Notes: generated by a model not told the origin, from the letters alone. A stretch of 64,000 bases of DNA from an uncultured cyanobacterium (GCA_963697335.1 CAVONQ010000007.1:96001-160000); one strand, 5' to 3'; shown: positions 1 through 64,000, counted from the first letter of the stretch. Numbers and translations: made by a program.

Positions 1-2279
1 TTCCCACGCCCTCGGCACGCCAGCGACTGGGCAGCCCCGTGAGCCAGGGCCTGCAGCTCCCCGCCACCTACGCCCTCGGCGCCCAGGGCAAGGCCTTGCG
101 CTTCGTGATGAAGCCGGCCATGACCGGTGCCCAGAAGGCCGAGGTGATCCGGGCGGCCTACCGCCAGGTGTTCGAGCGCGACATCGCCAAGGGCTACGGC
201 CAGGAGGTGTGCTCCGTAGAGGCCACCCAGACGCGCCAGGGCCAGCTCTCGATGCGCGAGTTCATCCGCGCCCTCGGCCGCAGCCGCGACTACCAGAAGC
301 AGTTCTACGGCCGCTTTTCCAACAGCCGGGCCGTGGAGCTGGCTTTCCGCCACTTCCTTGGCAGGGGCCTGAGCTCGAGAGAAGAGTTCACCGCCTATTT
401 CGACATCGTCAGCGCCCAGGGCCTTCCCGGTCTGGTCGACTGCCTGGTGAACTCGATGGAGTACGCCAGGGTCTTTGGTGAGGAGACCGTTCCCTACCTG
501 CGTGACCTCGGCGAGGAAGCCCAGGAAAGCGCCGGCTGGGGTTCGAACCGCAAGCTCTTCCGCTTCAGCGCGCCCTTTGAGGGAGCGCCCCAGTACGTCA
601 CCCTCTACGCCTCCTACCGCCAGCCCTATCCCGATCAGCACCCCTACGGTGGCAGCAACGATCCGCTGGGCCTCACCTACGGCGCCATCTTCCCTTCCAG
701 CACCGCCAAGGTGGCCACCCGTCCCGCCCCGTTTGGCTACGACAGTCGTCGCATCCTGATCGGCAATGGGCTGAACCAGCCCGGCCAGATGGACAGCCGC
801 CAGTTCCGCAAGGCAGTTCCCCGGCGGGTCGGCCCCAAGGTGGTGCGACTGCAGCAGATCGCCACTGGTGGCAACTCCGTGCCCCGCCGCGGCGGCCAGC
901 CCAGTATTCGCGGCACCGAAGCCAGCACCCAGGCCGTGATCAATGCGGTGTACGTGCAGGTGCTCGGCAACGCCGGCTATGCCGGCGAGCGCAACAAGGT
1001 GGAAGAGATCAAGCTGGAGAACGGCGACATCAGCCTGAGGGAGTTTGTGCGGCAGGTGGCCCGCTCCAACGCCTTCCGCCGGCGCTACTGGAGCGGCCTC
1101 TACATCACCAAGGCCATTGAGGTGATGCACCGCCGGCTGCTGGGCCGCCCCAGCTTCGGCCGCTGGGAAATCGATGCCTACTTCGACACGGCAGCCCGCC
1201 AGGGTTTCTACGGCGTCGTCGACGCCATGCTGAACAGCCGGGAATACAACGACTGCTTCGGCGAGGACACGGTTCCCTTTGAGCGGTTCGTCACACCGGC
1301 CGATCGCACCGCCCGCAAGGTACCTGGCCTGAACCGGCCCTTCAACGCTGCCGCGTACCCGGACCTCACTCCCACCAAGCGCCCTGAGGTGGCTCCGCCC
1401 CTGGCCGTCCGCACCGTGGGCGACATCACCCCGCGCAACCTGCCGCAGCGCAGCGACGTCATCCGCGGCGGCTGGAGCGCCAAGATTGTCGGCGGCGAGG
1501 TCAACCGTCCAGTCGGCCCCCAGTCGGCCAGCGCCAGTGTCCGCCAGCAGCCTGCGCCGCAACGCACCTGGCGTGCTCCCGGCGTCAATGCCCTCTGGAG
1601 CACCCCCGGTGGCCAGGGATTGGCGAGCCCCTCTGCAGCCCCGGCTCCGGTCGCCGGTGTCTGGAGCAAGGCCGTTGGTGGCAACCTGGCGGCTGCGCCG
1701 GCCCTGCAGCCTGGAGAGGCGATGCAACGGGCCCTGCGTCCCGGCCAGCCCCAGGGGTTTCGCCGACGTCAGGGGCTCGGACGTCCTGTTCGCGTCGGCC
1801 GCACCGCCAGCGAGGCCCAGGTTCAGGAAGCTGTCACCAGCACCTACCGCCAACTGCTCAACCGCATTCCCCTGGCCTTCGAGCGCCTCAAGGATGCCGA
1901 GTCCCAGTTTCGCAACGTCCAGCTGACGACTGCCGAATTCGTGGCTCAGGTGGCCACCGGTGAGTTGTTCCAGCAGCGGCTCAACCGCATGGCACCGCTG
2001 CGGGCTGCTTCAGCGGCCTACCTGGCGCTGCTGGGACGGGCAGCCCAGCCCCAGGAAGTGAGCCGTTATCTCGCCACGAGGGCCGCCTCCGGTCAGGTCG
2101 CGGCAGTCGAGGAGTTGCTGAACAGCCAGGACTACGCCCAGGCCTTCGGCCAGGACACCGTTCCCTATGTGCGAGGCCTGGCCACAGCGGATGGCATTCC
2201 CCTCAGCACCGTGAACCGGACGGCGGCTCTCTATGGTGGCAATGGAGGACTGAACCCAGGCCCCGGCGGAGCCATTTAG
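1..2279 (+). CDS. apcE: Phycobilisome core-membrane linker ApcE (5'-truncated by window; three REP domains visible)
   Basis: Frame is open from position 3. Linker REP motifs VIRAAYRQVFERD, VINAVYVQVLG and VTSTYRQLLNR, each ending FGE/QDTVP. Lies upstream of apcABC. Confidence 0.97.
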   Translation, partial: PTPSARQRLGSPVSQGLQLPATYALGAQGKALRFVMKPAMTGAQKAEVIRAAYRQVFERDIAKGYGQEVCSVEATQTRQGQLSMREFIRALGRSRDYQKQFYGRFSNSRAVELAFRHFLGRGLSSREEFTAYFDIVSAQGLPGLVDCLVNSMEYARVFGEETVPYLRDLGEEAQESAGWGSNRKLFRFSAPFEGAPQYVTLYASYRQPYPDQHPYGGSNDPLGLTYGAIFPSSTAKVATRPAPFGYDSRRILIGNGLNQPGQMDSRQFRKAVPRRVGPKVVRLQQIATGGNSVPRRGGQPSIRGTEASTQAVINAVYVQVLGNAGYAGERNKVEEIKLENGDISLREFVRQVARSNAFRRRYWSGLYITKAIEVMHRRLLGRPSFGRWEIDAYFDTAARQGFYGVVDAMLNSREYNDCFGEDTVPFERFVTPADRTARKVPGLNRPFNAAAYPDLTPTKRPEVAPPLAVRTVGDITPRNLPQRSDVIRGGWSAKIVGGEVNRPVGPQSASASVRQQPAPQRTWRAPGVNALWSTPGGQGLASPSAAPAPVAGVWSKAVGGNLAAAPALQPGEAMQRALRPGQPQGFRRRQGLGRPVRVGRTASEAQVQEAVTSTYRQLLNRIPLAFERLKDAESQFRNVQLTTAEFVAQVATGELFQQRLNRMAPLRAASAAYLALLGRAAQPQEVSRYLATRAASGQVAAVEELLNSQDYAQAFGQDTVPYVRGLATADGIPLSTVNRTAALYGGNGGLNPGPGGAI

Positions 2280-2614
2280 ATGGGGCCTCAGACGCTTCCT
2301 GTGCTGGGACACTGACTCAAGAGTGGCCAGGGGCCCGTCACCGCTCCTGGGGGAGATGCATCATTCACTCCAAAGCCATCACAGCGTCAGTTGGGAATCC
2401 AACCCTCGGCGACCTGAACACTGCCAATCAGATGGTTGCTGCAAGCCTCGCCGCCACAAAGTTGACCATGCACGCTCGATGAGGAGCTGAGGCATTAACG
2501 CCCAAGCGAGTAACATCTTCTGCTTCGGAGAATCTCAACGAGAGGTGATTGATCGCAGGGAAAATTACCTGTATATCATTCCTTTCCTGGAGCTGATCAA
2601 AGCCACAGTCACCC

Positions 2615-2648
2615 CCCTACGACGCCCCTGGCCAGGGGCGTCGTAGGG
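2615..2648. repeat. Perfect 34-bp palindrome; possible terminator or RNA-processing hairpin between apcE and apcA
   Basis: CCCTACGACGCCCCTGG|CCAGGGGCGTCGTAGGG with no spacer, followed by TTTGTT. Confidence 0.85.
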
Positions 2649-2855
2649 TTTGTTCACTATTGGAAACATCCACCAAACCCCCTGCGCCCCAGTGCTTTTC
2701 CTTCCGAGCCAGGCCATGAAGAACTGTTACCGGAGCAGGAGCCATGGCGAGGCCTTGGCGCAGAATGATTCGGCGATCGGCGCGAGTCGATCACTCCCTT
2801 ACCCACCGGATACCGGTCTCCGTCAAGGCGGCCGCTTGTTTCGAGGCAGAACTGC

Positions 2856-3341
2856 ATGAGCATCGTCTCCAACTCGATCATCAACGCGGACGCCGAAGCC
2901 CGCTATCTCAGCCCTGGCGAACTCGACCAGATCAAATCCTTCGTGACCGCAGGCCAGCGCCGTGTGCGCGTGGCCCAGGTCCTGAGCGAGAGCCGCGAAC
3001 GCATCGTCAAAACCGCCGGAGGTGCGCTGTTCCAGCGGCGTCCCGACGTCATCTCCCCTGGTGGCAACGCCTATGGCGAGGAGATGACCGCGTCTTGCCT
3101 GCGGGACATGGACTACTACCTGCGCCTGGTCACCTACGGCGTTGTGGCCGGTGATGTGACACCCATTGAGGAAATCGGGATCATCGGTGCCAAGGAGATG
3201 TATCGGTCCCTGGGCACGCCTCTCGATGCAATGGCAGAGGCTGTCCGCGAGATGAAGAACGTGGCCACCGGCATGCTCACGGGTGGTGACGCCGAAGAAG
3301 CTGGTTTCTACTTCGACTACGTCATCGGCGCCCTCTCCTGA
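2856..3341 (+). CDS. apcA: Allophycocyanin alpha subunit
   Basis: [27 protein letters not shown]; chromophore Cys in TASCLRD; 161 aa. Confidence 0.99.
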
Positions 3342-3383
3342 GGCTGCTCTTTCCCTTTTTCTCCTACGCCTTCAGCAGGATTC

Positions 3384-3872
3384 ATGCAAGACGCCATCAC
3401 CAACGTCATTAATCAGGCCGACGTTCAAGGCCTGTATCTCGACGGCTCCGCCATGGGACGTCTGGAGCAGTACTTCGCCAGCGGTGAGCTGCGCGTCCGT
3501 GCCGCCGCCACGATCAGTGCCAATGCTTCCGGCATCATCAAAGAGGCTGTAGCCAAGTCACTGTTGTATTCGGACATCACCCGTCCGGGCGGCAACATGT
3601 ACACCTGCCGTCGTTATGCGGCCTGCATTCGCGACCTCGACTACTACCTGCGCTACGCCACCTACGCCATGCTGGCGGGTGACACCTCCATTCTGGATGA
3701 GCGGGTTCTGAACGGCCTCAAGGAAACCTACAACTCCCTTGGGGTGCCCATCGGCGCCACGGTGCAGTCGATTCAGGCCATGAAGGAAGTCACCGCCTCC
3801 CTCGTGGGTCCCGATGCAGGCCGTGAAATGGCCGTTTACTTCGACTACATCTGCTCGGGTCTGGGCAACTGA
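3384..3872 (+). CDS. apcB: Allophycocyanin beta subunit
   Basis: [36 protein letters not shown]. Confidence 0.99.
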
Positions 3873-3906
3873 TCCAGAGTTTCCGTCTATCCCTGCGGAT
3901 CACTCC

Positions 3907-4107
3907 ATGCGCCTGTTCAAAATCACTGCCTGCATCCCTTGTCCTGAGAAGTCGCGCACCCAACGCGAACTTCAAAACACCTACTTCACCAAGTGGGTGC
4001 CCTATGAGAGCTGGTTTGCTGAGCAGCAGCGAATCATGAAGCAAGGAGGCAAGATTCTCAAGGTTGAATTGGCCACCGGCCGCCGCCAAGTGAATGTTGG
4101 CAATTGA
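3907..4107 (+). CDS. apcC: Phycobilisome small core linker Lc7.8
   Basis: ATG at 3907; MRLFKITACIP...RTQRELQNTYFTKWVPYESWFAEQQRIMKQGGKI; 66 aa. Confidence 0.97.
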   Translation: MRLFKITACIPCPEKSRTQRELQNTYFTKWVPYESWFAEQQRIMKQGGKILKVELATGRRQVNVGN

Positions 4108-4156
4108 GTGAATCTTCGCTCATTCGTTCTGCTCAGCGTGACTGAACTTCTAACCG

Positions 4157-4181
4157 GCCCGGCTCTGTGCTGGGCTTTTTT
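4157..4181 (+). terminator. Intrinsic terminator of apcABC
   Basis: GCCCGGC-TCTGT-GCTGGGC stem-loop followed by TTTTTT. Confidence 0.85.
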
Positions 4182-4309
4182 CATGGCACATCCCTGCAGC
4201 GAACCATGACAGGACAGCTGCATGGGCGGCCTCAAGACTCGACAAGCAGGGGTGAGACACGTCTCAATAGGAGTCCTTCCTGGCCCTGCCAGGCACCGTT
4301 GTCCACCCC

Positions 4310-5530
4310 GTGACCTCCACTGCTGCGACCACAGCCGCACGGCCACGACGGCCGGGCCGCCGGCCCCACACCGTCAAACCTGACCGGACCCTTCCGCCTT
4401 GGCCATGGGCTGAGTGGCCTGCGGAAGCCCGGCTACTCTTGGCCCTGGCGGCCCTGTGGAGCCTGATGGGCTTGCTGGTGCTCGCCTCCGCAAGCTGGTG
4501 GGTGGCCGAGCGGGAGATGGGCGATGGCGCCTTCTATCTCAAGCGCCAACTGATCTGGATGGTGGCCAGCTGGGGACTGCTCTGGATGGCCGTGCGCACA
4601 AGCCTGCGGCGCTGGCTGCACCTGGCTCCCCTCGCCCTATTGATCGGCACCCTGCTGGTGGCTGCCACCCTGGTGATGGGCAGCACCGTGAATGGCGCCA
4701 GTCGCTGGTTGGTGCTAGGCCCCATCCAGATCCAGCCCTCCGAGCTGGTGAAGCCCTTCGTGGTGCTGCAGGGGGCCGCCCTGTTCGCCCACTGGCGCCG
4801 CATCAGTCTCGATCAGAAGCTCCTGTGGCTGGGCGTGTTCGGCACCCTGATCCTGCTGGTGCTCAAACAACCCAACCTCAGCACCGCCGCCCTCACCGGA
4901 CTCCTGCTCTGGCTGATGGCCCTGGCCGGAGGGGTGGGACTGCCCCTGCTGCTAGGGGCCGCCACCGCGGGGGGGCTGCTGGGCTCGGCCAGCATCCTGA
5001 TCAACGACTACCAACGACTGCGGGTGATCTCGTTCCTGGACCCCTGGCGGGACGCCCAGGGAGACGGCTACCAGCTTGTGCAGAGCCTGCTGGCCATCGG
5101 CTCCGGGGGGCTGCTCGGCGAGGGCTTCGGCCTCTCGACCCAGAAGCTCCAATACCTGCCGATCCAGACCACCGACTTCATCTTTGCCGTCTACGCCGAG
5201 GAGTTCGGCTACGTGGGCTCGGTGGCACTGCTGCTGTTCCTGCTCCTGTTCGGCTTTGTAGGGGTGCGGGTGGCGCTCAGTTGCCGCAGCAACCAACAGC
5301 GACTCGTGGCCATGGGCGCCACCACCCTGCTGGTGGGCCAGTCGATTCTCAACATTGCCGTGGCCAGCGGGGCCATGCCCACCACGGGGCTGCCGCTGCC
5401 CCTGATCAGCTACGGAGGGAATTCCCTACTGGCCAGCCTGCTGATCTGCGGCCTGCTGATTCGCTGTTCGCTGGAATCAGGGGGCCTCACCGCTGAACCG
5501 CGACGGCGTCGCCCCCAGCCGGCCCGATAG
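4310..5530 (+). CDS. ftsW: SEDS-family peptidoglycan glycosyltransferase FtsW
   Basis: NGASRW, IQPSELVK, QPNLST, GYQLVQS, LQYLP, TGLPLPLISYGG motifs; multi-TM. Start uncertain. Confidence 0.93.
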   Translation: MTSTAATTAARPRRPGRRPHTVKPDRTLPPWPWAEWPAEARLLLALAALWSLMGLLVLASASWWVAEREMGDGAFYLKRQLIWMVASWGLLWMAVRTSLRRWLHLAPLALLIGTLLVAATLVMGSTVNGASRWLVLGPIQIQPSELVKPFVVLQGAALFAHWRRISLDQKLLWLGVFGTLILLVLKQPNLSTAALTGLLLWLMALAGGVGLPLLLGAATAGGLLGSASILINDYQRLRVISFLDPWRDAQGDGYQLVQSLLAIGSGGLLGEGFGLSTQKLQYLPIQTTDFIFAVYAEEFGYVGSVALLLFLLLFGFVGVRVALSCRSNQQRLVAMGATTLLVGQSILNIAVASGAMPTTGLPLPLISYGGNSLLASLLICGLLIRCSLESGGLTAEPRRRRPQPAR

Positions 5531-5539
5531 GCTGGAGGC

Positions 5540-6268
5540 ATGATCGAAGCTGGCTCAGCACTGGCCGATTGGGCACGCAACAGTGAGCTGCTGCTCCAGA
5601 ACTCCCTCCAACATCCCGGGCCCGCCACCTTGCTTGTGGTGTTCGGGGGCGGGGTGTTGACCAGCCTTGGCCCATGCTCCCTCTCCCTGCTGCCCGTGAC
5701 CCTCGCCTACCTGGCCGGGTTCAGCGCCCAGAGTGAAGGCAGCCGACCCTGGTTGCGCAGTGCCAGCTTCGCCGCCGGGATCGTTGCCGCGCTGGTGCTG
5801 CTGGGCCTGGCCAGTGGGCTGCTCGGCAGGATCTATGGCCAGATTCCCGGCCTGATTCCCACCATCGTGGCCCTGATCGCCCTGGCCATGGGCCTCAACC
5901 TGCTGGGTTGGCTGCCGTTGCAGCTTCCTGCAGGCCCGGATCCAGAACGCTGGCGCCAGCATGTTCCCGCCCCTCTGGCTCCCATGGCCGCGGGCCTGGC
6001 CTTTGGCCTGGCGGCCACGCCCTGCACCACGCCCGTGCTGGCGGTGCTGCTGGCCTGGATGGCCCAGGTGGGTAAGCCCCTGGTGGGCATGCTGTTGCTC
6101 ACCAGCTTCGGGGCTGGCCAGGTGGTGCCCCTGCTGCTGGCCGGCACCGTGGCCGCCAGCCTGCAGGGCCTGCTCAGCCTGCGGCGCCTGGGTCAGTGGG
6201 TGCCACCCCTGAGCGGCGCCGTGCTGCTGGCGACCGGACTGGTGATGCTGGTCGCCAACTGGACCTGA
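5540..6268 (+). CDS. ccdA: Cytochrome c biogenesis protein CcdA
   Basis: [12 protein letters not shown] and ATPCTTPVL Cys motifs; hydrophobic. Confidence 0.95.
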
Positions 6269-6272
6269 CCCC

Positions 6273-7565
6273 ATGAGTGCCCTGCAACGCCTGGCTGGCT
6301 GGATTGCCGATCTGCGTCTGGCCATCGGTCTCCTGATCGTGATCGCCATCGCCAGCGGTGTCGGCACCGCCATTCCCCAGAAAGAGCCGGAAGGCCTCTA
6401 CCACCAGCTCTACGACCCCCAGCCTTGGCTGGGGGTGCTCAATGCCGACAGGGTGCTCGCCCTGGAACTCGACCATGTGTATTCCAGCCACTGGTTCCTG
6501 GCGCTGCTGGCCTGGTTGGCCCTCTCGCTTCTGCTGTGCAGCTGGCGGCGCCAGTGGCCCGCTCTGCGGGCCTCGCTGCGCTGGATCGATTACCGCAGCC
6601 CGCGCCAGCTGAGCAAGCTGAACGTGGCCGAAACGCGGGCGTGCGACGACGCCGGCGCCGATCTGCAACGCCTGGAGGAACGGCTGCGGGCCGAGGGCTG
6701 GCAGGTGCAGCGCAAGCCCGATCGCCTCGCCGCCAGGCGAGGAGTGCTGGGGCGGGTGGGGCCGCTGTTGGTGCATGCCGGCATGGTGGTGCTGATGCTG
6801 GGGGCCGCCTGGGGAGCCCTCGGGGGCCAGCGGGCTGAGCAATTCCTGGCACCTGGGCGAAGCCTGGAGCTGGTCGACAGCCGCGGCCACAGCACCCTCA
6901 CCCTCGCCCTCGACAGCTTTGCCGTGGAGCGCGATCCCGCCGGGCGACCGGAACAGTTCCGCTCCGACCTGCGGCTGCTGGAGGGGGACGGCGAAACCGG
7001 CACGCTGCTGAAGGCCTCCCAGATCAGCGTCAACCACCCCCTCCGCTTCCAGGGAGTCACGCTTTACCAGGCCGACTGGGGCCTGGCCGCCATCACCGTC
7101 CAGCTCGGGCGCAGCCCGCTGCTGCAGCTGCCCCTGCAGAGCTTCCCCGAGCTGGGAGAGCAGATCTGGGGTCTGGTGCTGCCCACCCGGCCCGATGGGT
7201 CGGATCCGGTGCTGCTCAGCCTCAGCAGCGAGCAGGGGCCGGTGGAGGTGTTCGGCGCCGATGGCTCCAGACTCGGCCAACTGGGGATCGGTGCCGCGCC
7301 CCTGGAGATCAATGGGCTGCCTGTACGGGTGGAGTCGGTGCTGCCGGCCAGCGGCATCCTGCTCAAGCGGGACCCAGGCGTCCCCCTGGTGTACTCGGGC
7401 TTTGCCATCGCCCTGGCCGGCGGCGGCCTGAGCCTGCTGGCCACCCGCCAGCTCTGGGCGATCGCCGAGGTCGGGCGATTGCACGTGGCCGGGCTGTGCA
7501 ACCGCAACCTCACCGCCTTTGCACGGGAACTGCCCGACTTGCTCACTCCGCCTCAGCAGGCCTGA
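6273..7565 (+). CDS. ccs1: Cytochrome c biogenesis protein Ccs1/CcsB (ResB family)
   Basis: [56 protein letters not shown]. Confidence 0.95.
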
Positions 7566-7987
7566 CGGCCGCCGTGGCGGACCGTGACCAGCGTGTGGAC
7601 GTTGCCGCGCGGATTGAAATCGGCCTCCAGCTGCATCCATACCGGCTCGCAGGCCGCGACGAAGTCGTCCAGGATCCTGTTGGCCACCTCCTCATGGGAG
7701 ATGCTGCGATCGCGATAGCTGTTCACATACAGCTTGATGGCCTTCAGCTCCATGACCCTGGGACCGGGCTGGTAGAGCAGCCGCAGGGTGGCGAAATCGG
7801 GATAGCCCGAGAAAGGACAGAGGCAGGTGAATTCCGGCAGGGTGATGGCGATGTCGTAAGGGCGCCCCGGCCGCGGGTTGTCAAAGCAGATCAATCGGGA
7901 TTCCGCGATCGCCCGTTCGCCGTAGAGGGGCGTGTGGGTGTGCTCTGGGGCGGAGCTGGCGTTCGCCATGGGGGCGGCGGATGGCAT
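7553..7987 (-). CDS. queF: NADPH-dependent preQ0 reductase QueF
   Basis: [33 protein letters not shown]. Start at ATG 7987 or 7969. Confidence 0.95.
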
Positions 7988-8095
7988 GGACACGGCAGGG
8001 AACACAGCGGCTAGCGGCCATGATGGCTGAAACCAGCTGGGGGCCTGGGCGCCGCTGCCGCCCAAAAGCGGGGATCCTGTCCAGGCGCTGGCCAA

Positions 8096-8137
8096 GTAGC
8101 ATCGGCTACGACAACACCCCCCTGGCTCAGGCGTAAT
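8096..8137 (+). promoter_or_regulatory. NtcA box and -10-like element upstream of glnB
   Basis: GTA-gcatcggc-TAC (8096-8109) matches GTA-N8-TAC; CGTAAT lies 22 nt downstream (8132-8137). Confidence 0.8.
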
Positions 8138-8178
8138 GGACCCCTCTCCGCCAAAAGCGGAGAACCCTGAGACCCTGA

Positions 8179-8538
<360 letters not shown>

Positions 8539-8557
8539 GCCAGCCGGCAGAGACCAC

Positions 8558-8578
8558 AAGGGGGCAGCTGCCCCCTTT
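8558..8578. terminator. Palindromic hairpin between convergent glnB and tlyA
   Basis: AAGGGGGCAG|CTGCCCCCTT, a perfect 20-bp palindrome with short A/T flanks. Confidence 0.65.
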
Positions 8579-8595
8579 GCACGACAACCACCCCC

Positions 8596-9462
8596 TCAGG
8601 GTGTGGCCAGGGTGAGCGCGACGCACGCTTTGATCGCTCTGATCCTGTCTTTGGGATCCTGTGGCAAGGCCCAGTCCGCCAGGGTCGGAACGCTCTCCAT
8701 TGGCACCGAACGCAGCCAGAGCAGGTATTCGTGGTTGCCGGCCGGGCCTGTGATCGGGGATGCCACCAGGCCTGGGGCCTGAAGACCCTGCTGTTCAGCG
8801 GCCCTCAGCACCGCCGTGATCGCCCCGACATGGGCCTCCGGACTGCGAACCACACCCCCCTTGCCCACCTGGCCCTTACCCACCTCGAACTGGGGTTTGA
8901 CCAGCAGGATCAGATCGCGCGGTGCAGTGGATGGGCCGTCTCCCAGCAGCGCCAGCAGAGCCGGCAGCACAAGGGCCAGGGAGATGAACGACACGTCGGC
9001 CACGGCCAGATCCGGTCTGGGGTCGGTGACGCCGAACAGCGCTTCAGGGGTCAGATGGCGCAGGTTGGTGCGCTCCTTGAGCACCACCCGCGGGTCACAG
9101 CGCAGGCGCCAGGCCGTCTGGCCGTAACCCACATCAATGCCGTACACCCGCGCAGCCCCGTGCTGCAACAAGCAGTCGGTGAAGCCGCCCGTCGAGATGC
9201 CGCCATCCAGACACACCCGACCCGTCACCGGGAGCGGGAAAGTCGCCAGGGCCAGCTCCAGCTTCTCGCCGCCGCGGGACACGTAGCGGGGCAGCTGCAG
9301 CACCTTCAACGGCAGCGCAGGTGCCACCTCAGTGCCGGGTTTATCGAGGATGCGCTCACCGCTGCGCACGCGGCCGGCGCGGATCAGCACCTGGGCCTGC
9401 TGGCGTGTCTCCACCAAGCCGCGGGCTACCAGTTCCAGATCCAGGCGCTGTTTCGAAGCCAC
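8596..9462 (-). CDS. tlyA: TlyA-family rRNA 2'-O-methyltransferase (S4 + FtsJ domains)
   Basis: KQRLD, YVSRGGEKL, DGGISTGGFTDCLLQ, DVSFISL, KPQFE, SPITGPAGNHEYL. GTG start at 9462 after AGGAG. Confidence 0.95.
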   Translation of the reverse strand: MASKQRLDLELVARGLVETRQQAQVLIRAGRVRSGERILDKPGTEVAPALPLKVLQLPRYVSRGGEKLELALATFPLPVTGRVCLDGGISTGGFTDCLLQHGAARVYGIDVGYGQTAWRLRCDPRVVLKERTNLRHLTPEALFGVTDPRPDLAVADVSFISLALVLPALLALLGDGPSTAPRDLILLVKPQFEVGKGQVGKGGVVRSPEAHVGAITAVLRAAEQQGLQAPGLVASPITGPAGNHEYLLWLRSVPMESVPTLADWALPQDPKDRIRAIKACVALTLATP

Positions 9463-9588
9463 GACTCCTGAGGCAGACAAGTGTTGCCGTTCCCTGATCA
9501 AACCACAAGGTCAACGGAACAGATTGCGTGAATGTCCACGGCGGCACCCGCAGCCGCCTGAAGATGGCTTCAGCCCCGAAGCGGCAGT

Positions 9589-9837
9589 ATGAAGTCCAGC
9601 GCAGCCAGCATTCCACCCACAGGCCATGTGGCCGACCTGGAGCGCCACCGTCAGTTGGCTGTGGGCAAAGAGGCCCTGACACCCGGCAGCTTTGTCACGC
9701 TCAGGAACCAGCCCCCCGACCTCCCCCCCTTCCAGCTGATCCACTGCCGTGATGGACGCTGCTGGGTGCGCCAACAGAGCTGGGGGGCGATGGTGCAGTG
9801 GGAGGTAGCCCACCGCCAGCTGAGGGCCCTGGCCTGA
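9589..9837 (+). CDS. Small hypothetical protein
   Basis: 82 aa ATG ORF filling the tlyA-purB gap. PGSFVTL..QP..LPPFQ..C..GRCWVRQQ.W resembles a small picocyanobacterial family (recollection, unverified). Confidence 0.65.
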   Translation: MKSSAASIPPTGHVADLERHRQLAVGKEALTPGSFVTLRNQPPDLPPFQLIHCRDGRCWVRQQSWGAMVQWEVAHRQLRALA

Positions 9838-9937
9838 TCCCCGTCGGCCCCGTGGTCGCCGGTGAAGCCACCACCCCTTCCAGAACCGCGTCCTTCCAGA
9901 CCCATACATTGGGTAGGCCGTTGCCACTCGCTGGGCC

Positions 9938-11233
9938 TTGATCGAGCGTTACACCCTGCCTGAGATGGCCACAATCTGGAGCGAGCAGGCCAAGTTCCAG
10001 AGCTGGCTTGACGTCGAGATCGCTGCCACCGCCGCCAACTGCGAGCTGGGTCGGGTGCCCGGCCAGGCCTTGGCCCAGATCAGGGAGAAGGCCAGCTTCA
10101 GCGTGGAGCGGATCCTGAGCATCGAGGCCGAGGTGCGCCATGACGTGATCGCCTTCCTCACCAATGTGAATGAACACGTGGGAGACGCGGGGCGCTACAT
10201 CCACGTGGGGATGACCAGCTCCGATGTGCTGGACACCGGGCTGGCGCTGCAGATGAAGGCCTCCGTGCAGGTGCTGCGCCAGGAACTGGATCAGCTGGTG
10301 GAGGCGCTGCGGAGCCTGGCCCGGCAGCACAAGGACACGGTGATGATCGGCCGCTCCCATGCGATTCACGGCGAACCGATCACCTTCGGGTTCAAGGTGG
10401 CCGGCTGGCTGGCCGAGACCCTGCGCAACCAGGAGCGGCTCGAGCGGCTCGAGCAGGTGGTGAGCGTGGGTCAGATCAGCGGCGCCATGGGCACCTATGC
10501 CAACACCGACCCCGAAGTGGAGGTCATCGCCTGCAGGCAGCTGGGTCTGGTGCCGGACACAGCCAGCACCCAGGTGATCGCCCGCGATCGCCATGCGGAA
10601 TACATTCAGACCCTGGCCCTGGTGGGAACCTCGCTAGAGCGCTTCTCCACCGAGATCCGCAATCTGCAGCGCACCGACGTGCTGGAGCTGGAAGAGAACT
10701 TCGCCAAGGGACAGAAGGGCAGCTCGGCCATGCCCCACAAGCGCAATCCGATCCGCAGCGAACGGATCAGCGGCCTGGCCAGGGTGCTGCGCAGCTACAC
10801 CGTGGCGGCCCTGGAAAACTGCGCCCTCTGGCATGAGCGCGACATCAGCCACAGCTCGGTGGAGCGCATGATGCTGCCGGATTGTTCCGCCACCCTGCAG
10901 TTCATGCTCAGGGAGATGACTGAGGTGGTGCAGGGTCTGGGGATCTACCCCGAGAACATGACTCGAAACATGAATATCTACGGGGGCGTCGTGTTCAGCC
11001 AGCGCGTCTTGCTTGCCTTGGTGGAATCGGGTCTCAACCGCGAAGAGGCCTACCGCCTTGTGCAGACCCACGCCCATGCGGCTTGGAACAGCGAAGCCGG
11101 TCATTTCCGTGACAATCTCGAGGGCGACCCAGCGGTGACAGGGCGTCTGACCACAGAGGCTCTAGCGGAATGTTTCTCCACGGAACTGCACCGAGAGAAT
11201 TTGACTGTGATCTGGCAGCGGCTCGGGATCTGA
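9938..11233 (+). CDS. purB: Adenylosuccinate lyase
   Basis: MIERY, RHDVIAF, GMTSSD, GRSHAIH, GSSAMPHKRNP, WHERDISHSS; 431 aa. Confidence 0.99.
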   Translation: MIERYTLPEMATIWSEQAKFQSWLDVEIAATAANCELGRVPGQALAQIREKASFSVERILSIEAEVRHDVIAFLTNVNEHVGDAGRYIHVGMTSSDVLDTGLALQMKASVQVLRQELDQLVEALRSLARQHKDTVMIGRSHAIHGEPITFGFKVAGWLAETLRNQERLERLEQVVSVGQISGAMGTYANTDPEVEVIACRQLGLVPDTASTQVIARDRHAEYIQTLALVGTSLERFSTEIRNLQRTDVLELEENFAKGQKGSSAMPHKRNPIRSERISGLARVLRSYTVAALENCALWHERDISHSSVERMMLPDCSATLQFMLREMTEVVQGLGIYPENMTRNMNIYGGVVFSQRVLLALVESGLNREEAYRLVQTHAHAAWNSEAGHFRDNLEGDPAVTGRLTTEALAECFSTELHRENLTVIWQRLGI

Positions 11234-11261
11234 ATCGATCCCGGCGTCCTACAATAGGGGC

Positions 11262-12582
11262 TCAGCGAGTAAGGATATTGTAAAGAGAGGCAGCATTCAA
11301 CAAGGGGCCGAGGGGTGCCACTGCCTGCGTCAGAGTGTCATTAAAGCGGGTCCAGTTGTTACGGGCCACCACGATCACGTCACCATTCCGCAGGGGAGGA
11401 TTGGCCTCCGAACCCAGGGCTGCAGAGGGGTTAAAGGCAACTTCCTTGGACAGTGATTGTACCATCAGCCTCCAACCGCAGCAGTCGGACGTTGGATGCT
11501 TTGGCGCGCTGGGGATCAAGGCCACCGGCGGCCATCACCGCATTGGTCAGAGGGCTATTTGATTTCACCTGCTTGACGCCGGGAAACTCTACTTCACCAA
11601 CGACATTGACCGAGATGGCGTCAGGAGCAAAGTTGGATGCCCCAGTGGCAATGAGGGCTTCATTGGAGCGAACCCCTTCCAGCTTGCCGACCCTAATCAT
11701 GTCACCGTCATTAATCAGCGGATTGACGACCTGCTGATTATTCATCAAGACGCTCAGGTAGTCGAAGTGATATTCGCGGGGTGACTCTCCAGGACCATTG
11801 CCTCGACGTACCAGCACCAGATTGGACAGATCCCCCAGGGCAGTGAGGCCCCCGGCCCGCTGAATCGCATCCACCATGGTGGGCCAGCCATAGGTGGCTA
11901 CGACAGTGCCCTCTACACCGGGGCCCGCCGCTCGCAGTGTTGAGGTCGATGGATCGCGGCTGAGGGTATAAAAGCCAGGACGCTCCAGCTGACCCACCAA
12001 CGAGACCCGCACCGGCCTCGGCGCGATCAGGTCGATGTAGACTAGGGGTCGACGCAGGATCGTGGAGTAAAGGCTTGTGATGCGCTGATTGGATTCATCT
12101 AGGGTCAAGCCCCACACATTCACCGACCCGATCCGAGGCAGGTTCACCGTGCCATCACTGAGAACCTCAGTTTCGGCGCCGTAACCATCAACCTTGAACA
12201 CAGAAATCCGCACCCGATCCCCAGGGGCCAGGCGATAGCGGAAATTGCTTGTCTCAGGGCTGAAGATGGCCCGGGTGGCCTGCTGGGTGGCGCGCGGTGG
12301 CTGCGCCACGGGTTCGGCCAGGATGCGGCTGGGAACGGGAGTGTCTGCTTGGGGGGCGGGTGCATCCCCGGACATCGGGTAAGCCTGGCGCTCGGCCAAC
12401 CAAGGGCCTGAAGTCTGCTTGATGGTTGTGGGGCGCTGCCGGCCTGCAGGCTGCTCCTGGCCTGCCTGAGCGGGGTTGCCCGGAACCATCAGGCCTGGAC
12501 TGGCGAGCAGAAGGCCTGCAGCCCCGATCCGCAGCGGAGCCTGCGCGGCAGCCGTCAAATGGACACGGATAGAGGGCAGCAT
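11262..12582 (-). pseudogene. Polysaccharide export protein (Wza/KpsD-like, SLBB repeats); +1 frameshift near 11450 as assembled
   Basis: YRLAPGDRV, DGTVNLPRIG, VSLVGQLERPG, VNVVGEVEFPG. The C-terminus (KEVAFNP...NPPLRNGDVIVV) continues in the next frame; removing one base gives ~439 aa. Confidence 0.85.
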
Positions 12583-12789
12583 CGAAACCTCGACGAACAC
12601 GCTGATCCCCAGCCACTACAGGCGGTTCAGCATTGGGCGTTCAGTGTAAGGGCAGAGTCTGATCTGATCCAGGTGACAGCCTCACAACCGGCAGGCCCCT
12701 GGTGCCCCCAGCCCTGGGCCTTGGTTCGGGGCCACCCCAGGTGGTTTCATGGGCAGCACGACGTCCACCTCGCTCAGCCCCAGCGACCA

Positions 12790-13764
12790 ATGATTCCCCT
12801 GAGCCGAGCACTGATTGATGACATCAAGCCATTCTATTTTTTTTCCAACTACGGACTAACCCTCTTTCTGATTCCGGGAAACACTTTTGAAAACTTTTCG
12901 GACGAAGTTGGCCTGCTCCGAGAGTTAACCTACAGGCAGAAGCTGTCTGGGTCTGGGAACAACAAGGACCTGGATGGCAGAGATCCCTTTTACGATCATT
13001 TCATCCTGGTTGATGATGCCACATTTGCACTAGCCGGGACAGCCCGTCTACAGTTTGTGCCAGCCCAGAATCCCTCATCAGCCCCCAGCACCGGCAGCCT
13101 TACCCACAGCTCAGCAACGTCATATCTTGAGCACGTCTACCCAGGGATCAAGAACTTTCTGATTACCCGCGGCAGCCACCTCGAAATCGGCAGAGTTGCC
13201 ATCTCACCAGCATTCCAGAGGCAACCGGCCTCGCTGATGACCCTGTTCCGGGGAGGCCTTCAAGCAGCTACCGCTTCAGGCTACACAGCAGTTTATGGAT
13301 TAGTGTCTTATAATCACTTTCAATACCCAGGGAGTGTGAACGATTTTTTTCTTCGCTCCCTGATGCTCTCTCCTTTCAGGGACGACAACACCGACATCCC
13401 TCCAGCCCGCTACCCGAGGGGATTCCGCGGCGATGAGCGTCACGCCGATGGTAGCTGCCAATCCATTCAGAAGCTGGAAGGCGAAACCCAGAAGCAGCTG
13501 GCCAGCTTCAAGCTGCCGGTGTTGTTACGCCAATACATCAACCTCATGGGAGCCAAAACCCATGATATTTCCGTCGCCAAAGACTTTAATCAGATCACGG
13601 AGATTCTGATGACAGCCGACCTCACCAAGGTCCCCCGGCGCCGGCTGCAGCATTTCGTCGGCTTTGGCCACGCGCCGGTCTACCGCCAGTTTCCCTGGTT
13701 CCGTGGGCCTTCTGGATCAGACCCAAGCGATGCAAGGCCTGCTGGCAAACCCTTGAGTCAATGA
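12790..13764 (+). CDS. GNAT-family acyl-ACP N-acyltransferase (OlsB / OlsF-C-terminal-like)
   Basis: EVGLLRELTYR...SG..KDLDGRDPFYDHFILVD, LEIGRVAISPAFQR, LPVLLRQYINL, DFN motifs. ATG at 12790. Confidence 0.8.
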   Translation: MIPLSRALIDDIKPFYFFSNYGLTLFLIPGNTFENFSDEVGLLRELTYRQKLSGSGNNKDLDGRDPFYDHFILVDDATFALAGTARLQFVPAQNPSSAPSTGSLTHSSATSYLEHVYPGIKNFLITRGSHLEIGRVAISPAFQRQPASLMTLFRGGLQAATASGYTAVYGLVSYNHFQYPGSVNDFFLRSLMLSPFRDDNTDIPPARYPRGFRGDERHADGSCQSIQKLEGETQKQLASFKLPVLLRQYINLMGAKTHDISVAKDFNQITEILMTADLTKVPRRRLQHFVGFGHAPVYRQFPWFRGPSGSDPSDARPAGKPLSQ

Positions 13765-13824
13765 TAAAATACTGTATGCAGCACACTTGATCGCCCAGCT
13801 CCAGCTCGTCATAGTAGCAAACTC

Positions 13825-14172
13825 TTGACAGATTCAGCCACCCCAAAATCCAACGAAGGACTGCCATCCTCCGAAGGCCACCTGCAATCCAACATCAGCC
13901 TTCCTCTCACCGAGGCTGAGATACTGGCTGGCTTGAAAGATATTTTGGCGCGCATCGCCGGGGCCGATCCTGAGGGAATTGAGCTCGACGCCCTGATCAT
14001 TGATGACGTCGGTGTTGATTCCCTTGGTTTCTACGAGATTTTGATCGAAGCTGATGAAACCATGGGCATCAAGATCGAAGAGAAGGATCTTCTTACTTTC
14101 AAAACCGTACGCGATATCGTTGACTACGTCACGTCCCGATCCGGCACCCTGACCCAGCCAGCTCCGCGCTGA
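13825..14172 (+). CDS. Dedicated acyl carrier protein
   Basis: Acidic; DDVGVDSL phosphopantetheine Ser motif; KTVRDIVDYV. Start uncertain. Confidence 0.9.
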   Translation: MTDSATPKSNEGLPSSEGHLQSNISLPLTEAEILAGLKDILARIAGADPEGIELDALIIDDVGVDSLGFYEILIEADETMGIKIEEKDLLTFKTVRDIVDYVTSRSGTLTQPAPR

Positions 14173-14273
14173 GAGTCCCAGGGTCAACCAACCGGGTCGG
14201 AACAGCGGCTTCAAAGCCGTAAGCCCAGCCGCGTAGGTTTGGCCATGTTTCGCGTCGAGCGCTGAACCCAGCC

Positions 14274-15524
14274 GTGGCCAAGGAGAGGATCGCCATCACG
14301 GGCATGGGAGCTCTCTCTCCCCTGGGTGTCGGGGTGGAGAGCAGTTGGCAGGCCTATCTCGGGGGCCGCTCCGGGATCAGCCCCCTGGTGGAGGACTGGG
14401 CCCAGGACCTCCCATCCCGCGTGGCTGGGGTCATCCCAGGAGATCCCACGGCCCAGCTGGAACCCCTGCTCAGGCGCCGGCTCGATCGCTGCTCCCAGCT
14501 CGCCCTGCTCGCAGCCCGTGAAGCCTGGCAGCAGTCAGGCCTGGGCGCAACGGACCCGTCGCCTGAACGCCGGGTTGCGGTGGTGGTGGGCTGCGGCATC
14601 GGCGGTCTGGAGACCATGGGGCAGCAGTACCGGATCCTGCTGGAGCGGGGCCCCTCGCGGGTGAATCCGGTAACGGTGCCGATGCTGATTCCCAATGCGG
14701 GGGCAGGGCAGATCAGCATTGCCCTCGGTGCCCACGGCGGCGCTCACACGCCGGTTTCGGCCTGTGCTTCCTCCGCCGAAGCCCTGCTCTGGGCCCTGAT
14801 GCTGCTGCGCGATGACCGGGCCGATGTGGTGGTGGCGGGGGGGTCGGAGGCCCCCGTGAACCAACTGGGCCTGGCGGGCTTCAGTGCCATGCGCGCCCTC
14901 TCCACCCGTAACAGCACACCGGGGCTGGCCTCCAGCCCCTATGGCCTGGATCGGGATGGCTTCGTGATCGCTGAGGGGGCCGGCATTCTGGTTCTGGAGC
15001 GCGAGGCCGATGCCCACGCCCGCGGCGCCCGCTGTGAGGCATTCCTGCTCGATGCGGGCAGCACCGCCGATGCCCATCACATGGTGTCCCCCGAACCCCA
15101 TGGCACCCAGGCCCGGGCCGCCATGCAGCAGGCCCTGCGGCGCAGCGATCTGGCCGTGGCGGATCTGAGTTTCATCCAGGCCCATGCCACGGGCACGGCC
15201 ATGGGCGATCTGGCGGAAGCCCAGGCGATCGGTGGACTTCTGAAAAAAGCCAACGCGCCCCTACCGGTGACGGCACCGAAAGGACAATTCGGCCACATGC
15301 TTGGCGGGGCCGGCGCGGTGGAAACCATCATGGCCATCAGGTCCCTGGCCAGCGGGCAGGTTCCTGTGAGCGCCAACAGTCAGCCCCAGGATCCCGCCGT
15401 AGAGCTCCACCTAGTCCAGGGGGAACCCACCCGGCTTACGGTGCCGGTTGAGCAACGCTGTGTGCTCAAAAATGCGTTTGGCTTTGGTGGGCACAACATT
15501 GCCCTGGTGTTGCAGGGGGCCTGA
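14274..15524 (+). CDS. fabF: Beta-ketoacyl-ACP synthase II (FabF-like)
   Basis: Cys-His-His triad in SACASS, QAHATGT and GHMLGGAG; DGFVIAEGAG; NAFGFGGHN. Confidence 0.93.
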   Translation: MAKERIAITGMGALSPLGVGVESSWQAYLGGRSGISPLVEDWAQDLPSRVAGVIPGDPTAQLEPLLRRRLDRCSQLALLAAREAWQQSGLGATDPSPERRVAVVVGCGIGGLETMGQQYRILLERGPSRVNPVTVPMLIPNAGAGQISIALGAHGGAHTPVSACASSAEALLWALMLLRDDRADVVVAGGSEAPVNQLGLAGFSAMRALSTRNSTPGLASSPYGLDRDGFVIAEGAGILVLEREADAHARGARCEAFLLDAGSTADAHHMVSPEPHGTQARAAMQQALRRSDLAVADLSFIQAHATGTAMGDLAEAQAIGGLLKKANAPLPVTAPKGQFGHMLGGAGAVETIMAIRSLASGQVPVSANSQPQDPAVELHLVQGEPTRLTVPVEQRCVLKNAFGFGGHNIALVLQGA

Positions 15525-17576
15525 TCAGCTGGCCACATGGTGATGACGCTCGGCCCAGCCGGCCGCATCCTGGGAGTAGTAGTCCATCACGCGGCGGGAG
15601 AAACCCTCCCGATGGTTCTCCTCGGCTGGCAACCTGAGATCCTCGGGACGCCCCTGGCGGCAGTGGAGCACGACCCGTGGGGCCGTGAGTCGCTGGGCCA
15701 GCAGGCGCAGTGGTTTGTAGAGCGCCCCAGCCTCGATGCCCTCCAGCCCCCTGTACTCAAACCACCACGGCACCACCGTGGCCCGATGGCGACGGGCCAG
15801 CAGATAGGCACTGGCGGAAGCGCGCTGCAGGATCGACGTCCTCAGGGAACCGTTGGGCGCGATCATCAACTGGCCGTGGCGCTCCAGCACCTGCGACGAC
15901 CTCCAAAGTGTGCTGCGCCGTTGATCGGGATGGCGATGATCCAGGAGCACATGGCCGGCATTGGTGGCGGAACGGTCAAAGAACGGCAGCAACCGGTTCA
16001 GGTGCAACCCTGAGGTGGTGACCGCGGGAATCTGCAGATAGCCCTGGATGGCGAACACGTCAAAGGGGCTGTTGTGATTCCAGATATGGATGCGTCGGCA
16101 CTGATCATCCTGGAGCAACAGGCTGTCGTCCACAATCACGTCAATGCCCACAGCGCGCAGGCCGAAGCGGGCCACCACGGTGAGCAAGCTTCGGGCCAGC
16201 CGCCTCAGCCTCAGAGTGAGAGCGATCAGCTCCAAGGCATAGGCCGCATACATGGCCCCGAAGCAGAACAGGCGATAGATCACCCGCAGGGGCACCACCC
16301 AGCCCAGCCTGGTGGCCTTGGGCCGGCCCAGCTGGGCTGGGCTGGACCGCGCCGAAAGAGCCACCGGCAACGTCTCGCGAAAAGGGAATTCACCGTCAAA
16401 GTTGCCGTTGATCTGGGTGGTGGTGACCAGGTGGTTGTAGAAGCGATAGAACAACGGTCGACTGCTGGTCTGGGGCGAGGCCCAGAAACCATCGAGTGGC
16501 TGTTGATCAGTAAGGCCGGGCAGGTTGTAGAACGTCTGCCCCATCACTTTGGTGGCTGCCGCGTGGAAGAGGGCCTGCAGTCCCACTGTGCTATTCACGG
16601 TGACCACGCCGCGACAGGTGCGGATGAAGGCACTGAGGGGACCATCATGGAAGTAATGAACCCGACCAGCGACACCTTCACGCTCGGCCAGAAGGTGAAT
16701 CAATGATTTGTAATTGTTGTAACCGCGATCGCGGGGATGGTGCTTGAAGGCAAGATGGTCGGATGGGTGAGCATGGGCAGCAAAGGACACGACCACTGTT
16801 TCAATGAAATCGTGCATGCCACGAAAGCCTGACCCTGTGGTGATCTGGGAGTCACTTGAAACCTGAAGAACGGCCAGAAAGAACGACAGGTTTTCGACCA
16901 ACAATTGCTTGAGCTTGCGTTCCTGCAGCCGATACATCCAGTAGCGCACCGAGCCCCGCAGTTGGCACCAGAGAAAGGCTGGCGAGGGCTGCAGCTTATG
17001 CTCCCCTTCAATGATCCTGTAGCGCGTGAAGGCGTGCTGGATGAAGGTGGGTGCTTTCCAGATCTTGCGCCAGCGCCATCCAGGATCAAGGCGTGCCTGG
17101 GGCAGATGGGCCACCGCTGGCAGAGCCTCGTAGAAACTCACCGGCTGGTTGAGATTGGAACGGCAGTTGACGCGATCACGCTCCAGAGTGACATAGTTCG
17201 GCCTGACGTAACCCAGCTCAAAAACATAAGCATCAACGTTCAGGCTGTGGGCCACCTCAATGGCCAGGCGATGGGGATCAATAAAGTCGCCATACATAAA
17301 CAGGTGGCGGATTCCCTTTTCCTGAATCACCTCTCGCAGAAAAGAGGGCCATTCCTCCATGGAACCTGAAAACGGAATCCTGGCCTGCCGAGGAAATCCG
17401 AATTCGTGCAGCGGATAGGAAATCTTGTAAACCGGCACACCGCAATCGTGCAGATATCGCCAAAGGCGCGAGAAGAACAGACCGATCGGGCCCATCAGGA
17501 GCAGCACCGGGCCTTCGATCTGAATCTGAACGCTGGCCAATGCCACACCTGCGGCCGGATGAACGCATTCTCCCAT
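15525..17576 (-). CDS. kpsS: KpsS-like capsule priming transferase fused to a C-terminal PlsC-type acyltransferase domain
   Basis: KpsS motifs LLLMGPIG, FELGYVRP, LQVSSDSQI, KHHPRDRG, VTVNSTVG, TQINGNF; then a hydrophobic helix; then IWNHNSPFD (HxxxxD), IAPNGS, VVP. Confidence 0.85.
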   Translation of the reverse strand: MGECVHPAAGVALASVQIQIEGPVLLLMGPIGLFFSRLWRYLHDCGVPVYKISYPLHEFGFPRQARIPFSGSMEEWPSFLREVIQEKGIRHLFMYGDFIDPHRLAIEVAHSLNVDAYVFELGYVRPNYVTLERDRVNCRSNLNQPVSFYEALPAVAHLPQARLDPGWRWRKIWKAPTFIQHAFTRYRIIEGEHKLQPSPAFLWCQLRGSVRYWMYRLQERKLKQLLVENLSFFLAVLQVSSDSQITTGSGFRGMHDFIETVVVSFAAHAHPSDHLAFKHHPRDRGYNNYKSLIHLLAEREGVAGRVHYFHDGPLSAFIRTCRGVVTVNSTVGLQALFHAAATKVMGQTFYNLPGLTDQQPLDGFWASPQTSSRPLFYRFYNHLVTTTQINGNFDGEFPFRETLPVALSARSSPAQLGRPKATRLGWVVPLRVIYRLFCFGAMYAAYALELIALTLRLRRLARSLLTVVARFGLRAVGIDVIVDDSLLLQDDQCRRIHIWNHNSPFDVFAIQGYLQIPAVTTSGLHLNRLLPFFDRSATNAGHVLLDHRHPDQRRSTLWRSSQVLERHGQLMIAPNGSLRTSILQRASASAYLLARRHRATVVPWWFEYRGLEGIEAGALYKPLRLLAQRLTAPRVVLHCRQGRPEDLRLPAEENHREGFSRRVMDYYSQDAAGWAERHHHVAS

Positions 17577-17685
17577 GCTGCACCGGCCGGGCCGGGCTGA
17601 AACCCAGTGCTGACAGGCACTGAGGCAGGTGATGGGTCCTCGGGACAAGGCGTAGGATCTGTCAAAACAATCTTCGGGACAAAGG

Positions 17686-19887
17686 ATGGGGTCCAGCCCT
17701 CAGTCGGCCGCTTCCCCGCTCCTGCCCAGCCCCAGTCCCGACCCTGCGGCCGCCGCCGCAACCAGTGCTGCCTACGGCGGCCCGGGACCGTTGATCGGCC
17801 TTCCCGACCCCCTCGTGCTGGCCCACACCACCCTGGAGGCGTTGCTGGCTCCGGCCAGGGTCGTGGTGGGGCGCCGTGCCTGCAGGCGCAGCGACCTGGA
17901 GGCGTTGCTGGTGTGGGGACGGCGCCGCAGCGGGCTCTGGGGCGAACGAGAGGCCGTGCGCCGTGACCTGCCCCTGTGGCGCGTCGAGGACGCCTTCCTG
18001 CGCTCGGTGGATCCAGGGCCCAAGGCACCACCGCTTGGCATCCTGCTGGACGATCGGGGGATCCACTACGACGCCTCCGGGCCCAGCAGGCTGGAGACCC
18101 TGATCGCCTCGGGCCTGGGGCCTGCCCAGCAGCAGCGTGCCCGGCAGCTGGCGGCAGCCTGGCGGGAGCACCGGGTCAGCAAGCTGAACGGGTCCCGGGA
18201 GTCGCCGCCCCCCGATGGCCCCTTCGTGCTGGTGGTGGATCAGGTGGCGGGCGATGCCGCCATCCGCCACGGCGCCGCCTCCGCAGCCAGCTTCCTGGCG
18301 ATGCTCGAGGCAGCACTGCAGGACTTTCCCACTCACCAGGTCGTGCTGAAGACCCACCCCGACGTGGTGAGCGGGCGGCGCCGGGGGCATTTCCCGGCGG
18401 AGGTCTTCCAGCACCCCAGGGTGCTGGCCTGTGCCGATGGGGGCCATCCGGCGGCCCTGCTGGAAGCCGCCAGCGCCGTGTATGTGGTCACCTCTCAGAT
18501 GGGTTTCGAGGCCATGATCTGGGGGCGGCCCGTGCACTGCTTCGGCATGCCCTTCTACGCCGGCTGGGGGCTCAGCCACGACCGCCTGCCCGCGCCAGAC
18601 CAGGCGGCCCGGGCAAAAGGCGCCCGCGCAGGAGGTGCCCAGCTGGAGAATCTGGTGCATGCCTGCCTGGTGGGGTACGCCCGCTACCTCAACCCCGAAA
18701 CCCGCCAGCCCACCAGTCCGGAGGCTCTGATCGCCCATATCGGCCTGCAGCGGCGCCAGCGGGCCGCGGTGCCCCCGGCCCTGGAGGTGTTCGGGGTCGC
18801 CGGCTGGAAACGCCAGGCCGTGCGCCGCTTTCAGCGCACCCTCAGTCCAGGCCGACTTCGCTTTCGCCCCTTCCATGCCAGGCCGACCCGGGAGGCCGGT
18901 TGGCGCTGCCTGGTGTGGGGCAACCGGGTGGGGCTGGGACTGCGCAAGGCTGGCAGCCCCCTGATCCACGCCGAAGACGGCTTTCTGCGCTCAGTGGGGC
19001 AGGGATGGTGGCTGCGCTGGGTGCCGCCGGTGTCCTGGGTGGTGGACCACTCCGGCATCTACTACGACGCCTCCTGCGCCTGCGACCTGGAGACCTTCCT
19101 GGCCGAACACCACTTCACGGCCGCCGAGCGACAGCGGGCAGCGGCCCTGCGGCAGCGGATCGTGGCGGCGGGGGTGACGAAATACAACCTTCGCGCACCC
19201 CTGTGGAGCCGTCCCTCAGACCTGGGCCGCAGACAGGTGCGCCTGGTGCCCGGCCAGGTGGAGGTGGACCTCTCGATCCGTTACGGCGTGCCGAAGCAGG
19301 CCAGTGTGCGCAGCAATCTGCAGCTGCTGCAAGCGGTGCGGGCGGCCTATCCGGACGATTTCCTGATCTACAAGCCCCATCCGGATGTGGTCTCCGGGCG
19401 TCAGAAACCCGGCCCAGGGGAACCGGAGGCTCACCGCCACTGCGATCTGGTGCTGGTCGAGGCGCCGATGGACCATCTGCTCCAGGAGGTGGACAGCGTG
19501 CACGTGCGCACCTCGATCACCGGCTTCGAAGCCCTGCTGCGGGGCATCCCTGTGGAGACCTGGGGCATGCCCTTCTATGCCGGCTGGGGGCTCAGCCGCG
19601 ACCAGCTGCAGTGCGAGCGGCGGGGCCGGGCCCTGGTGCTCGATGACCTGGTCTATGGCGCCCTGATCCACTATCCGATCTATCTGAGCCAGGGCTCGGG
19701 GGACTTCACCACGCCGGAGCGGGCCGTGGAGGAGCTGGGGCTGCTGCGCCGCGATCCCGGCGCCTTCCCCACCGCCCTGCCCCGCTGGCTGGAGCTGCTG
19801 GGGCTGGATCCGCCGCCGGAGCTGCGCTTCCGGCTGGCCCAGATCCGAGCGCGGCTGCGTGCCTGGAGCCCCGATGGGCGCTGCTAG
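17686..19887 (+). CDS. kpsC: Capsule biosynthesis protein KpsC (two-domain beta-Kdo-transferase-like)
   Basis: Duplicated motif sets: EDAFLRS/EDGFLRS, GIHYDAS/GIYYDAS, DQVAGD/GQVEVD, KTHPD/KPHPD, GFEA, MPFYAGWGLS. Confidence 0.95.
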   Translation: MGSSPQSAASPLLPSPSPDPAAAAATSAAYGGPGPLIGLPDPLVLAHTTLEALLAPARVVVGRRACRRSDLEALLVWGRRRSGLWGEREAVRRDLPLWRVEDAFLRSVDPGPKAPPLGILLDDRGIHYDASGPSRLETLIASGLGPAQQQRARQLAAAWREHRVSKLNGSRESPPPDGPFVLVVDQVAGDAAIRHGAASAASFLAMLEAALQDFPTHQVVLKTHPDVVSGRRRGHFPAEVFQHPRVLACADGGHPAALLEAASAVYVVTSQMGFEAMIWGRPVHCFGMPFYAGWGLSHDRLPAPDQAARAKGARAGGAQLENLVHACLVGYARYLNPETRQPTSPEALIAHIGLQRRQRAAVPPALEVFGVAGWKRQAVRRFQRTLSPGRLRFRPFHARPTREAGWRCLVWGNRVGLGLRKAGSPLIHAEDGFLRSVGQGWWLRWVPPVSWVVDHSGIYYDASCACDLETFLAEHHFTAAERQRAAALRQRIVAAGVTKYNLRAPLWSRPSDLGRRQVRLVPGQVEVDLSIRYGVPKQASVRSNLQLLQAVRAAYPDDFLIYKPHPDVVSGRQKPGPGEPEAHRHCDLVLVEAPMDHLLQEVDSVHVRTSITGFEALLRGIPVETWGMPFYAGWGLSRDQLQCERRGRALVLDDLVYGALIHYPIYLSQGSGDFTTPERAVEELGLLRRDPGAFPTALPRWLELLGLDPPPELRFRLAQIRARLRAWSPDGRC

Positions 19888-19921
19888 GTTCGGGCTCAGT
19901 GCGGACCCCGGAGTCCTGGGG

Positions 19922-20680
19922 ATGGAACTGCCGATCCCGCGCCACGACTGGCCCGAACCGCTGATCGACCCCTCCCTGCCGCCCCTCGCCCTGATTCCGG
20001 CCCGGGGAGGGTCCAAGGGCATTCCCCACAAGAATCTCCAGCTCCTGGGCGGCCTCCCCCTGGTGGGACGCACGGTCCAGAGCGCCCTCGCCGCCCATTG
20101 CATCGGCCGAGTGGTGGTCAGCACCGACGATGGGGCGATCGCGGCGGCGGCCGCCGCCGCAGGCGCCGAGGTGGTGACCCGGCCTGCGGCACTGGCCGGG
20201 GACGGGGCATCGTCGGAGTCGGCCCTGGTGCACGCTCTGCGCGATCTGGGTCAGCAGGGCGCCCTACCCCGCATGTTCGTCTTTTTGCAGTGCACCTCAC
20301 CCTTCACCACCGGCGAGCAGATTGACCGGGTGGTGCAGGGGCTGCAGGGATCAGAGGCCAACCTGGCCTTTGCGGTAACGCCGTGGCACGGCTTCCTGTG
20401 GGGCCGCGATCCTGACGGCTGGGGCGTGGGCCTCAATCACGACGCCGGCCGCCCCCGCCAGAGGCGCCAGGACCTGGAGCCCTGCTTCCTCGAGACAGGC
20501 TCCATCTATGCCCTGCGCACCCAAGCGTTCCTGAGTGCCGGCAGCCGCTTCGTGCCTCCCCTGCTGCCGGTGGAGATCGAGGCGCTCTCCCCGGAGATTG
20601 ACACCCCGGCAGATCTTGCCCTCTGCCGTCAGCTGGCCCCCCTGCTTGATGGCGCCACTCCCGGAGGGCTGGGCGGATGA
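19922..20680 (+). CDS. neuA: Acylneuraminate (nonulosonate) cytidylyltransferase
   Basis: IPARGGSKGIPHKN, VVSTDD, LQCTSPF, ETGSIY, EIDTPAD. Start uncertain (19874 or 19922). Confidence 0.92.
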   Translation: MELPIPRHDWPEPLIDPSLPPLALIPARGGSKGIPHKNLQLLGGLPLVGRTVQSALAAHCIGRVVVSTDDGAIAAAAAAAGAEVVTRPAALAGDGASSESALVHALRDLGQQGALPRMFVFLQCTSPFTTGEQIDRVVQGLQGSEANLAFAVTPWHGFLWGRDPDGWGVGLNHDAGRPRQRRQDLEPCFLETGSIYALRTQAFLSAGSRFVPPLLPVEIEALSPEIDTPADLALCRQLAPLLDGATPGGLGG

Positions 20681-21978
20681 GCCGCCTGCAGGACCGGCAG
20701 ATCGCCGCCATCGCGAGCTTCGACTCCTTTGGCAAGACCGCCATGGCGATGTTGTCGGTGTGCCGCAAGCAAGGGGCAATGACCACCCTGTTCCTGCTGG
20801 AAATTCAGGGCCGCCGTCTGTCGCGGCGGCAGCTGATCGAAATCCAGCGGATCGACGCCAAAGTGACGATCGTGCGCCAGGACTGGCAGACGCTCCGCCA
20901 GATCCGCGCCACCCTCGCCGGGCTCGATGCCCTCGTGCTGGGCCTGGACGGCCAGCGCACCCGCGAGCTGCAGATGCTGCTGCGTTCGGAGATGCCTGGC
21001 GGACGCTGGCCCCTGACGGTGAGCGCCTACCCCGGCATCCTCTTCCGCCACCAGATCGAGGGCATGATGGATCGCTCCGGGGCCGATCTGCTCTGCCTCA
21101 ACTCCCCGGTGGACCTGGCGCTCTACAGCCACGCCTGCGAAGCCCTGGGGATCTCGGCCAGCAACGCCGTGGTGACGGGTCTGCCGATCCTCTGGAACCT
21201 TCACCCAGGCCGCCGCGGCCCCGTGGAGAAGCCGAGCATCGTCTTCTTTGAACAGCCCTCGGTGCCAGGCAATCCTCTGCAGCGCCACTACGTCTGCAAC
21301 CGGCTCAACGACCTCGCCAAGCGCTGGCCAGACCACACGGTGATCTTCAAGCCGCGCACCTCCGGGGTGGAGCGCACCCTGCACAGGCGCCATGGCGAGA
21401 TGGCCAGCCGCATCGAGAAGCTGATGCGAAAATCGCCGAATCTGCAGATCAACTACAAGCCGAGCCTCGCCCTGCTACGCCAGTGTGGCTGCGCCATCAC
21501 CGTGTCCTCGACGGCGGCCATGGAGGCGATGGCCCTGGGCATCAGCACCCGCATCGTGGCCGACCTGGGGGTGAACGAAACCCTCGGCAACCACTACTTC
21601 GTGGCCTCAAACACGGTGCGCAGCTTCGAGGCGATCATTGCCGATCCGTTCACGCCGATCCACGACGAGGCCTGGCTGGACAGCCACGGCCGCTGTCAGG
21701 ACGGCCGCGAACGCTTCATCGAGGCCATGGCCGAGCGGCTCGAACGGGGCAGGGAGGCCCCAGCTGGCAGCCCCTCCACCACCTCCCCGGGGCCGCCGGG
21801 CTGGGGGGCCGAGCCCTGGCAGCAGTATGCCCTCCGCCACGGCGGCCGGCGGATGCTGAGCAGCGCCGGCAACCGCTCCCGCCTCAAGACCAGCCACCGA
21901 GGCAAGAACGTGATGCGCTATCTGCGCGACCTGGTGCTCGGCCTGCACTGGGTTGAGGACTTCGTCCGCGGCCGATGA
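20677..21978 (+). CDS. Putative CMP-sugar-dependent glycosyltransferase, paralogue A (DUF6716-like)
   Basis: ASFDS, LLCLNSP, TGLP, VFFEQ, FKPR, TVSSTAAMEA, DLG. ATGA overlap with neuA. Confidence 0.7.
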   Translation: MSRLQDRQIAAIASFDSFGKTAMAMLSVCRKQGAMTTLFLLEIQGRRLSRRQLIEIQRIDAKVTIVRQDWQTLRQIRATLAGLDALVLGLDGQRTRELQMLLRSEMPGGRWPLTVSAYPGILFRHQIEGMMDRSGADLLCLNSPVDLALYSHACEALGISASNAVVTGLPILWNLHPGRRGPVEKPSIVFFEQPSVPGNPLQRHYVCNRLNDLAKRWPDHTVIFKPRTSGVERTLHRRHGEMASRIEKLMRKSPNLQINYKPSLALLRQCGCAITVSSTAAMEAMALGISTRIVADLGVNETLGNHYFVASNTVRSFEAIIADPFTPIHDEAWLDSHGRCQDGRERFIEAMAERLERGREAPAGSPSTTSPGPPGWGAEPWQQYALRHGGRRMLSSAGNRSRLKTSHRGKNVMRYLRDLVLGLHWVEDFVRGR

Positions 21979-23024
21979 GGGTGCTGCTGGTGAGTGACAG
22001 CCCGGCGAGCCGCTTCGCCTGCGGGGCCCTCGCCTCGGCCCTGGAGTCTGCGGGAGCGGAGGTGTGGGTGGATGCACCCCTGGAGCTGGAGGCCCTCAGC
22101 TGCAGCGATCTGCTGCTCGATCTGGACGGGGTGGGTCTGTTCATCAGCCCCCTGCAGGTGCCCCCCTTCCTGCGACGACTGCGGCAGGCTGCCGCCCTGA
22201 GGGGCCGTACGCCGGTGGCCGTGTTCAGTGGGCCGTCCACGCCCCTGGTGGGCGATGACCTGGCAAAGGATCTGCTGCCACGGCTCGGGGTCGACCTGCT
22301 CTGCCTGCAGGGCCCGCGCCAGCAGGAGGAGCTGGCAGACCTGGGGCGCACGAGCGGGCAATCGCCGCCGCCGACGGCCTTGCTGGGGTGGTGGGGGCTG
22401 ACGCCGAAGCTCCCTGCCGCGGCACCGGGATCCCGGCCACGGCGCCTGGTGTTCCTGGAGCAGGCGATGCTGCCGCCCGCCCCAGGAGCGCGCCTGCGGC
22501 TGCTGGAAGTGCTGGAGCGCCTCTGCGCCAGCTCTCCGGCCTGGGAGGTGATCCTTCAGAGCGATCCATTGCAGGAGGCACTGGCCCACGCAGGTGATTA
22601 CCCTGATTCGGCGGGTGGCGAAGCCAGCGAACCCAGCCTGGCCGCGTTGCTGGAGCAGCGCCCGCCCCTGGCCAATCTGCGCCTGGCCCCGCCCTCGGCC
22701 TGGGCCCGCAGCCTCGATCGAGCCGGCGTCTGCGCCACGATCAGCAGCCCCCTGCTGTGGGAGGCCCTGGGCCGTCAGCTGCCGCTGCTGTTGCTGGGCG
22801 ACTATGGCATCCGCTCCGATATGGAGGGGCCCCTACTGTTTGGCTCAGGGCTGATGGGCCGGATCACCGGCTGCGAAAACCTCGAGGAGCTGCTGCATCT
22901 GCCCTGCCCCAATCCCGGCTGGCTGCGGGAGCTGGGCTGGGAGATCGGCCCCGGTGCCGGTGCCCTGATCCAGTGGCTGGCGGACAGGCCGGCGCAGGCC
23001 ATTGGCCTGGAGGAGTGGCGATGA
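21975..23024 (+). CDS. Putative glycosyltransferase paralogue B (DUF6716-like, degenerate)
   Basis: LVSDS, LLCLQGP, VFLEQ, TISSPLLWEA, DYG. ATGA-coupled. Confidence 0.7.
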   Translation: MRVLLVSDSPASRFACGALASALESAGAEVWVDAPLELEALSCSDLLLDLDGVGLFISPLQVPPFLRRLRQAAALRGRTPVAVFSGPSTPLVGDDLAKDLLPRLGVDLLCLQGPRQQEELADLGRTSGQSPPPTALLGWWGLTPKLPAAAPGSRPRRLVFLEQAMLPPAPGARLRLLEVLERLCASSPAWEVILQSDPLQEALAHAGDYPDSAGGEASEPSLAALLEQRPPLANLRLAPPSAWARSLDRAGVCATISSPLLWEALGRQLPLLLLGDYGIRSDMEGPLLFGSGLMGRITGCENLEELLHLPCPNPGWLRELGWEIGPGAGALIQWLADRPAQAIGLEEWR

Positions 23025-24343
23025 GCGCCGTTCTGCTGGTTGCCGACTCAGACAGCCAGATGCTGTACTGCGAGGCCCTGGCCCGGGGGCACCGCGCCGC
23101 CGGCCTTGAGCTCACCATCCACCTAATCCCCCGGGACGGCACCCCAGAGGCGGTGAAGGGGCGCATGGAACAGCTGGGAACGGTGCAACAGGGAAGCCTG
23201 GGCACGCTGCTGCAGGACCCAGGCCTCAGCCGCTTCGCGGCGATCGGCGTGTTCCTCACCGGCAGCAAGATCGCCGGCTTCCGCAGCGCCTACCTCCGCT
23301 CTCGTCAGCACGATCCCCAGCGCAGGGCCCTGCTCTTCTGCGGGTTCAACGGCGTGGTGCTGGAACGCTTCGAGGAGGCCCTCACCTGGCGCCTGGGCTA
23401 CGACCTGATCTGTCTCAACGGCCCGCGCGACCAGGCGCGCTTCGAGCGCTTCCTGCGACACACGCCCTTTCGGGCCCAGCGCGCGGTGCTCACCGGATTG
23501 CGGCGCACCAGGGTGGCGGAGGTCAGGCCCCTGGCCGAACGGCCCCGGCAGCTGGTGTTCGCGGAACAGGTGGCCATGCCCGCGAGCCTGGAGGAGCGGC
23601 GCCAGCTGGCCAGGCTGGTGGTGGACCTGGCCCATCGGTTCAGCGACTGGCAGGTGGTGCTGAAGCCTCGGGTGGCCCCCCATGAGGCCACGTTCCATGA
23701 GTTCTGCGAGCACATCACCACCACCCTCGAACAGGTGTGCCGTCGCCGTCCGGCCAACCTGGCGATCTCCTACGCCCCGCTGGCCGCGCTGCTGGCCGAC
23801 AGCCGCCTGTTCGCCACGCTGTCATCCACGGCGTTGTTCGATGCCCTCGACCATGGCTGCTCAGCGCTGGTGATGGGCGACTTCGGCCTGCGCCCCGACC
23901 TGGGCAGCGACTTCTTCGGGGGCTCAGGACTGGTTCGCAATCTGGCAGGCATCGACGACCTCGACGCCCTGGTGGGACTGCAGGGAAATCCGGCCTGGCT
24001 CCATTGGGTGGGGTACGACGGGGCCTGCAACCCCAGCCAGCTGTTCGACGCCATCAAGCGGCATGGGCTGCAGCAGGACGGTGCCCCAGCTCAAGACCCA
24101 CTGGAGCTGGAGCATCGGGGCTACGTGGTGAATTCCGCCGACCTCTCCAGCAACCAGCTGCGGCTCGCTGCGGAAGCGGCCATCGCGGCTCACGACTACG
24201 CCGAGGCGGGGCAACTGCTGGAGATGGCGGCCCTGCAGCGGCCTCACAATGGCAACATCCAGCGCAGACTGAAGGCGGTGCGTTGCCCCAGTCATCTCGG
24301 GCGGCGCCTGCTGCTGCTGGCCAGCCCCAGGTTCAACCTGTAA
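23021..24343 (+). CDS. Putative glycosyltransferase paralogue C (DUF6716-like) with C-terminal TPR-like helix pair
   Basis: VADSDS, LICLNGP, TGL, VFAEQ, LKPR, TLSSTALFDA, DFG. ATG at 23021 overlaps the preceding stop. Confidence 0.72.
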   Translation: MSAVLLVADSDSQMLYCEALARGHRAAGLELTIHLIPRDGTPEAVKGRMEQLGTVQQGSLGTLLQDPGLSRFAAIGVFLTGSKIAGFRSAYLRSRQHDPQRRALLFCGFNGVVLERFEEALTWRLGYDLICLNGPRDQARFERFLRHTPFRAQRAVLTGLRRTRVAEVRPLAERPRQLVFAEQVAMPASLEERRQLARLVVDLAHRFSDWQVVLKPRVAPHEATFHEFCEHITTTLEQVCRRRPANLAISYAPLAALLADSRLFATLSSTALFDALDHGCSALVMGDFGLRPDLGSDFFGGSGLVRNLAGIDDLDALVGLQGNPAWLHWVGYDGACNPSQLFDAIKRHGLQQDGAPAQDPLELEHRGYVVNSADLSSNQLRLAAEAAIAAHDYAEAGQLLEMAALQRPHNGNIQRRLKAVRCPSHLGRRLLLLASPRFNL

Positions 24344-24522
24344 GCTGGCCGCGGCGATGGAGATTACACACTGTTCACCTACAAAGCGGACTAAGGCCCT
24401 CCAGCTGAGTTAGCCCACAGGGATGACAACCTGCGTTGACCAATGGGGCAAACAAAATGGCTTTGCTAACTGGGATTCCAAAACGCTTCAATCGTCGATG
24501 CTGTTGTTAGAGGGGCAAGGCC

Positions 24523-26847
24523 ATGCAGATCGAGCGCAATTTCACTCAGTTTGTGGTCTTCGCCGAAGACACTGTCCTGGCGGCCTTATCCAAAATCACA
24601 GCCAATAAGTCACGGCTGATTTTTGTCGTCTCGGAAAGTGGCATTCTTCAGGGCGTGCTCAGCGACGGTGACTTTCGACGCTGGGTGGCGAACTGCAGCC
24701 CGATCGATCTGAACGCCCCGGTGACGCGGGCCATGAATCCCCAGTGCCGCACCGGAAGGGTCGGCATGAGCCCAGCCGATCTGGCGCCCCTGTTCAGCCC
24801 CCAGATCCAGCTGGTGCCGCTGCTCGATAGCCACGGACGCATCGCCGCCGTGGCCATTGAAGGAGCCCGGGAACTGCGGATTGCAGGGCGTTTGATCGGT
24901 GATGGCCGTGCAAGCTTCTTGATTGCGGAAATTGGCAATAACCACAACGGCTGCTTCGATCTGGCCCTGAAGCTGATCGATGCAGCGGCAGCAGCAGGCG
25001 TGGACTGCGCCAAGTTCCAGATGCGAGAGATGAAGAATCTCTATGTCAATGCCGGAGACAGCAATGACATGGCCTCTGATCTGGGCACTCAGTACACCCT
25101 CGATCTGCTGGAGCGGTTCCAGTTGACGGACGACGAGCTCTACCGCTGCTTTGACTACACCGCCCGCAAGGGCATGATCCCCCTGTGTACACCGTGGGAT
25201 GTCAGCAGCCTCGAAAAGTTGCAGCGCTGGGGTATGGAGGCCTTCAAGGTGGCCTCGGCAGACTTCACCAATCACGCCCTGCTCACGGCCATCGCCGCCA
25301 CGGGCAAGCCGCTGGTCTGCTCCACCGGCATGGCCACGGAGCTGGAGATCAAGAGCGGCATTCGACACCTGCGCCAACAAGGGGCTCCGTTTGTCCTGCT
25401 GCACTGCAATTCCACCTATCCCACTCCCTACAAGGATGTGAATCTGCGCTACCTCGCCCGCCTGCGAGAACTGTCCGGCGGCCCGGTGGGCTATTCGGGC
25501 CACGAGCGCGGCATTGAGGTGCCCATCGCCGCTGTGGCCCTAGGGGCCACGGTGGTCGAAAAACACATCACCCTTGATCCTGGCATGGAGGGAAACGACC
25601 ACAAGGTGAGCCTGCTGCCGGAGGAGTTTCGAAGGATGGTCGAGGCTATTCGAGCCGTGGAAGACTCCATGGGCAGCGATGCTGAGCGCGCCATCAGCCA
25701 GGGAGAGCTGATGAACCGCGAAGTGTTGGCGAAAAGTCTCGTGGCAGCCTGCCCGATCCCGCGTGGCACTGTGATCGAGAACTCCATGGTGCGGGTTCAG
25801 AGCCCCGGCCAAGGGCTGCAGCCGTACCGTCTCAATGATCTGCTGGGGCACACGCTGAGCAGCGACAAGAATCCCGGCGACTTCTTCTTTGAATCTGATC
25901 TCGGGGAGGATGGAGTCCAGGCACGTCATTATCACTTCAGCAATCCATTTGGAGTGCCAGTTCGCTATCATGATCTTGAATTATTCAGCAAGGCCAGCAA
26001 TCTCGATCTGGTGGAGATTCACCTGAGCTACAAAGACTTAGAAATCCCCACTGCCAAAGCCATTCCGAACCGCATTCCCTTGGGACTCGTGGTTCATGCC
26101 CCTGAATTGTTCGCCGGAGATCACACCCTGGATCTCTGCAGCATTGACAGCGACTACAGACAGCATTCGATCCAGCAACTACAAAGGGTGCTGGACCTAG
26201 CGAAGGTCTTACGCGAGCACTTCAAGTGTCCCGAAGACGTGTTGCTGGTGACCAACATGGGTGGGTTTTCAGCCCATCAACACTTGTTGCCAGAAGCGAA
26301 GCAGCCGATGATGGATGCACTTGAAGCCAGTCTGTCAGCCCTGCGCTGTGATGGTGTGGAAATCATCCCGCAGACCATGCCACCTTTCCCATGGCATTTC
26401 GGGGGGCAACGGTTCCACAACTTGTTTGTTGATCCCGACTTTATCGAGTCGTTCTGCAAGGAGCATCACTATCGTGTCTGCCTGGATGTCTCCCACTCGA
26501 AACTGGCCTGCAACCACCTTGGCCAATCGTTTCATGGTTTCCTCGAAAGGATTCTCCCCTTCACTGCCCACCTGCATCTGGCCGATGCCAGTGGCGTGGA
26601 TGGGGAAGGCCTGCAAATCGACGAAGGTGAAATCGACTGGCCTTTACTGTTTCGGATGCTGCGGCACCACGCCCCCACGGCCTCGTTCATCCCCGAGATC
26701 TGGCAAGGCCACAAGAACCAGGGGGAGGGAGCCTGGCGTGCACTTGAGCGACTTGAACGCCATGACCAGCCCAAGAGCTCCATGGCGGTCTCCAGTCCGT
26801 CCGCAGTGGAGAGCGCGCGTGGTTTCCGGGCTTCCCTGATCAACTGA
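24523..26847 (+). CDS. neuB: Nonulosonic acid synthase (CBS + NeuB + SAF + C-terminal xylose-isomerase/AP-endonuclease-like barrel)
   Basis: GVLSDGDFRR (CBS), IAEIGNNHNG, AKFQ, STGM, LHCNSTYP, GYSGHE, EKHITL; then CLDVSH, HLHLADA, PEIWQGH. Confidence 0.92.
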   Translation: MQIERNFTQFVVFAEDTVLAALSKITANKSRLIFVVSESGILQGVLSDGDFRRWVANCSPIDLNAPVTRAMNPQCRTGRVGMSPADLAPLFSPQIQLVPLLDSHGRIAAVAIEGARELRIAGRLIGDGRASFLIAEIGNNHNGCFDLALKLIDAAAAAGVDCAKFQMREMKNLYVNAGDSNDMASDLGTQYTLDLLERFQLTDDELYRCFDYTARKGMIPLCTPWDVSSLEKLQRWGMEAFKVASADFTNHALLTAIAATGKPLVCSTGMATELEIKSGIRHLRQQGAPFVLLHCNSTYPTPYKDVNLRYLARLRELSGGPVGYSGHERGIEVPIAAVALGATVVEKHITLDPGMEGNDHKVSLLPEEFRRMVEAIRAVEDSMGSDAERAISQGELMNREVLAKSLVAACPIPRGTVIENSMVRVQSPGQGLQPYRLNDLLGHTLSSDKNPGDFFFESDLGEDGVQARHYHFSNPFGVPVRYHDLELFSKASNLDLVEIHLSYKDLEIPTAKAIPNRIPLGLVVHAPELFAGDHTLDLCSIDSDYRQHSIQQLQRVLDLAKVLREHFKCPEDVLLVTNMGGFSAHQHLLPEAKQPMMDALEASLSALRCDGVEIIPQTMPPFPWHFGGQRFHNLFVDPDFIESFCKEHHYRVCLDVSHSKLACNHLGQSFHGFLERILPFTAHLHLADASGVDGEGLQIDEGEIDWPLLFRMLRHHAPTASFIPEIWQGHKNQGEGAWRALERLERHDQPKSSMAVSSPSAVESARGFRASLIN

Positions 26848-27719
26848 TGCCGCATCACTCCGTACTGCGGGCTGGATCCAGCGCGGCCGCCGAACCTGAC
26901 ATGGAGGCGGTGCTCGCAGCAATCACCAGGGGGCTGGATGGCGCCGACCACGACGCTGTGGCCAGGATTCCAGCCAACACACTTCCCAACTTCATCGTGA
27001 TTGGGGCAGCCAAGTCAGCCACCACCACGCTGACCCGGGTGTTGGGCAGACATCCAGACATCTTCATGGCCAAGCCCAAGGAACCGAAGTTTTTCGGCAG
27101 ACGTTACGACAAGGGCTGGAACTGGTACGCCAAGCTCTTCCAGGACGGTGCCCAGGCCAGGTTACGCGGAGAAGGCAGCACGATGTACAGCAGCACCCTG
27201 CCCAGTTTTGAACACACAGCCGCCTTGATGCATAGGTATCTGCCAGAAACCAAGATCATCTATATGACCAGGCATCCCCTAGACCGGCTGGTGTCACAGT
27301 GGCGTCACATCAAAGGAAAGCATCCCGGCACAAGTGACTTTTCCGAGTTACTGAAGACATCAAGACTGCAGCATTTACTACTGGGTTGTTCCATGTATTA
27401 TGAGCGCATCAGCAGTTTCAGAAGCGTCTTCCATGATCAACAGATTCTGTGCCTGACTTTTGAAGATCTCCTGGCTTCACCCCAGCAGACACTACAAGTC
27501 GTGCTTGACTTTTTAGGACTTTCAACCGAGCCACGACAACTCCTCAACGAAGGAACCCACTTGCCGTTGGTCAACGAAGCAGGGCAGCAGGGCCGCCGCT
27601 ACGTTGAAAAGCCTGAGTGGCCTTGGCTGATGAAGTGGCGTGTGACCCAGCGCCTGAAGGCGGACACAAGGCAATTCCTGAGCTACATCGGCAAGCCAGC
27701 CGACTTCTGGAAACTATGA
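26847..27719 (+). CDS. Sulfotransferase
   Basis: LPNFIVIGAAKSATT (5'-PSB), KEPKFF, RHPLDRLVS (3'-PB). Confidence 0.9.
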   Translation: MPHHSVLRAGSSAAAEPDMEAVLAAITRGLDGADHDAVARIPANTLPNFIVIGAAKSATTTLTRVLGRHPDIFMAKPKEPKFFGRRYDKGWNWYAKLFQDGAQARLRGEGSTMYSSTLPSFEHTAALMHRYLPETKIIYMTRHPLDRLVSQWRHIKGKHPGTSDFSELLKTSRLQHLLLGCSMYYERISSFRSVFHDQQILCLTFEDLLASPQQTLQVVLDFLGLSTEPRQLLNEGTHLPLVNEAGQQGRRYVEKPEWPWLMKWRVTQRLKADTRQFLSYIGKPADFWKL

Positions 27720-27763
27720 TCACGTGCTGCCTGCCCGGCCGGCTGGCTCTCCAGATCTGAATC

Positions 27764-28876
27764 ATGCCACCAACCCTGAACCTGATTCGCACCGCCACCA
27801 AACGCCATCCCTCATGGTGGGGGAAGGCTTCGGTCGGGCAGCCGAGTCAAATCATCGTTGAGAGCGATGCTTTGGTGCTGGACATCAGTCGTCACCAGCA
27901 TAATTTCAAACGTTGGTGGCTGAATATGAGTCATGGCGCCGTGAACGAACATGGCGAGCTGATCCATGCATTAAACGACAAACGCGGTGAACGGCACTTC
28001 TACTATCCACAGGAAGATCGCCTTCAGGAGGTCAGGCAAGGTCGCGGTGTGGGAGCCGAGGTCATGGATAAAGAGCTGGTGCTCTATGGCGGCACCCTGT
28101 TTGACCATTTCGGGCATTTGTTACTTGATCTGACCCGTACCTATCAGTTATTGCGCTTATTTCGAGATCTCGATGCCCCCATCTGGTTTCACTACCACCG
28201 GCTGCGGAAGGGAGGCACCCTGGCAGATCGCCCCTTGATCACCAACTGGCTCGACTGCCTCGGCATTCGCGAGCGGGCCCGGTTGGTGCGCCGACCGATC
28301 AGAGCCAAAACACTGGTATCGAGCAGTGTGCTCTACAGGGACCGTTGCTTTGTCAGCAGCGACTTTCACCACGCTTGCCTTGCTGCCCTGAGCCCCCAGT
28401 TGCGCGACAAGCTGGCCCAAACACCTCGCAAGCAGAAGATCGCCTACCTATCAAGGCACCGACTGAGTACAGGTACAACCAAGTTCATGGGGGAAGCTGA
28501 TGTTGTTGAACGCATCGGCAGACTACGTGAAGTCGATATCATCTGCCCTGAAGAGCTGAGCTTTGAACAAAAACTGACCCTCTACCGTGAGTACGAGTGG
28601 GTGATCGGATTTCCCCAGGCCTGCATGAATCTGAAAGTGTTTGTGCCCGACACGCAAGGCCATCCCCCTGCCCGACAGATCATGTTCCTGGCAGGGCCAA
28701 AAACACTGAGCACAAACTGGGTGAACATTGATGCTGCATGTAAGTTCGAAGACTTTTACGTAGACTGCCATCCCGACACATCCACGCGTCTTCAGGCCGA
28801 CGATGGCTTTCAGCGAAGCAATAGCTTCAACGTGGACACAGTTGTGCAGGCCATCGAACAGCTAGTCGCCGGCTAG
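27764..28876 (+). CDS. Glycosyltransferase family 61 (DUF563)-like
   Basis: HFGHLLLD, AYLSR, PEELSFEQKL, VIG motifs. Confidence 0.75.
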   Translation: MPPTLNLIRTATKRHPSWWGKASVGQPSQIIVESDALVLDISRHQHNFKRWWLNMSHGAVNEHGELIHALNDKRGERHFYYPQEDRLQEVRQGRGVGAEVMDKELVLYGGTLFDHFGHLLLDLTRTYQLLRLFRDLDAPIWFHYHRLRKGGTLADRPLITNWLDCLGIRERARLVRRPIRAKTLVSSSVLYRDRCFVSSDFHHACLAALSPQLRDKLAQTPRKQKIAYLSRHRLSTGTTKFMGEADVVERIGRLREVDIICPEELSFEQKLTLYREYEWVIGFPQACMNLKVFVPDTQGHPPARQIMFLAGPKTLSTNWVNIDAACKFEDFYVDCHPDTSTRLQADDGFQRSNSFNVDTVVQAIEQLVAG

Positions 28877-28892
28877 CCGCCTATGCAAACCC

Positions 28893-29526
28893 ATGATCTC
28901 TCACCAACATCGTTGTATTTTTATTCATATTCCTCGCACCGCTGGAACAAGCATTGAATCATGGCTGGAGCCCACCCCACAGTGGCTAAAGAGCCCCAAA
29001 GAGAAACATCTAACGGCTATTCAAGCGAAAACACTATATTCCGAGTTTTGGAACGACTACTTCAAGTTCACCATTGTTCGACATCCATACTCCAGGTCTC
29101 TCTCACTTCTTTCTCGATTTAGTCACGTTTTATGGAGTGCGTGTGAAGAATCAGTCTCTTCACTTTGGCCGCTACAAGCAAAAGTTTGGATCTCCGATTA
29201 CGATTGAGCATGACTCTCGCTTCTATGCACATTCAGACCTGCTCGCGCTGGAGCCCAGTTGCGCACATCCCTATCATCCCCACTGCGTGTATGGCAATAT
29301 GCTCACAGAAGAACTTGATGCCATCTATAGGTTTGAGGATCTGCCTAACGCTGTCAGCGATCTCGCCGCCAAGCTTTCTCTGCCATGCCCAACTCTGGAG
29401 CAGAAAGTGGCCGCCAAGCGCGGAGTTGATCCAGGCCTCAAGGATGATAAGCGGTCATTAGAGCGGATCAACAAACTCTACTGGCTTGATTTTCAAAACT
29501 ACGATTATGCGATGATCACTCCATGA
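28893..29526 (+). pseudogene. Sulfotransferase family 2-like; +1 frameshift near 29100-29140 as assembled
   Basis: IFIHIPRTAGTS and FTIVRHPYSR in one frame; YRFEDL...YWLDFQNYDY in the next; ~210 aa if repaired. Confidence 0.8.
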
Positions 29527-29668
29527 CAAGGCCAGCACGACATGGACGTCGGCGCGAGAGTTGAGTCCACCATTATATTCTGAGCGCAGCCTCGCCGTCA
29601 GGCCGATGTAGTCTTGGGGTTTGGTGACCCTGCATTCTAGAGTCTCTCAACAGTCTGGGATACGCGTG

Positions 29669-30410
29669 ATGCTGGTGGTGGTTTGTGGGATGCACCGATC
29701 AGGTTCAACCTTGGTGGCTCAGTTGGCCAAAGGCCTGCTAAGCAGCATCGGTGAGATCACGGTCAGCAGCAATGGTCTCGGCAGTTCGGTGGAGGAGATG
29801 CATGCCCGGGCCAGCGATCCAAACCACACCTGGCTTGCCAAGGTTCATATCCCACGACGGGTACTGCGGCGTGCCTTGCCCGACGAAGGTGCTCGCTACC
29901 TCTACACCTACCGCGATGTCCGGGATGCCTTGGCTTCGGCCTGGCGCAAGAATCGCTTCCTGTTTGGCAGCGAGGAGCGAGGCCCAACGATTGCAGCACA
30001 GTTCGTACGCGAGGAGATCGAAATCGGGGCCGTGTTCGAAGATCGCCGTCATTGCTGGATCGGGCGCTACGAAGTCATCGTCAATGACATCCCAAGCCTC
30101 GTGAATGATCTGGAACGCTTTCTGAACGTTTCGGCCTCCAACGCACTCAAACAGGAGTTGGTGGAAGAGGCTTCCCCAGAGAAGCAGACGGCAGCGCTCC
30201 AGGCTTGTGAGCACGGGCGATCGTTCGGTGCGGCTGGACACGTTCATCACCACCAATCACATCACCGATGGGCGTTTTGGTGCCTGGAAAGAAACCCTCT
30301 CCGTGGAGGAAGCCATCGCCTCCGAACAGGCTGCCCGCGACTGGTTGCGCCACAAGGACTATCCCCTGTGCTTTCGCAAGGCCATGTACATCGATCAACC
30401 CCAGGGCTAA
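29669..30410 (+). pseudogene. Sulfotransferase; +1 frameshift near 30188 as assembled
   Basis: VCGMHRSGST, YRDVRDALAS, RYE; the C-terminus NHITDG..GAWKETLS is in the next frame; ~246 aa if repaired. Confidence 0.8.
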
Positions 30411-30464
30411 ACACTTTCATGGGACAACCGGCTCACTTGAGAGCTGGCTTGAAGCCCCGCACCC

Positions 30465-31704
30465 TCAGAGGCGCTCAAGGGTAGGGATCGCCCGATAAAA
30501 CAGCATCTCCGGGTGGGCCTGAAAACTGGCCTTCACCTCAGCCGCCAGGTTCCAGGGCAACACCAGCACCTGCCTCGGCTCCAGTGCCAGCCACTGCTCC
30601 GGTGAGACCACAGGGATGTGGCTGCCAGGCAGAAAGCGACCGATCTTGCTGGCAGCCTTGTCCGCCACCACAGGCAGGAGGTCAGCCCGCACGCCGGCGT
30701 AGTTCAGCAGGGTGTTGCCCTTGGCCGCCGCTCCGTAGCCCAGCACCGACGCGCCCTGTTGCCGGGCCTCCAGCAGAAACCTCAGCAGGGCATGCTTGGC
30801 CACCTCGGCCCGCTGCTGGAAGCCCCGAAACGCCTCCATAGACCAGAGCCCTGCCTCAGCCTCAGCGGCGAGCACAGCGGCAAGCCTGGCCTGGGCTGAA
30901 GCAGGCGGCTGCAAGATCCGCTTCGCGGCGGGCCAGCCAGACCCTGAGGCTGCCGCCGTGGGTTGGGAGCCTCTCCACGTCCATCAGCTGGAGGCCCGCA
31001 TGCTCGGCCATTCGCTGCAGGGTGGCCAGGCCGATGTAGCTGTAGTGCTCGTGATAGATGGTGTCGAACTGGTTGCCCCGCAGCAGCTCCAGCAGATGCG
31101 GGAACTCGATCGACACCTGGCCACTGGGCTTCAGCAGGATGGACATGCCGGCCAGAAAGTCATTGATGTCAGGCACGTGGGCCAACACGTTGTTGGCCAC
31201 GATCAGATCGGCCCGACGCCCCTCGGATCCCAGTTCCTCGGCCAGGCTGACGCCGAAAAACCGCTCGATCGTGGCGATTCCCTTCTGCCGCGCCGCCTCT
31301 GCGGTGGCCGCCGTGGGCTCAATCCCCAGGCAGGGAATGCCTCGCTCCTGCACGTACTGGAGGAGGTAACCGTCGTTGCTGGCCAGCTCCACCACCAGGC
31401 TCTCAACCCCGAGGCCAAGGCGCTCGCAGGCAGTCGCCACAAAGTGCTCGGCATGCTCGCACCAACTTGTTGAGGTGCTGGAGAAATAGGCGTAGTCAGC
31501 GGTGAACAGCTGAGCGGCCGCCGCGTGGGCCGGCACCTGCACCAGCCAGCAACTGGTGCACACCGACACCTTCAGCGGATAGGTGATCTCTGGCTGCAGC
31601 AGTTGCTCGGCCGTGAGGTAGGCGTTGCTGGGGGGCTGATGGCCCAGGTCGATCACCTCCTGCTCCAGCGGCGCTTGGCAGTGACGGCAGCGGTGCTGGA
31701 TCAC
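30465..31704 (-). pseudogene. NDP-hexose 3-C-methyltransferase; +1 frameshift near 30915 as assembled
   Basis: Zn motifs CRHC and CTSCWLVQ, ELASNDGYLL, NNVLAH, FDTIYHEH, HGGSLR; C-terminal GYGAAAKGNTLLNY and PWN in the next frame; ~412 aa if repaired. Confidence 0.88.
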
Positions 31705-31722
31705 GGGACGGGAACAAACGAT

Positions 31723-32271
31723 TCAGAGGTCGGCAAGGCGCGGAAGCTGCTGGTCGCGGCGGCTGAGATCCACCACTGGCAGAGGCCAGGCGATGCCAAG
31801 GTCTGGATCATTCCACACCACTCCCACCTGGTCGGCGGGCCGATAGGGAGCGGAATGCACGTAGAGGAGCTCGCTGCCAGCCTCCAGCACCTGAAAGCCG
31901 TGCAGACAGCCCTCGGGGATCAACCAGGCATTGCCCACCTCGGCGCTCAGTTCCAGGGCCAGCCACTGGCCCTGGGTGGGGGAACCCTGGCGCCCATCGA
32001 GGGCAACGTCGAACACCCTGCCGCGTATGCAGCGCACAAGTTTGGCTTCCGGAGTGGCTCCCAGCTGCCCGTGCAGACCGCGCAGGGCGCCGATCCGCTC
32101 TGTGCGGCTCACGTTGATCTGGTGCACGGGCCGATCGCCCCACCAGGGCGCCAGGTCCTCGCGGCGGAAGGCATTGAGAAAACTGCCGCGGTCGTCGAGA
32201 AACGGCAACGAAGCCAGCTCCACCAGCCCTTCGATGGCCGTGGGGCGGACCTGGGGCGAACGCTGCGCCAT
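31723..32271 (-). CDS. rfbC: NDP-4-keto-6-deoxyhexose 3,5-epimerase (RmlC/RfbC family)
   Basis: DDRGSF, GALRGLH, KLVRCIRGRVFDV, IPEGCLHGFQ, WNDPDLGIAWP. Confidence 0.92.
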   Translation of the reverse strand: MAQRSPQVRPTAIEGLVELASLPFLDDRGSFLNAFRREDLAPWWGDRPVHQINVSRTERIGALRGLHGQLGATPEAKLVRCIRGRVFDVALDGRQGSPTQGQWLALELSAEVGNAWLIPEGCLHGFQVLEAGSELLYVHSAPYRPADQVGVVWNDPDLGIAWPLPVVDLSRRDQQLPRLADL

Positions 32272-32340
32272 GGTGCAAGGACCGCTGCGGCAGCGTCAGC
32301 CTGCCAGAGCCCCTCCCCGTAGGCTGCAGCGTGCTGGGAG

Positions 32341-33411
32341 GTGGACATGGTGAGGTCCGGGGGAGCAAGCGAGTACAGGGCTCCCCGTGAGCTGCTCCTG
32401 CACACCGGCCTGGATGGGGGACTGATCGCCGAGCTGGCCGCGGACGTCGCGGCCAACCTGCCGCAGCTGCGTCGGCGGGGCATCTGTGCCCATCCCGGCG
32501 AGGCGCTGCTGCCGGCGGTGCTGGGCAACGACTGGACCGCCTGGAAGCGCCTCGAGCGAGGACGCCGGTGGAAACCCTGGCGACGCCATGAACACCTGTG
32601 GGCCGTGGCCCCCGGCCTGGTGCCCTCGCTGCTTCAGGAACGCAGGTTCGGGCGCCTGCAGCAGCAGGTGGAGGAGCAGGGCTTCCGCCTGGCCATCGCG
32701 GTGCACCTCTTCGATGGCCGCGAACAACTGGCGCGCGACTTCGCCCGCTGTCTGATCGGGTTGCGCTGCATCGACTCCTATGACGCCTTCGCCGCTCGCC
32801 AACTGGAGCAGCATCCCCAGCGCTACCGGCTGGATCGCCTGTTCGAACCGCTGCTGGAATGGTGCGGCGCCCGGGGGCTGCGCTTCGTGCTGCATCCGCC
32901 CGCCGGGGGAGAACGTCTGGCCAGCACCTGGACCACCCTGAGCCTGTTCGGAGGCGCCGGCTGCCCTGAGCTGCCTGGATCCAGCCATGAGGCCACGCCC
33001 TCACAGCCGCCATGGCAAGCCGGACTGCCGATCCCCCCAGACCTCTCGCCGCGCGCTGTGGCGCTGGCTCAGCAATGCCTGCAGGGCCTCGATCAACCGC
33101 CCCGAGGCCAACGGCGGCAGCAGCTTCGCCAGCAGCTCAAAGCCCAGCTCAATGGATCGAGCCTGCCTGAGCCGGCAGAGCCCTGCTGGGCCGACCGCTT
33201 CGAGGCGCCCTGCCTGGACGCCGAGATCGCCGCGGCCCAGCAACGGCTGGGGCTGAGGGTCTGGGGTATGGACTGGCCGGCCGTGGGGCCGATCACGCCG
33301 GCGGCGCTCCCCGTTGGACTCTCCCGGCGGCGGTTCCGCAAGCGCCCACGCGGGGCCCCGGTCAAGGCCCTGCGCCGTCGACCGGAAGCCTTGGATCAGG
33401 CTGTCGGCTGA
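32341..33411 (+). CDS. Hypothetical protein, possibly a degenerate sulfotransferase-like fold
   Basis: 356 aa ORF filling the gap. N-terminal LLLHTG...NLPQLRRRGI resembles the IIHIG...HGI start of the 43111 gene. Confidence 0.6.
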   Translation: MDMVRSGGASEYRAPRELLLHTGLDGGLIAELAADVAANLPQLRRRGICAHPGEALLPAVLGNDWTAWKRLERGRRWKPWRRHEHLWAVAPGLVPSLLQERRFGRLQQQVEEQGFRLAIAVHLFDGREQLARDFARCLIGLRCIDSYDAFAARQLEQHPQRYRLDRLFEPLLEWCGARGLRFVLHPPAGGERLASTWTTLSLFGGAGCPELPGSSHEATPSQPPWQAGLPIPPDLSPRAVALAQQCLQGLDQPPRGQRRQQLRQQLKAQLNGSSLPEPAEPCWADRFEAPCLDAEIAAAQQRLGLRVWGMDWPAVGPITPAALPVGLSRRRFRKRPRGAPVKALRRRPEALDQAVG

Positions 33412-33437
33412 TCAGGCCTGCTGATCTGGTCAGCTGA

Positions 33438-34436
33438 TCAAGCCATCCGCAGATCCAGCAGGCGCTCGGGGTAGGCCAGCATGAAGGCCCGCTGCAGGCG
33501 GGAGTTGCGCCACGGCCGCAACTTGCGCAGGTAGCGACCCTTGCGGTCTTCGATCAGCACATTGGTCACGCCGTCGAGCCCCCAGCCATGGTCGGGATCG
33601 AAGGGCCAGAAGCTGTAGACGGTTCGGGCATGGGGGGAGAGGGCGACCACCCCCTGCATGAACGTCCCCCGTCCCGCCACGAAGTGCCGCCCGCGCACCA
33701 GAAAGGCGATGTCGCGCTCGAGGCCCCAGCTGTGCAGGGTCACCTCCAGGCCCAGGGAACGGCAGTGCTGCTGCAGGGCCAGCACCACGGGGTTGCCGAA
33801 GTCTTCGAACACCAGGTGCACATGGCCCCAGGCCCGCTGCTGCAGCACCAGGGTGTAAAAGGCCAGCGGCGGCTGGTAGTAGCCGGGGTGGGGATGGCGA
33901 TCGAAGATGTCGCCGCAGCGAATGTGCACCACCAGGTGGTCGTCCGGCAGGGCCTCCCCCTCCAGCGCCAGCGTCATGGCGGGCCGCAACTGCTGCAGCA
34001 GGCTGCGGAAGCCGGCCATCGGATGGGCCAGGGCGCCGAGGGTATGGCAGTAGAAGAAGCGCCCCTCCAGGCGGGTGTGCTCGGGGGGGAAATGGCTGAG
34101 GCCATTGACCACTTCCAGACCATCGGCCAGACGCGTGGAGCCACGGCGCAGGTACCAGGCATCGGGAACCTCCAGGACCCTGGCACCGATCCGACGGGCG
34201 AGGTGGGAGGCATGGCAGAGCTGGGCGAGGCTGTTGGAGAAGCGCTCCAGGCGGTGGATCCGCAGGGCGTCGACCCTGCCATCGAAGGATTCGGGAGTGG
34301 CACCTTTGCCCAGATGCACGGCGTAGGGATCGCTGCGCCGGCGATGGGCGGTGGGGGAGGGAATCCTGTGGCCCCGCATCAGCAGAAGGTCGAGCTGATG
34401 GCGTTCGGCGAAGACACTCTGAACGTGGTCACTCAT
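33438..34436 (-). CDS. Putative glycosyltransferase with a GT11-like motif
   Basis: LVVHIRCGDIF...PPLAFY resembles the HxRRGD motif; sits within the rfbFG run. Confidence 0.6.
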   Translation of the reverse strand: MSDHVQSVFAERHQLDLLLMRGHRIPSPTAHRRRSDPYAVHLGKGATPESFDGRVDALRIHRLERFSNSLAQLCHASHLARRIGARVLEVPDAWYLRRGSTRLADGLEVVNGLSHFPPEHTRLEGRFFYCHTLGALAHPMAGFRSLLQQLRPAMTLALEGEALPDDHLVVHIRCGDIFDRHPHPGYYQPPLAFYTLVLQQRAWGHVHLVFEDFGNPVVLALQQHCRSLGLEVTLHSWGLERDIAFLVRGRHFVAGRGTFMQGVVALSPHARTVYSFWPFDPDHGWGLDGVTNVLIEDRKGRYLRKLRPWRNSRLQRAFMLAYPERLLDLRMA

Positions 34437-34439
34437 GGA

Positions 34440-35522
34440 TCAGCCTGCCCCGTAGGCCTCCAGATCGGCCTGGCAGCATGCCAGGGGAGGCGACCCTTCA
34501 TCCACCTGTCGATACCAACCGGCGGTACGGGCCACGGTGGTGGCGAAGTCCCAGCGGGGCTGCCAGAGCAGGCGGGTTACGGCCTTGTCGATGGCCAGGT
34601 GCAGCAGACCAGCTTCATGGGGTGCCCCAGGTGCGCTGGAGTCGCGCCAGCGGCCATGCCGGTGGGTCTGCAGGGCCTCCACCAGCTGCTGCACCGTGCG
34701 GTTCGACTCCAGCCCGGGACCAAAGTTCCAGGCCTCGGCAAAACCCGCCGGATCCCGGCTCAGGGCTTCAGCGAGCTGCAGGTAGCCGCCCAGGGGTTCG
34801 AGCACGTGCTGCCATGGACGGGTGGCCCCGGGGTGGCGCAGCTCCAGGGTCTCCGCTGCCGCCCAGGCGCGCATGGCATCGGGCACGATCCGGTCAGGGG
34901 CCCAGTCGCCCCCGCCGATCACGTTGCCGGCCCTGGCCGTGGCCACCGCAAGGTGAGGGGTCTGGTGGGCGCCAGACCCACAGAAACTGCTGCGCCAGGA
35001 CGCGATGGCCAGCTCGGCCGCCGCCTTGCTGGCGCTGTAGGGGTCGTGACCTCCGAGCCGGTCGGGCTCCCGGTAGCCATGCAGCCACTCCCGGTTCTCA
35101 TACACCTTGTCGGTCGTCACCATGACCACAGCGCAGGGATGGGGTACCGCCCTGAGGGCTTCCAGCAGATGCAGGCTGCCCTGCACGTTCGTGGCCCAGG
35201 TACCGAGGGGGTCGGCGTAGCCCCGCCGCACCAGGGCCTGGGCCGCCAGGTGAATCACCACCTGGGGGCGGGAGTCCCGCACCGCCGTCGCCACGGCCTC
35301 GACGTGGCGCAGATCCAGCAGGCGCGAGCGGAGCTGCTCCGGGAAGCTGCGCTCGAGCTCCAGGGCGCCATAGAGGCTGGGGCTGCCTTCAGGTGGCAGG
35401 GCCAGCCCCTCGACCCTCGCCCCAAGCTGCAGCAACCAGAGGGCCAGCCAGGCCCCCTTGAAGCCGGTGTGGCCGGTGAGCAGCACTCGCCGACCAGCCC
35501 AGAAGGCCGGATCGATGCTCAT
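34440..35522 (-). CDS. rfbG: CDP-glucose 4,6-dehydratase
   Basis: [57 protein letters not shown]. Confidence 0.97.
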
Positions 35523-36292
35523 CGCCAGCACTTCCAGGGGGCCTGGCCGCCCTGCCAGAGCGCCTCAAGCCGGTTGCGCTCCCTCAGGGTGTCCATCGGC
35601 TGCCAGAAGCCACTGTGGCGAAAGGCCGACAGCTGGCCGTCCGCTGCCAGTCGCGGCAGCACGTCGGCCTCGAACACGCTGGCGTCATCGCGGATCAGAT
35701 CACACACCGAGGGCTCCAGCACAAAGAAACCACCGCTGATCCAGGCGTTGTCGCCATCGGGCTTCTCCTGGAACTGGCGCACCCGGTGATCCTCAAGATG
35801 CAGGGCGCCGTAGCGGCCAGGCGGCTGTACGGCGGTGAGCGTGGCCCGCAGGCCCTGGCTGGTGTGATGCCGCACCAGGGCCGCCACATCCACATCGGCG
35901 AGGCCATCCCCATAGGTGAAGCAGAACGACTGCTCCCCCAGATAGGGTCGCACCCGGGCCAGTCGGCCACCGGTCTGAGTGGTCTCGCCGGTGTCCACCA
36001 GGGTCACTTTCCAGGGCTCGGTCTTCTGATGGTGCACCTCCATGCGATTGCCCTCATCCATGTGAAACGTGACATCGCTGGTATGGAGGAAGTAGTTCGC
36101 GAAGTACTCCTTGATCATGTAGCCCTTGTAGCCACAACACACCACGAAGTCGTTGATGCCGAAGGCGCTATAGATCTTGAGAATGTGCCATAGGATCGGG
36201 CGCCCGCCCACCTCCACCATGGGCTTGGGACGCACCTGGGTCTCCTCGGAAAGGCGGGTGCCCAAACCGCCTGCGAGGATGACAGCTTTCAT
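35519..36292 (-). CDS. rfbF: Glucose-1-phosphate cytidylyltransferase
   Basis: [38 protein letters not shown]; 257 aa from ATG 36292. Confidence 0.97.
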
Positions 36293-36389
36293 GCAACAGC
36301 CCAGGCGTGACGCCAGTTTAAGCCGCGGGGGCCAAGGCTCCGATGCCCGCGGCTGAGCACCTCCAACCTGCCCCGCTAGGCCCGAGTCC

Positions 36390-37979
36390 ATGGCTGCTGC
36401 TCCCCCCGATCTCGTCTGGCTGCCTGCGGCCAGCCGCCGGTTGCTGCAGGCCTCCCGACTGATGCGCTCGGGCCAGCCTGGCCAGGCCCTGCAGCAGCTC
36501 TGCCAGGTGGCCGAAGCGTCACCGGGGTTGCGGCCCCTGTGCACCCGGCAGGCCCGCCAGGCCCTCACCGCCCAGCTCGAGCTTGAAGGCGTGCAACGGT
36601 TGCGCACCCAGCGCCCCCTGCCGGAAACCCCCAAGGCCCTGCTGGCCTGGGTGCTGGCCCATCCGGCCCAGCAGCTGGAGCTCTCGGCGGCCAGCCCGTC
36701 GGCCCTGCGGCTGGGCCTGCTGCATCAGCTGGTCTGGGACAGCACCGTGGTAGTGGCGCTCGATGGCGACGCCCCTGGCCAAGAACCGCTGCCGGCCCAG
36801 CTCTGGCTGGATGGCCAGCTGATCGCTGAGGCCAATGGATCCTGCAGCGCCTTGAATGGCCGCGAGCAGCCCGAAGCCCGCCTTGAGCGCAGGATCCGCC
36901 TGGCCCGGGGGCGCGACTGGCTGCTCAGCTGGCACCGCTGGCCGTGGCTGCCTGGCCTGGCCATCGACCTGGAAGCCCCCCTGGAGCCGGCAGAGCATCC
37001 ACGCCACTGGCAGGAGGCCCGCCGCCGCTGCCACCAGAACCTGCTGGAGGAGCGGCGGCGCCTCTGCTGGAGCTCAGTCCAGGAAAAGCACCGCGATGAC
37101 GAGCTGGTGTCCGTGGTGATTCCCGTGTGGGGTGCGGGGACGGAGCTGGCCCAAGCCCTGGAGCACCTGGGGCAATTGCAGGGCTCCCAGAAGCTGGAGA
37201 TCCTCCTGGTGGACAACGGCAACGGGGATGCCGGCACCTGCGCGGTTCTGGAGGAGGCGCCCAGGCGTGATGGCCGGGTGCGGGTGCTGCGGCAGCCCCG
37301 CAATTTCGGCTTCGCGCTGGGATGCAACCTCGGCTTCGCAGCCAGTCGCGGCAGCAAGGTGCTGTTCCTGAACAGCGATGCCCGCATGGCACCTGGGGCC
37401 CTGCCCCCGCTGCTGATCGCCCTGGAGGATCCTCAGTGTCGCGGAGCCCAACCGGCCCTGCTTACCCCCGCAGGCCAGGTGCAGTGCCTGGGCATCGTCT
37501 TCGGCCAGGCCAGCCCCCTCGGCCTGGCCCTGCATGCCGGAGCCGCAGCGGCGCCCCTGCTGCGTCGTCGCCGCACCCCCGCCGCCACGGCCGCCTGCCT
37601 GCTGCTGCGTGCCCGGGAGTTTGCCGCCGTGCAGGGCTTCGATGTGGGCTATCTGAACGGCCAGGAAGACACCGATCTCTGCCACCGCCTCCGGCAGCGA
37701 TTTGGTGGTGATTTCAGCGTGGAGCCCGGCAGCCTGGTCATCCACCCGGAAGGGTCGAGTCCGGGCCGCTATCGCTTCATCGAGGCCAACCGCAGCCGGC
37801 TGATCGCCCGCTGGCCCCATCCAGACGAAGCCTCCCTGGCCAGGGCCACCGCCGCCGATGGCCTGGTGCTGGTGGACTTTCTGGACAACGACCGGCCGGG
37901 CCGGCCCCGCTGGTTGTGCGCACCAAGCCCGGTGTTCAAGCCCCAGCGATCGCAGCCTGTTGGCGCAGCAACCCCCTGA
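36390..37979 (+). CDS. Glycosyltransferase family 2 with a long N-terminal extension
   Basis: [44 protein letters not shown]. Confidence 0.88.
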
Positions 37980-38913
37980 TCACCTCAAGGGCCGAGTCGT
38001 GGAGCAGGTTTTGGCTGCGGGCATGCTGAACTGCCTGCTCCAGAGTGGCCTGGATCTGCTGCTGGTTCGCCAACAGTTCCGCCCGGTTGACCTGCTCGGC
38101 CTCCACCAGTTGCTGCAGCTGCAGGCGGTCGCTTTGGCACGTCGCCAGGTCCGCCAGGGAAGCCTCCATCTGTTGCAGCTGCTCCGCCAGCTGCTCCCGG
38201 ATCCAGGCAGCATCGATGAGCTCGGCGCGAGCTGCCCCGAGCTCCAAGCCGAGATTGTGCAAATCAGCCTCGAAACGGGCCAGCCGTTGGCGCTGCTCGA
38301 GCAACCGCCCTGGTTGGGCAGACGCCTCAAGGCGCGCCGGGTAACTGAAATCAGGCTGCCGCAGTTCAGCGGGAGCTGCCAGGGGATGGCCGTCCAGGCT
38401 GAGGTAAGCGGGCAGGATCTCTGGGTGGCTCTGGAGCAGGTCAAGGGCAATTCTGGCCTCGAGCGCTTCGGGCTGAGGTCGGAACCAGAGATCCTGGCCA
38501 GCCAGGTCGGCTCCCGGGCCGTCGACAGTCGCCGACAACGGGTCCGCCTGCGCTCCACGTTGCAGCGCCTCCACCACCCAGCCAACCAGCTGGGGCACCG
38601 AGCTGAGGGCCAGGTTGACCAGGCGCAGCTGGGGCAACGGCTCTGTCGCCATCCAGATCGAGGCCAGATCAGCCAGGTGGGCATAGTGACCGGCCAGGCC
38701 CCCCTCAGACTCCAGCAGGTCGGCGCAGAGAGCCTGGTCGGGGGTGGGATAGAGCACGGCCACGGGCCCCAGGCCCAGCTCCACCGCCTCCCAGGACTCC
38801 AGCCATTCCACCGGCAGGTCTGCGGCAACCAGAGCGTTCAACATCCGTTGCACCACCGGCTCCAGCACGGGATCAGCAGCCCCGGGAGGGGGGGCAATCC
38901 TAAGTGCGTTCAC
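37936..38913 (-). CDS. Hypothetical protein with a C-terminal coiled coil
   Basis: 325 aa; the last ~115 aa are L/Q/E/A-rich heptad-like sequence; host-like codon usage. Confidence 0.75.
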   Translation of the reverse strand: MNALRIAPPPGAADPVLEPVVQRMLNALVAADLPVEWLESWEAVELGLGPVAVLYPTPDQALCADLLESEGGLAGHYAHLADLASIWMATEPLPQLRLVNLALSSVPQLVGWVVEALQRGAQADPLSATVDGPGADLAGQDLWFRPQPEALEARIALDLLQSHPEILPAYLSLDGHPLAAPAELRQPDFSYPARLEASAQPGRLLEQRQRLARFEADLHNLGLELGAARAELIDAAWIREQLAEQLQQMEASLADLATCQSDRLQLQQLVEAEQVNRAELLANQQQIQATLEQAVQHARSQNLLHDSALEVIRGLLRQQAAIAGA

Positions 38914-38999
38914 AGACCCTTCCAGGCAACTGCCCCATTTTGCTACCCACCCCAGCTGCCACCCAGGCGAGGCAGCATGCCGGGCTGGCAGGAGAGGAC

Positions 39000-39520
39000 G
39001 GAACTGGCTGCGGATCTGACGGTGCAGTGTCTTTTGGTTCCTCTTAACGGTCAGGAGGAAGTCGGCCCCCTGCTCGGTGAGCTGTTGAAAAAAGGTTTCT
39101 GGGTGTGGAGCGCATCTGCCTGGATCAGCACCCCCTCGAGATCCAGCTCCCCGAGCAGTTGCCGGAGGACGGCCCGCTCGTGGTTCGCGCCAGTGGCGTA
39201 GCAGGCCTGCGAGATCGCCACACCCAAGGCGGCCGAGTACAGCGTCACCTGGGCAATGAACGCCGAACCACCGCCGGGTGTGGTCTCGATCGAGCCTCGC
39301 AGGGTCTTGCCGTCACACACCAGCTGATCGAGATCTGCTGCACCACCAGGGATCTGGGCGATCGTCCAGTCACGGATGGCCGCGCACAAGGCCGCCACAT
39401 CCACCTGCAGGAAGAAGTAGCGGAACGCTGAATCCGATGGGGGCCGCCGCAGTTCAAGGCCCAGCTGCTGACCCAGCACCGAATGGTGACGGCGAGCAAA
39501 CCGCATCGAGACCGCAAAGG
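39000..39520 (-). mobile_element. ISAs1-family transposase remnant with a -1 slippery site
   Basis: PSDSAFR, VCDGKTLRGS, HE, ADALHTQ, then GADFLLTVKRNQKTL in the -1 frame after T TTT TTC (39093-39087). N- and C-terminal parts are missing; no terminal IRs recognised. Confidence 0.9.
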
Positions 39521-39588
39521 CACCTGTGACAATGAACCCAAGAGGGTCACAATAGCGGGCAGAGGATCACTTAAGCAGCAGCAAAGGC

Positions 39589-40746
39589 ATGAGCAAGACA
39601 GCCTTGATCACCGGGGTCACGGGCCAGGATGGAAGTTATCTGGCCGAACTTCTACTGGAGAAGGGCTACGAAGTGCATGGCATCAAGCGACGCGCCAGCA
39701 GCTTCAACACCAGCCGCATCGACCATCTCTACCAGGATCCCCATGCCAGTGATCCGCGCCTGGTACTGCACTATGGCGATCTCACCGACAGCACCAACCT
39801 GATTCGGATCATCCAGCAGGTTCAACCTGATGAAATTTACAATCTGGGAGCTCAGAGCCATGTTCAGGTGAGCTTTGAGGCACCCGAATACACGGCTAAC
39901 AGTGATGGCCTGGGTACACTCAGAATTCTCGAAGCCGTCAGGATTCTGGGCCTCTCCGAGCGCACCCGGATCTATCAGGCCAGCACCAGCGAACTGTTCG
40001 GGCTCGTGCAGGAAGTTCCTCAGAAGGAGAGTACACCCTTCTACCCCAGAAGCCCCTATGGGGTGGCCAAACTGTACGCCTACTGGATCACGGTGAACTA
40101 TCGAGAGGCCTACGGCATGTACGCCTGCAATGGCATCCTCTTCAATCATGAATCTCCCCGAAGGGGCGAGACGTTTGTAACCCGCAAGATCACGCGAGGG
40201 CTGGCCAGAATTGATGCAGGCTTGGATCAGTGCCTCTACATGGGCAACCTCGACTCCCTGCGCGACTGGGGGCATGCTCGCGACTATGTCGAGATGCAAT
40301 GGCGGATGCTGCAACAGGAAGGCCCCCCAGAAGACTTCGTGATCGCCACCGGAAGGCAGGAAAGTGTGCGCCGATTCATCGAATTGGCCGCTGCGGCCGT
40401 TGGCTGGAAGGCTCCAGGCCGTGGCCCAGCCATCGAGTGGCAGGGTGAAGGCCTCGAAGAAGTGGGCCGTCGCGGAGACACCGGTGCCGCTGTGGTGCGG
40501 ATCGACCCCCGCTACTTCAGACCTGCAGAGGTGGAAACCCTACTGGGAGATCCAAGGCGGGCCCACGAAAAACTCGGCTGGACTCCCACCACTACCCTCG
40601 AGGAGTTGGTGGAGGAAATGGTCGCCTGCGACAAACTGGAGGCCTCCAAAGAAGCCACCCTGCGGCGGGAGGGGTTCACCGTGGTGGGGTCGATGGAGAA
40701 CCCCCCAACCCATCCCAATGAAGTGAGCCAGACGGTGAAGGCATGA
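39589..40746 (+). CDS. gmd: GDP-mannose 4,6-dehydratase
   Basis: [53 protein letters not shown]. Confidence 0.99.
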
Positions 40747-41756
40747 GCTCCAGCAGCGCTCTGGAATCCGGTGGGTTGCTCCATCCCCAGGACAGAATTT
40801 TTGTGGCGGGTCATCGTGGCATGGCCGGCAGTGCAATCTACCGAGCCCTCGAGCAAAAAGGTTTCAGCAATCTGCTCACCGCTGATCGCTCCAGCCTCGA
40901 CCTCAGCAACGGCCAGACCGTAAGCACTTGGTTTCAGCAACAGAAGCCAGATGTGGTGGTGGTTGCTGCCGCTAAGGTTGGTGGCATTTTTGCGAACTCA
41001 ACCTATCCCGCAGACTTTCTGCTGGACAATCTCAAGATTCAGCTCAATGTGATTGAGGCTGCCTGGAAACGGGGTGTGCGCCGCCTGCTGTTTCTCGGCA
41101 GCAGTTGCATCTACCCAAAGTTTGCAGCCCAACCGATCCGAGAGGAGGAGTTACTGAATGGCCCCTTGGAGCCCACCAACGAGTGGTACGCCATGGCCAA
41201 GATCACTGGCATCAAGCTATGCGAAGCACTACGTCTTCAGCATGGCTTTGATGCCATTAGCTTGATGCCTACCAATCTCTACGGCCCAGGGGATAACTAT
41301 CACCCGCAGAACAGTCATGTTCTGCCAGCCATGATTCGTCGGTTCCATGAGGCCCGCCTCAGTGGCGCCAGTTCCGTGACCTGCTGGGGCACTGGCCAAC
41401 CGCGCCGAGAGTTTCTGCATGTGGACGATCTTGCCGACGCCTGCGTGTACTGCCTTGAGCATTGGAATCCCTCAGCTGAAGAGGCTCCAAAGCGTGACGA
41501 TGGGCAGTTACTGAGCTTCCTGAATGTGGGCACCGGTGAAGATCTACCGATCAAGGAGTTGGCAGAGATGGTGGCCGACGCAGTGGGATTTCAAGGGCGC
41601 ATTGAGTGGGAAACGAGCAAACCAGATGGGACCCCTCGCAAGCTTCTGGATGTCACTCGACTGAAGGGCCTCGGCTGGCAAGCCAAAGTCTCCCTGCCAG
41701 TGGGAATCCAACAGGTGGCTAGGGACTTTGCCCAGGGAGCATCCACACGTCTTTGA
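40743..41756 (+). CDS. fcl: GDP-L-fucose synthase
   Basis: [52 protein letters not shown]. Confidence 0.98.
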
Positions 41757-42768
41757 GAGTATTGCGCTCATTTCGATCAGCTGCCGTGTTGGAGTGAGGG
41801 AAGGGAACATCCGGTAACGGATGGCCCAGAAATTTGCAGATGTCCATCCAGCCAGCGCCGGCTGTGAGGTCAATGACCAGAAGGTCGTTGGGACGCTCGC
41901 GAAAATAGTCAACCACCTCAGCATTGTGGCTGTTGTAGCGCGTGAGATAAATAGCCTCATTCCCCTCAGGGTATCCCTTGCCGTAGATCAATTGACGCAT
42001 TCTTGACATCTTGGTGCCGAAGTGCTTCACCTGGCTGCGCAACCATGCCTCGGGGGGGCGAACGGTAAGGATGAATTTACTACCTGGAAACTTTTTGTCT
42101 AGCTCTCGGTAGAACAACGGCCAGGGGTTATCTTGGAATGCATTATAGCGATGGACCAGGTCACAGCAAGCCGCGAACAGTTCGGCATGGCTATGCAGCC
42201 CCTTCAGCCGCTTGCGTCCAATCACCCTATAGCCCAGATACTCCAAGGCCCTCTCAAGGCTGGTCGTGCCGGTCTTGTGGAAGCCAATGCAGAACACCTT
42301 TGTCCTCGTGCGACGACGGCGCTGCTGCCGCAGCCGCCTGGCGGCCCGACTCTGGGGGCGCAGCACGACCTGATCGGGTTCTGGCAGATTCAGAAACAGC
42401 TTCAGGGCTGCCTTTGCCTCAGGACTCGGCAATTCAACGGTCAGCAGACGTTCGGGCTCAGCCGCAAAGAAGGATTCCACATCGTCACAGAACGCACTGA
42501 TGCTCTGATTGAAGGACCTGTCTTGCCCAGCACCGCCGCAGCTGCGAAGAAGAATGAACCGACTGGCGGGGAAGCTTTGGGCGAGCTCTTGATACTGGCC
42601 GGCAAGGCCCGCCCCCATGAACGTGTCATAATTCGCCACACCCTCCGACCCAGGGGAGGCCTCCGTGACAGCCAAGCCAAGACTCTTCAGAATGCGCCGC
42701 GTCACTTTCTGGCCCCGCCGGGCTGGACGCAGCACGAACACTGTCATTGGGCTGGAACGGACGTTCAT
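41719..42768 (-). CDS. Sulfotransferase with a duplicated, degenerate N-terminal domain
   Basis: C-terminal domain [15 protein letters not shown]...[11 protein letters not shown]...GW..ICKFLG; the N-terminal half mirrors it. Confidence 0.85.
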
Positions 42769-43110
42769 CTGAGAAGCACTCTACAGACCAGCAGGTGAGA
42801 TTAACTCTATACAGCTCATTAATCTCTCAGCAATCTTACTAGGAGAGCTACATTCAGAAGAAGTCTGGCAACTTAATGTGCTGCAAAGCCCGGTCCTGGA
42901 CAGCACCGAGAGGCTCAAGGTCAGGAACCTCTTCTGCGAACTTAGCAGAGGAAGAAACACGGACGGTGGGGAGGCCTCATCATGGTGTAGCGCGTTGTTA
43001 ATGTTACACTAGTGAAAGTGAACCTCTAGGAGGTTCTCTCAGGCAGGCATTCTCCGCATGACACCGACACGAGAATCATTATGGCTGGTAGAACCACAGA
43101 CAGCTGATCA

Positions 43111-44265
43111 GTGACCATGCAGCAGAAACGTAGGGCTATCATCCACATAGGTGCCCCCAAGGCTGGATCGTCGTCAATCCAAACTTTCCTCAAAGCTCAC
43201 TACGGGCCGTGGCAAGGTCACGGCATCCTCAGCTTGGGGATGACAGGTGCCAAAACTGGCCTCAACCACCGCACGCTGTATTTCTCATTCCATCGGGGCA
43301 GCATCAGTCGCGTGGACCGCATGCGATTTCATTCGGATGCCGAGTATGACCAACATCGCCAACTTCAACAACAGCTACTATCACAGGAGATCGCTTCGCG
43401 CAGCTCCTGCCATACCCTGATCTTCAGCGATGAATACCTCACTCGCCTTGATGTTGAAAGTGTTCATGGGCTGAGACAATTTCTGGAGTCCCACGGCATC
43501 ACACGATTTCTGATCATCGCCTATGTCAGAGACCCAGGATCCTTGTTTCTATCCAGCGCCCAGCAATCCATCAAAGCCCATCATGAACTGCCATCCCCGA
43601 TAGGCTGGAAGCAGTGTTTCTCCGATGTACTGAGAACCTGGGATTCCGTATTCCCCGGCTGCACCCTGTTCCGAGCCTACGAGCGCAGCACTCTAGTTCA
43701 GGGTTCTGTGGTGGATGATTTCCTGCAATCGATATTCGGCCCTGACCCTGACCAGGTCGAATTCAGCCCTGCCACAAAGAGCAAGAGCAACCGCAATCTA
43801 TCGATGACCGCCGAGGGAATGGCCCTGCTGCTGAACTACCGAAGAATGTTTCACAAGGAAAAAGTCAATACTTTCACCCCCGATACTCGTCAGCTCATTC
43901 TTACCTTGCAGGAGTGCAGTGGCTTGGACAGGTTTGAACCACCCCGCCTGCGCCAGGAGTGGCGTCACTACATTGAAGATTGTCACGCCCAGGAGCTGCT
44001 TCAACTGTCTACAAAGTTTGGATTGCACTATGAACACATTGACTATGGTCGCCTGAAGGCAAAACTTCTCTCTCCACCGCCAGCTCCTGTGCTTCCAGCC
44101 AGTGATCTCACCGGCGGCCTTCAAGACGTTGCCTATCTTGTGGAGAATATTTCGACCGAGGCCTATGAGGCTCTCAGTCTTCTCGTGCTTCACAAGATGG
44201 CCCAGAAAGCAGCGGAAAACAGCAAACTGAAAAAGGCACTGCAAAACCCTAGCCAGCCAGCCTGA
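43111..44265 (+). CDS. Sulfotransferase-like P-loop protein
   Basis: IIHIGAPKAGSSSIQ, IFSDE, AYVRDP, W..VF, VVDDF. Confidence 0.75.
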   Translation: MTMQQKRRAIIHIGAPKAGSSSIQTFLKAHYGPWQGHGILSLGMTGAKTGLNHRTLYFSFHRGSISRVDRMRFHSDAEYDQHRQLQQQLLSQEIASRSSCHTLIFSDEYLTRLDVESVHGLRQFLESHGITRFLIIAYVRDPGSLFLSSAQQSIKAHHELPSPIGWKQCFSDVLRTWDSVFPGCTLFRAYERSTLVQGSVVDDFLQSIFGPDPDQVEFSPATKSKSNRNLSMTAEGMALLLNYRRMFHKEKVNTFTPDTRQLILTLQECSGLDRFEPPRLRQEWRHYIEDCHAQELLQLSTKFGLHYEHIDYGRLKAKLLSPPPAPVLPASDLTGGLQDVAYLVENISTEAYEALSLLVLHKMAQKAAENSKLKKALQNPSQPA

Positions 44266-44268
44266 GGC

Positions 44269-44943
44269 CTAGCCCAGGCAAGCGCTATAATCAATCCCAA
44301 AGTACTTGGCCAGAAAATCATTGGAGGCCTGAAACTTTTCCATGATGATCTCTACCTGGGCTCCCGATACATCTTCCAAGCGAGGCACTCCCGCCCTTTC
44401 CCTGAATCCCGACTTTGCCATAGAAACCATCTTAAAATCCCGCAGCCCCCGCTCCGACAGATACCTGGCCACACCGGTTTCCAGCCCATTGTAATCAATC
44501 ACCTCATCCACATCAGGGATCCAGGCGCCAGAACGATCAGGCGATGCATACCGTGCCAAATCAACCGGGAAAACACCATTCTGCACATAATCCGACCAGG
44601 ACATTCCCCGAAACTCACCGCGTTTCAGATGCTTGGGTGAATGTCGAACCATGGCATAGTGAGAAAGACACTTTTCCACCGGATGACGCTCAATACAAAA
44701 AGCAGAAAAGCCTGCCACATCCTCGCCGAAGACATCTCTGATCCTGGCCACAGGAACATGGTTCCGCAATCTGATGCCTTGGTGCCTGAAGTTTCTGGGC
44801 CGATGGCCTGGTTCAGGCGGCACCAGGGGTGTCACCACATCCGTGGCAGGCAGCCGTGCGGCGATGGACACCTCGAGCGCCGTGCCTGCCGTCTTCATTG
44901 TTTTACAAAAGATGAAACGATGGGCGAACGAGACAATGGTCAT
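44269..44943 (-). CDS. Sulfotransferase family 2-like protein
   Basis: IVSFAHRFIFCKTMKTAGTALE, ERHPVEKCLSHY. Confidence 0.75.
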   Translation of the reverse strand: MTIVSFAHRFIFCKTMKTAGTALEVSIAARLPATDVVTPLVPPEPGHRPRNFRHQGIRLRNHVPVARIRDVFGEDVAGFSAFCIERHPVEKCLSHYAMVRHSPKHLKRGEFRGMSWSDYVQNGVFPVDLARYASPDRSGAWIPDVDEVIDYNGLETGVARYLSERGLRDFKMVSMAKSGFRERAGVPRLEDVSGAQVEIIMEKFQASNDFLAKYFGIDYSACLG

Positions 44944-45115
44944 CTGAACCGTCCGATAATCAACTCAGTATAAATGTGCTCGGGAGAATCACCGGCAGCA
45001 GGAAGTAGCGATTCCAGGGATGAGGACGTGGACCGCAGGACGCAGCCTGGAGTCTGGGTGGGGAGGGCGCGGCCGGCCATCGGGGGCTCGGACTAGGGCT
45101 GGGTAGCCTGGGCCC

Positions 45116-45658
45116 ATGCCATCGCTGAAGACCATGGCCAGAGCCACCCCAGGGGCCTCGCGCCGACGCGGCGTCGCGGGGCTGTTGAAGAAGATTGCTC
45201 GGCGGCTCAGGCTCCTGCCCGCCCCCACGCCCCACCAAAGGCTGGCGGTCCTTCTTGAGCACCCAGAGCGGCGTGCCCCTGAAGTCTGGCGCAGCTGGCG
45301 CAAGACCAAACTCACCCGCGTGCAAGAGCTGCTGGCCAACAAGAAGGGGGTGGTCGCCGCCAGGGAACTCAGCCGAGCCCTGCTCCAGGATCCGGACTTC
45401 CCCATGTTCGAGGAGCTCATGGCAGAGGCCACCAGCCTCAAGCTACGCCGGGATGCCAAGGCGGGCCAGCCCGATCCGATCGTCGAATTCCCCGAAGAGC
45501 TGCGGGCCCAGGCCCTGCAACTGGAGGGCTTTCAGCTCTACATCGCCGAAGTGGAGCAGCTGCTCCAACAGGCTGGCTTCCCCTCAGGGCCTCAGGTCGG
45601 AGGGGGCAGCAAGGGCAGCCGATCGCGTCCAGCCACCCTTAACGCCACCCAACCCTGA
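45116..45658 (+). CDS. Hypothetical helical protein
   Basis: 180 aa ATG ORF with GC3-rich codons; no recognisable motif. Confidence 0.65.
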   Translation: MPSLKTMARATPGASRRRGVAGLLKKIARRLRLLPAPTPHQRLAVLLEHPERRAPEVWRSWRKTKLTRVQELLANKKGVVAARELSRALLQDPDFPMFEELMAEATSLKLRRDAKAGQPDPIVEFPEELRAQALQLEGFQLYIAEVEQLLQQAGFPSGPQVGGGSKGSRSRPATLNATQP

Positions 45659-46558
45659 GCCCAGGCCGCAGGCCGCCAGCAGCGCCTCGGCCCGGGCCTC
45701 AAAACTGTGTTCACGGGCCACGACCCAGCTGACCCGCTGTAGCAGTCCAGGCTGGGAACGGCGTCGCATCACCTCAGCCAGCGTGGCCTGGGGATCGTCA
45801 TCGGGCCCATGCACCACGATCCCCGGCAAGAGGGCTTCAGGGCAACCTGGCGCCATGTCGGTAATCACCGGCACGCCGCAGGCCAGCACGTCAAAGACCC
45901 GGTTGTTGAGATAGCCGAAGTCACGCATGGCGCCATGGTGGTCGTTGAGCACAGCCAGGCTCTCGCCGTAGAGAGCCGGCAGGGTGTGGTTGCCGATGCT
46001 CTGCCGCTCCGCCCTCAGGCCGAAAGCCTCCCAGCCGCTGCCGATCAGGCTGAGCGGCAGTCCGCTGCGGCCGAAGCCCAGCACCAGGGGACGGTCCACA
46101 CCACGGGTGTTGCCCACAAACAGCAGGCCCCGGCTGGGCTGCCGGGGGGAGCCGGCCAGCCGGAAGTCAGTGGCCTGGGGCAGCACGTGGGTGGGCTTGC
46201 CGCTCAGGTAGGCCAGGCGCTGCCGGTCCTGGGCAGAGGCCACGAACAGCCGGTCGTAGCTGGCCAGTTCCGCGGCGCTGATGTCCAGCGGCCAGCTGAT
46301 CTGCCAGAGCAGACGGGTGCAGTACGTGGCCTGGCTGAGCCACTCAGGGCGGGGACGGAACTTACCCCGCAGCAGCAGCAGCCCTGTGCCGACGGGAGGG
46401 GGGGTGGCGCTTTCGTAGGTGTCGCGAAACAGCAGGCGCGTGGCGAAGCCACATCCGCGCAGGGCCCGCTGCAGGCTCTGGGCGAAGGCCACGTCCCCCC
46501 AGCCCGCCAGGCCGGCGGGGTCGCTCGGTGCGGCGATCAGCAGGTCAAGGGACCTCAA
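45584..46558 (-). CDS. GT-B glycosyltransferase (CgeB/GT1-like)
   Basis: WGD..FA.SL, LLFVGNTR, LNDH, NNRVFDVLACG..VITD, HSFEARA. Confidence 0.8.
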   Translation of the reverse strand: MRSLDLLIAAPSDPAGLAGWGDVAFAQSLQRALRGCGFATRLLFRDTYESATPPPVGTGLLLLRGKFRPRPEWLSQATYCTRLLWQISWPLDISAAELASYDRLFVASAQDRQRLAYLSGKPTHVLPQATDFRLAGSPRQPSRGLLFVGNTRGVDRPLVLGFGRSGLPLSLIGSGWEAFGLRAERQSIGNHTLPALYGESLAVLNDHHGAMRDFGYLNNRVFDVLACGVPVITDMAPGCPEALLPGIVVHGPDDDPQATLAEVMRRRSQPGLLQRVSWVVAREHSFEARAEALLAACGLGSGLGGVKGGWTRSAALAAPSDLRP

Positions 46559-46571
46559 TCGGGGCGCGAAG

Positions 46572-49104
46572 ATGGAACGCCATCCTCCCCCGCCCCCCGT
46601 TCTGGACGTTCACACACGCCTGAACCTGCAAGGACTGATCCAGCGGCTCCATGCCTTGCCTGGGGTGAGCAGGTACCTCTTCTGCGCAGGCCTCGACGCC
46701 GTGCTGCTGCTGTCAGGGGAGGCCCTGGGCCCGGAGCAGCCTGGCTGCAGCCTGGAGCTGGCAGTGCCGCCGGGCCCCGGGGGTGACGCCGAGCCCGCCT
46801 CCCCGTCCGTGATCGCCCTGCTGCCCCTGAGCTGGGCTCGGGGGCTGGTGGCGGCGGAGCGGGCCCCCAGCCTGGAGAAGCTTGTGGCGGCTGCCGGTGG
46901 CGCCTGCCTGACCCTGAACGCGCTGAGCTGGCCTGCCGACAACAGCCACCGCCAGGCCACGGTCCCGTCTGGGGGAGCAGATCCTGGCCTACCGCGCCCA
47001 ACTGGACCTCGGGCTGAACCTGCTGGAGCCCCTGCAGCACGAGCCTGAAGGTCCCTTGGCGACACCAGCGGCCGAGGTGATCCCCACCGCCCTGGCCCTG
47101 CTGCAAAGCGAGCGTCGCCTGCTGCGCCAGATCGACCCGCGCAGCTGGCCCACGCCGCCCTGGCGCCCGCCGCTTGACGCCGCTGGCTGGCTCCGGGCCG
47201 ACATTCCCCTCGGCCCGGAGCCGGCCGATCAGTTGGCGGCCCTGGTGCACCTGCTCCCCCAGGACGAGCAGGTGGCCTTCACGGCCGCGCTCGCCTCAGA
47301 CCTGGAGGCACTGCTTGGGCAGGCTGCCCCCGGAGCGGCGGCACCAGACCCTGCCTCCGGGCTTGACTGGGCCTGGGATCTGGCCGAAACGCTGGTCGGC
47401 GCCCTCAACAGCCGCGACCCCGAGCTGAGCGCCATCGCCCGCCAACTGCGGGGGCAGATGCTGGAGCGCGCCCTGCAGCTCCCTGAGCCGGTTCAGCGGA
47501 CTGCCCGGTTGATCCGCTGCATTGACAGTGAGGCCTGCAGCAGTGAGACCTGCAGCAGCGAGGGCAATTCCGCCGTGGCGGTGCTGGCTGCAGCCATCGA
47601 CAGCGTGGCGCAGGAGATCGATCTGGCCTCCAGCCGCGGTGATGGCAAGCAGCGACGCCTGCTGCAACGTCAACTGGCCGAGGCGCTGCGCGGCGCCGGC
47701 AGCAACCTGCAGCTGCTGCGCGAGCTGGTGCTGCAGCTCAGCCTGGAGAGCTGCAGCCAACTGCCCCAGCGGCAGCCACCCTCCGCCTGCCTGCTCCTGC
47801 TCAAGGGCCTGCTGCTGCTGGACAGCACCGCTGTGACCCCGCTGCCGCTGGAGCGGCAGCAAGCCCTGGTGCAGCTGTTTGAGCGATTGCTGCCGCGCGT
47901 GTGGTGGCAGGCCGATCTGCTGGAGGCGCTGCTGCGGGACCTGCGCCGGTTTCGGCTGGATGTCAGCTGGCTCTCCAGCCATGGCGGTGCCGTGCTGGCC
48001 GGCACCATGCGCCTGCATCGCTACCTCGTGCCACCGACAGCGGCGGCCGGTCAGCCGGGAGCGGATGCGACCGAGCAGGGCCAGGCGCTGCTGCGGCTGC
48101 AGCTCCTGGCCCTGATGCGGCTCACCAGCGGCGTCAAGGACCGCACCAACCTGCTGCGCCGGCTCCAGGAGATCAGTGCCGGAGATACCAGCCGCTGCTG
48201 GCTGGCTGGCGCCGAGGAGCCGATCCTGGCGGCGGCCTGCTCGGGGCTAGGCACCTACACCACCTCGCTGCTGCGCCTCTACGCCGAGGCCTGCGGAGTG
48301 CCCGAGCTGGTGCCGCTCCTGCCCCCCGGCGAAGGCGTGGCTCAGGCCTTTGATCGGATGCTGGAGCATTGGCGGCGTCACGGCCCCCAACCCGGATCCG
48401 CGGCGCTGGGAGCCGCGCGGATTGCCGTGGTGATCACCACCTTCCGCCCGGATCTGGGGCGGCTGCGACAGGCCCTTGAGTCCTTGCGCCTGCAGACGCT
48501 GCCAGCCGCAGAGGTGCTGGTGGTGGATGACGGCTCGCCGGCTGCGGAGGGTGAAGCCCTGGAGCAGCTCCTTGATCTCTTCCGCTACGGCCACGGCCTG
48601 CCGGTGATCCTGCTGCGCCAGGAGCGCAACCAGGGCCAGTACGCCTGCCGCAACCTGGCCCTTGGTGCCTGCACCTCAGAGGTCCTCGCCATTCAGGACG
48701 ACGACGACCTCTCCCACCCCCTGCGCCTGGAACGCCAGTGGCTGGCCCTGCGGCAGGGGGCCCTGGCCTGCTACGCGCAGCATGTGCGCTTTGAGGAGCT
48801 CAGTGGCCAGCCCCAACCCGATGGCGACGGCTTCCGGGCCATCGGCGATGGCATCACCTCCCTGATGGTGCGGCGGGACACCGCGGTAGCCCTGGGGGGC
48901 TTCTACCCCGTGCGCTCCAGGGGCGATGTGGAGTTCCGCAGCAGGTTGCAGCGGCAGTTCGGCGAGGGGGCCATCGCCCGGCTCAACCAACCGCTCTATC
49001 TGATGCGTGGCGGGGCCGGCACGATCTCTTCTGGCTTTGAATACGGCTGCAGCCTGCAGATGGCCACCTGGCGGCGGCTGATCAGGCGGGAGCATCTGGT
49101 GTGA
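46572..49104 (+). pseudogene. Large glycosyltransferase family 2 protein; +1 frameshift near 46965 as assembled
   Basis: C-terminal IAVVITTF, VVDDGS, NQGQYACRN, QDDDD, GDVEF. The upstream ORF joins via ATV|RLGEQILAYRAQL; ~843 aa if repaired. Confidence 0.78.
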
Positions 49105-50051
49105 AGCCCCCAGGAGCAGCAACGATGAGGGACTCCGAAGCCATGGGGGAGACGGCAGGGATGGGCAGCACCGTGCCGGTGCTGATTGGACTCACCTCGA
49201 TCCGAGGCCGGGAAAGAGCCCTGAATCGCACATTGGACAGCCTGCTGCGGCAGTGCCTGCCCGCTGACACCAGACCCGTCTCCCTGCACCTGTTCCTCTC
49301 CCATGAGCCCTATCTGTTGGATCGGGGCTTTGCGGCACCTCCCAGCTTCATCCAGCGCTGCCAACGTCAATCGCACCAACAGGGCATCCAGCTGCACTGC
49401 CATTTCGTGGAGAACACAGGTTCCTATCGCAAACTGCTGCCCCTGATCGACCTGCTCGACGACAGGGCGAAAGCCCTGGACCCCTACCTGATCACGGCCG
49501 ACGACGACACCCTCTACCCCCGGAACTGGCTGAGGAGGCTGCTGGATGCCCAGGACCGGCTGAACTGCGTGGTGGGGTTCCGAGGACGCCGGATGGTGGT
49601 GGAAGAGGGACGGATGGCCCCTTACCACCGCTGGATCAAGCACGACTCCTCGCTGCCCGAGCCCCACCTGCTGACGGTGCCCACCGGCAAGGACGGCATC
49701 TGCTATCGATTGAGCCAGCTGCACCGGGGAGTGCTCGACTGGCGCCGAGCCCTGCAGCTGGCCGGCCATGCCGACGACCTCTGGTTCAAGCACCACACCC
49801 TCATGCTGGGGGTGCCCAGTGCATTGCTGAATGCCTCGCTCAGCCTCGAGTTTCCTGAACTCAACGCTGCAGGACGGCGCATCCGCCCCCACCACAGAAC
49901 GCAGGCACCACACAGCCTGTTCCTGACCATCAACAAGCGTGGCGGCAATGACGCCGTGCTGGAGCGACTGATGGATGCGAGCATCTATCCCCTCAGCGGG
50001 CCAGCCCTCAATCCAACCAGTCCAGGTTCGAGTCGCCCAGCTGTCGGCTGA
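49101..50051 (+). CDS. Putative GT-A glycosyltransferase
   Basis: GLTSI..R, SYRKLLP, ITADDDTLYP, PTGKDGI, ADDLWF. GTGA-coupled to the upstream gene. Confidence 0.75.
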   Translation: MKPPGAATMRDSEAMGETAGMGSTVPVLIGLTSIRGRERALNRTLDSLLRQCLPADTRPVSLHLFLSHEPYLLDRGFAAPPSFIQRCQRQSHQQGIQLHCHFVENTGSYRKLLPLIDLLDDRAKALDPYLITADDDTLYPRNWLRRLLDAQDRLNCVVGFRGRRMVVEEGRMAPYHRWIKHDSSLPEPHLLTVPTGKDGICYRLSQLHRGVLDWRRALQLAGHADDLWFKHHTLMLGVPSALLNASLSLEFPELNAAGRRIRPHHRTQAPHSLFLTINKRGGNDAVLERLMDASIYPLSGPALNPTSPGSSRPAVG

Positions 50052-51528
50052 CAGCACGGCGCATGGAGGCCTCGGCCGTGCCACACCAAGGAGCAAAGCC
50101 CGGCTGCTCAGACTCCACCAGGTCGGCAGCACTGAACGGCAACTCCATCAGGATGAAACGGCAATCGATGCCGGTGGGCACCGCCGCAACCTGGATCAGG
50201 TGGCGAAGGCTGAACGGTGCCCAGAGCGTCATCGACGGGCGATCCGCCAGAGCGCTCAGCCCTGGCACCCAGTCCGCCGGCCAGTGGGGATCACGGCCAC
50301 CGTTAGGGCCAAGCTGCTCCGCGCTGTGCAGCACCAGGTGCCAGGAAGCTGCCCCCTCAGTGGAATCCACCAAAACCTGCGGATGGAAGGCAGCACAAGC
50401 AAGGCCTGTCGACCGCTGCCAGGCGGTCGAGCCATCTAGGTCCGTCGCCGTCAGCTGCTCCCAGTGGGCCTGAAACTGGCGCAGCCGCCAGGCCCAAGTC
50501 AGCTGACGGGTGGTTCTGATCCACAGCCAGTGATCGGTGATCGACTTGGAGCGGCCGCGGGGCTGCTCATGCAAGAGCCATGGCTTGGGCCCTGCAAAGT
50601 GCACCAGCGCCAGACCTTCAATGCAGCCATCAAGAAACTGAACAACATATTTGATGTTGCAATTAAAGTTGATCGGGAGCAGCTCAACCGGCTGATCGAT
50701 CAGCAGCTGATTCCATACTTTCTGATCGGCAAATAAATCCAGACACGGGCAAACAGCATCAGCACTCGAGCCAATCAACGCCTGCATCCGGGAGACCATG
50801 GTGTCGCACAGAGCCGAACCGGGAATCGAAATCACGCCTGAATTGATCACAGGCCGCCCGGAATAGCCACTGACAACGCCAAACGGGTTGGCACCGCAGT
50901 CGATCACCACGCGGAACGCCGAGCCCGGAGCCCAGAGGCGATCCAGTGCTGCAAACACCAGCACATCGGAATCGAGCACAATGACACGCTCATAACCGCG
51001 CAGGCCCAGGGCATAGGTGTTGAGATACCCCAGGACCCCAATCCGCTCGCGGTTGGCAGAGTCTCGCGGCAGGGCTGAAGCCCAGCTCGGATCAGGCACC
51101 TCAAAGATGAGGTGGGGATAGATCTCAAGCAGTTCAGCCCGGTCGAGCCAATCCAATGAGCCATCGTGAAACACCACGAACGGACTGGACAGATCCGGAT
51201 AGACAGCCAACAGCGACAACAGCAAACCGCGAAGCCCTGGTAGGAAGCGGTCATTCGCGACGGTGGCAAAGGCAACCTGGGAACCAGGATCTTGAGGACG
51301 GGTCCAGGCCGAGTCTCGAACCGGCCAACACCGCTCCGGGCCTGGATCTCCATGGGGAAGCCGCTCGAGTCGGCCATAGGGAGGCTGAAGGGGCTTCGCC
51401 CTCTCCTCTGCAAGTTGGGCGGCTAGTCGCCTCAGACGCTGGACCAGCCGGTCTCTCTGGCGCCGAGCCGTATCCCTCTGATCACGCAGACGATCAAAAT
51501 CCTGCTGGCTGCGACGACGACCGAACAA
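50008..51528 (-). CDS. Glycosyltransferase family 8
   Basis: YERVIVLDSDVLV, INSGV, DQKVWN, LPINFN, VHFAGPKPW; short N-terminal coiled coil. Confidence 0.85.
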   Translation of the reverse strand: MFGRRRSQQDFDRLRDQRDTARRQRDRLVQRLRRLAAQLAEERAKPLQPPYGRLERLPHGDPGPERCWPVRDSAWTRPQDPGSQVAFATVANDRFLPGLRGLLLSLLAVYPDLSSPFVVFHDGSLDWLDRAELLEIYPHLIFEVPDPSWASALPRDSANRERIGVLGYLNTYALGLRGYERVIVLDSDVLVFAALDRLWAPGSAFRVVIDCGANPFGVVSGYSGRPVINSGVISIPGSALCDTMVSRMQALIGSSADAVCPCLDLFADQKVWNQLLIDQPVELLPINFNCNIKYVVQFLDGCIEGLALVHFAGPKPWLLHEQPRGRSKSITDHWLWIRTTRQLTWAWRLRQFQAHWEQLTATDLDGSTAWQRSTGLACAAFHPQVLVDSTEGAASWHLVLHSAEQLGPNGGRDPHWPADWVPGLSALADRPSMTLWAPFSLRHLIQVAAVPTGIDCRFILMELPFSAADLVESEQPGFAPWCGTAEASMRRAVSRQLGDSNLDWLD

Positions 51529-51534
51529 GCGCCC

Positions 51535-52920
51535 TTACTGACGCCGGGAGATACCGAGCACAAAGCTCGCCACACCCCAACCGACAAGCAACAGCCCCAC
51601 AAGGGAAAGCAAGCCCTTCCAACGCCAATCCAGAGACTGACCTGATGGGGTTTCGGGATTACTGAGCAGAACCAGGAACTTCAGCTGGCGTTGGCTCTCA
51701 AGACGGCTGTTATCAGCAGCCAGTTGGGCCGCCTTGACAGAGGCCTCAGCAAACTGAACCTCCGTGGTTAGGTTCCTCGACTCTACTAACTTCTGATTGA
51801 AATTCTTAGCTTCGGGGCCAACAAGCTTGGAGCGCTCAACATCAATTTGCTGCCGTAGCTCAGCAATCTGATCAGCAACAAAAGAGACTTCAGGTCCTTC
51901 CTGGTCAAGGAACTGGCGCTTCAAGCGTCCTTCTTCCACCTGAAGATCGATCAGCCTGGTTTCCATGGCGGCAATGAAGCGACTTGTGGCTTCAGCGGCA
52001 GCCTCAGGGTTGATCTCACCTTGGCGGTCATTGAAAGCGGCTAACGCCTGTTGCGCCTTGGCAAGGCGCTCACGGGCACCTTCGAGTTCCTGTTCAGCAA
52101 AAGCCTGCTGATTACGGCTGATGTTCTGGTTGGAATTATTGAGAAAGTTTTCCGCTTCATCGAGGAGCAAGCGGTTCAGCTTGAAGGCTGTTGTTGGGTT
52201 GAGGCCCGTCGTTGTCATCTGGATAACACCCGTTAAATCCTGGGGCACCACACTGACCTGACGGCGGAAGAAAGCTAGCTGCTGATCAAAGGCCGCATTC
52301 TTTGACAATCCTGCAAAAGGGTCAGCACCATTTTTGGCATAACTCTGTTCAGGCTTCAAACTGAGAAAGACCCTCTGCATGACCTCCGGTGATGTGAGGT
52401 AAACAGAGAGAAATCGGCCATCCTCAAGAGAACCCAACATGGTGGGGCCGGCAAGTACGGAACCGAGAAGCGAGGGTGTGACATTATTTGGAGCCTGGGG
52501 CAATCGTACGATAAAATCAGATGTGACTTGATAGCGATTGCGACCAATAACGCCAAAGTAGAGAACCCCTCCCGCCAAAATCAAGGCGGAAATGCGCTTC
52601 GGTCCAGGGATCAACCAACGTCGCTGCTCGGGGCTCAAACCCTTCCAGCGGCGGCCTCCATCCTGGACAGATTCAACGCCAGTACCAGACTGTTCGTGAA
52701 CGGGCGGCCGGCCCACATTGGGGAGCTCATCCTCGACAAGCCCAATCGCCCGGAGAACCCCAGACAAAGAATGGCTTACGCGACTGGCTAGACCTCCAGC
52801 CACCATGCCAATCTCCATGGCATGCGCCTCTGGCCGATCGCGCCTGTTCAGCCGACGCTCCCGCCTGGCGCGTGCTGGCCTAGGGAGGGATGCAGAGCTG
52901 GCGGAGCGATCAAAGTTCAT
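51535..52920 (-). CDS. kpsE: Capsule export polysaccharide co-polymerase KpsE-like
   Basis: TM...RYQVTSDFIVR, YLTSPEV, long coiled coil, ESQRQLKFL, C-terminal TM; next to kpsMT. Start uncertain. Confidence 0.85.
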   Translation of the reverse strand: MNFDRSASSASLPRPARARRERRLNRRDRPEAHAMEIGMVAGGLASRVSHSLSGVLRAIGLVEDELPNVGRPPVHEQSGTGVESVQDGGRRWKGLSPEQRRWLIPGPKRISALILAGGVLYFGVIGRNRYQVTSDFIVRLPQAPNNVTPSLLGSVLAGPTMLGSLEDGRFLSVYLTSPEVMQRVFLSLKPEQSYAKNGADPFAGLSKNAAFDQQLAFFRRQVSVVPQDLTGVIQMTTTGLNPTTAFKLNRLLLDEAENFLNNSNQNISRNQQAFAEQELEGARERLAKAQQALAAFNDRQGEINPEAAAEATSRFIAAMETRLIDLQVEEGRLKRQFLDQEGPEVSFVADQIAELRQQIDVERSKLVGPEAKNFNQKLVESRNLTTEVQFAEASVKAAQLAADNSRLESQRQLKFLVLLSNPETPSGQSLDWRWKGLLSLVGLLLVGWGVASFVLGISRRQ

Positions 52921-53070
52921 TGTAGTTACCCTAACACAGAAGAATCAGAGCTGGTCATGTTGCTCGGGAATGGATGCTCCGCTGGAGTGCAAGGCCGAGA
53001 AACACGGGGTTGAGAAAATCAGGGTGGTCAAGATCAAAAGACCCGGCGGAGAAGACTGAATGTGGGCAGA

Positions 53071-53871
53071 TCACATGGACTGCTCCTCATCAGCCAGCAA
53101 CAGGGTTTCATTATTTCCGTAGATAAAGAAACCAAGCCCTACCAAAAAGACCGTTGAGCCAATCAGATAGGAAGCAGAAACACCAGGTATCGGATAGTCG
53201 TGGTTGAACGAGTGTCGCAACAATTCAATTCCATGGGCCAACGGGTTCCACAGGATCCAGCCTCGAAAAATATTAGGGATTGTGCTGATTGAGAAGAAGA
53301 TGCAAGACGTGAATAACAACAGGCGACGCACAGCTGTCCTGGCGATGCTGGCCACAAACGGCAACCGATGCCCCACGATCAGGGTGACGAGGCCAACACC
53401 AAAAGCAAGCAGCGAAAGCATGATGAAGTAAAAAACAGCAAGCCCGGGCTCTTCTACAATTGGCTTCCATTCATAAAGGAATGACCCAAGCACAAAAGCA
53501 AGCAGAAGTAGCGAAAAGACTTGAGTATCAAGAACCGCAGAGCCCAGAAGGTAATCGATCGGACGTATTCTGCTGTAATAAGTTAGCTTTATGCTTTTCT
53601 TCACTCCTCCCAGGGCTTTCAGTGCTACTTCCGAGAACATGAAGAAGCCAACAAAGCCAATGGCCATCCACAACACTGGGTTGATGTAATCAGGCTGCAG
53701 GCTTGCCTGACTCCCAAAAAGGCGAAATGACATGAAGATAGCGATGAAGAAGAGCGGTTCTACAAACACACCCACAACACCCATCGGGCCCTTCGCTGAA
53801 CGCATTTGCAGCTCTCGCTTGGCAATAGCATTAACAATCCGCACCTGGAGCAGTAGCTTCTGAATAATCAT
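53071..53871 (-). CDS. kpsM: Capsule ABC transporter permease KpsM
   Basis: RELQMR, EP, IRPID, FTSCIFF, WNPLAHGIELLR; six-TM pattern. Confidence 0.92.
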   Translation of the reverse strand: MIIQKLLLQVRIVNAIAKRELQMRSAKGPMGVVGVFVEPLFFIAIFMSFRLFGSQASLQPDYINPVLWMAIGFVGFFMFSEVALKALGGVKKSIKLTYYSRIRPIDYLLGSAVLDTQVFSLLLLAFVLGSFLYEWKPIVEEPGLAVFYFIMLSLLAFGVGLVTLIVGHRLPFVASIARTAVRRLLLFTSCIFFSISTIPNIFRGWILWNPLAHGIELLRHSFNHDYPIPGVSASYLIGSTVFLVGLGFFIYGNNETLLLADEEQSM

Positions 53872-53874
53872 GAC

Positions 53875-54795
53875 TCAGCCTTCGCCCCACATAGAGGGCT
53901 GCACGTTCCGAGGCTGTCTTTGAGGCTGTGATGCACCAAAGACTGGCACCTCAAGCAGTTCATCCATCGTCCCCTGCAGATCTTCTTCAACATCTGAATG
54001 TTGCCTGAAGTGCCGGGACAAGGATCTTTCCTTACGGGCTGCCTTGATTTCTTTTGCCAATTGAGCGCAATCATCGAGCGATCCTCGGTTAATTATTGCC
54101 CCATCCTTAAGCACGATTCCTTCGTTGCAATAGTCCAGCGCAAAGCTTTGTGAATGAGAGGCCTCTGCGATCAAAGTTCGCCCCTCTAGGCGCCGATCAA
54201 CGAGGCGCTTAACCTGATTCATGAACGGAACGTCAACGCGACAATTCCATCCATCCCATCGCATCACGGGGTACACGTTAAACTGAAAGGCCAAGGACAA
54301 TGCCAGCTTGAGCCGGTCTTTCATGCCCGCCGTATACTTTTCAAGGGGCTCATCGAAAGAAGAGCCAAGATCACATAGCTTTCTAATGAAATCGACTTCT
54401 CGCTCATCATCTTCATAGACACCATAAATTGAAACGAGAAATTCAGTATTGGCTCGGCCCGTGAGTACAGGCATCAGGGGCATCCTGGAGCCGATCAACC
54501 AGGAAGCCGAACCACCCACCAGAAGTTCGCCGCTGTTGATCATTTCATGACCCGCCAGACAGCTCAAGAAGGCACGGCTGGTCTCCACAGAAGAAGAGAA
54601 CAGTGCAATTTTACTTCCAGCGTTGATGGTGAGGGAGAGATTGTCCAGCACCGTCAGCGTGCGGCTGCCCCCAAGCGACACCCGCTTGGTGACCTGGTCA
54701 AAGACCACAGTCCCCCGCTCAAGATCAGCAGGGTTTCTCGTTGGCAGGAGCCGCGTTGGCGTGAGGCGCGAGCTCGCCACGGTCCATCCAGGCAA
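53875..54795 (-). CDS. kpsT: KpsT-like ABC ATP-binding subunit with degenerate Walker A/B
   Basis: VLDNLSLTI, LTGRANTEF, LGSSFDEPLEKYTAGMKDRLKLALSLAFQF, ASH; directly upstream of kpsM. Start uncertain. Confidence 0.8.
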   Translation of the reverse strand: MPGWTVASSRLTPTRLLPTRNPADLERGTVVFDQVTKRVSLGGSRTLTVLDNLSLTINAGSKIALFSSSVETSRAFLSCLAGHEMINSGELLVGGSASWLIGSRMPLMPVLTGRANTEFLVSIYGVYEDDEREVDFIRKLCDLGSSFDEPLEKYTAGMKDRLKLALSLAFQFNVYPVMRWDGWNCRVDVPFMNQVKRLVDRRLEGRTLIAEASHSQSFALDYCNEGIVLKDGAIINRGSLDDCAQLAKEIKAARKERSLSRHFRQHSDVEEDLQGTMDELLEVPVFGASQPQRQPRNVQPSMWGEG

Positions 54796-55336
54796 TGGCG
54801 CTCAATGGTAGCCGCCGCTGGCAGCGAGATTCAAGCCTTGACAAGCAGGCCAGCAGAGCCTGCCGGCCCAGCAGCACGAACAACGGCCTGGGCAGCCAGC
54901 CCGTCAGCGGCCCTGGTTGCAGCTCAAGGGCCGCGGTGGCGAAGGCCAGCAGCATTGCATTCTCGGCCCGCAGGCAGGCCTCCAGTTGGAGGCTCACCCC
55001 CTGCCCGCTGCCAGAGGCAGGAAGCCCTTGAAGGTGACAGTCAACAAGCTGGATCTGCAAGCTGTCACCACTCCAGGTGGCGTGAAACCAGAACTGGGGC
55101 TGCAGCTGCCAGGGGCCAACCGCAATGGCCCGCGAACGGTATTGAAAACGCCCTGGTGAGACTCGCCGCAGTCGCTGTCGGCTGAGCAGGGCCGCCAGCA
55201 CCCTGCCTGGATGGCTCAGGTAGGACCGCAGGAGATCGTCATCTCCCGGAGCGCTGTGCTGGCCCAGGGGTGTCGCGCCGCTGACCTCGACGGAGCATTG
55301 CCGCGACTCGCTCAGCCTGAGCAGCTCACGAGTCAT
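54725..55336 (-). CDS. DUF1997-like protein
   Basis: ATGA-coupled to the helicase; YL..P.RVL..LL and G..AL...L.RL..R patterns recalled from cyanobacterial DUF1997. Confidence 0.6.
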   Translation of the reverse strand: MTRELLRLSESRQCSVEVSGATPLGQHSAPGDDDLLRSYLSHPGRVLAALLSRQRLRRVSPGRFQYRSRAIAVGPWQLQPQFWFHATWSGDSLQIQLVDCHLQGLPASGSGQGVSLQLEACLRAENAMLLAFATAALELQPGPLTGWLPRPLFVLLGRQALLACLSRLESRCQRRLPLSAIAWMDRGELAPHANAAPANEKPC

Positions 55337-58053
55337 GGACGGGAGGGGAGAAGGTCCTCAAGCTCACAGACCGGGAAGCGATTGATGGCCTTCAAGGCGG
55401 TCCGGGAGTTATCCCGCAACTGCTGGCTCACGGCCACCCCATAGGGAATCTGGGCCAACAGATCAACGGTGCGGCGCAGAACCCGCACCACATCACCCTC
55501 ATCCAGTGAGGTGTTGGCCATCAGATCGGCCCAGGAGGTTCCAGACGCCCAGGCATGCACCAGACCAGTGAGCTCCGGCTCCCACCAGATCGGAACCACA
55601 ACCCGGGCCTGCTCCTGTTGACGGCCAAGCTCGCGCCGCAGACCACGCAGGCTGTGGAGCGCCTCCTCCACGGCCGGCGGTGGGGCCCAGGAGCACCACA
55701 GGTCAGGACGGTTGACCTCCGTGGAGATGGCCTCGAGGGCGGCGGCCAGTTCTGCCGGCTTGAGTTCGTCGCAGTGGCCACTCATCAGGGCCAGGCCCAG
55801 CCAGAGTTCATTGTCGCCGCGCAGAGCAGCCACGGTGAGTCCCACCTCGGTGGGCTGCAGGCCATCGGTGCCGGCCAGTGCACCGAAGAAGCGAAGAATC
55901 TCGATGAGCGCCAGGAACGTATCCCAATGGCGGTTGGAACGGAAGTGGAGCAACCTCTGACGCTCCACGATTTCCTCGTTCAGTTCTTCCATGCGACGGC
56001 GATGGCGCTTGAGCTGCTTGCGATCGCCCCAGCGGTGGGCCCCATGGGCGGCCAGGGAGCTCTCCAGGGAATCAACGAGCTCAGCCTGGCTGCGCACCTC
56101 GGCGGCCAGGTCGTAGTGGGGTGTGGTCATGTCATGCCGACGGGCCATCGAGCCCACGGCCAGGGCCAGACCACCGCTGAGCTGATCGCCATGGCGAATC
56201 TCACCGGCATGGGCGAGCTGAGGGGCTTCAAGGTCGCTCACCTGGAGACAGCTCAGTTCGGCATGCAGGCAGACAACGGCGCTGCAGGGCACCAGGATCC
56301 AGACGTTGTCATCCGTCAAGCAGAGCAACAGGGGGAACTGGCCCGGCCCCGGCGCTTTGCGCACAATCACAGCCGGGGTGACACGGCCTCGAAGCGGTGG
56401 TGCCTTCAGACTGACCAGGGTGCCCTCGCTGGCGAACTGCAGCGCTGCCGTGAGTTCATGGACCAGCGTCTCTTCAGCCTGGCGTTGCAAGGTGCGCAGC
56501 AGACGCCGTTCTTCCCTGAGCCTGCCCCGCTGCTTCTCGTAGTCCTCAAAAGCTTCCCAGGGCACATCGTCGGCGTTGACTTCCAGGGCACTGAGCTGCA
56601 ACGTGAGCTCGTTGATGCGGGCCTCATCCTCCACCAGATCAAGCGTGGCGAGATAGCGGCCGAAACTACGTTCCACCAATTCCTTGGCCTTGGCCAGGTC
56701 ATAGCGCTGCAACAGGTTCAGGACCATGCCGTAGCTGGGGGTGAATTGGCTGACCAGGGGATCGGCGGGTGCGGTGGCCAGCTGACCCGCCTCGCGAACG
56801 CCCTCATAGCGGCTCTGTACCGTCACGACATAGCCCTGGGTGTCCAGGCCGCGACGCCCGGCCCGCCCCGCCATCTGAAGGAACTCACTGCCTGTGAGTG
56901 AACGATGGCCTCGCTCTGTACGCTTGGAAAGTGCAGACACCACCGTGGTTCGTGCTGGCATGTTGATGCCCGCCGCCAAGGTTTCCGTGGCAAAGACCAC
57001 CTTGATCAAGCCCTGCTGAAACAGAGCCTCAATCAATTCTTTCCAGGCTGGAAGCACTCCGGCATGGTGCGAAGCGATGCCCCGCAAGAGCGGCTCGGCA
57101 TAGCCCTCACGAACAGCTTCGGGGCTGGATGCAGAGAATGAATCCAGTTGCTGCTGAATGCACAGGCGCTCATCGGCTGAAACAAGAGTCAGCTTGGCCA
57201 GATCGCGTACACCCTTGTCGCAGCCTCGTCGACTGAAAATAAAGTAGATGGCAGGCAGCATGTCCCGCTCGGCCAATTTCTGCACCACAAAAGCCATCGG
57301 TGCAGGCTCCGGCTGCGGCGGTCTGGCGGCACCAGGGCCCTTGCGCCGCGCCCCCTTTGGCGCGCGCCAGACCTTGCTGTTCGGGTGCAGATCCGTACCG
57401 GCATCATTGAGCAACGGATGGAGGCCCTTGGCGCTGCAGAAGCTGAAGCTCAACGGCACAGGGCGATGCGTACTGACCACCAGCTGGGTGGGACCGTGCA
57501 CGCGGCAGAGCCAGTCGGTGAGTTGATCAGCATTGGCCACGGTGGCTGACAAGGCCACAAGCTGAATGGGGGGAGGGCAGTGAATGATGGACTCCTCCCA
57601 GACCGTTCCTCGCTGAGTGTCATTCATATAATGACACTCATCCAGGACAACTGCTTCCACGTTAAGGAGTGGATCATCATTAGGATTATCGATTTCAGCA
57701 TAAAGCATGTTGCGGAAAATCTCGGTTGTCATCACAACAACCGGCGCATCCCGATTGAGGCTGAGATCACCGGTGAGCAGGCCAACCTGATCATCCCCAA
57801 ACTGGAGTTTGAAATCCCTTAGCTTTTGGTTTGAAAGGGCCTTCAAGGGAGTGGTATAGAACACTCGATGTCCGTGGGAGAGTGCCCGGTGAATGGCATA
57901 TTCTCCAATCAGTGTTTTACCGCTTCCAGTGGGCGCACTGACAACAACAGAAAGCCCATTATTTAAGGCTTCAACTGCGGCCACCTGGAAATCATCCAGA
58001 ACAAGACCATCGCTGAATGCGCCCAAAGGTCCTGCGTTCAAGGCAAACCGCAA
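55333..58053 (-). CDS. helY: Ski2-like DEAD/DEAH helicase HelY
   Basis: APTGSGKT, PLKALSNQK, DECH, LSAT, ETLAAGINMPAR, QMAGRAGRRG, C-terminal DEGD.VR..RR..DLL. Confidence 0.93.
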   Translation of the reverse strand: MRFALNAGPLGAFSDGLVLDDFQVAAVEALNNGLSVVVSAPTGSGKTLIGEYAIHRALSHGHRVFYTTPLKALSNQKLRDFKLQFGDDQVGLLTGDLSLNRDAPVVVMTTEIFRNMLYAEIDNPNDDPLLNVEAVVLDECHYMNDTQRGTVWEESIIHCPPPIQLVALSATVANADQLTDWLCRVHGPTQLVVSTHRPVPLSFSFCSAKGLHPLLNDAGTDLHPNSKVWRAPKGARRKGPGAARPPQPEPAPMAFVVQKLAERDMLPAIYFIFSRRGCDKGVRDLAKLTLVSADERLCIQQQLDSFSASSPEAVREGYAEPLLRGIASHHAGVLPAWKELIEALFQQGLIKVVFATETLAAGINMPARTTVVSALSKRTERGHRSLTGSEFLQMAGRAGRRGLDTQGYVVTVQSRYEGVREAGQLATAPADPLVSQFTPSYGMVLNLLQRYDLAKAKELVERSFGRYLATLDLVEDEARINELTLQLSALEVNADDVPWEAFEDYEKQRGRLREERRLLRTLQRQAEETLVHELTAALQFASEGTLVSLKAPPLRGRVTPAVIVRKAPGPGQFPLLLCLTDDNVWILVPCSAVVCLHAELSCLQVSDLEAPQLAHAGEIRHGDQLSGGLALAVGSMARRHDMTTPHYDLAAEVRSQAELVDSLESSLAAHGAHRWGDRKQLKRHRRRMEELNEEIVERQRLLHFRSNRHWDTFLALIEILRFFGALAGTDGLQPTEVGLTVAALRGDNELWLGLALMSGHCDELKPAELAAALEAISTEVNRPDLWCSWAPPPAVEEALHSLRGLRRELGRQQEQARVVVPIWWEPELTGLVHAWASGTSWADLMANTSLDEGDVVRVLRRTVDLLAQIPYGVAVSQQLRDNSRTALKAINRFPVCELEDLLPSRP

Positions 58054-58116
58054 TCAATGCTCATCTATCCTAACCGATTCGTTGCCTGGGCCCATGGGGG
58101 TGCAAAGAAGTCCACA

Positions 58117-59247
58117 TCAATCCACCCAAGCCACAGCTTGGTGGCCATCAACCTGGCTAGCAAAATAGTAGATTGTTCGCTCGATTGCGTGGCCAATATA
58201 GCGTCCGCAAAATCTTGTACCGCCAGGAGACATCTGCCCGTAGTCCACTTCTCCCAGCCTGGAGAAGTATCTACAGGCAAAATCTGCATCCATCGCGAAC
58301 ATTGATCCCATGCAGAAGAAGTCGCCCTGGGCAGCATCTACAGACAAGCCAAGACGCTCAAGGCAGTCATGAATCATGTTCCTATTGACTCCAAAACCCG
58401 TTTGCTTGCAAAGAGAACTAGCGACAACCGAACAATTGCCAGTAGAAAGCAGCTCAGCGGTATCAAAAACTTTTGAATAGGAGCCGCAGATAGGCTGAAG
58501 GGCTTCATCTGTCCAGGCAACACCACCATCGAGGCCAAGGTTGGTCGATTTCTTGGTTTGAATCTTATAGATCACACCAGTCTTCAAGAGCAGGCCTTGC
58601 TGGAATGCCAAATGGAATGACGACCAGTCTTCCCCATAATTAGTCATTCGATACCATTCATGCTCAGAGCAACCCGTAGAGAGTGACTTCAGGAAGTCAT
58701 CCATCACTGAATCTTGGATTTGATCATTCACAACCAAGACAAGTATCTTCGCCCCAAGACGAGCCAGGGTTCGCAGATAGAGATGCAAACCGCAAAGAAT
58801 ATCGTAATAGTAACAGTGAACGACAACTTGAATGGCGACATCAGGGCCGATCCGATTTAGCTTTGATTGCGCTGCAAAGCGTCTATCCAGCAAGGTCGCA
58901 GACTTTGAGGTTTGCCTTGGCTCATACATCCCATTTTCCAGATAATGCTTGACAACATCTAGAGGACCCATGGAGTGCAGATCTTCGTTCAGATCTCGAT
59001 AGTCTCTCCAGTTAAAAAATGCAGCAATCTTTTTTGCATCCCTTGCAAATTTGGAGCCTGAAAGCCTGGCCTCAAGAAATGCTGAGGCTGATGGGAAGAC
59101 ATTTTGATCACCAAGGCGCGATCGAAAGTGCTGATAGGCAGCTTCAGCATCCAGCGACTGTACATCTTTTGAGCACGTCGAAAGATAAAACTGAGCATCA
59201 AAGTCAGATGGCAGCCATGGGCGGGCATGGCCTGAGTTAGATCTCAT
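58117..59247 (-). CDS. Rhamnan synthesis F (RgpF)-like glycosyltransferase
   Basis: VVHCYYYD, NYGED, KIQTKKS, GSMF, HAIER; N-terminal FD..FYL and FN...Y..LN.DL..HY...G..E repeats; low GC. Confidence 0.75.
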   Translation of the reverse strand: MRSNSGHARPWLPSDFDAQFYLSTCSKDVQSLDAEAAYQHFRSRLGDQNVFPSASAFLEARLSGSKFARDAKKIAAFFNWRDYRDLNEDLHSMGPLDVVKHYLENGMYEPRQTSKSATLLDRRFAAQSKLNRIGPDVAIQVVVHCYYYDILCGLHLYLRTLARLGAKILVLVVNDQIQDSVMDDFLKSLSTGCSEHEWYRMTNYGEDWSSFHLAFQQGLLLKTGVIYKIQTKKSTNLGLDGGVAWTDEALQPICGSYSKVFDTAELLSTGNCSVVASSLCKQTGFGVNRNMIHDCLERLGLSVDAAQGDFFCMGSMFAMDADFACRYFSRLGEVDYGQMSPGGTRFCGRYIGHAIERTIYYFASQVDGHQAVAWVD

Positions 59248-59254
59248 GCTCCAC

Positions 59255-60388
59255 TCATTGCTTACTAGCTTTTACGGATGGTGCATGAATCATCTCTGGA
59301 AGTTGATTTAAGTCTGACCATTCGGGAATCTCTAGGGCCAGTAAACTGAGCAGCGGCATCAGCAATGCACACACTGAAGGAGCGTGGATAGAGCGCGTTT
59401 CGCTTAGCTCTAAAACCTCACGCTTGAGAAAAAGGAAACCTCGCGACATCAGCAAAGCCCAGCAGGCCTGCGACGGGTTGTATTGCAGACCTGCCTTGGG
59501 GATCCACTCAGACGAAAAGTCATTAATCAATAATTTAATATTATTTGCACAGACTAATCCGTCGTCACCTTCGAGAAGACGTGCCATTTTACGTGAAAGC
59601 AACTTCATCTCTTCAAACGCAGCCACATCAGGAAGGCCATGATTAAATAGCAAGGATCTGATCAGAAAGCCTTGGGAAATGGCAAATTTCGTCAGCTTCA
59701 GTTCTCCATTTTTGATTGCATAGGTGCGCGACGTTTCTTTCGTTGAGCTCAGGCCACGAAGATAGTCACCAAGAAACCTGCCAAAGGTTTTCGCCTCAAA
59801 CATGCGTTGTGACATGCTGAAGAAGAATGTCTGAATATGAAACGTGCGATCCTCATAGGAGCTTGTGATTCCAACCAGATCAGCCTCATCGGGAGGATCT
59901 ACCAAAGTGTCAAGGAAAGGGTCGCCATGGAAACCATGACTGGCGACGTTTAGCATGCTACTATTAATCACAACATAACGCTTAGAGCCAAATAGTCCGT
60001 GCTCCATTAAAACTTTTCGGGCCGTCGCAATTGAACCGAAGTCATAACCACTATTATCTCTCTGAATGACTGTTAGGGCCATCGAAGCAAGCTTTTCAGA
60101 CCAAAAGTCCGATAGCTTTGTCGACACCAATACCACTCGATAGCCGCATTCGATGGCGGAGGAAATAACTTTCAGATATCCCCCAGAAATCAATCCTCTG
60201 TGATGATAGTGAATAAACAGCACCGTGACCGTTGACAAGGATGCGGCACACTTGTCAAGGCCAATAACCTTGGATTCAGCAACCTGTTCGCCTTGCCGAA
60301 AACCCTTGCTACCGCTACGACCCCGAAAACCCAAGCGTAGCGCCAGTCCCTTGTAGAGCTTATGAATTACATTGAACGGTCTACGCAT
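59255..60388 (-). CDS. Rhamnan synthesis F (RgpF)-like protein
   Basis: LFIHY, RDNSGYDFGS, INSS, GIT, HIQTFF, GELKLT...GF, FLFLKR; low GC. Confidence 0.78.
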   Translation of the reverse strand: MRRPFNVIHKLYKGLALRLGFRGRSGSKGFRQGEQVAESKVIGLDKCAASLSTVTVLFIHYHHRGLISGGYLKVISSAIECGYRVVLVSTKLSDFWSEKLASMALTVIQRDNSGYDFGSIATARKVLMEHGLFGSKRYVVINSSMLNVASHGFHGDPFLDTLVDPPDEADLVGITSSYEDRTFHIQTFFFSMSQRMFEAKTFGRFLGDYLRGLSSTKETSRTYAIKNGELKLTKFAISQGFLIRSLLFNHGLPDVAAFEEMKLLSRKMARLLEGDDGLVCANNIKLLINDFSSEWIPKAGLQYNPSQACWALLMSRGFLFLKREVLELSETRSIHAPSVCALLMPLLSLLALEIPEWSDLNQLPEMIHAPSVKASKQ

Positions 60389-60634
60389 TGAGCCTAGGAG
60401 GAAGGTCTGGGATAGGCACAGGCTTGGCCTAAGTGGTCTTTGGCCACACAAATTTTACCACTCATCCAGCCAGGGAGCACTTGCATCGACTTTGCCAGGG
60501 TCACGACATCGTCCACGTGATTAGCATTGTCCTGCTTGCCATCCCGTTGGCTGTCAATCAGTTGCACCAAAGGGATCAACTTGCGACAAGGCATTGGAAT
60601 GCCTTCCTTGATCTGCGCTGCCCTGGGCTGATCA

Positions 60635-61570
60635 TCAATCGGCACAACTGCCTGTCCTGCATCGCGTCTTGCGCCAGATCACTGCAAGCACACTGCCAAG
60701 CACGGCATGGACCACAGCTGAAATCGCACCGGGCAGGGCCGTGAGCGGTGAGATGGCGAAGCCGGAGCGAGCCAGCACAACAGCTAATCCAGAGTTCTGC
60801 ATCCCCACTTCGAGGCTGACCGTGCGCCTCACCCCTTGCGGCTGCCGCAGCAACGTCGGAATCAACCAGCCCAGCAGGAAACCGCCGGCATGGAGCAGGA
60901 GCGTGGCCAGCAGCAGAAGGCGTCCCTGTTCCAGCAGTGCCTCGCGCTGGCTGCCCACGATACTGGCCACGATCAGCACGATCGCCAGCACCGCCAGGGG
61001 CGGCATGACCGGGGCGATCCGCCTGGCCAGCTGGGGCCTCAACCGCTTGAGCAGCAGGCCCAGGCCCACCGGTAGCAGCACCACCTGCAGCACATCGAGC
61101 AACAACCTCCAACCGTCCACCGGCACGTAGCGACCGGCCAATCCGCTGGTGAGCAGCGGCGTGAGCACCACGGCCAGCAGGGTGCTGACGGTGGTCATCA
61201 CCACCGAGAGGGCCACGTCGGCCCGAGCGATCAGGGCCACCACATTGCTGGCGGTGCCGCCAGGGCAGCAACCCACCAGGATCAATCCCACCGCGAGGGC
61301 GGGCTGGAGCTGCAACCACCAGGCCACCAGGGCGGCCAGCAGGGGCATCACCAGGAACTGGGCCGCCACGCCGATCAGGGCCGGCAGTGGCCGGAGCAGC
61401 ACCCGTCGGAAATCGGCGGGCTGCAGATCCAGGCCCATGCCCAGCATGATCAGGGCCAGGGCTGCCACGATCCAGCCACCCTGCAGCCAGGTAAACAGCC
61501 CTGGGAGCGGGACGGCCAACAGCACCGCCAGCAGGGTCCAGACGGGAAACAGGACGGTGAAACGCTCCAG
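60635..61570 (-). CDS. Bile acid:sodium symporter (BASS) family transporter
   Basis: IMLGMG, AQFLVMP, GCCPGGTASNV, ADVALSV, EVGMQNSGLA. No ATG/GTG/TTG at the expected N-terminus, so the start is placed at the CTG of LERFT. Confidence 0.9.
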   Translation of the reverse strand: MERFTVLFPVWTLLAVLLAVPLPGLFTWLQGGWIVAALALIMLGMGLDLQPADFRRVLLRPLPALIGVAAQFLVMPLLAALVAWWLQLQPALAVGLILVGCCPGGTASNVVALIARADVALSVVMTTVSTLLAVVLTPLLTSGLAGRYVPVDGWRLLLDVLQVVLLPVGLGLLLKRLRPQLARRIAPVMPPLAVLAIVLIVASIVGSQREALLEQGRLLLLATLLLHAGGFLLGWLIPTLLRQPQGVRRTVSLEVGMQNSGLAVVLARSGFAISPLTALPGAISAVVHAVLGSVLAVIWRKTRCRTGSCAD

Positions 61571-61612
61571 AGGAAGGCCGGAACAGTGATGTCGGAACCT
61601 TAATCTGCAGAA

Positions 61613-62824
61613 ATGGCCGATCACCACGAGGGGGCGCTCCAGGCCGGCACCTCGAGCTGGCAGGAGGATCTCCGCCAGGCGTTGGCGTCCATCCCCCCTG
61701 ACGGCTGGCGGCGGTTGCGTAGCCTCTCGACGTTGGGTTCTGCCCGCCTCACGCCAGCCCAAGGCCCAACCCTGCTGGACCTGGCCAGCAACGACTACCT
61801 CGGCCTGGCCCGCCACGACGCCGTCGTGGCGGCCGCCCAGCACGTCATGGAGGAGCAGGGCGTCGGCGCAGGCGGCTCGCGCCTGGTGAGTGGCACCCGG
61901 CCGGTGCACATGGCCCTTGAGCAGCAGCTGGCCACCTGGCTCTGTCGTGAGCGGGCGCTGCTGTTTCCCAGTGGCTTCCAGGCCAACCTGGCCGCTGTGA
62001 CGGCCCTGGCCGATCGGAACAGCCTGGTGCTGGCCGATCGGCTGATCCACCACTCGCTGCTCATGGGCGTCCGAGCCAGCGGAGCCCAGCTGAGACGATT
62101 CCGCCACAACGATCTCAGTGATCTGGAGCGACGGCTGGCCGCGGCACGGCGGAGTGATGCCCGTCGGCGCCTGGTGGTGCTCAGTGAGAGCCTGTTCTCG
62201 ATGCAGGGCACCAGCCCGGCCGTGGCGGACCTGGCTGCGCTCTGCGCCGCCCAGGGCGCGGCCTTGGTGCTGGACGAGGCCCACGCCCTGGGGGTGCTGG
62301 GGCAGGGAGGACGGGGGCTGGGCCACGGCCTGGCATCGATCGCCCTGATCAGCGGCACCTTCGGCAAGGCCTTCGGCAGTGGTGGGGCCTTCCTGGCCGG
62401 CGATAGCCTCACCATCGAATGGCTGCTGCAGAGCAGTGGCGCCTTTCGCTACACCACCGCCCTGGCCCCGCCCCTGGCCGCAGCGGCGCTGGCCGCCCTG
62501 GCCGAGATCCAGCAACGGGATCCAGGGCCTGAACTGCTGGATCGGGCCCGGCGCTGGCGCCAGGCTCTGGAGGCAGCGGGCTGGCCCCGGCCGCCCGGGG
62601 AGGGGCCGATCCTGTCGCTGCTGGTGGGTGAGGACGGCGCAGCCCTGGCCCTTCAGGCCCGGCTGGAGGCAGCAGGCCTGCTCGCCGTGGCGATCCGTCC
62701 CCCCACCGTGCCCCAGGGCACCGCCAGGCTGCGACTGGTGCTGCGCCACGATCTTCCCCGGGGCAGCCTGCGACGGCTGCTCCAGGCCCTTGGTCCTCCA
62801 CCCCCCGCCAACCCATGCAAGTGA
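61613..62824 (+). CDS. bioF: 8-amino-7-oxononanoate synthase
   Basis: DLASNDYLGL, GAGGSRLVSG, SGFQAN, DEAH, GTFGKAFG, AIRPPTVP. Confidence 0.95.
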   Translation: MADHHEGALQAGTSSWQEDLRQALASIPPDGWRRLRSLSTLGSARLTPAQGPTLLDLASNDYLGLARHDAVVAAAQHVMEEQGVGAGGSRLVSGTRPVHMALEQQLATWLCRERALLFPSGFQANLAAVTALADRNSLVLADRLIHHSLLMGVRASGAQLRRFRHNDLSDLERRLAAARRSDARRRLVVLSESLFSMQGTSPAVADLAALCAAQGAALVLDEAHALGVLGQGGRGLGHGLASIALISGTFGKAFGSGGAFLAGDSLTIEWLLQSSGAFRYTTALAPPLAAAALAALAEIQQRDPGPELLDRARRWRQALEAAGWPRPPGEGPILSLLVGEDGAALALQARLEAAGLLAVAIRPPTVPQGTARLRLVLRHDLPRGSLRRLLQALGPPPPANPCK

Positions 62825-63495
62825 TCGCCATGCACGGCTGGCTGGGGGACAGCCGCGGCTGGGCCCCCCTGGCCGCGGCGGCCCGTCGCGAGGGCTGGCT
62901 GTGGCAGAGCGCTGATCGGGGCTACGGCCCCTGCGAGCCGGTACAGCCGCAGTGGCTGGACGCGGAGGGGCCGCGGGTGGTGGTGGGGCACTCGCTCGGG
63001 CCCCATCTGCTGCCGGCTGAACTGCTGCGCGAGGCTGATGCCGTGGTGCTGCTGGCCAGCTTCGGACGCTTCGTGCCCTCCGGCGCAACCGGACGGCCCC
63101 TGATGACCGCCCTCAAGACCATGGCCCAGCAGCTGCAGGGGCCGGAGGCCCACGCCATGCTGCATCGCTTCCTGGAGAAGGCGGCGGCACCGCAACCGCT
63201 CAGCGCCCTGCCGGTGTCGATCCTCGACACGCCGCTGAGCGCCGAGGGGCGCGAGCGGCTGCTTGGGGATCTGGTCCTGCTCCAGCACTGCGAGGCGCTG
63301 CCCGAGGGTTTTCCCACCCAGGCCCGCTGCCTCGTGGTGGAGGCGGCAGCGGATCAGATCGTGGTCCCTGAGGCCAGGGCCTGGCTGCAGGGGGCCCTGC
63401 CCGAAGCCGATCGGGTCGCGGTGGAGGGGGCAGGCCACGCCCTGCTGGTGCCGTCCTTGCTGGAGCTGGTGATCGGCTGGATCCAGGGGCTCTGA
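62815..63495 (+). CDS. Alpha/beta hydrolase; probable pimeloyl-ACP methyl ester esterase (BioH/BioK role)
   Basis: HGW, GHSLG nucleophile elbow, D.IV, GH; lies between bioF and bioC. Confidence 0.85.
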   Translation: MQVIAMHGWLGDSRGWAPLAAAARREGWLWQSADRGYGPCEPVQPQWLDAEGPRVVVGHSLGPHLLPAELLREADAVVLLASFGRFVPSGATGRPLMTALKTMAQQLQGPEAHAMLHRFLEKAAAPQPLSALPVSILDTPLSAEGRERLLGDLVLLQHCEALPEGFPTQARCLVVEAAADQIVVPEARAWLQGALPEADRVAVEGAGHALLVPSLLELVIGWIQGL

Positions 63496-63497
63496 GC

Positions 63498-64000
63498 ATG
63501 GGAGATCAGAGCGTGGCCGGCGCCAGGGTGGCCCAGGCCTTCGCCCGCCATGCCGCGAACTACGACCGGCAGGCCCTGCTGCAGCGGGCGATCGCCTGGC
63601 GGCTCGCCCGCCACTGCCGGAGCCTGGCCCTGCCACCGGGCCCGATGGCCGACCTGGGGGCAGGCAGCGGACTGCTGGGGCGAGCCCTCGAACAGCAGGG
63701 CTTCCAGGGCAGCTTGCAGCAGCTGGATGGCTGCCGCGCCCTGCTGGCGCAGAACCCCCTGGCAGCCGGCCATTACCACCTCGTCTGGGACCTCGACCAG
63801 GGGCTCCCGGGGAGCCTGAACGGGTCCGGCCTGCTCACCTCCAGCTTTGCCCTGCAGTGGCTGCAGGACCCGCCGGGGCAGCTCGAGCTGTGGTGCCGGA
63901 ACCTGGCGCCCGGGGGCTGGCTGGCCCTGGCGGTGCCGACTGCAGACAGCTTCCCCCAGTGGGAGCAGGCCGCCAGGCGTGCGGCGGTGCCCCACAGCCG
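63498..64000 (+). CDS. bioC: Malonyl-ACP O-methyltransferase BioC (3'-truncated by window)
   Basis: Translated by hand from ATG 63498: AFARHAANYDRQALLQRAIA, ADLGAGSG, SSFALQW, LAPGGWL. Confidence 0.88.
   Translation, partial: MGDQSVAGARVAQAFARHAANYDRQALLQRAIAWRLARHCRSLALPPGPMADLGAGSGLLGRALEQQGFQGSLQQLDGCRALLAQNPLAAGHYHLVWDLDQGLPGSLNGSGLLTSSFALQWLQDPPGQLELWCRNLAPGGWLALAVPTADSFPQWEQAARRAAVPHS

Follow-up and report, generated by a model that had tools for sequence, protein, structure and literature searches.

The window analysed here is a 64,000 nt stretch of DNA from an uncultured cyanobacterium, and the host genome is that of a Cyanobium-like picocyanobacterium. Positions 12790-19887 encode a PF13444 GNAT N-acyltransferase, an acyl carrier protein (ACP), a β-ketoacyl-ACP synthase II (KAS II), a KpsS protein fused to an HX4D acyltransferase domain, and a two-module KpsC of the KpsS family. 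An initial annotation of this DNA had named these elements; each was found at the position it gave, and its domain calls agree with our Pfam profile matches. Also as described there, the KAS stop codon (TGA, 15522-15524) abuts the TCA at 15525-15527 that represents the stop codon of the minus-strand kpsS gene, leaving a gap of 0 bp. The kpsC gene is divergent from kpsS, with approximately 109 bp between them. On the other side of the GNAT gene lies the gene for a KpsD/Wza-like outer-membrane polysaccharide exporter with Poly_export and SLBB domains (11431..12600, minus strand; PF02563 64.2 bits, PF10531 55.9 bits).

The GNAT gene (12790..13764, plus strand) encodes a stand-alone N-acyltransferase of 324 aa and of the OlsB/OlsF-C/GlsB type, which matches PF13444 (40.5 bits; cut-off 22.4). 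Although the longest open reading frame starts at 12559, homologues are 307-338 aa long and the closest covers 100% of the query from 12790, so we assign the start to this position. The protein matches the OlsF model NF052615 with 55.6 bits (E 3e-15), only across positions 322-569 and below the 620-bit equivalog cut-off. It is its own polypeptide, with the acyltransferase domain residing on KpsS, and hence lacks the one-chain O-/N-acyltransferase organization that defines OlsF. Nevertheless, all 36 GNAT family members match the C-terminal half of the OlsF model, compared with 20 of 36 for GlsB and 9 of 36 for OlsB. Amino acids are the substrates of all the matched families, among which is also an exosortase-linked N-acyl amino acid synthase. 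Furthermore, the DLDxxD..Y.H and E-x-G-R stretches are retained both in the family consensus and in the OlsF-like consensus.

An exhaustive search with the GNAT profile returned 46 representatives at E ≤1e-30, nearly all of them fragments or stand-alone proteins of GNAT length; starting at about E 1e-35, proteins of ~570-630 aa increasingly occupy the lower part of the list. When 46 hits of at least 550 aa were aligned for a domain check, every one matched the OlsF model and PF13444, 42 matched PF19576 and 28 matched PF01553. The nearest relatives of the GNAT outside its clade are bifunctional OlsF-like aminolipid synthases which, where named, are Bacteroidota and Planctomycetota records. These relatives and the uniform matches to the C-terminal half of OlsF bear out the OlsF-like character first proposed for this protein. 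In structure comparison, its AF2 model (pLDDT 90) comes closest to AHL synthases that use acyl-ACP and to FeeM, an N-acyl amino acid synthase (Z 12.6-13.0); generic GNATs score essentially the same (Z 12.4). On this structural likeness, the GNAT is a putative acyl-ACP-dependent amino-acid N-acyltransferase.

The kpsS gene (15525-17576, minus strand) encodes a KpsS-acyltransferase fusion of 683 aa (PF05159 183.7 bits; PF01553 27.3 bits, cut-off 23; motif NHNSPFD). A listed reading frame of 707 aa that begins with TTG is probably 24 codons too long, because a 96%-identical relative is 683 aa in length. Residues 1-420 (16317..17576) form a KpsS-like β-Kdo transferase domain, which accounts for the PF05159 match. 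This domain aligns with positions 14-387 of the 390 in the NCBIfam KpsS model (NF050054) at 272.3 bits, full length and below the 600-bit equivalog cut-off, and a fold search reveals resemblance to KpsC (6mgd) and to the WbbB Kdo transferase. Residues 421-683 (15525..16316) comprise two long helices and an acyltransferase domain of the PlsC/LPLAT family, with the NHx4D motif at ~16059-16079. In the AF2 model of the fusion, helices 427-454 and 458-475 precede the catalytic core. Residues N500, H501, D506, P574, G576 and S577 are invariant among 43 sequences, and NHx4D is intact in 77 of the 82 KpsS reading frames examined. One complete frame (L047) lacks the motif His and is directly followed by an intact stand-alone paralogue; an extra stand-alone acyltransferase copy is present at four loci.

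Scores for the fused domain against the PlsC model TIGR00530 are 21-24 bits, below the 102.95-bit cut-off. Judged by its sequence, the domain is a divergent generic member of the PlsC family and not a PlsC orthologue. Among 29 fused domains, 28 match this generic model and two match OlsA weakly (E 0.002 or weaker), whereas none matches the GlsA or OlsF models. Alignment to an OlsF-like N-domain with hhalign gives a probability of 95% (E 4e-8), which reflects superfamily homology only, and a local HMM scores OlsF-like N-domains (≤16 bits) about as well as the PlsC of the same genome (12 bits). All 30 matches in an Atlas feature search are PF01553 clusters, and the genome encodes several other PF01553 proteins. 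It had been proposed that the two halves of an OlsF-like pair are present, with the O-acyltransferase half joined to KpsS. A PF01553 HX4D domain is indeed fused to KpsS, but in these comparisons no clear affinity to OlsA, GlsA or the OlsF N-terminal half emerges.

The kpsC gene (17686..19887, plus strand), which lies upstream of the fusion in related loci, encodes a KpsC-like dual-module Kdo transferase of 733 aa with four PF05159 stretches (258.9 bits). It is followed by a gene for a CMP-sugar synthetase (19859..20680, plus strand; PF02348 76.9 bits) that is nearer to PseF/NeuA than to KdsB (PseF 115 bits, KdsB models ≤52 bits, all below cut-off). Kdo supply is represented in the genome by kdsA. 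Three minus-strand genes elsewhere in the window encode a KpsE-like inner-membrane export protein (51535..52920; TIGR01010 BexC_CtrB_KpsE 180.5 bits, below the 437.5-bit cut-off), a KpsM-like ABC-2 permease (53071..53871; PF01061 43.4 bits; NCBIfam KpsM 95.3 bits, below cut-off) and, at the KpsT position, a divergent ABC ATP-binding subunit (53875..54795). The latter has weak matches to NCBIfam polysaccharide-export ATPases (best Wzt/RfbE, 49 bits) and no Pfam ABC_tran match at E ≤0.01. The capsule set comprises KpsS and KpsC with KpsM-, KpsE- and KpsD-like proteins, the last three below equivalog cut-offs, and a weakly recognizable ATPase.

The ACP gene (13825..14172, plus strand; PF00550 45.3 bits) has an uncertain start codon; the domain corresponds to residues 37-102 of the listed reading frame and carries the serine motif GVDSLG. 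Its product falls below all AcpP equivalog cut-offs (best 63 bits versus 84). The KAS II gene (14274..15524, plus strand; PF00109 177 bits, PF02801 90.7 bits), termed fabF2 in Cyanorak, passes the NF005589 subfamily cut-off (414.5 versus 387) but misses that of the TIGR03150 fabF equivalog (425 versus 494). The intact Cys-His-His triad ascribed to this enzyme was confirmed as Cys164, His304 and His341, all three of them invariant when the enzyme is aligned to two housekeeping FabFs (38-41% identity).

The possibility that these genes are simply the housekeeping acpP-fabF pair situated beside a capsule locus draws on the fact that this assembly carries a single PF00109 KAS, with no second ACP or KAS detected by tblastn. 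However, the housekeeping fabF block of relatives is absent from the assembly as a whole together with its adjacent transketolase gene, which indicates an assembly gap. In each of four genomes with a locus of this type there are two KAS II genes: identity is 57-74% for the copy in the locus and 38-41% for the other, and only the latter type occurs in a genome whose locus lacks ACP and KAS. Given also the missed fabF and AcpP cut-offs, and the listing of the KAS gene as fabF2 by Doré et al. (2023), a housekeeping identity is extremely improbable. These sequence comparisons identify the locus ACP and KAS as genuine paralogues of their housekeeping counterparts. The description of them as private is upheld by the second, housekeeping KAS (~40% identity) that relatives possess.

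To be assessable, a related locus had to extend at least 3.8 kb beyond the fusion (n = 62). The GNAT gene is convergent on the KpsS fusion in 62 of 62 such loci, and the Poly_export/SLBB exporter adjoins the GNAT in the same number. ACP and KAS genes are present in 34 loci and absent from 28, and the median distance from GNAT to fusion is 1636 bp with both between and 89 bp without them. In a sample of 201 genomes from the family, KpsS occurs in 42 and the GNAT in the same 42, compared with 0 of the other 159; the 42 genomes are kin and so do not represent independent events. Elsewhere in the phylum, a sample of 300 further genomes yielded only weak matches to the GNAT profile (29-34 bits), in 7 genomes. 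This neighbourhood survey, which the initial annotation had called for, supports the linkage of GNAT and KpsS fusion. It weakens the case for ACP and FabF as required parts of the system, since 28 loci have the GNAT alone and the two genes are thus dispensable.

Of the 42 genomes, 41 have a KpsS frame of 628 aa or longer. In the remaining one (G480), GNAT, ACP and KAS genes lie beside an unfused 429-aa KpsS with a transposase nearby, and neither a PlsC domain nor KpsC was found within 12.6 kb around the locus. The adjacency of GNAT and fusion is preserved despite differences in polymer genes, with neuB and DUF6716 in some loci versus a GT1-like gene and P450 in others, which argues that the GNAT is part of the conserved machinery rather than of the serotype-specific region. 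No head-group biosynthesis gene is conserved across the related loci. Because the arrangement recurs in every assessable related locus, it is far above chance expectation.

The arrangement was first thought to be undescribed. The gene set had in fact been catalogued as Syn-eCAG_008 in a supplementary table (Doré et al., 2023), where no lipid interpretation is offered, and this eCAG is reported to be enriched in nutrient-poor (phosphorus- and nitrogen-poor) waters. No functional reading of the lipid genes was found in the literature searched, and to this extent the earlier claim stands.

The fusion of the priming enzyme to a lipid acyltransferase, coupled with the constant presence of the GNAT as a neighbour, suggests that picocyanobacteria may build their own capsule anchor lipid. 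Our preferred reading, to which we assign a probability of roughly 0.4, is that the locus represents a conserved initiation module for a Kps-type, ABC-transporter-dependent capsule of picocyanobacteria with its own predicted lipid-acylating enzymes, wherein a dedicated two-step acylation module would make or finish the lipid that KpsS primes. OlsB, GlsB and the C-terminal part of OlsF catalyse the same kind of N-acylation; by analogy, the GNAT would use acyl-ACP to acylate a small head-group molecule on its amino group, probably with a 3-hydroxyacyl chain. The membrane-anchored PlsC-family domain on KpsS would subsequently add a second acyl chain, in the manner of OlsA, GlsA and the N-terminal half of OlsF, to yield an N,O-diacylated lipid. 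As predicted from characterized homologues, the KpsS domain of the same polypeptide would set the first β-Kdo on a hydroxyl of this lipid and KpsC would lengthen the Kdo linker. Serotype-specific transferases would then make the polymer, to be exported by KpsM, the ATPase, KpsE and KpsD. In loci that have them, the private ACP and KAS II may determine the acyl chain of the anchor by channelling a fatty acyl chain to a dedicated carrier or elongating it there, tuning the pathway without being essential to it. The common aminolipid head groups ornithine, glycine and glutamine offer no hydroxyl to a Kdo transferase. Since the anchor head group must provide one, a serine-, threonine- or homoserine-type molecule or an amino-alcohol is more plausible than ornithine or glycine.

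Several observations count against this reading. The fused domain shows no clear affinity to aminolipid O-acyltransferases, and the KpsS domain is complete and unremarkable. Also on this side are the unfused KpsS of G480, the 28 of 62 loci without ACP and KAS, and the lack of a conserved head-group gene. Furthermore, characterized KpsS enzymes use phosphatidylglycerol (PG) according to a review, and according to another, of 2026, no ornithine lipids have been identified in cyanobacteria.

PG might still be the acceptor, in which case the fused domain would acylate lyso-PG or lyso-PG-Kdo from acyl-ACP to give a diacylated anchor or one with a chosen fatty acid. The GNAT would be accessory, for example in the synthesis of a helper lipid or in the N-acylation of an amino group close to the reducing end. 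The end-to-end fit of the KpsS domain to its model, the PG acceptor described in the review text noted above and the resemblance of the acyltransferase domain to a generic lysophospholipid acyltransferase (28/29 matches to TIGR00530; 30/30 Atlas matches to PF01553 clusters) are all consistent with this scheme. However, it leaves unexplained both the strict GNAT linkage (62/62 loci; 42/42 genomes) and the tandem action of the nearest GNAT relatives with a PlsC-type domain, and several further PF01553 proteins are already encoded in the genome. We consider it unlikely.

An acylated sugar rather than an amino-acid lipid is also conceivable, with the GNAT N-acylating an amino sugar and the fused domain O-acylating the sugar or the acyl chain of a Vi-antigen-like or lipid-A-like glycolipid anchor. 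In its favour, this chemistry (amide-linked acyl, ester-linked acyl and Kdo) resembles that of Kdo-lipid A. The Vi antigen offers a precedent: a review describes an ABC-transporter capsule whose lipid terminus, a diacyl-HexNAc anchor, is due to a dedicated acyltransferase encoded by the locus (VexE). The Vi system as described there has neither KpsS nor KpsC, both of which are present here, and the families matched by the GNAT all act on amino acids, making such an anchor quite improbable. Alternatively, the product of the GNAT and acyltransferase domain could be an aminolipid free in the membrane, or an N-acyl amino acid that is secreted, and share only its regulation with the capsule without serving as its anchor. 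Pairs of the OlsB/OlsA type normally make bulk membrane lipids (as stated in reviews), and lipid remodelling is common in nutrient-poor waters such as those where the eCAG is enriched. A free product is very unlikely given the covalent KpsS fusion in 41 of 42 genomes, the absence of the GNAT from each of the 159 genomes in the family sample that lack KpsS, and its only weak matches (in 7 of 300 genomes) elsewhere in the phylum.

The locus resembles the OlsB+OlsA, GlsB+GlsA and bifunctional OlsF systems in pairing a PF13444 N-acyltransferase with a PlsC-family O-acyltransferase. Unlike OlsF, its GNAT stands alone (~55 bits against the 620-bit OlsF cut-off), and unlike all three systems its O-acyltransferase is fused to a Kdo transferase and shows no clear OlsA, GlsA or OlsF-N signature. 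As in E. coli group 2 and Neisseria capsules, where KpsS and KpsC build poly-β-Kdo on PG for export by KpsMTED, the locus has homologues of KpsS, dual-module KpsC, KpsM, KpsE and KpsD, with a fold like that of the KpsC and WbbB β-Kdo transferases. It differs from these systems in the C-terminal membrane acyltransferase domain of KpsS, in the N-acyltransferase, with or without ACP and KAS, within its conserved block, and in its highly divergent KpsT-position ATPase. The Vi acyltransferase belongs to a different family from that of the locus, and we know of no GNAT, ACP or KAS in the Vi system. Rhizobial rkp-1 and Burkholderia wcb capsule loci carry PKS or fatty-acid-type genes, and rhizobial acpXL-fabF1XL/F2XL serves a special lipid A acyl chain. 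These systems share with our locus the placement of lipid-building genes, or of a private ACP and KAS, in a surface-glycolipid locus, presumably for a special lipid part. The enzyme families differ, with type I PKS and α-oxoamine synthase in the rhizobial and Burkholderia systems versus GNAT and LPLAT here, and to our knowledge none of them includes a KpsS-acyltransferase fusion.

In its most specific form, which we regard as rather doubtful, the preferred reading holds that a Kps-type capsule is tethered not to PG but to a purpose-built, phosphorus-free acyloxyacyl-amide lipid, made by the OlsB-like GNAT and the KpsS-fused acyltransferase and primed directly with Kdo by the KpsS domain. If true, this would add a third type to the lipid termini of ABC-transporter capsules. 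A phosphorus-free anchor would also fit the reported enrichment of the gene cluster in phosphorus- and nitrogen-poor waters, and would be found in picocyanobacteria, which are among the most abundant phototrophs of oceans and lakes.

The initial annotation described acyl-lipid genes facing the capsule-priming enzymes between 12790 and 19887, and this gene set is borne out. A stand-alone GNAT N-acyltransferase (12790-13764, plus strand; PF13444, 40.5 bits), whose assumed start at 12790 is upheld, is followed by an ACP (13825-14172, plus strand; PF00550) and a KAS II (14274-15524, plus strand; PF00109 and PF02801). The Cys164, His304 and His341 residues of the latter are invariant in comparison with housekeeping FabFs. 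The KAS stop codon lies flush, with an observed gap of 0 bp, against that of a KpsS::acyltransferase fusion on the opposite strand (15525-17576, minus strand; PF05159 and PF01553, motif NHNSPFD), which after correction of its start is probably 683 aa rather than 707 aa long. KpsC is encoded at 17686-19887 on the plus strand. The observation itself is thus confirmed, whereas its interpretation, in which an OlsF-like pair of N- and O-acyltransferases split between the GNAT and KpsS builds a capsule lipid anchor, is partly supported.

These genes belong to a Kps-type capsule island that spans approximately 11.4 kb to 54.8 kb of the window. The host is a high-GC picocyanobacterium; the start of the window carries a phycobilisome linker gene, the fusion shares 96% identity with a Cyanobium sp. 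NS01 record, and all named matches of the fusion are from Cyanobium, Synechococcus or Cyanobacteriota. The island also encodes a Poly_export/SLBB exporter, a PseF/NeuA-like CMP-sugar synthetase, sugar-nucleotide enzymes, three consecutive DUF6716 putative glycosyltransferases (20677-24343, plus strand) and sulfotransferases (26847-27719, 29621-30484 and 41719-42768). A 774-aa fusion (24523-26847, plus strand) combines a CBS-containing N-terminus, a nonulosonic acid synthase of the NeuB type that includes a SAF domain, and a xylose-isomerase-like TIM barrel (AP_endonuc_2). The combination of DUF6716 putative glycosyltransferases with several sulfotransferases suggests that the polymer of this locus may be sulfated and acidic. 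Export functions are represented by KpsE-like and KpsM-like proteins and by a very divergent ABC ATPase, located beside the KpsM-like permease in the position of KpsT (53875-54795, minus strand). This last ORF matches polysaccharide-export ABC ATPases weakly (best 49 bits) and has no Pfam ABC_tran match at E 0.01 or better, and no canonical Walker A motif was seen by eye where one is expected.

The association of the GNAT with the fusion is conserved among relatives. Scanning a single genome from each species yielded 128 relatives of the fusion. Among the best 80 of these 128 loci, which were examined, 62 extend at least 3.8 kb past the 3′ end of the fusion, and in all 62 the GNAT is convergent on the fusion and the exporter lies beyond the GNAT. 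The remaining 18 of the 80 end at contig ends, and every missing gene falls past those ends. Two types of locus are evident. GNAT-ACP-KAS is present in 34 of the 62 loci, whose KpsS domains are 68-88% identical to that of the window. The GNAT stands alone in the other 28, at a median of 89 bp from the fusion; here KpsS-domain identity is 53-62%, and the adjoining polymer genes differ. Other neighbors in loci that lack the ACP and KAS (L060:15336-16694 and L060:17274-19955) include a weak GT1-like gene between GNAT and exporter, a P450, and a protein of 893 aa that combines phage-lysozyme and C39/C70 peptidase domains.

In a family sample of 201 genomes with completeness of 90% or more, 42 carry KpsS and exactly the same 42 carry the GNAT (0 of the 159 others), a count that shows linkage rather than 42 independent events because these genomes are kin. 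KpsS is found in none of 300 other sampled genomes of the phylum, making a phylum-wide 2x2 table uninformative, and the GNAT profile gives weak matches only (29-34 bits) in 7 of these 300. KpsS-acyltransferase clusters are listed in the Atlas from Cyanobacteriota only, and distant stand-alone GNAT relatives (25-39% identity) yielded no confirmed locus in two metagenome scans. Three MAG records that carry the fusion (L007, L038 and L053) are titled Bradyrhizobium, Mesorhizobium and Bifidobacterium. The synteny of L007 is the same as that of the window and its PurB is 84% identical, and the taxon labels of all three records look unreliable.

The acyltransferase portion of the fusion is similarly maintained. 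The KpsS frame spans 628 aa or more in 41 of the 42 genomes, and NHx4D is kept in 77 of 82 KpsS ORFs examined. The five that lack an intact motif comprise one with an ambiguous base at the Asp codon, two cut by contig ends, one unfused protein, and the fused copy of locus L047, which has lost the catalytic Asn-His. Directly 3′ of the fusion, L047 and three other loci (L029, L032 and L033; all marine Synechococcus) carry an extra stand-alone 262-aa PlsC-family gene with an intact motif (e.g. L032:12086-12874). Since this adjoining copy is intact in L047, selection apparently preserves the acyltransferase activity even when the fused copy decays. One genome, G480 (L084, G480:C39), departs from the fused arrangement. 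There GNAT-ACP-KAS faces a KpsS of 429 aa that is not fused; the 12.6 kb examined contain neither an acyltransferase domain nor KpsC, and a P450 gene and a Mutator-family transposase lie nearby.

An AF2 model of the fusion (pLDDT 82, pTM 0.61, with a relative domain orientation that is not reliable) places a glycosyltransferase domain, similar to those of KpsC and WbbB, ahead of two long helices (427-454 and 458-475) and an acyltransferase core. A fold search with the whole fusion matched the N-terminal glycosyltransferase domain only. When residues 450-707 were searched among shorter proteins, none of 4238 candidates reached E 0.001 or better, a blank that reflects the search rather than absence, given the 262-aa stand-alone copies known from four loci. 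The third feature match in an Atlas search with the fusion, which at a score of 0.78 counts only as a lead, is a cluster of 360 members, mostly Omnitrophota, in which a lipid A biosynthesis acyltransferase (PF03279) is fused to an ELM1-like domain (PF06258). This cluster may represent an analogous acyltransferase-glycosyltransferase fusion.

Kinship of the GNAT with OlsF is supported by several searches. All 36 aligned members of the GNAT family match the NCBIfam model of OlsF over its C-terminal half, and some match GlsB (20), OlsB (9) or exosortase-linked N-acyl amino acid synthase (7) models, in every case far below the cut-offs. An exhaustive profile search across 1.84 billion representatives produced 1965 matches, 46 of which reach E 1e-30 and are almost all stand-alone GNAT-length proteins or fragments. 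Starting at about E 1e-35, the lower part of the list fills with proteins of 570-630 aa that align through their C-terminal half. Alignment of 46 matches of at least 550 aa revealed that every one matches the OlsF model (best E 1.8e-138; one scored 388 bits against the 620-bit cut-off), and Pfam assigns PF13444 to 46, PF19576 to 42 and PF01553 to 28 of them. Named examples are Sediminitomix (Bacteroidota), Bacteroidia and Planctomycetota records. The structures closest to the GNAT model (pLDDT 90) are those of the acyl-ACP-using AHL synthases TofI, RpaI and LasI (Z 12.9-13.0), followed by the N-acyl amino acid synthase FeeM (Z 12.6), with generic GNATs within one Z unit. Searching PDB sequences with the profile of the GNAT gave nothing relevant (one match, E 0.41).

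The fused acyltransferase exhibits homology to the N-terminal domain of OlsF-like proteins only at the superfamily level (hhalign probability 95%, E 4e-8). The generic PlsC model is the sole match for 28 of 29 fused domains, OlsA is matched weakly by 2 of 29, and a local HMM scores OlsF-like N-domains and the PlsC of the genome itself alike. Complex prediction for the GNAT with the acyltransferase domain scored 0.00 in two runs without controls, which is no evidence either way. Consequently, the proposal that both halves of an OlsF-like pair are present is well founded for the N-acyl half, but holds by analogy only for the O-acyl half.

The ACP and KAS of the locus are the only ones found in this assembly, which at first suggested that they are the housekeeping acpP-fabF pair. 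This possibility was rejected on the evidence of relatives with two KAS genes, a missing block and missed cut-offs. Four relatives with a GNAT-ACP-KAS locus carry two KAS II genes, a locus copy (57-74% identity) and a second copy (38-41%), and a relative whose locus is devoid of ACP and KAS has the second type only. We examined 9 kb around the second copy in genomes G003 and G001, and in G003 it adjoins transketolase. The housekeeping KAS and its neighbors, including transketolase, were not found in the assembly under study, so the housekeeping copy lies in an assembly gap. The locus KAS falls below the fabF equivalog cut-off and the ACP below every AcpP cut-off. The source genome is rated 98.8% complete, yet it lacks the acpP-fabF-transketolase block and also a full-length CTP_transf_3 (kdsB-like) gene; complete relatives have both, which indicates that essential genes of this genome fall in assembly gaps. 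Although kdsA is present, kdsB was not found in this assembly, and its absence was considered as a clue to another sugar donor. This idea was rejected because four complete relatives with this locus carry a full-length CTP_transf_3 gene elsewhere in the genome (127-149 bits), making the absence probably another gap.

The gene content, fusion, motifs, linkage and protein families observed are best explained by a dedicated lipid-terminus module, for which we infer every chemical step. The GNAT would N-acylate a small amine from acyl-ACP, the fused domain would add a second acyl chain, and the KpsS domain would add the first Kdo before KpsC lengthens the linker. Where present, the private KAS and ACP would load a chosen chain on a dedicated carrier. 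OlsB-type enzymes use 3-hydroxyacyl-ACP, which one KAS condensation followed by housekeeping reduction could supply.

The lipid-terminus reading has weak points. To our knowledge, the usual aminolipid head groups offer no hydroxyl for Kdo, which counts against it. Moreover, the acyltransferase domain is generic and the KpsS domain ordinary, and characterized KpsS homologues use PG according to a 2025 review of capsule attachment. In the chief rival, PG remains the acceptor and the fused domain would acylate lyso-PG, but this leaves the GNAT unexplained.

Parts of this locus have been catalogued previously. KpsS and KpsC have a confined distribution in cyanobacteria, and nothing further is noted in the part consulted (Pereira et al., 2015). 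A 12-gene Kps cluster is common to Synechococcus clades III and WPC1 (Doré et al., 2020), and Syn-eCAG_008 and Syn-eCAG_009 are described as capsule clusters comparable to the group 2 and group 3 loci of E. coli (Doré et al., 2023). Supplementary file 5 of the latter lists, in one cluster, kpsD, an ‘acyl-CoA N-acyltransferase’, an ACP-domain protein, fabF2, kpsS, kpsC, neuA and more; the sections consulted do not discuss the lipid genes. According to a 2026 review that covers ornithine lipids and their relatives, no ornithine lipid has been identified in cyanobacteria; the terms ‘capsul’, ‘Kdo’ and ‘polysaccharide’ are absent from it. The 2025 review gives PG-Kdo and Vi diacyl-HexNAc as the known termini, and the term ‘acyltransferase’ is absent. 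Full-text searches, most subscription journals excepted, yielded no paper that reads these genes as anchor synthesis, although the idea may already have been published. The locus represents a conserved variant of Kps-type capsule initiation that incorporates its own lipid acyltransferases and has been catalogued without a functional interpretation.

Kps-type capsules are believed to begin on one conserved glycolipid, Kdo on phosphatidylglycerol, and the Vi antigen is the sole characterized exception that we know of. A priming enzyme fused to a lipid acyltransferase, with an aminolipid-type GNAT always adjoining, points to a putative capsule anchor that is different or custom-built. The hosts of this locus dominate marine and freshwater picoplankton, and surface polysaccharides are relevant to phage adsorption, grazing and aggregation of picocyanobacterial cells. 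The locus offers a testable handle on the choice of acceptor lipid and its fatty acids, on whether phosphorus scarcity shaped capsule anchoring, and on the role of a capsule cluster enriched in low-N, low-P ocean regions.
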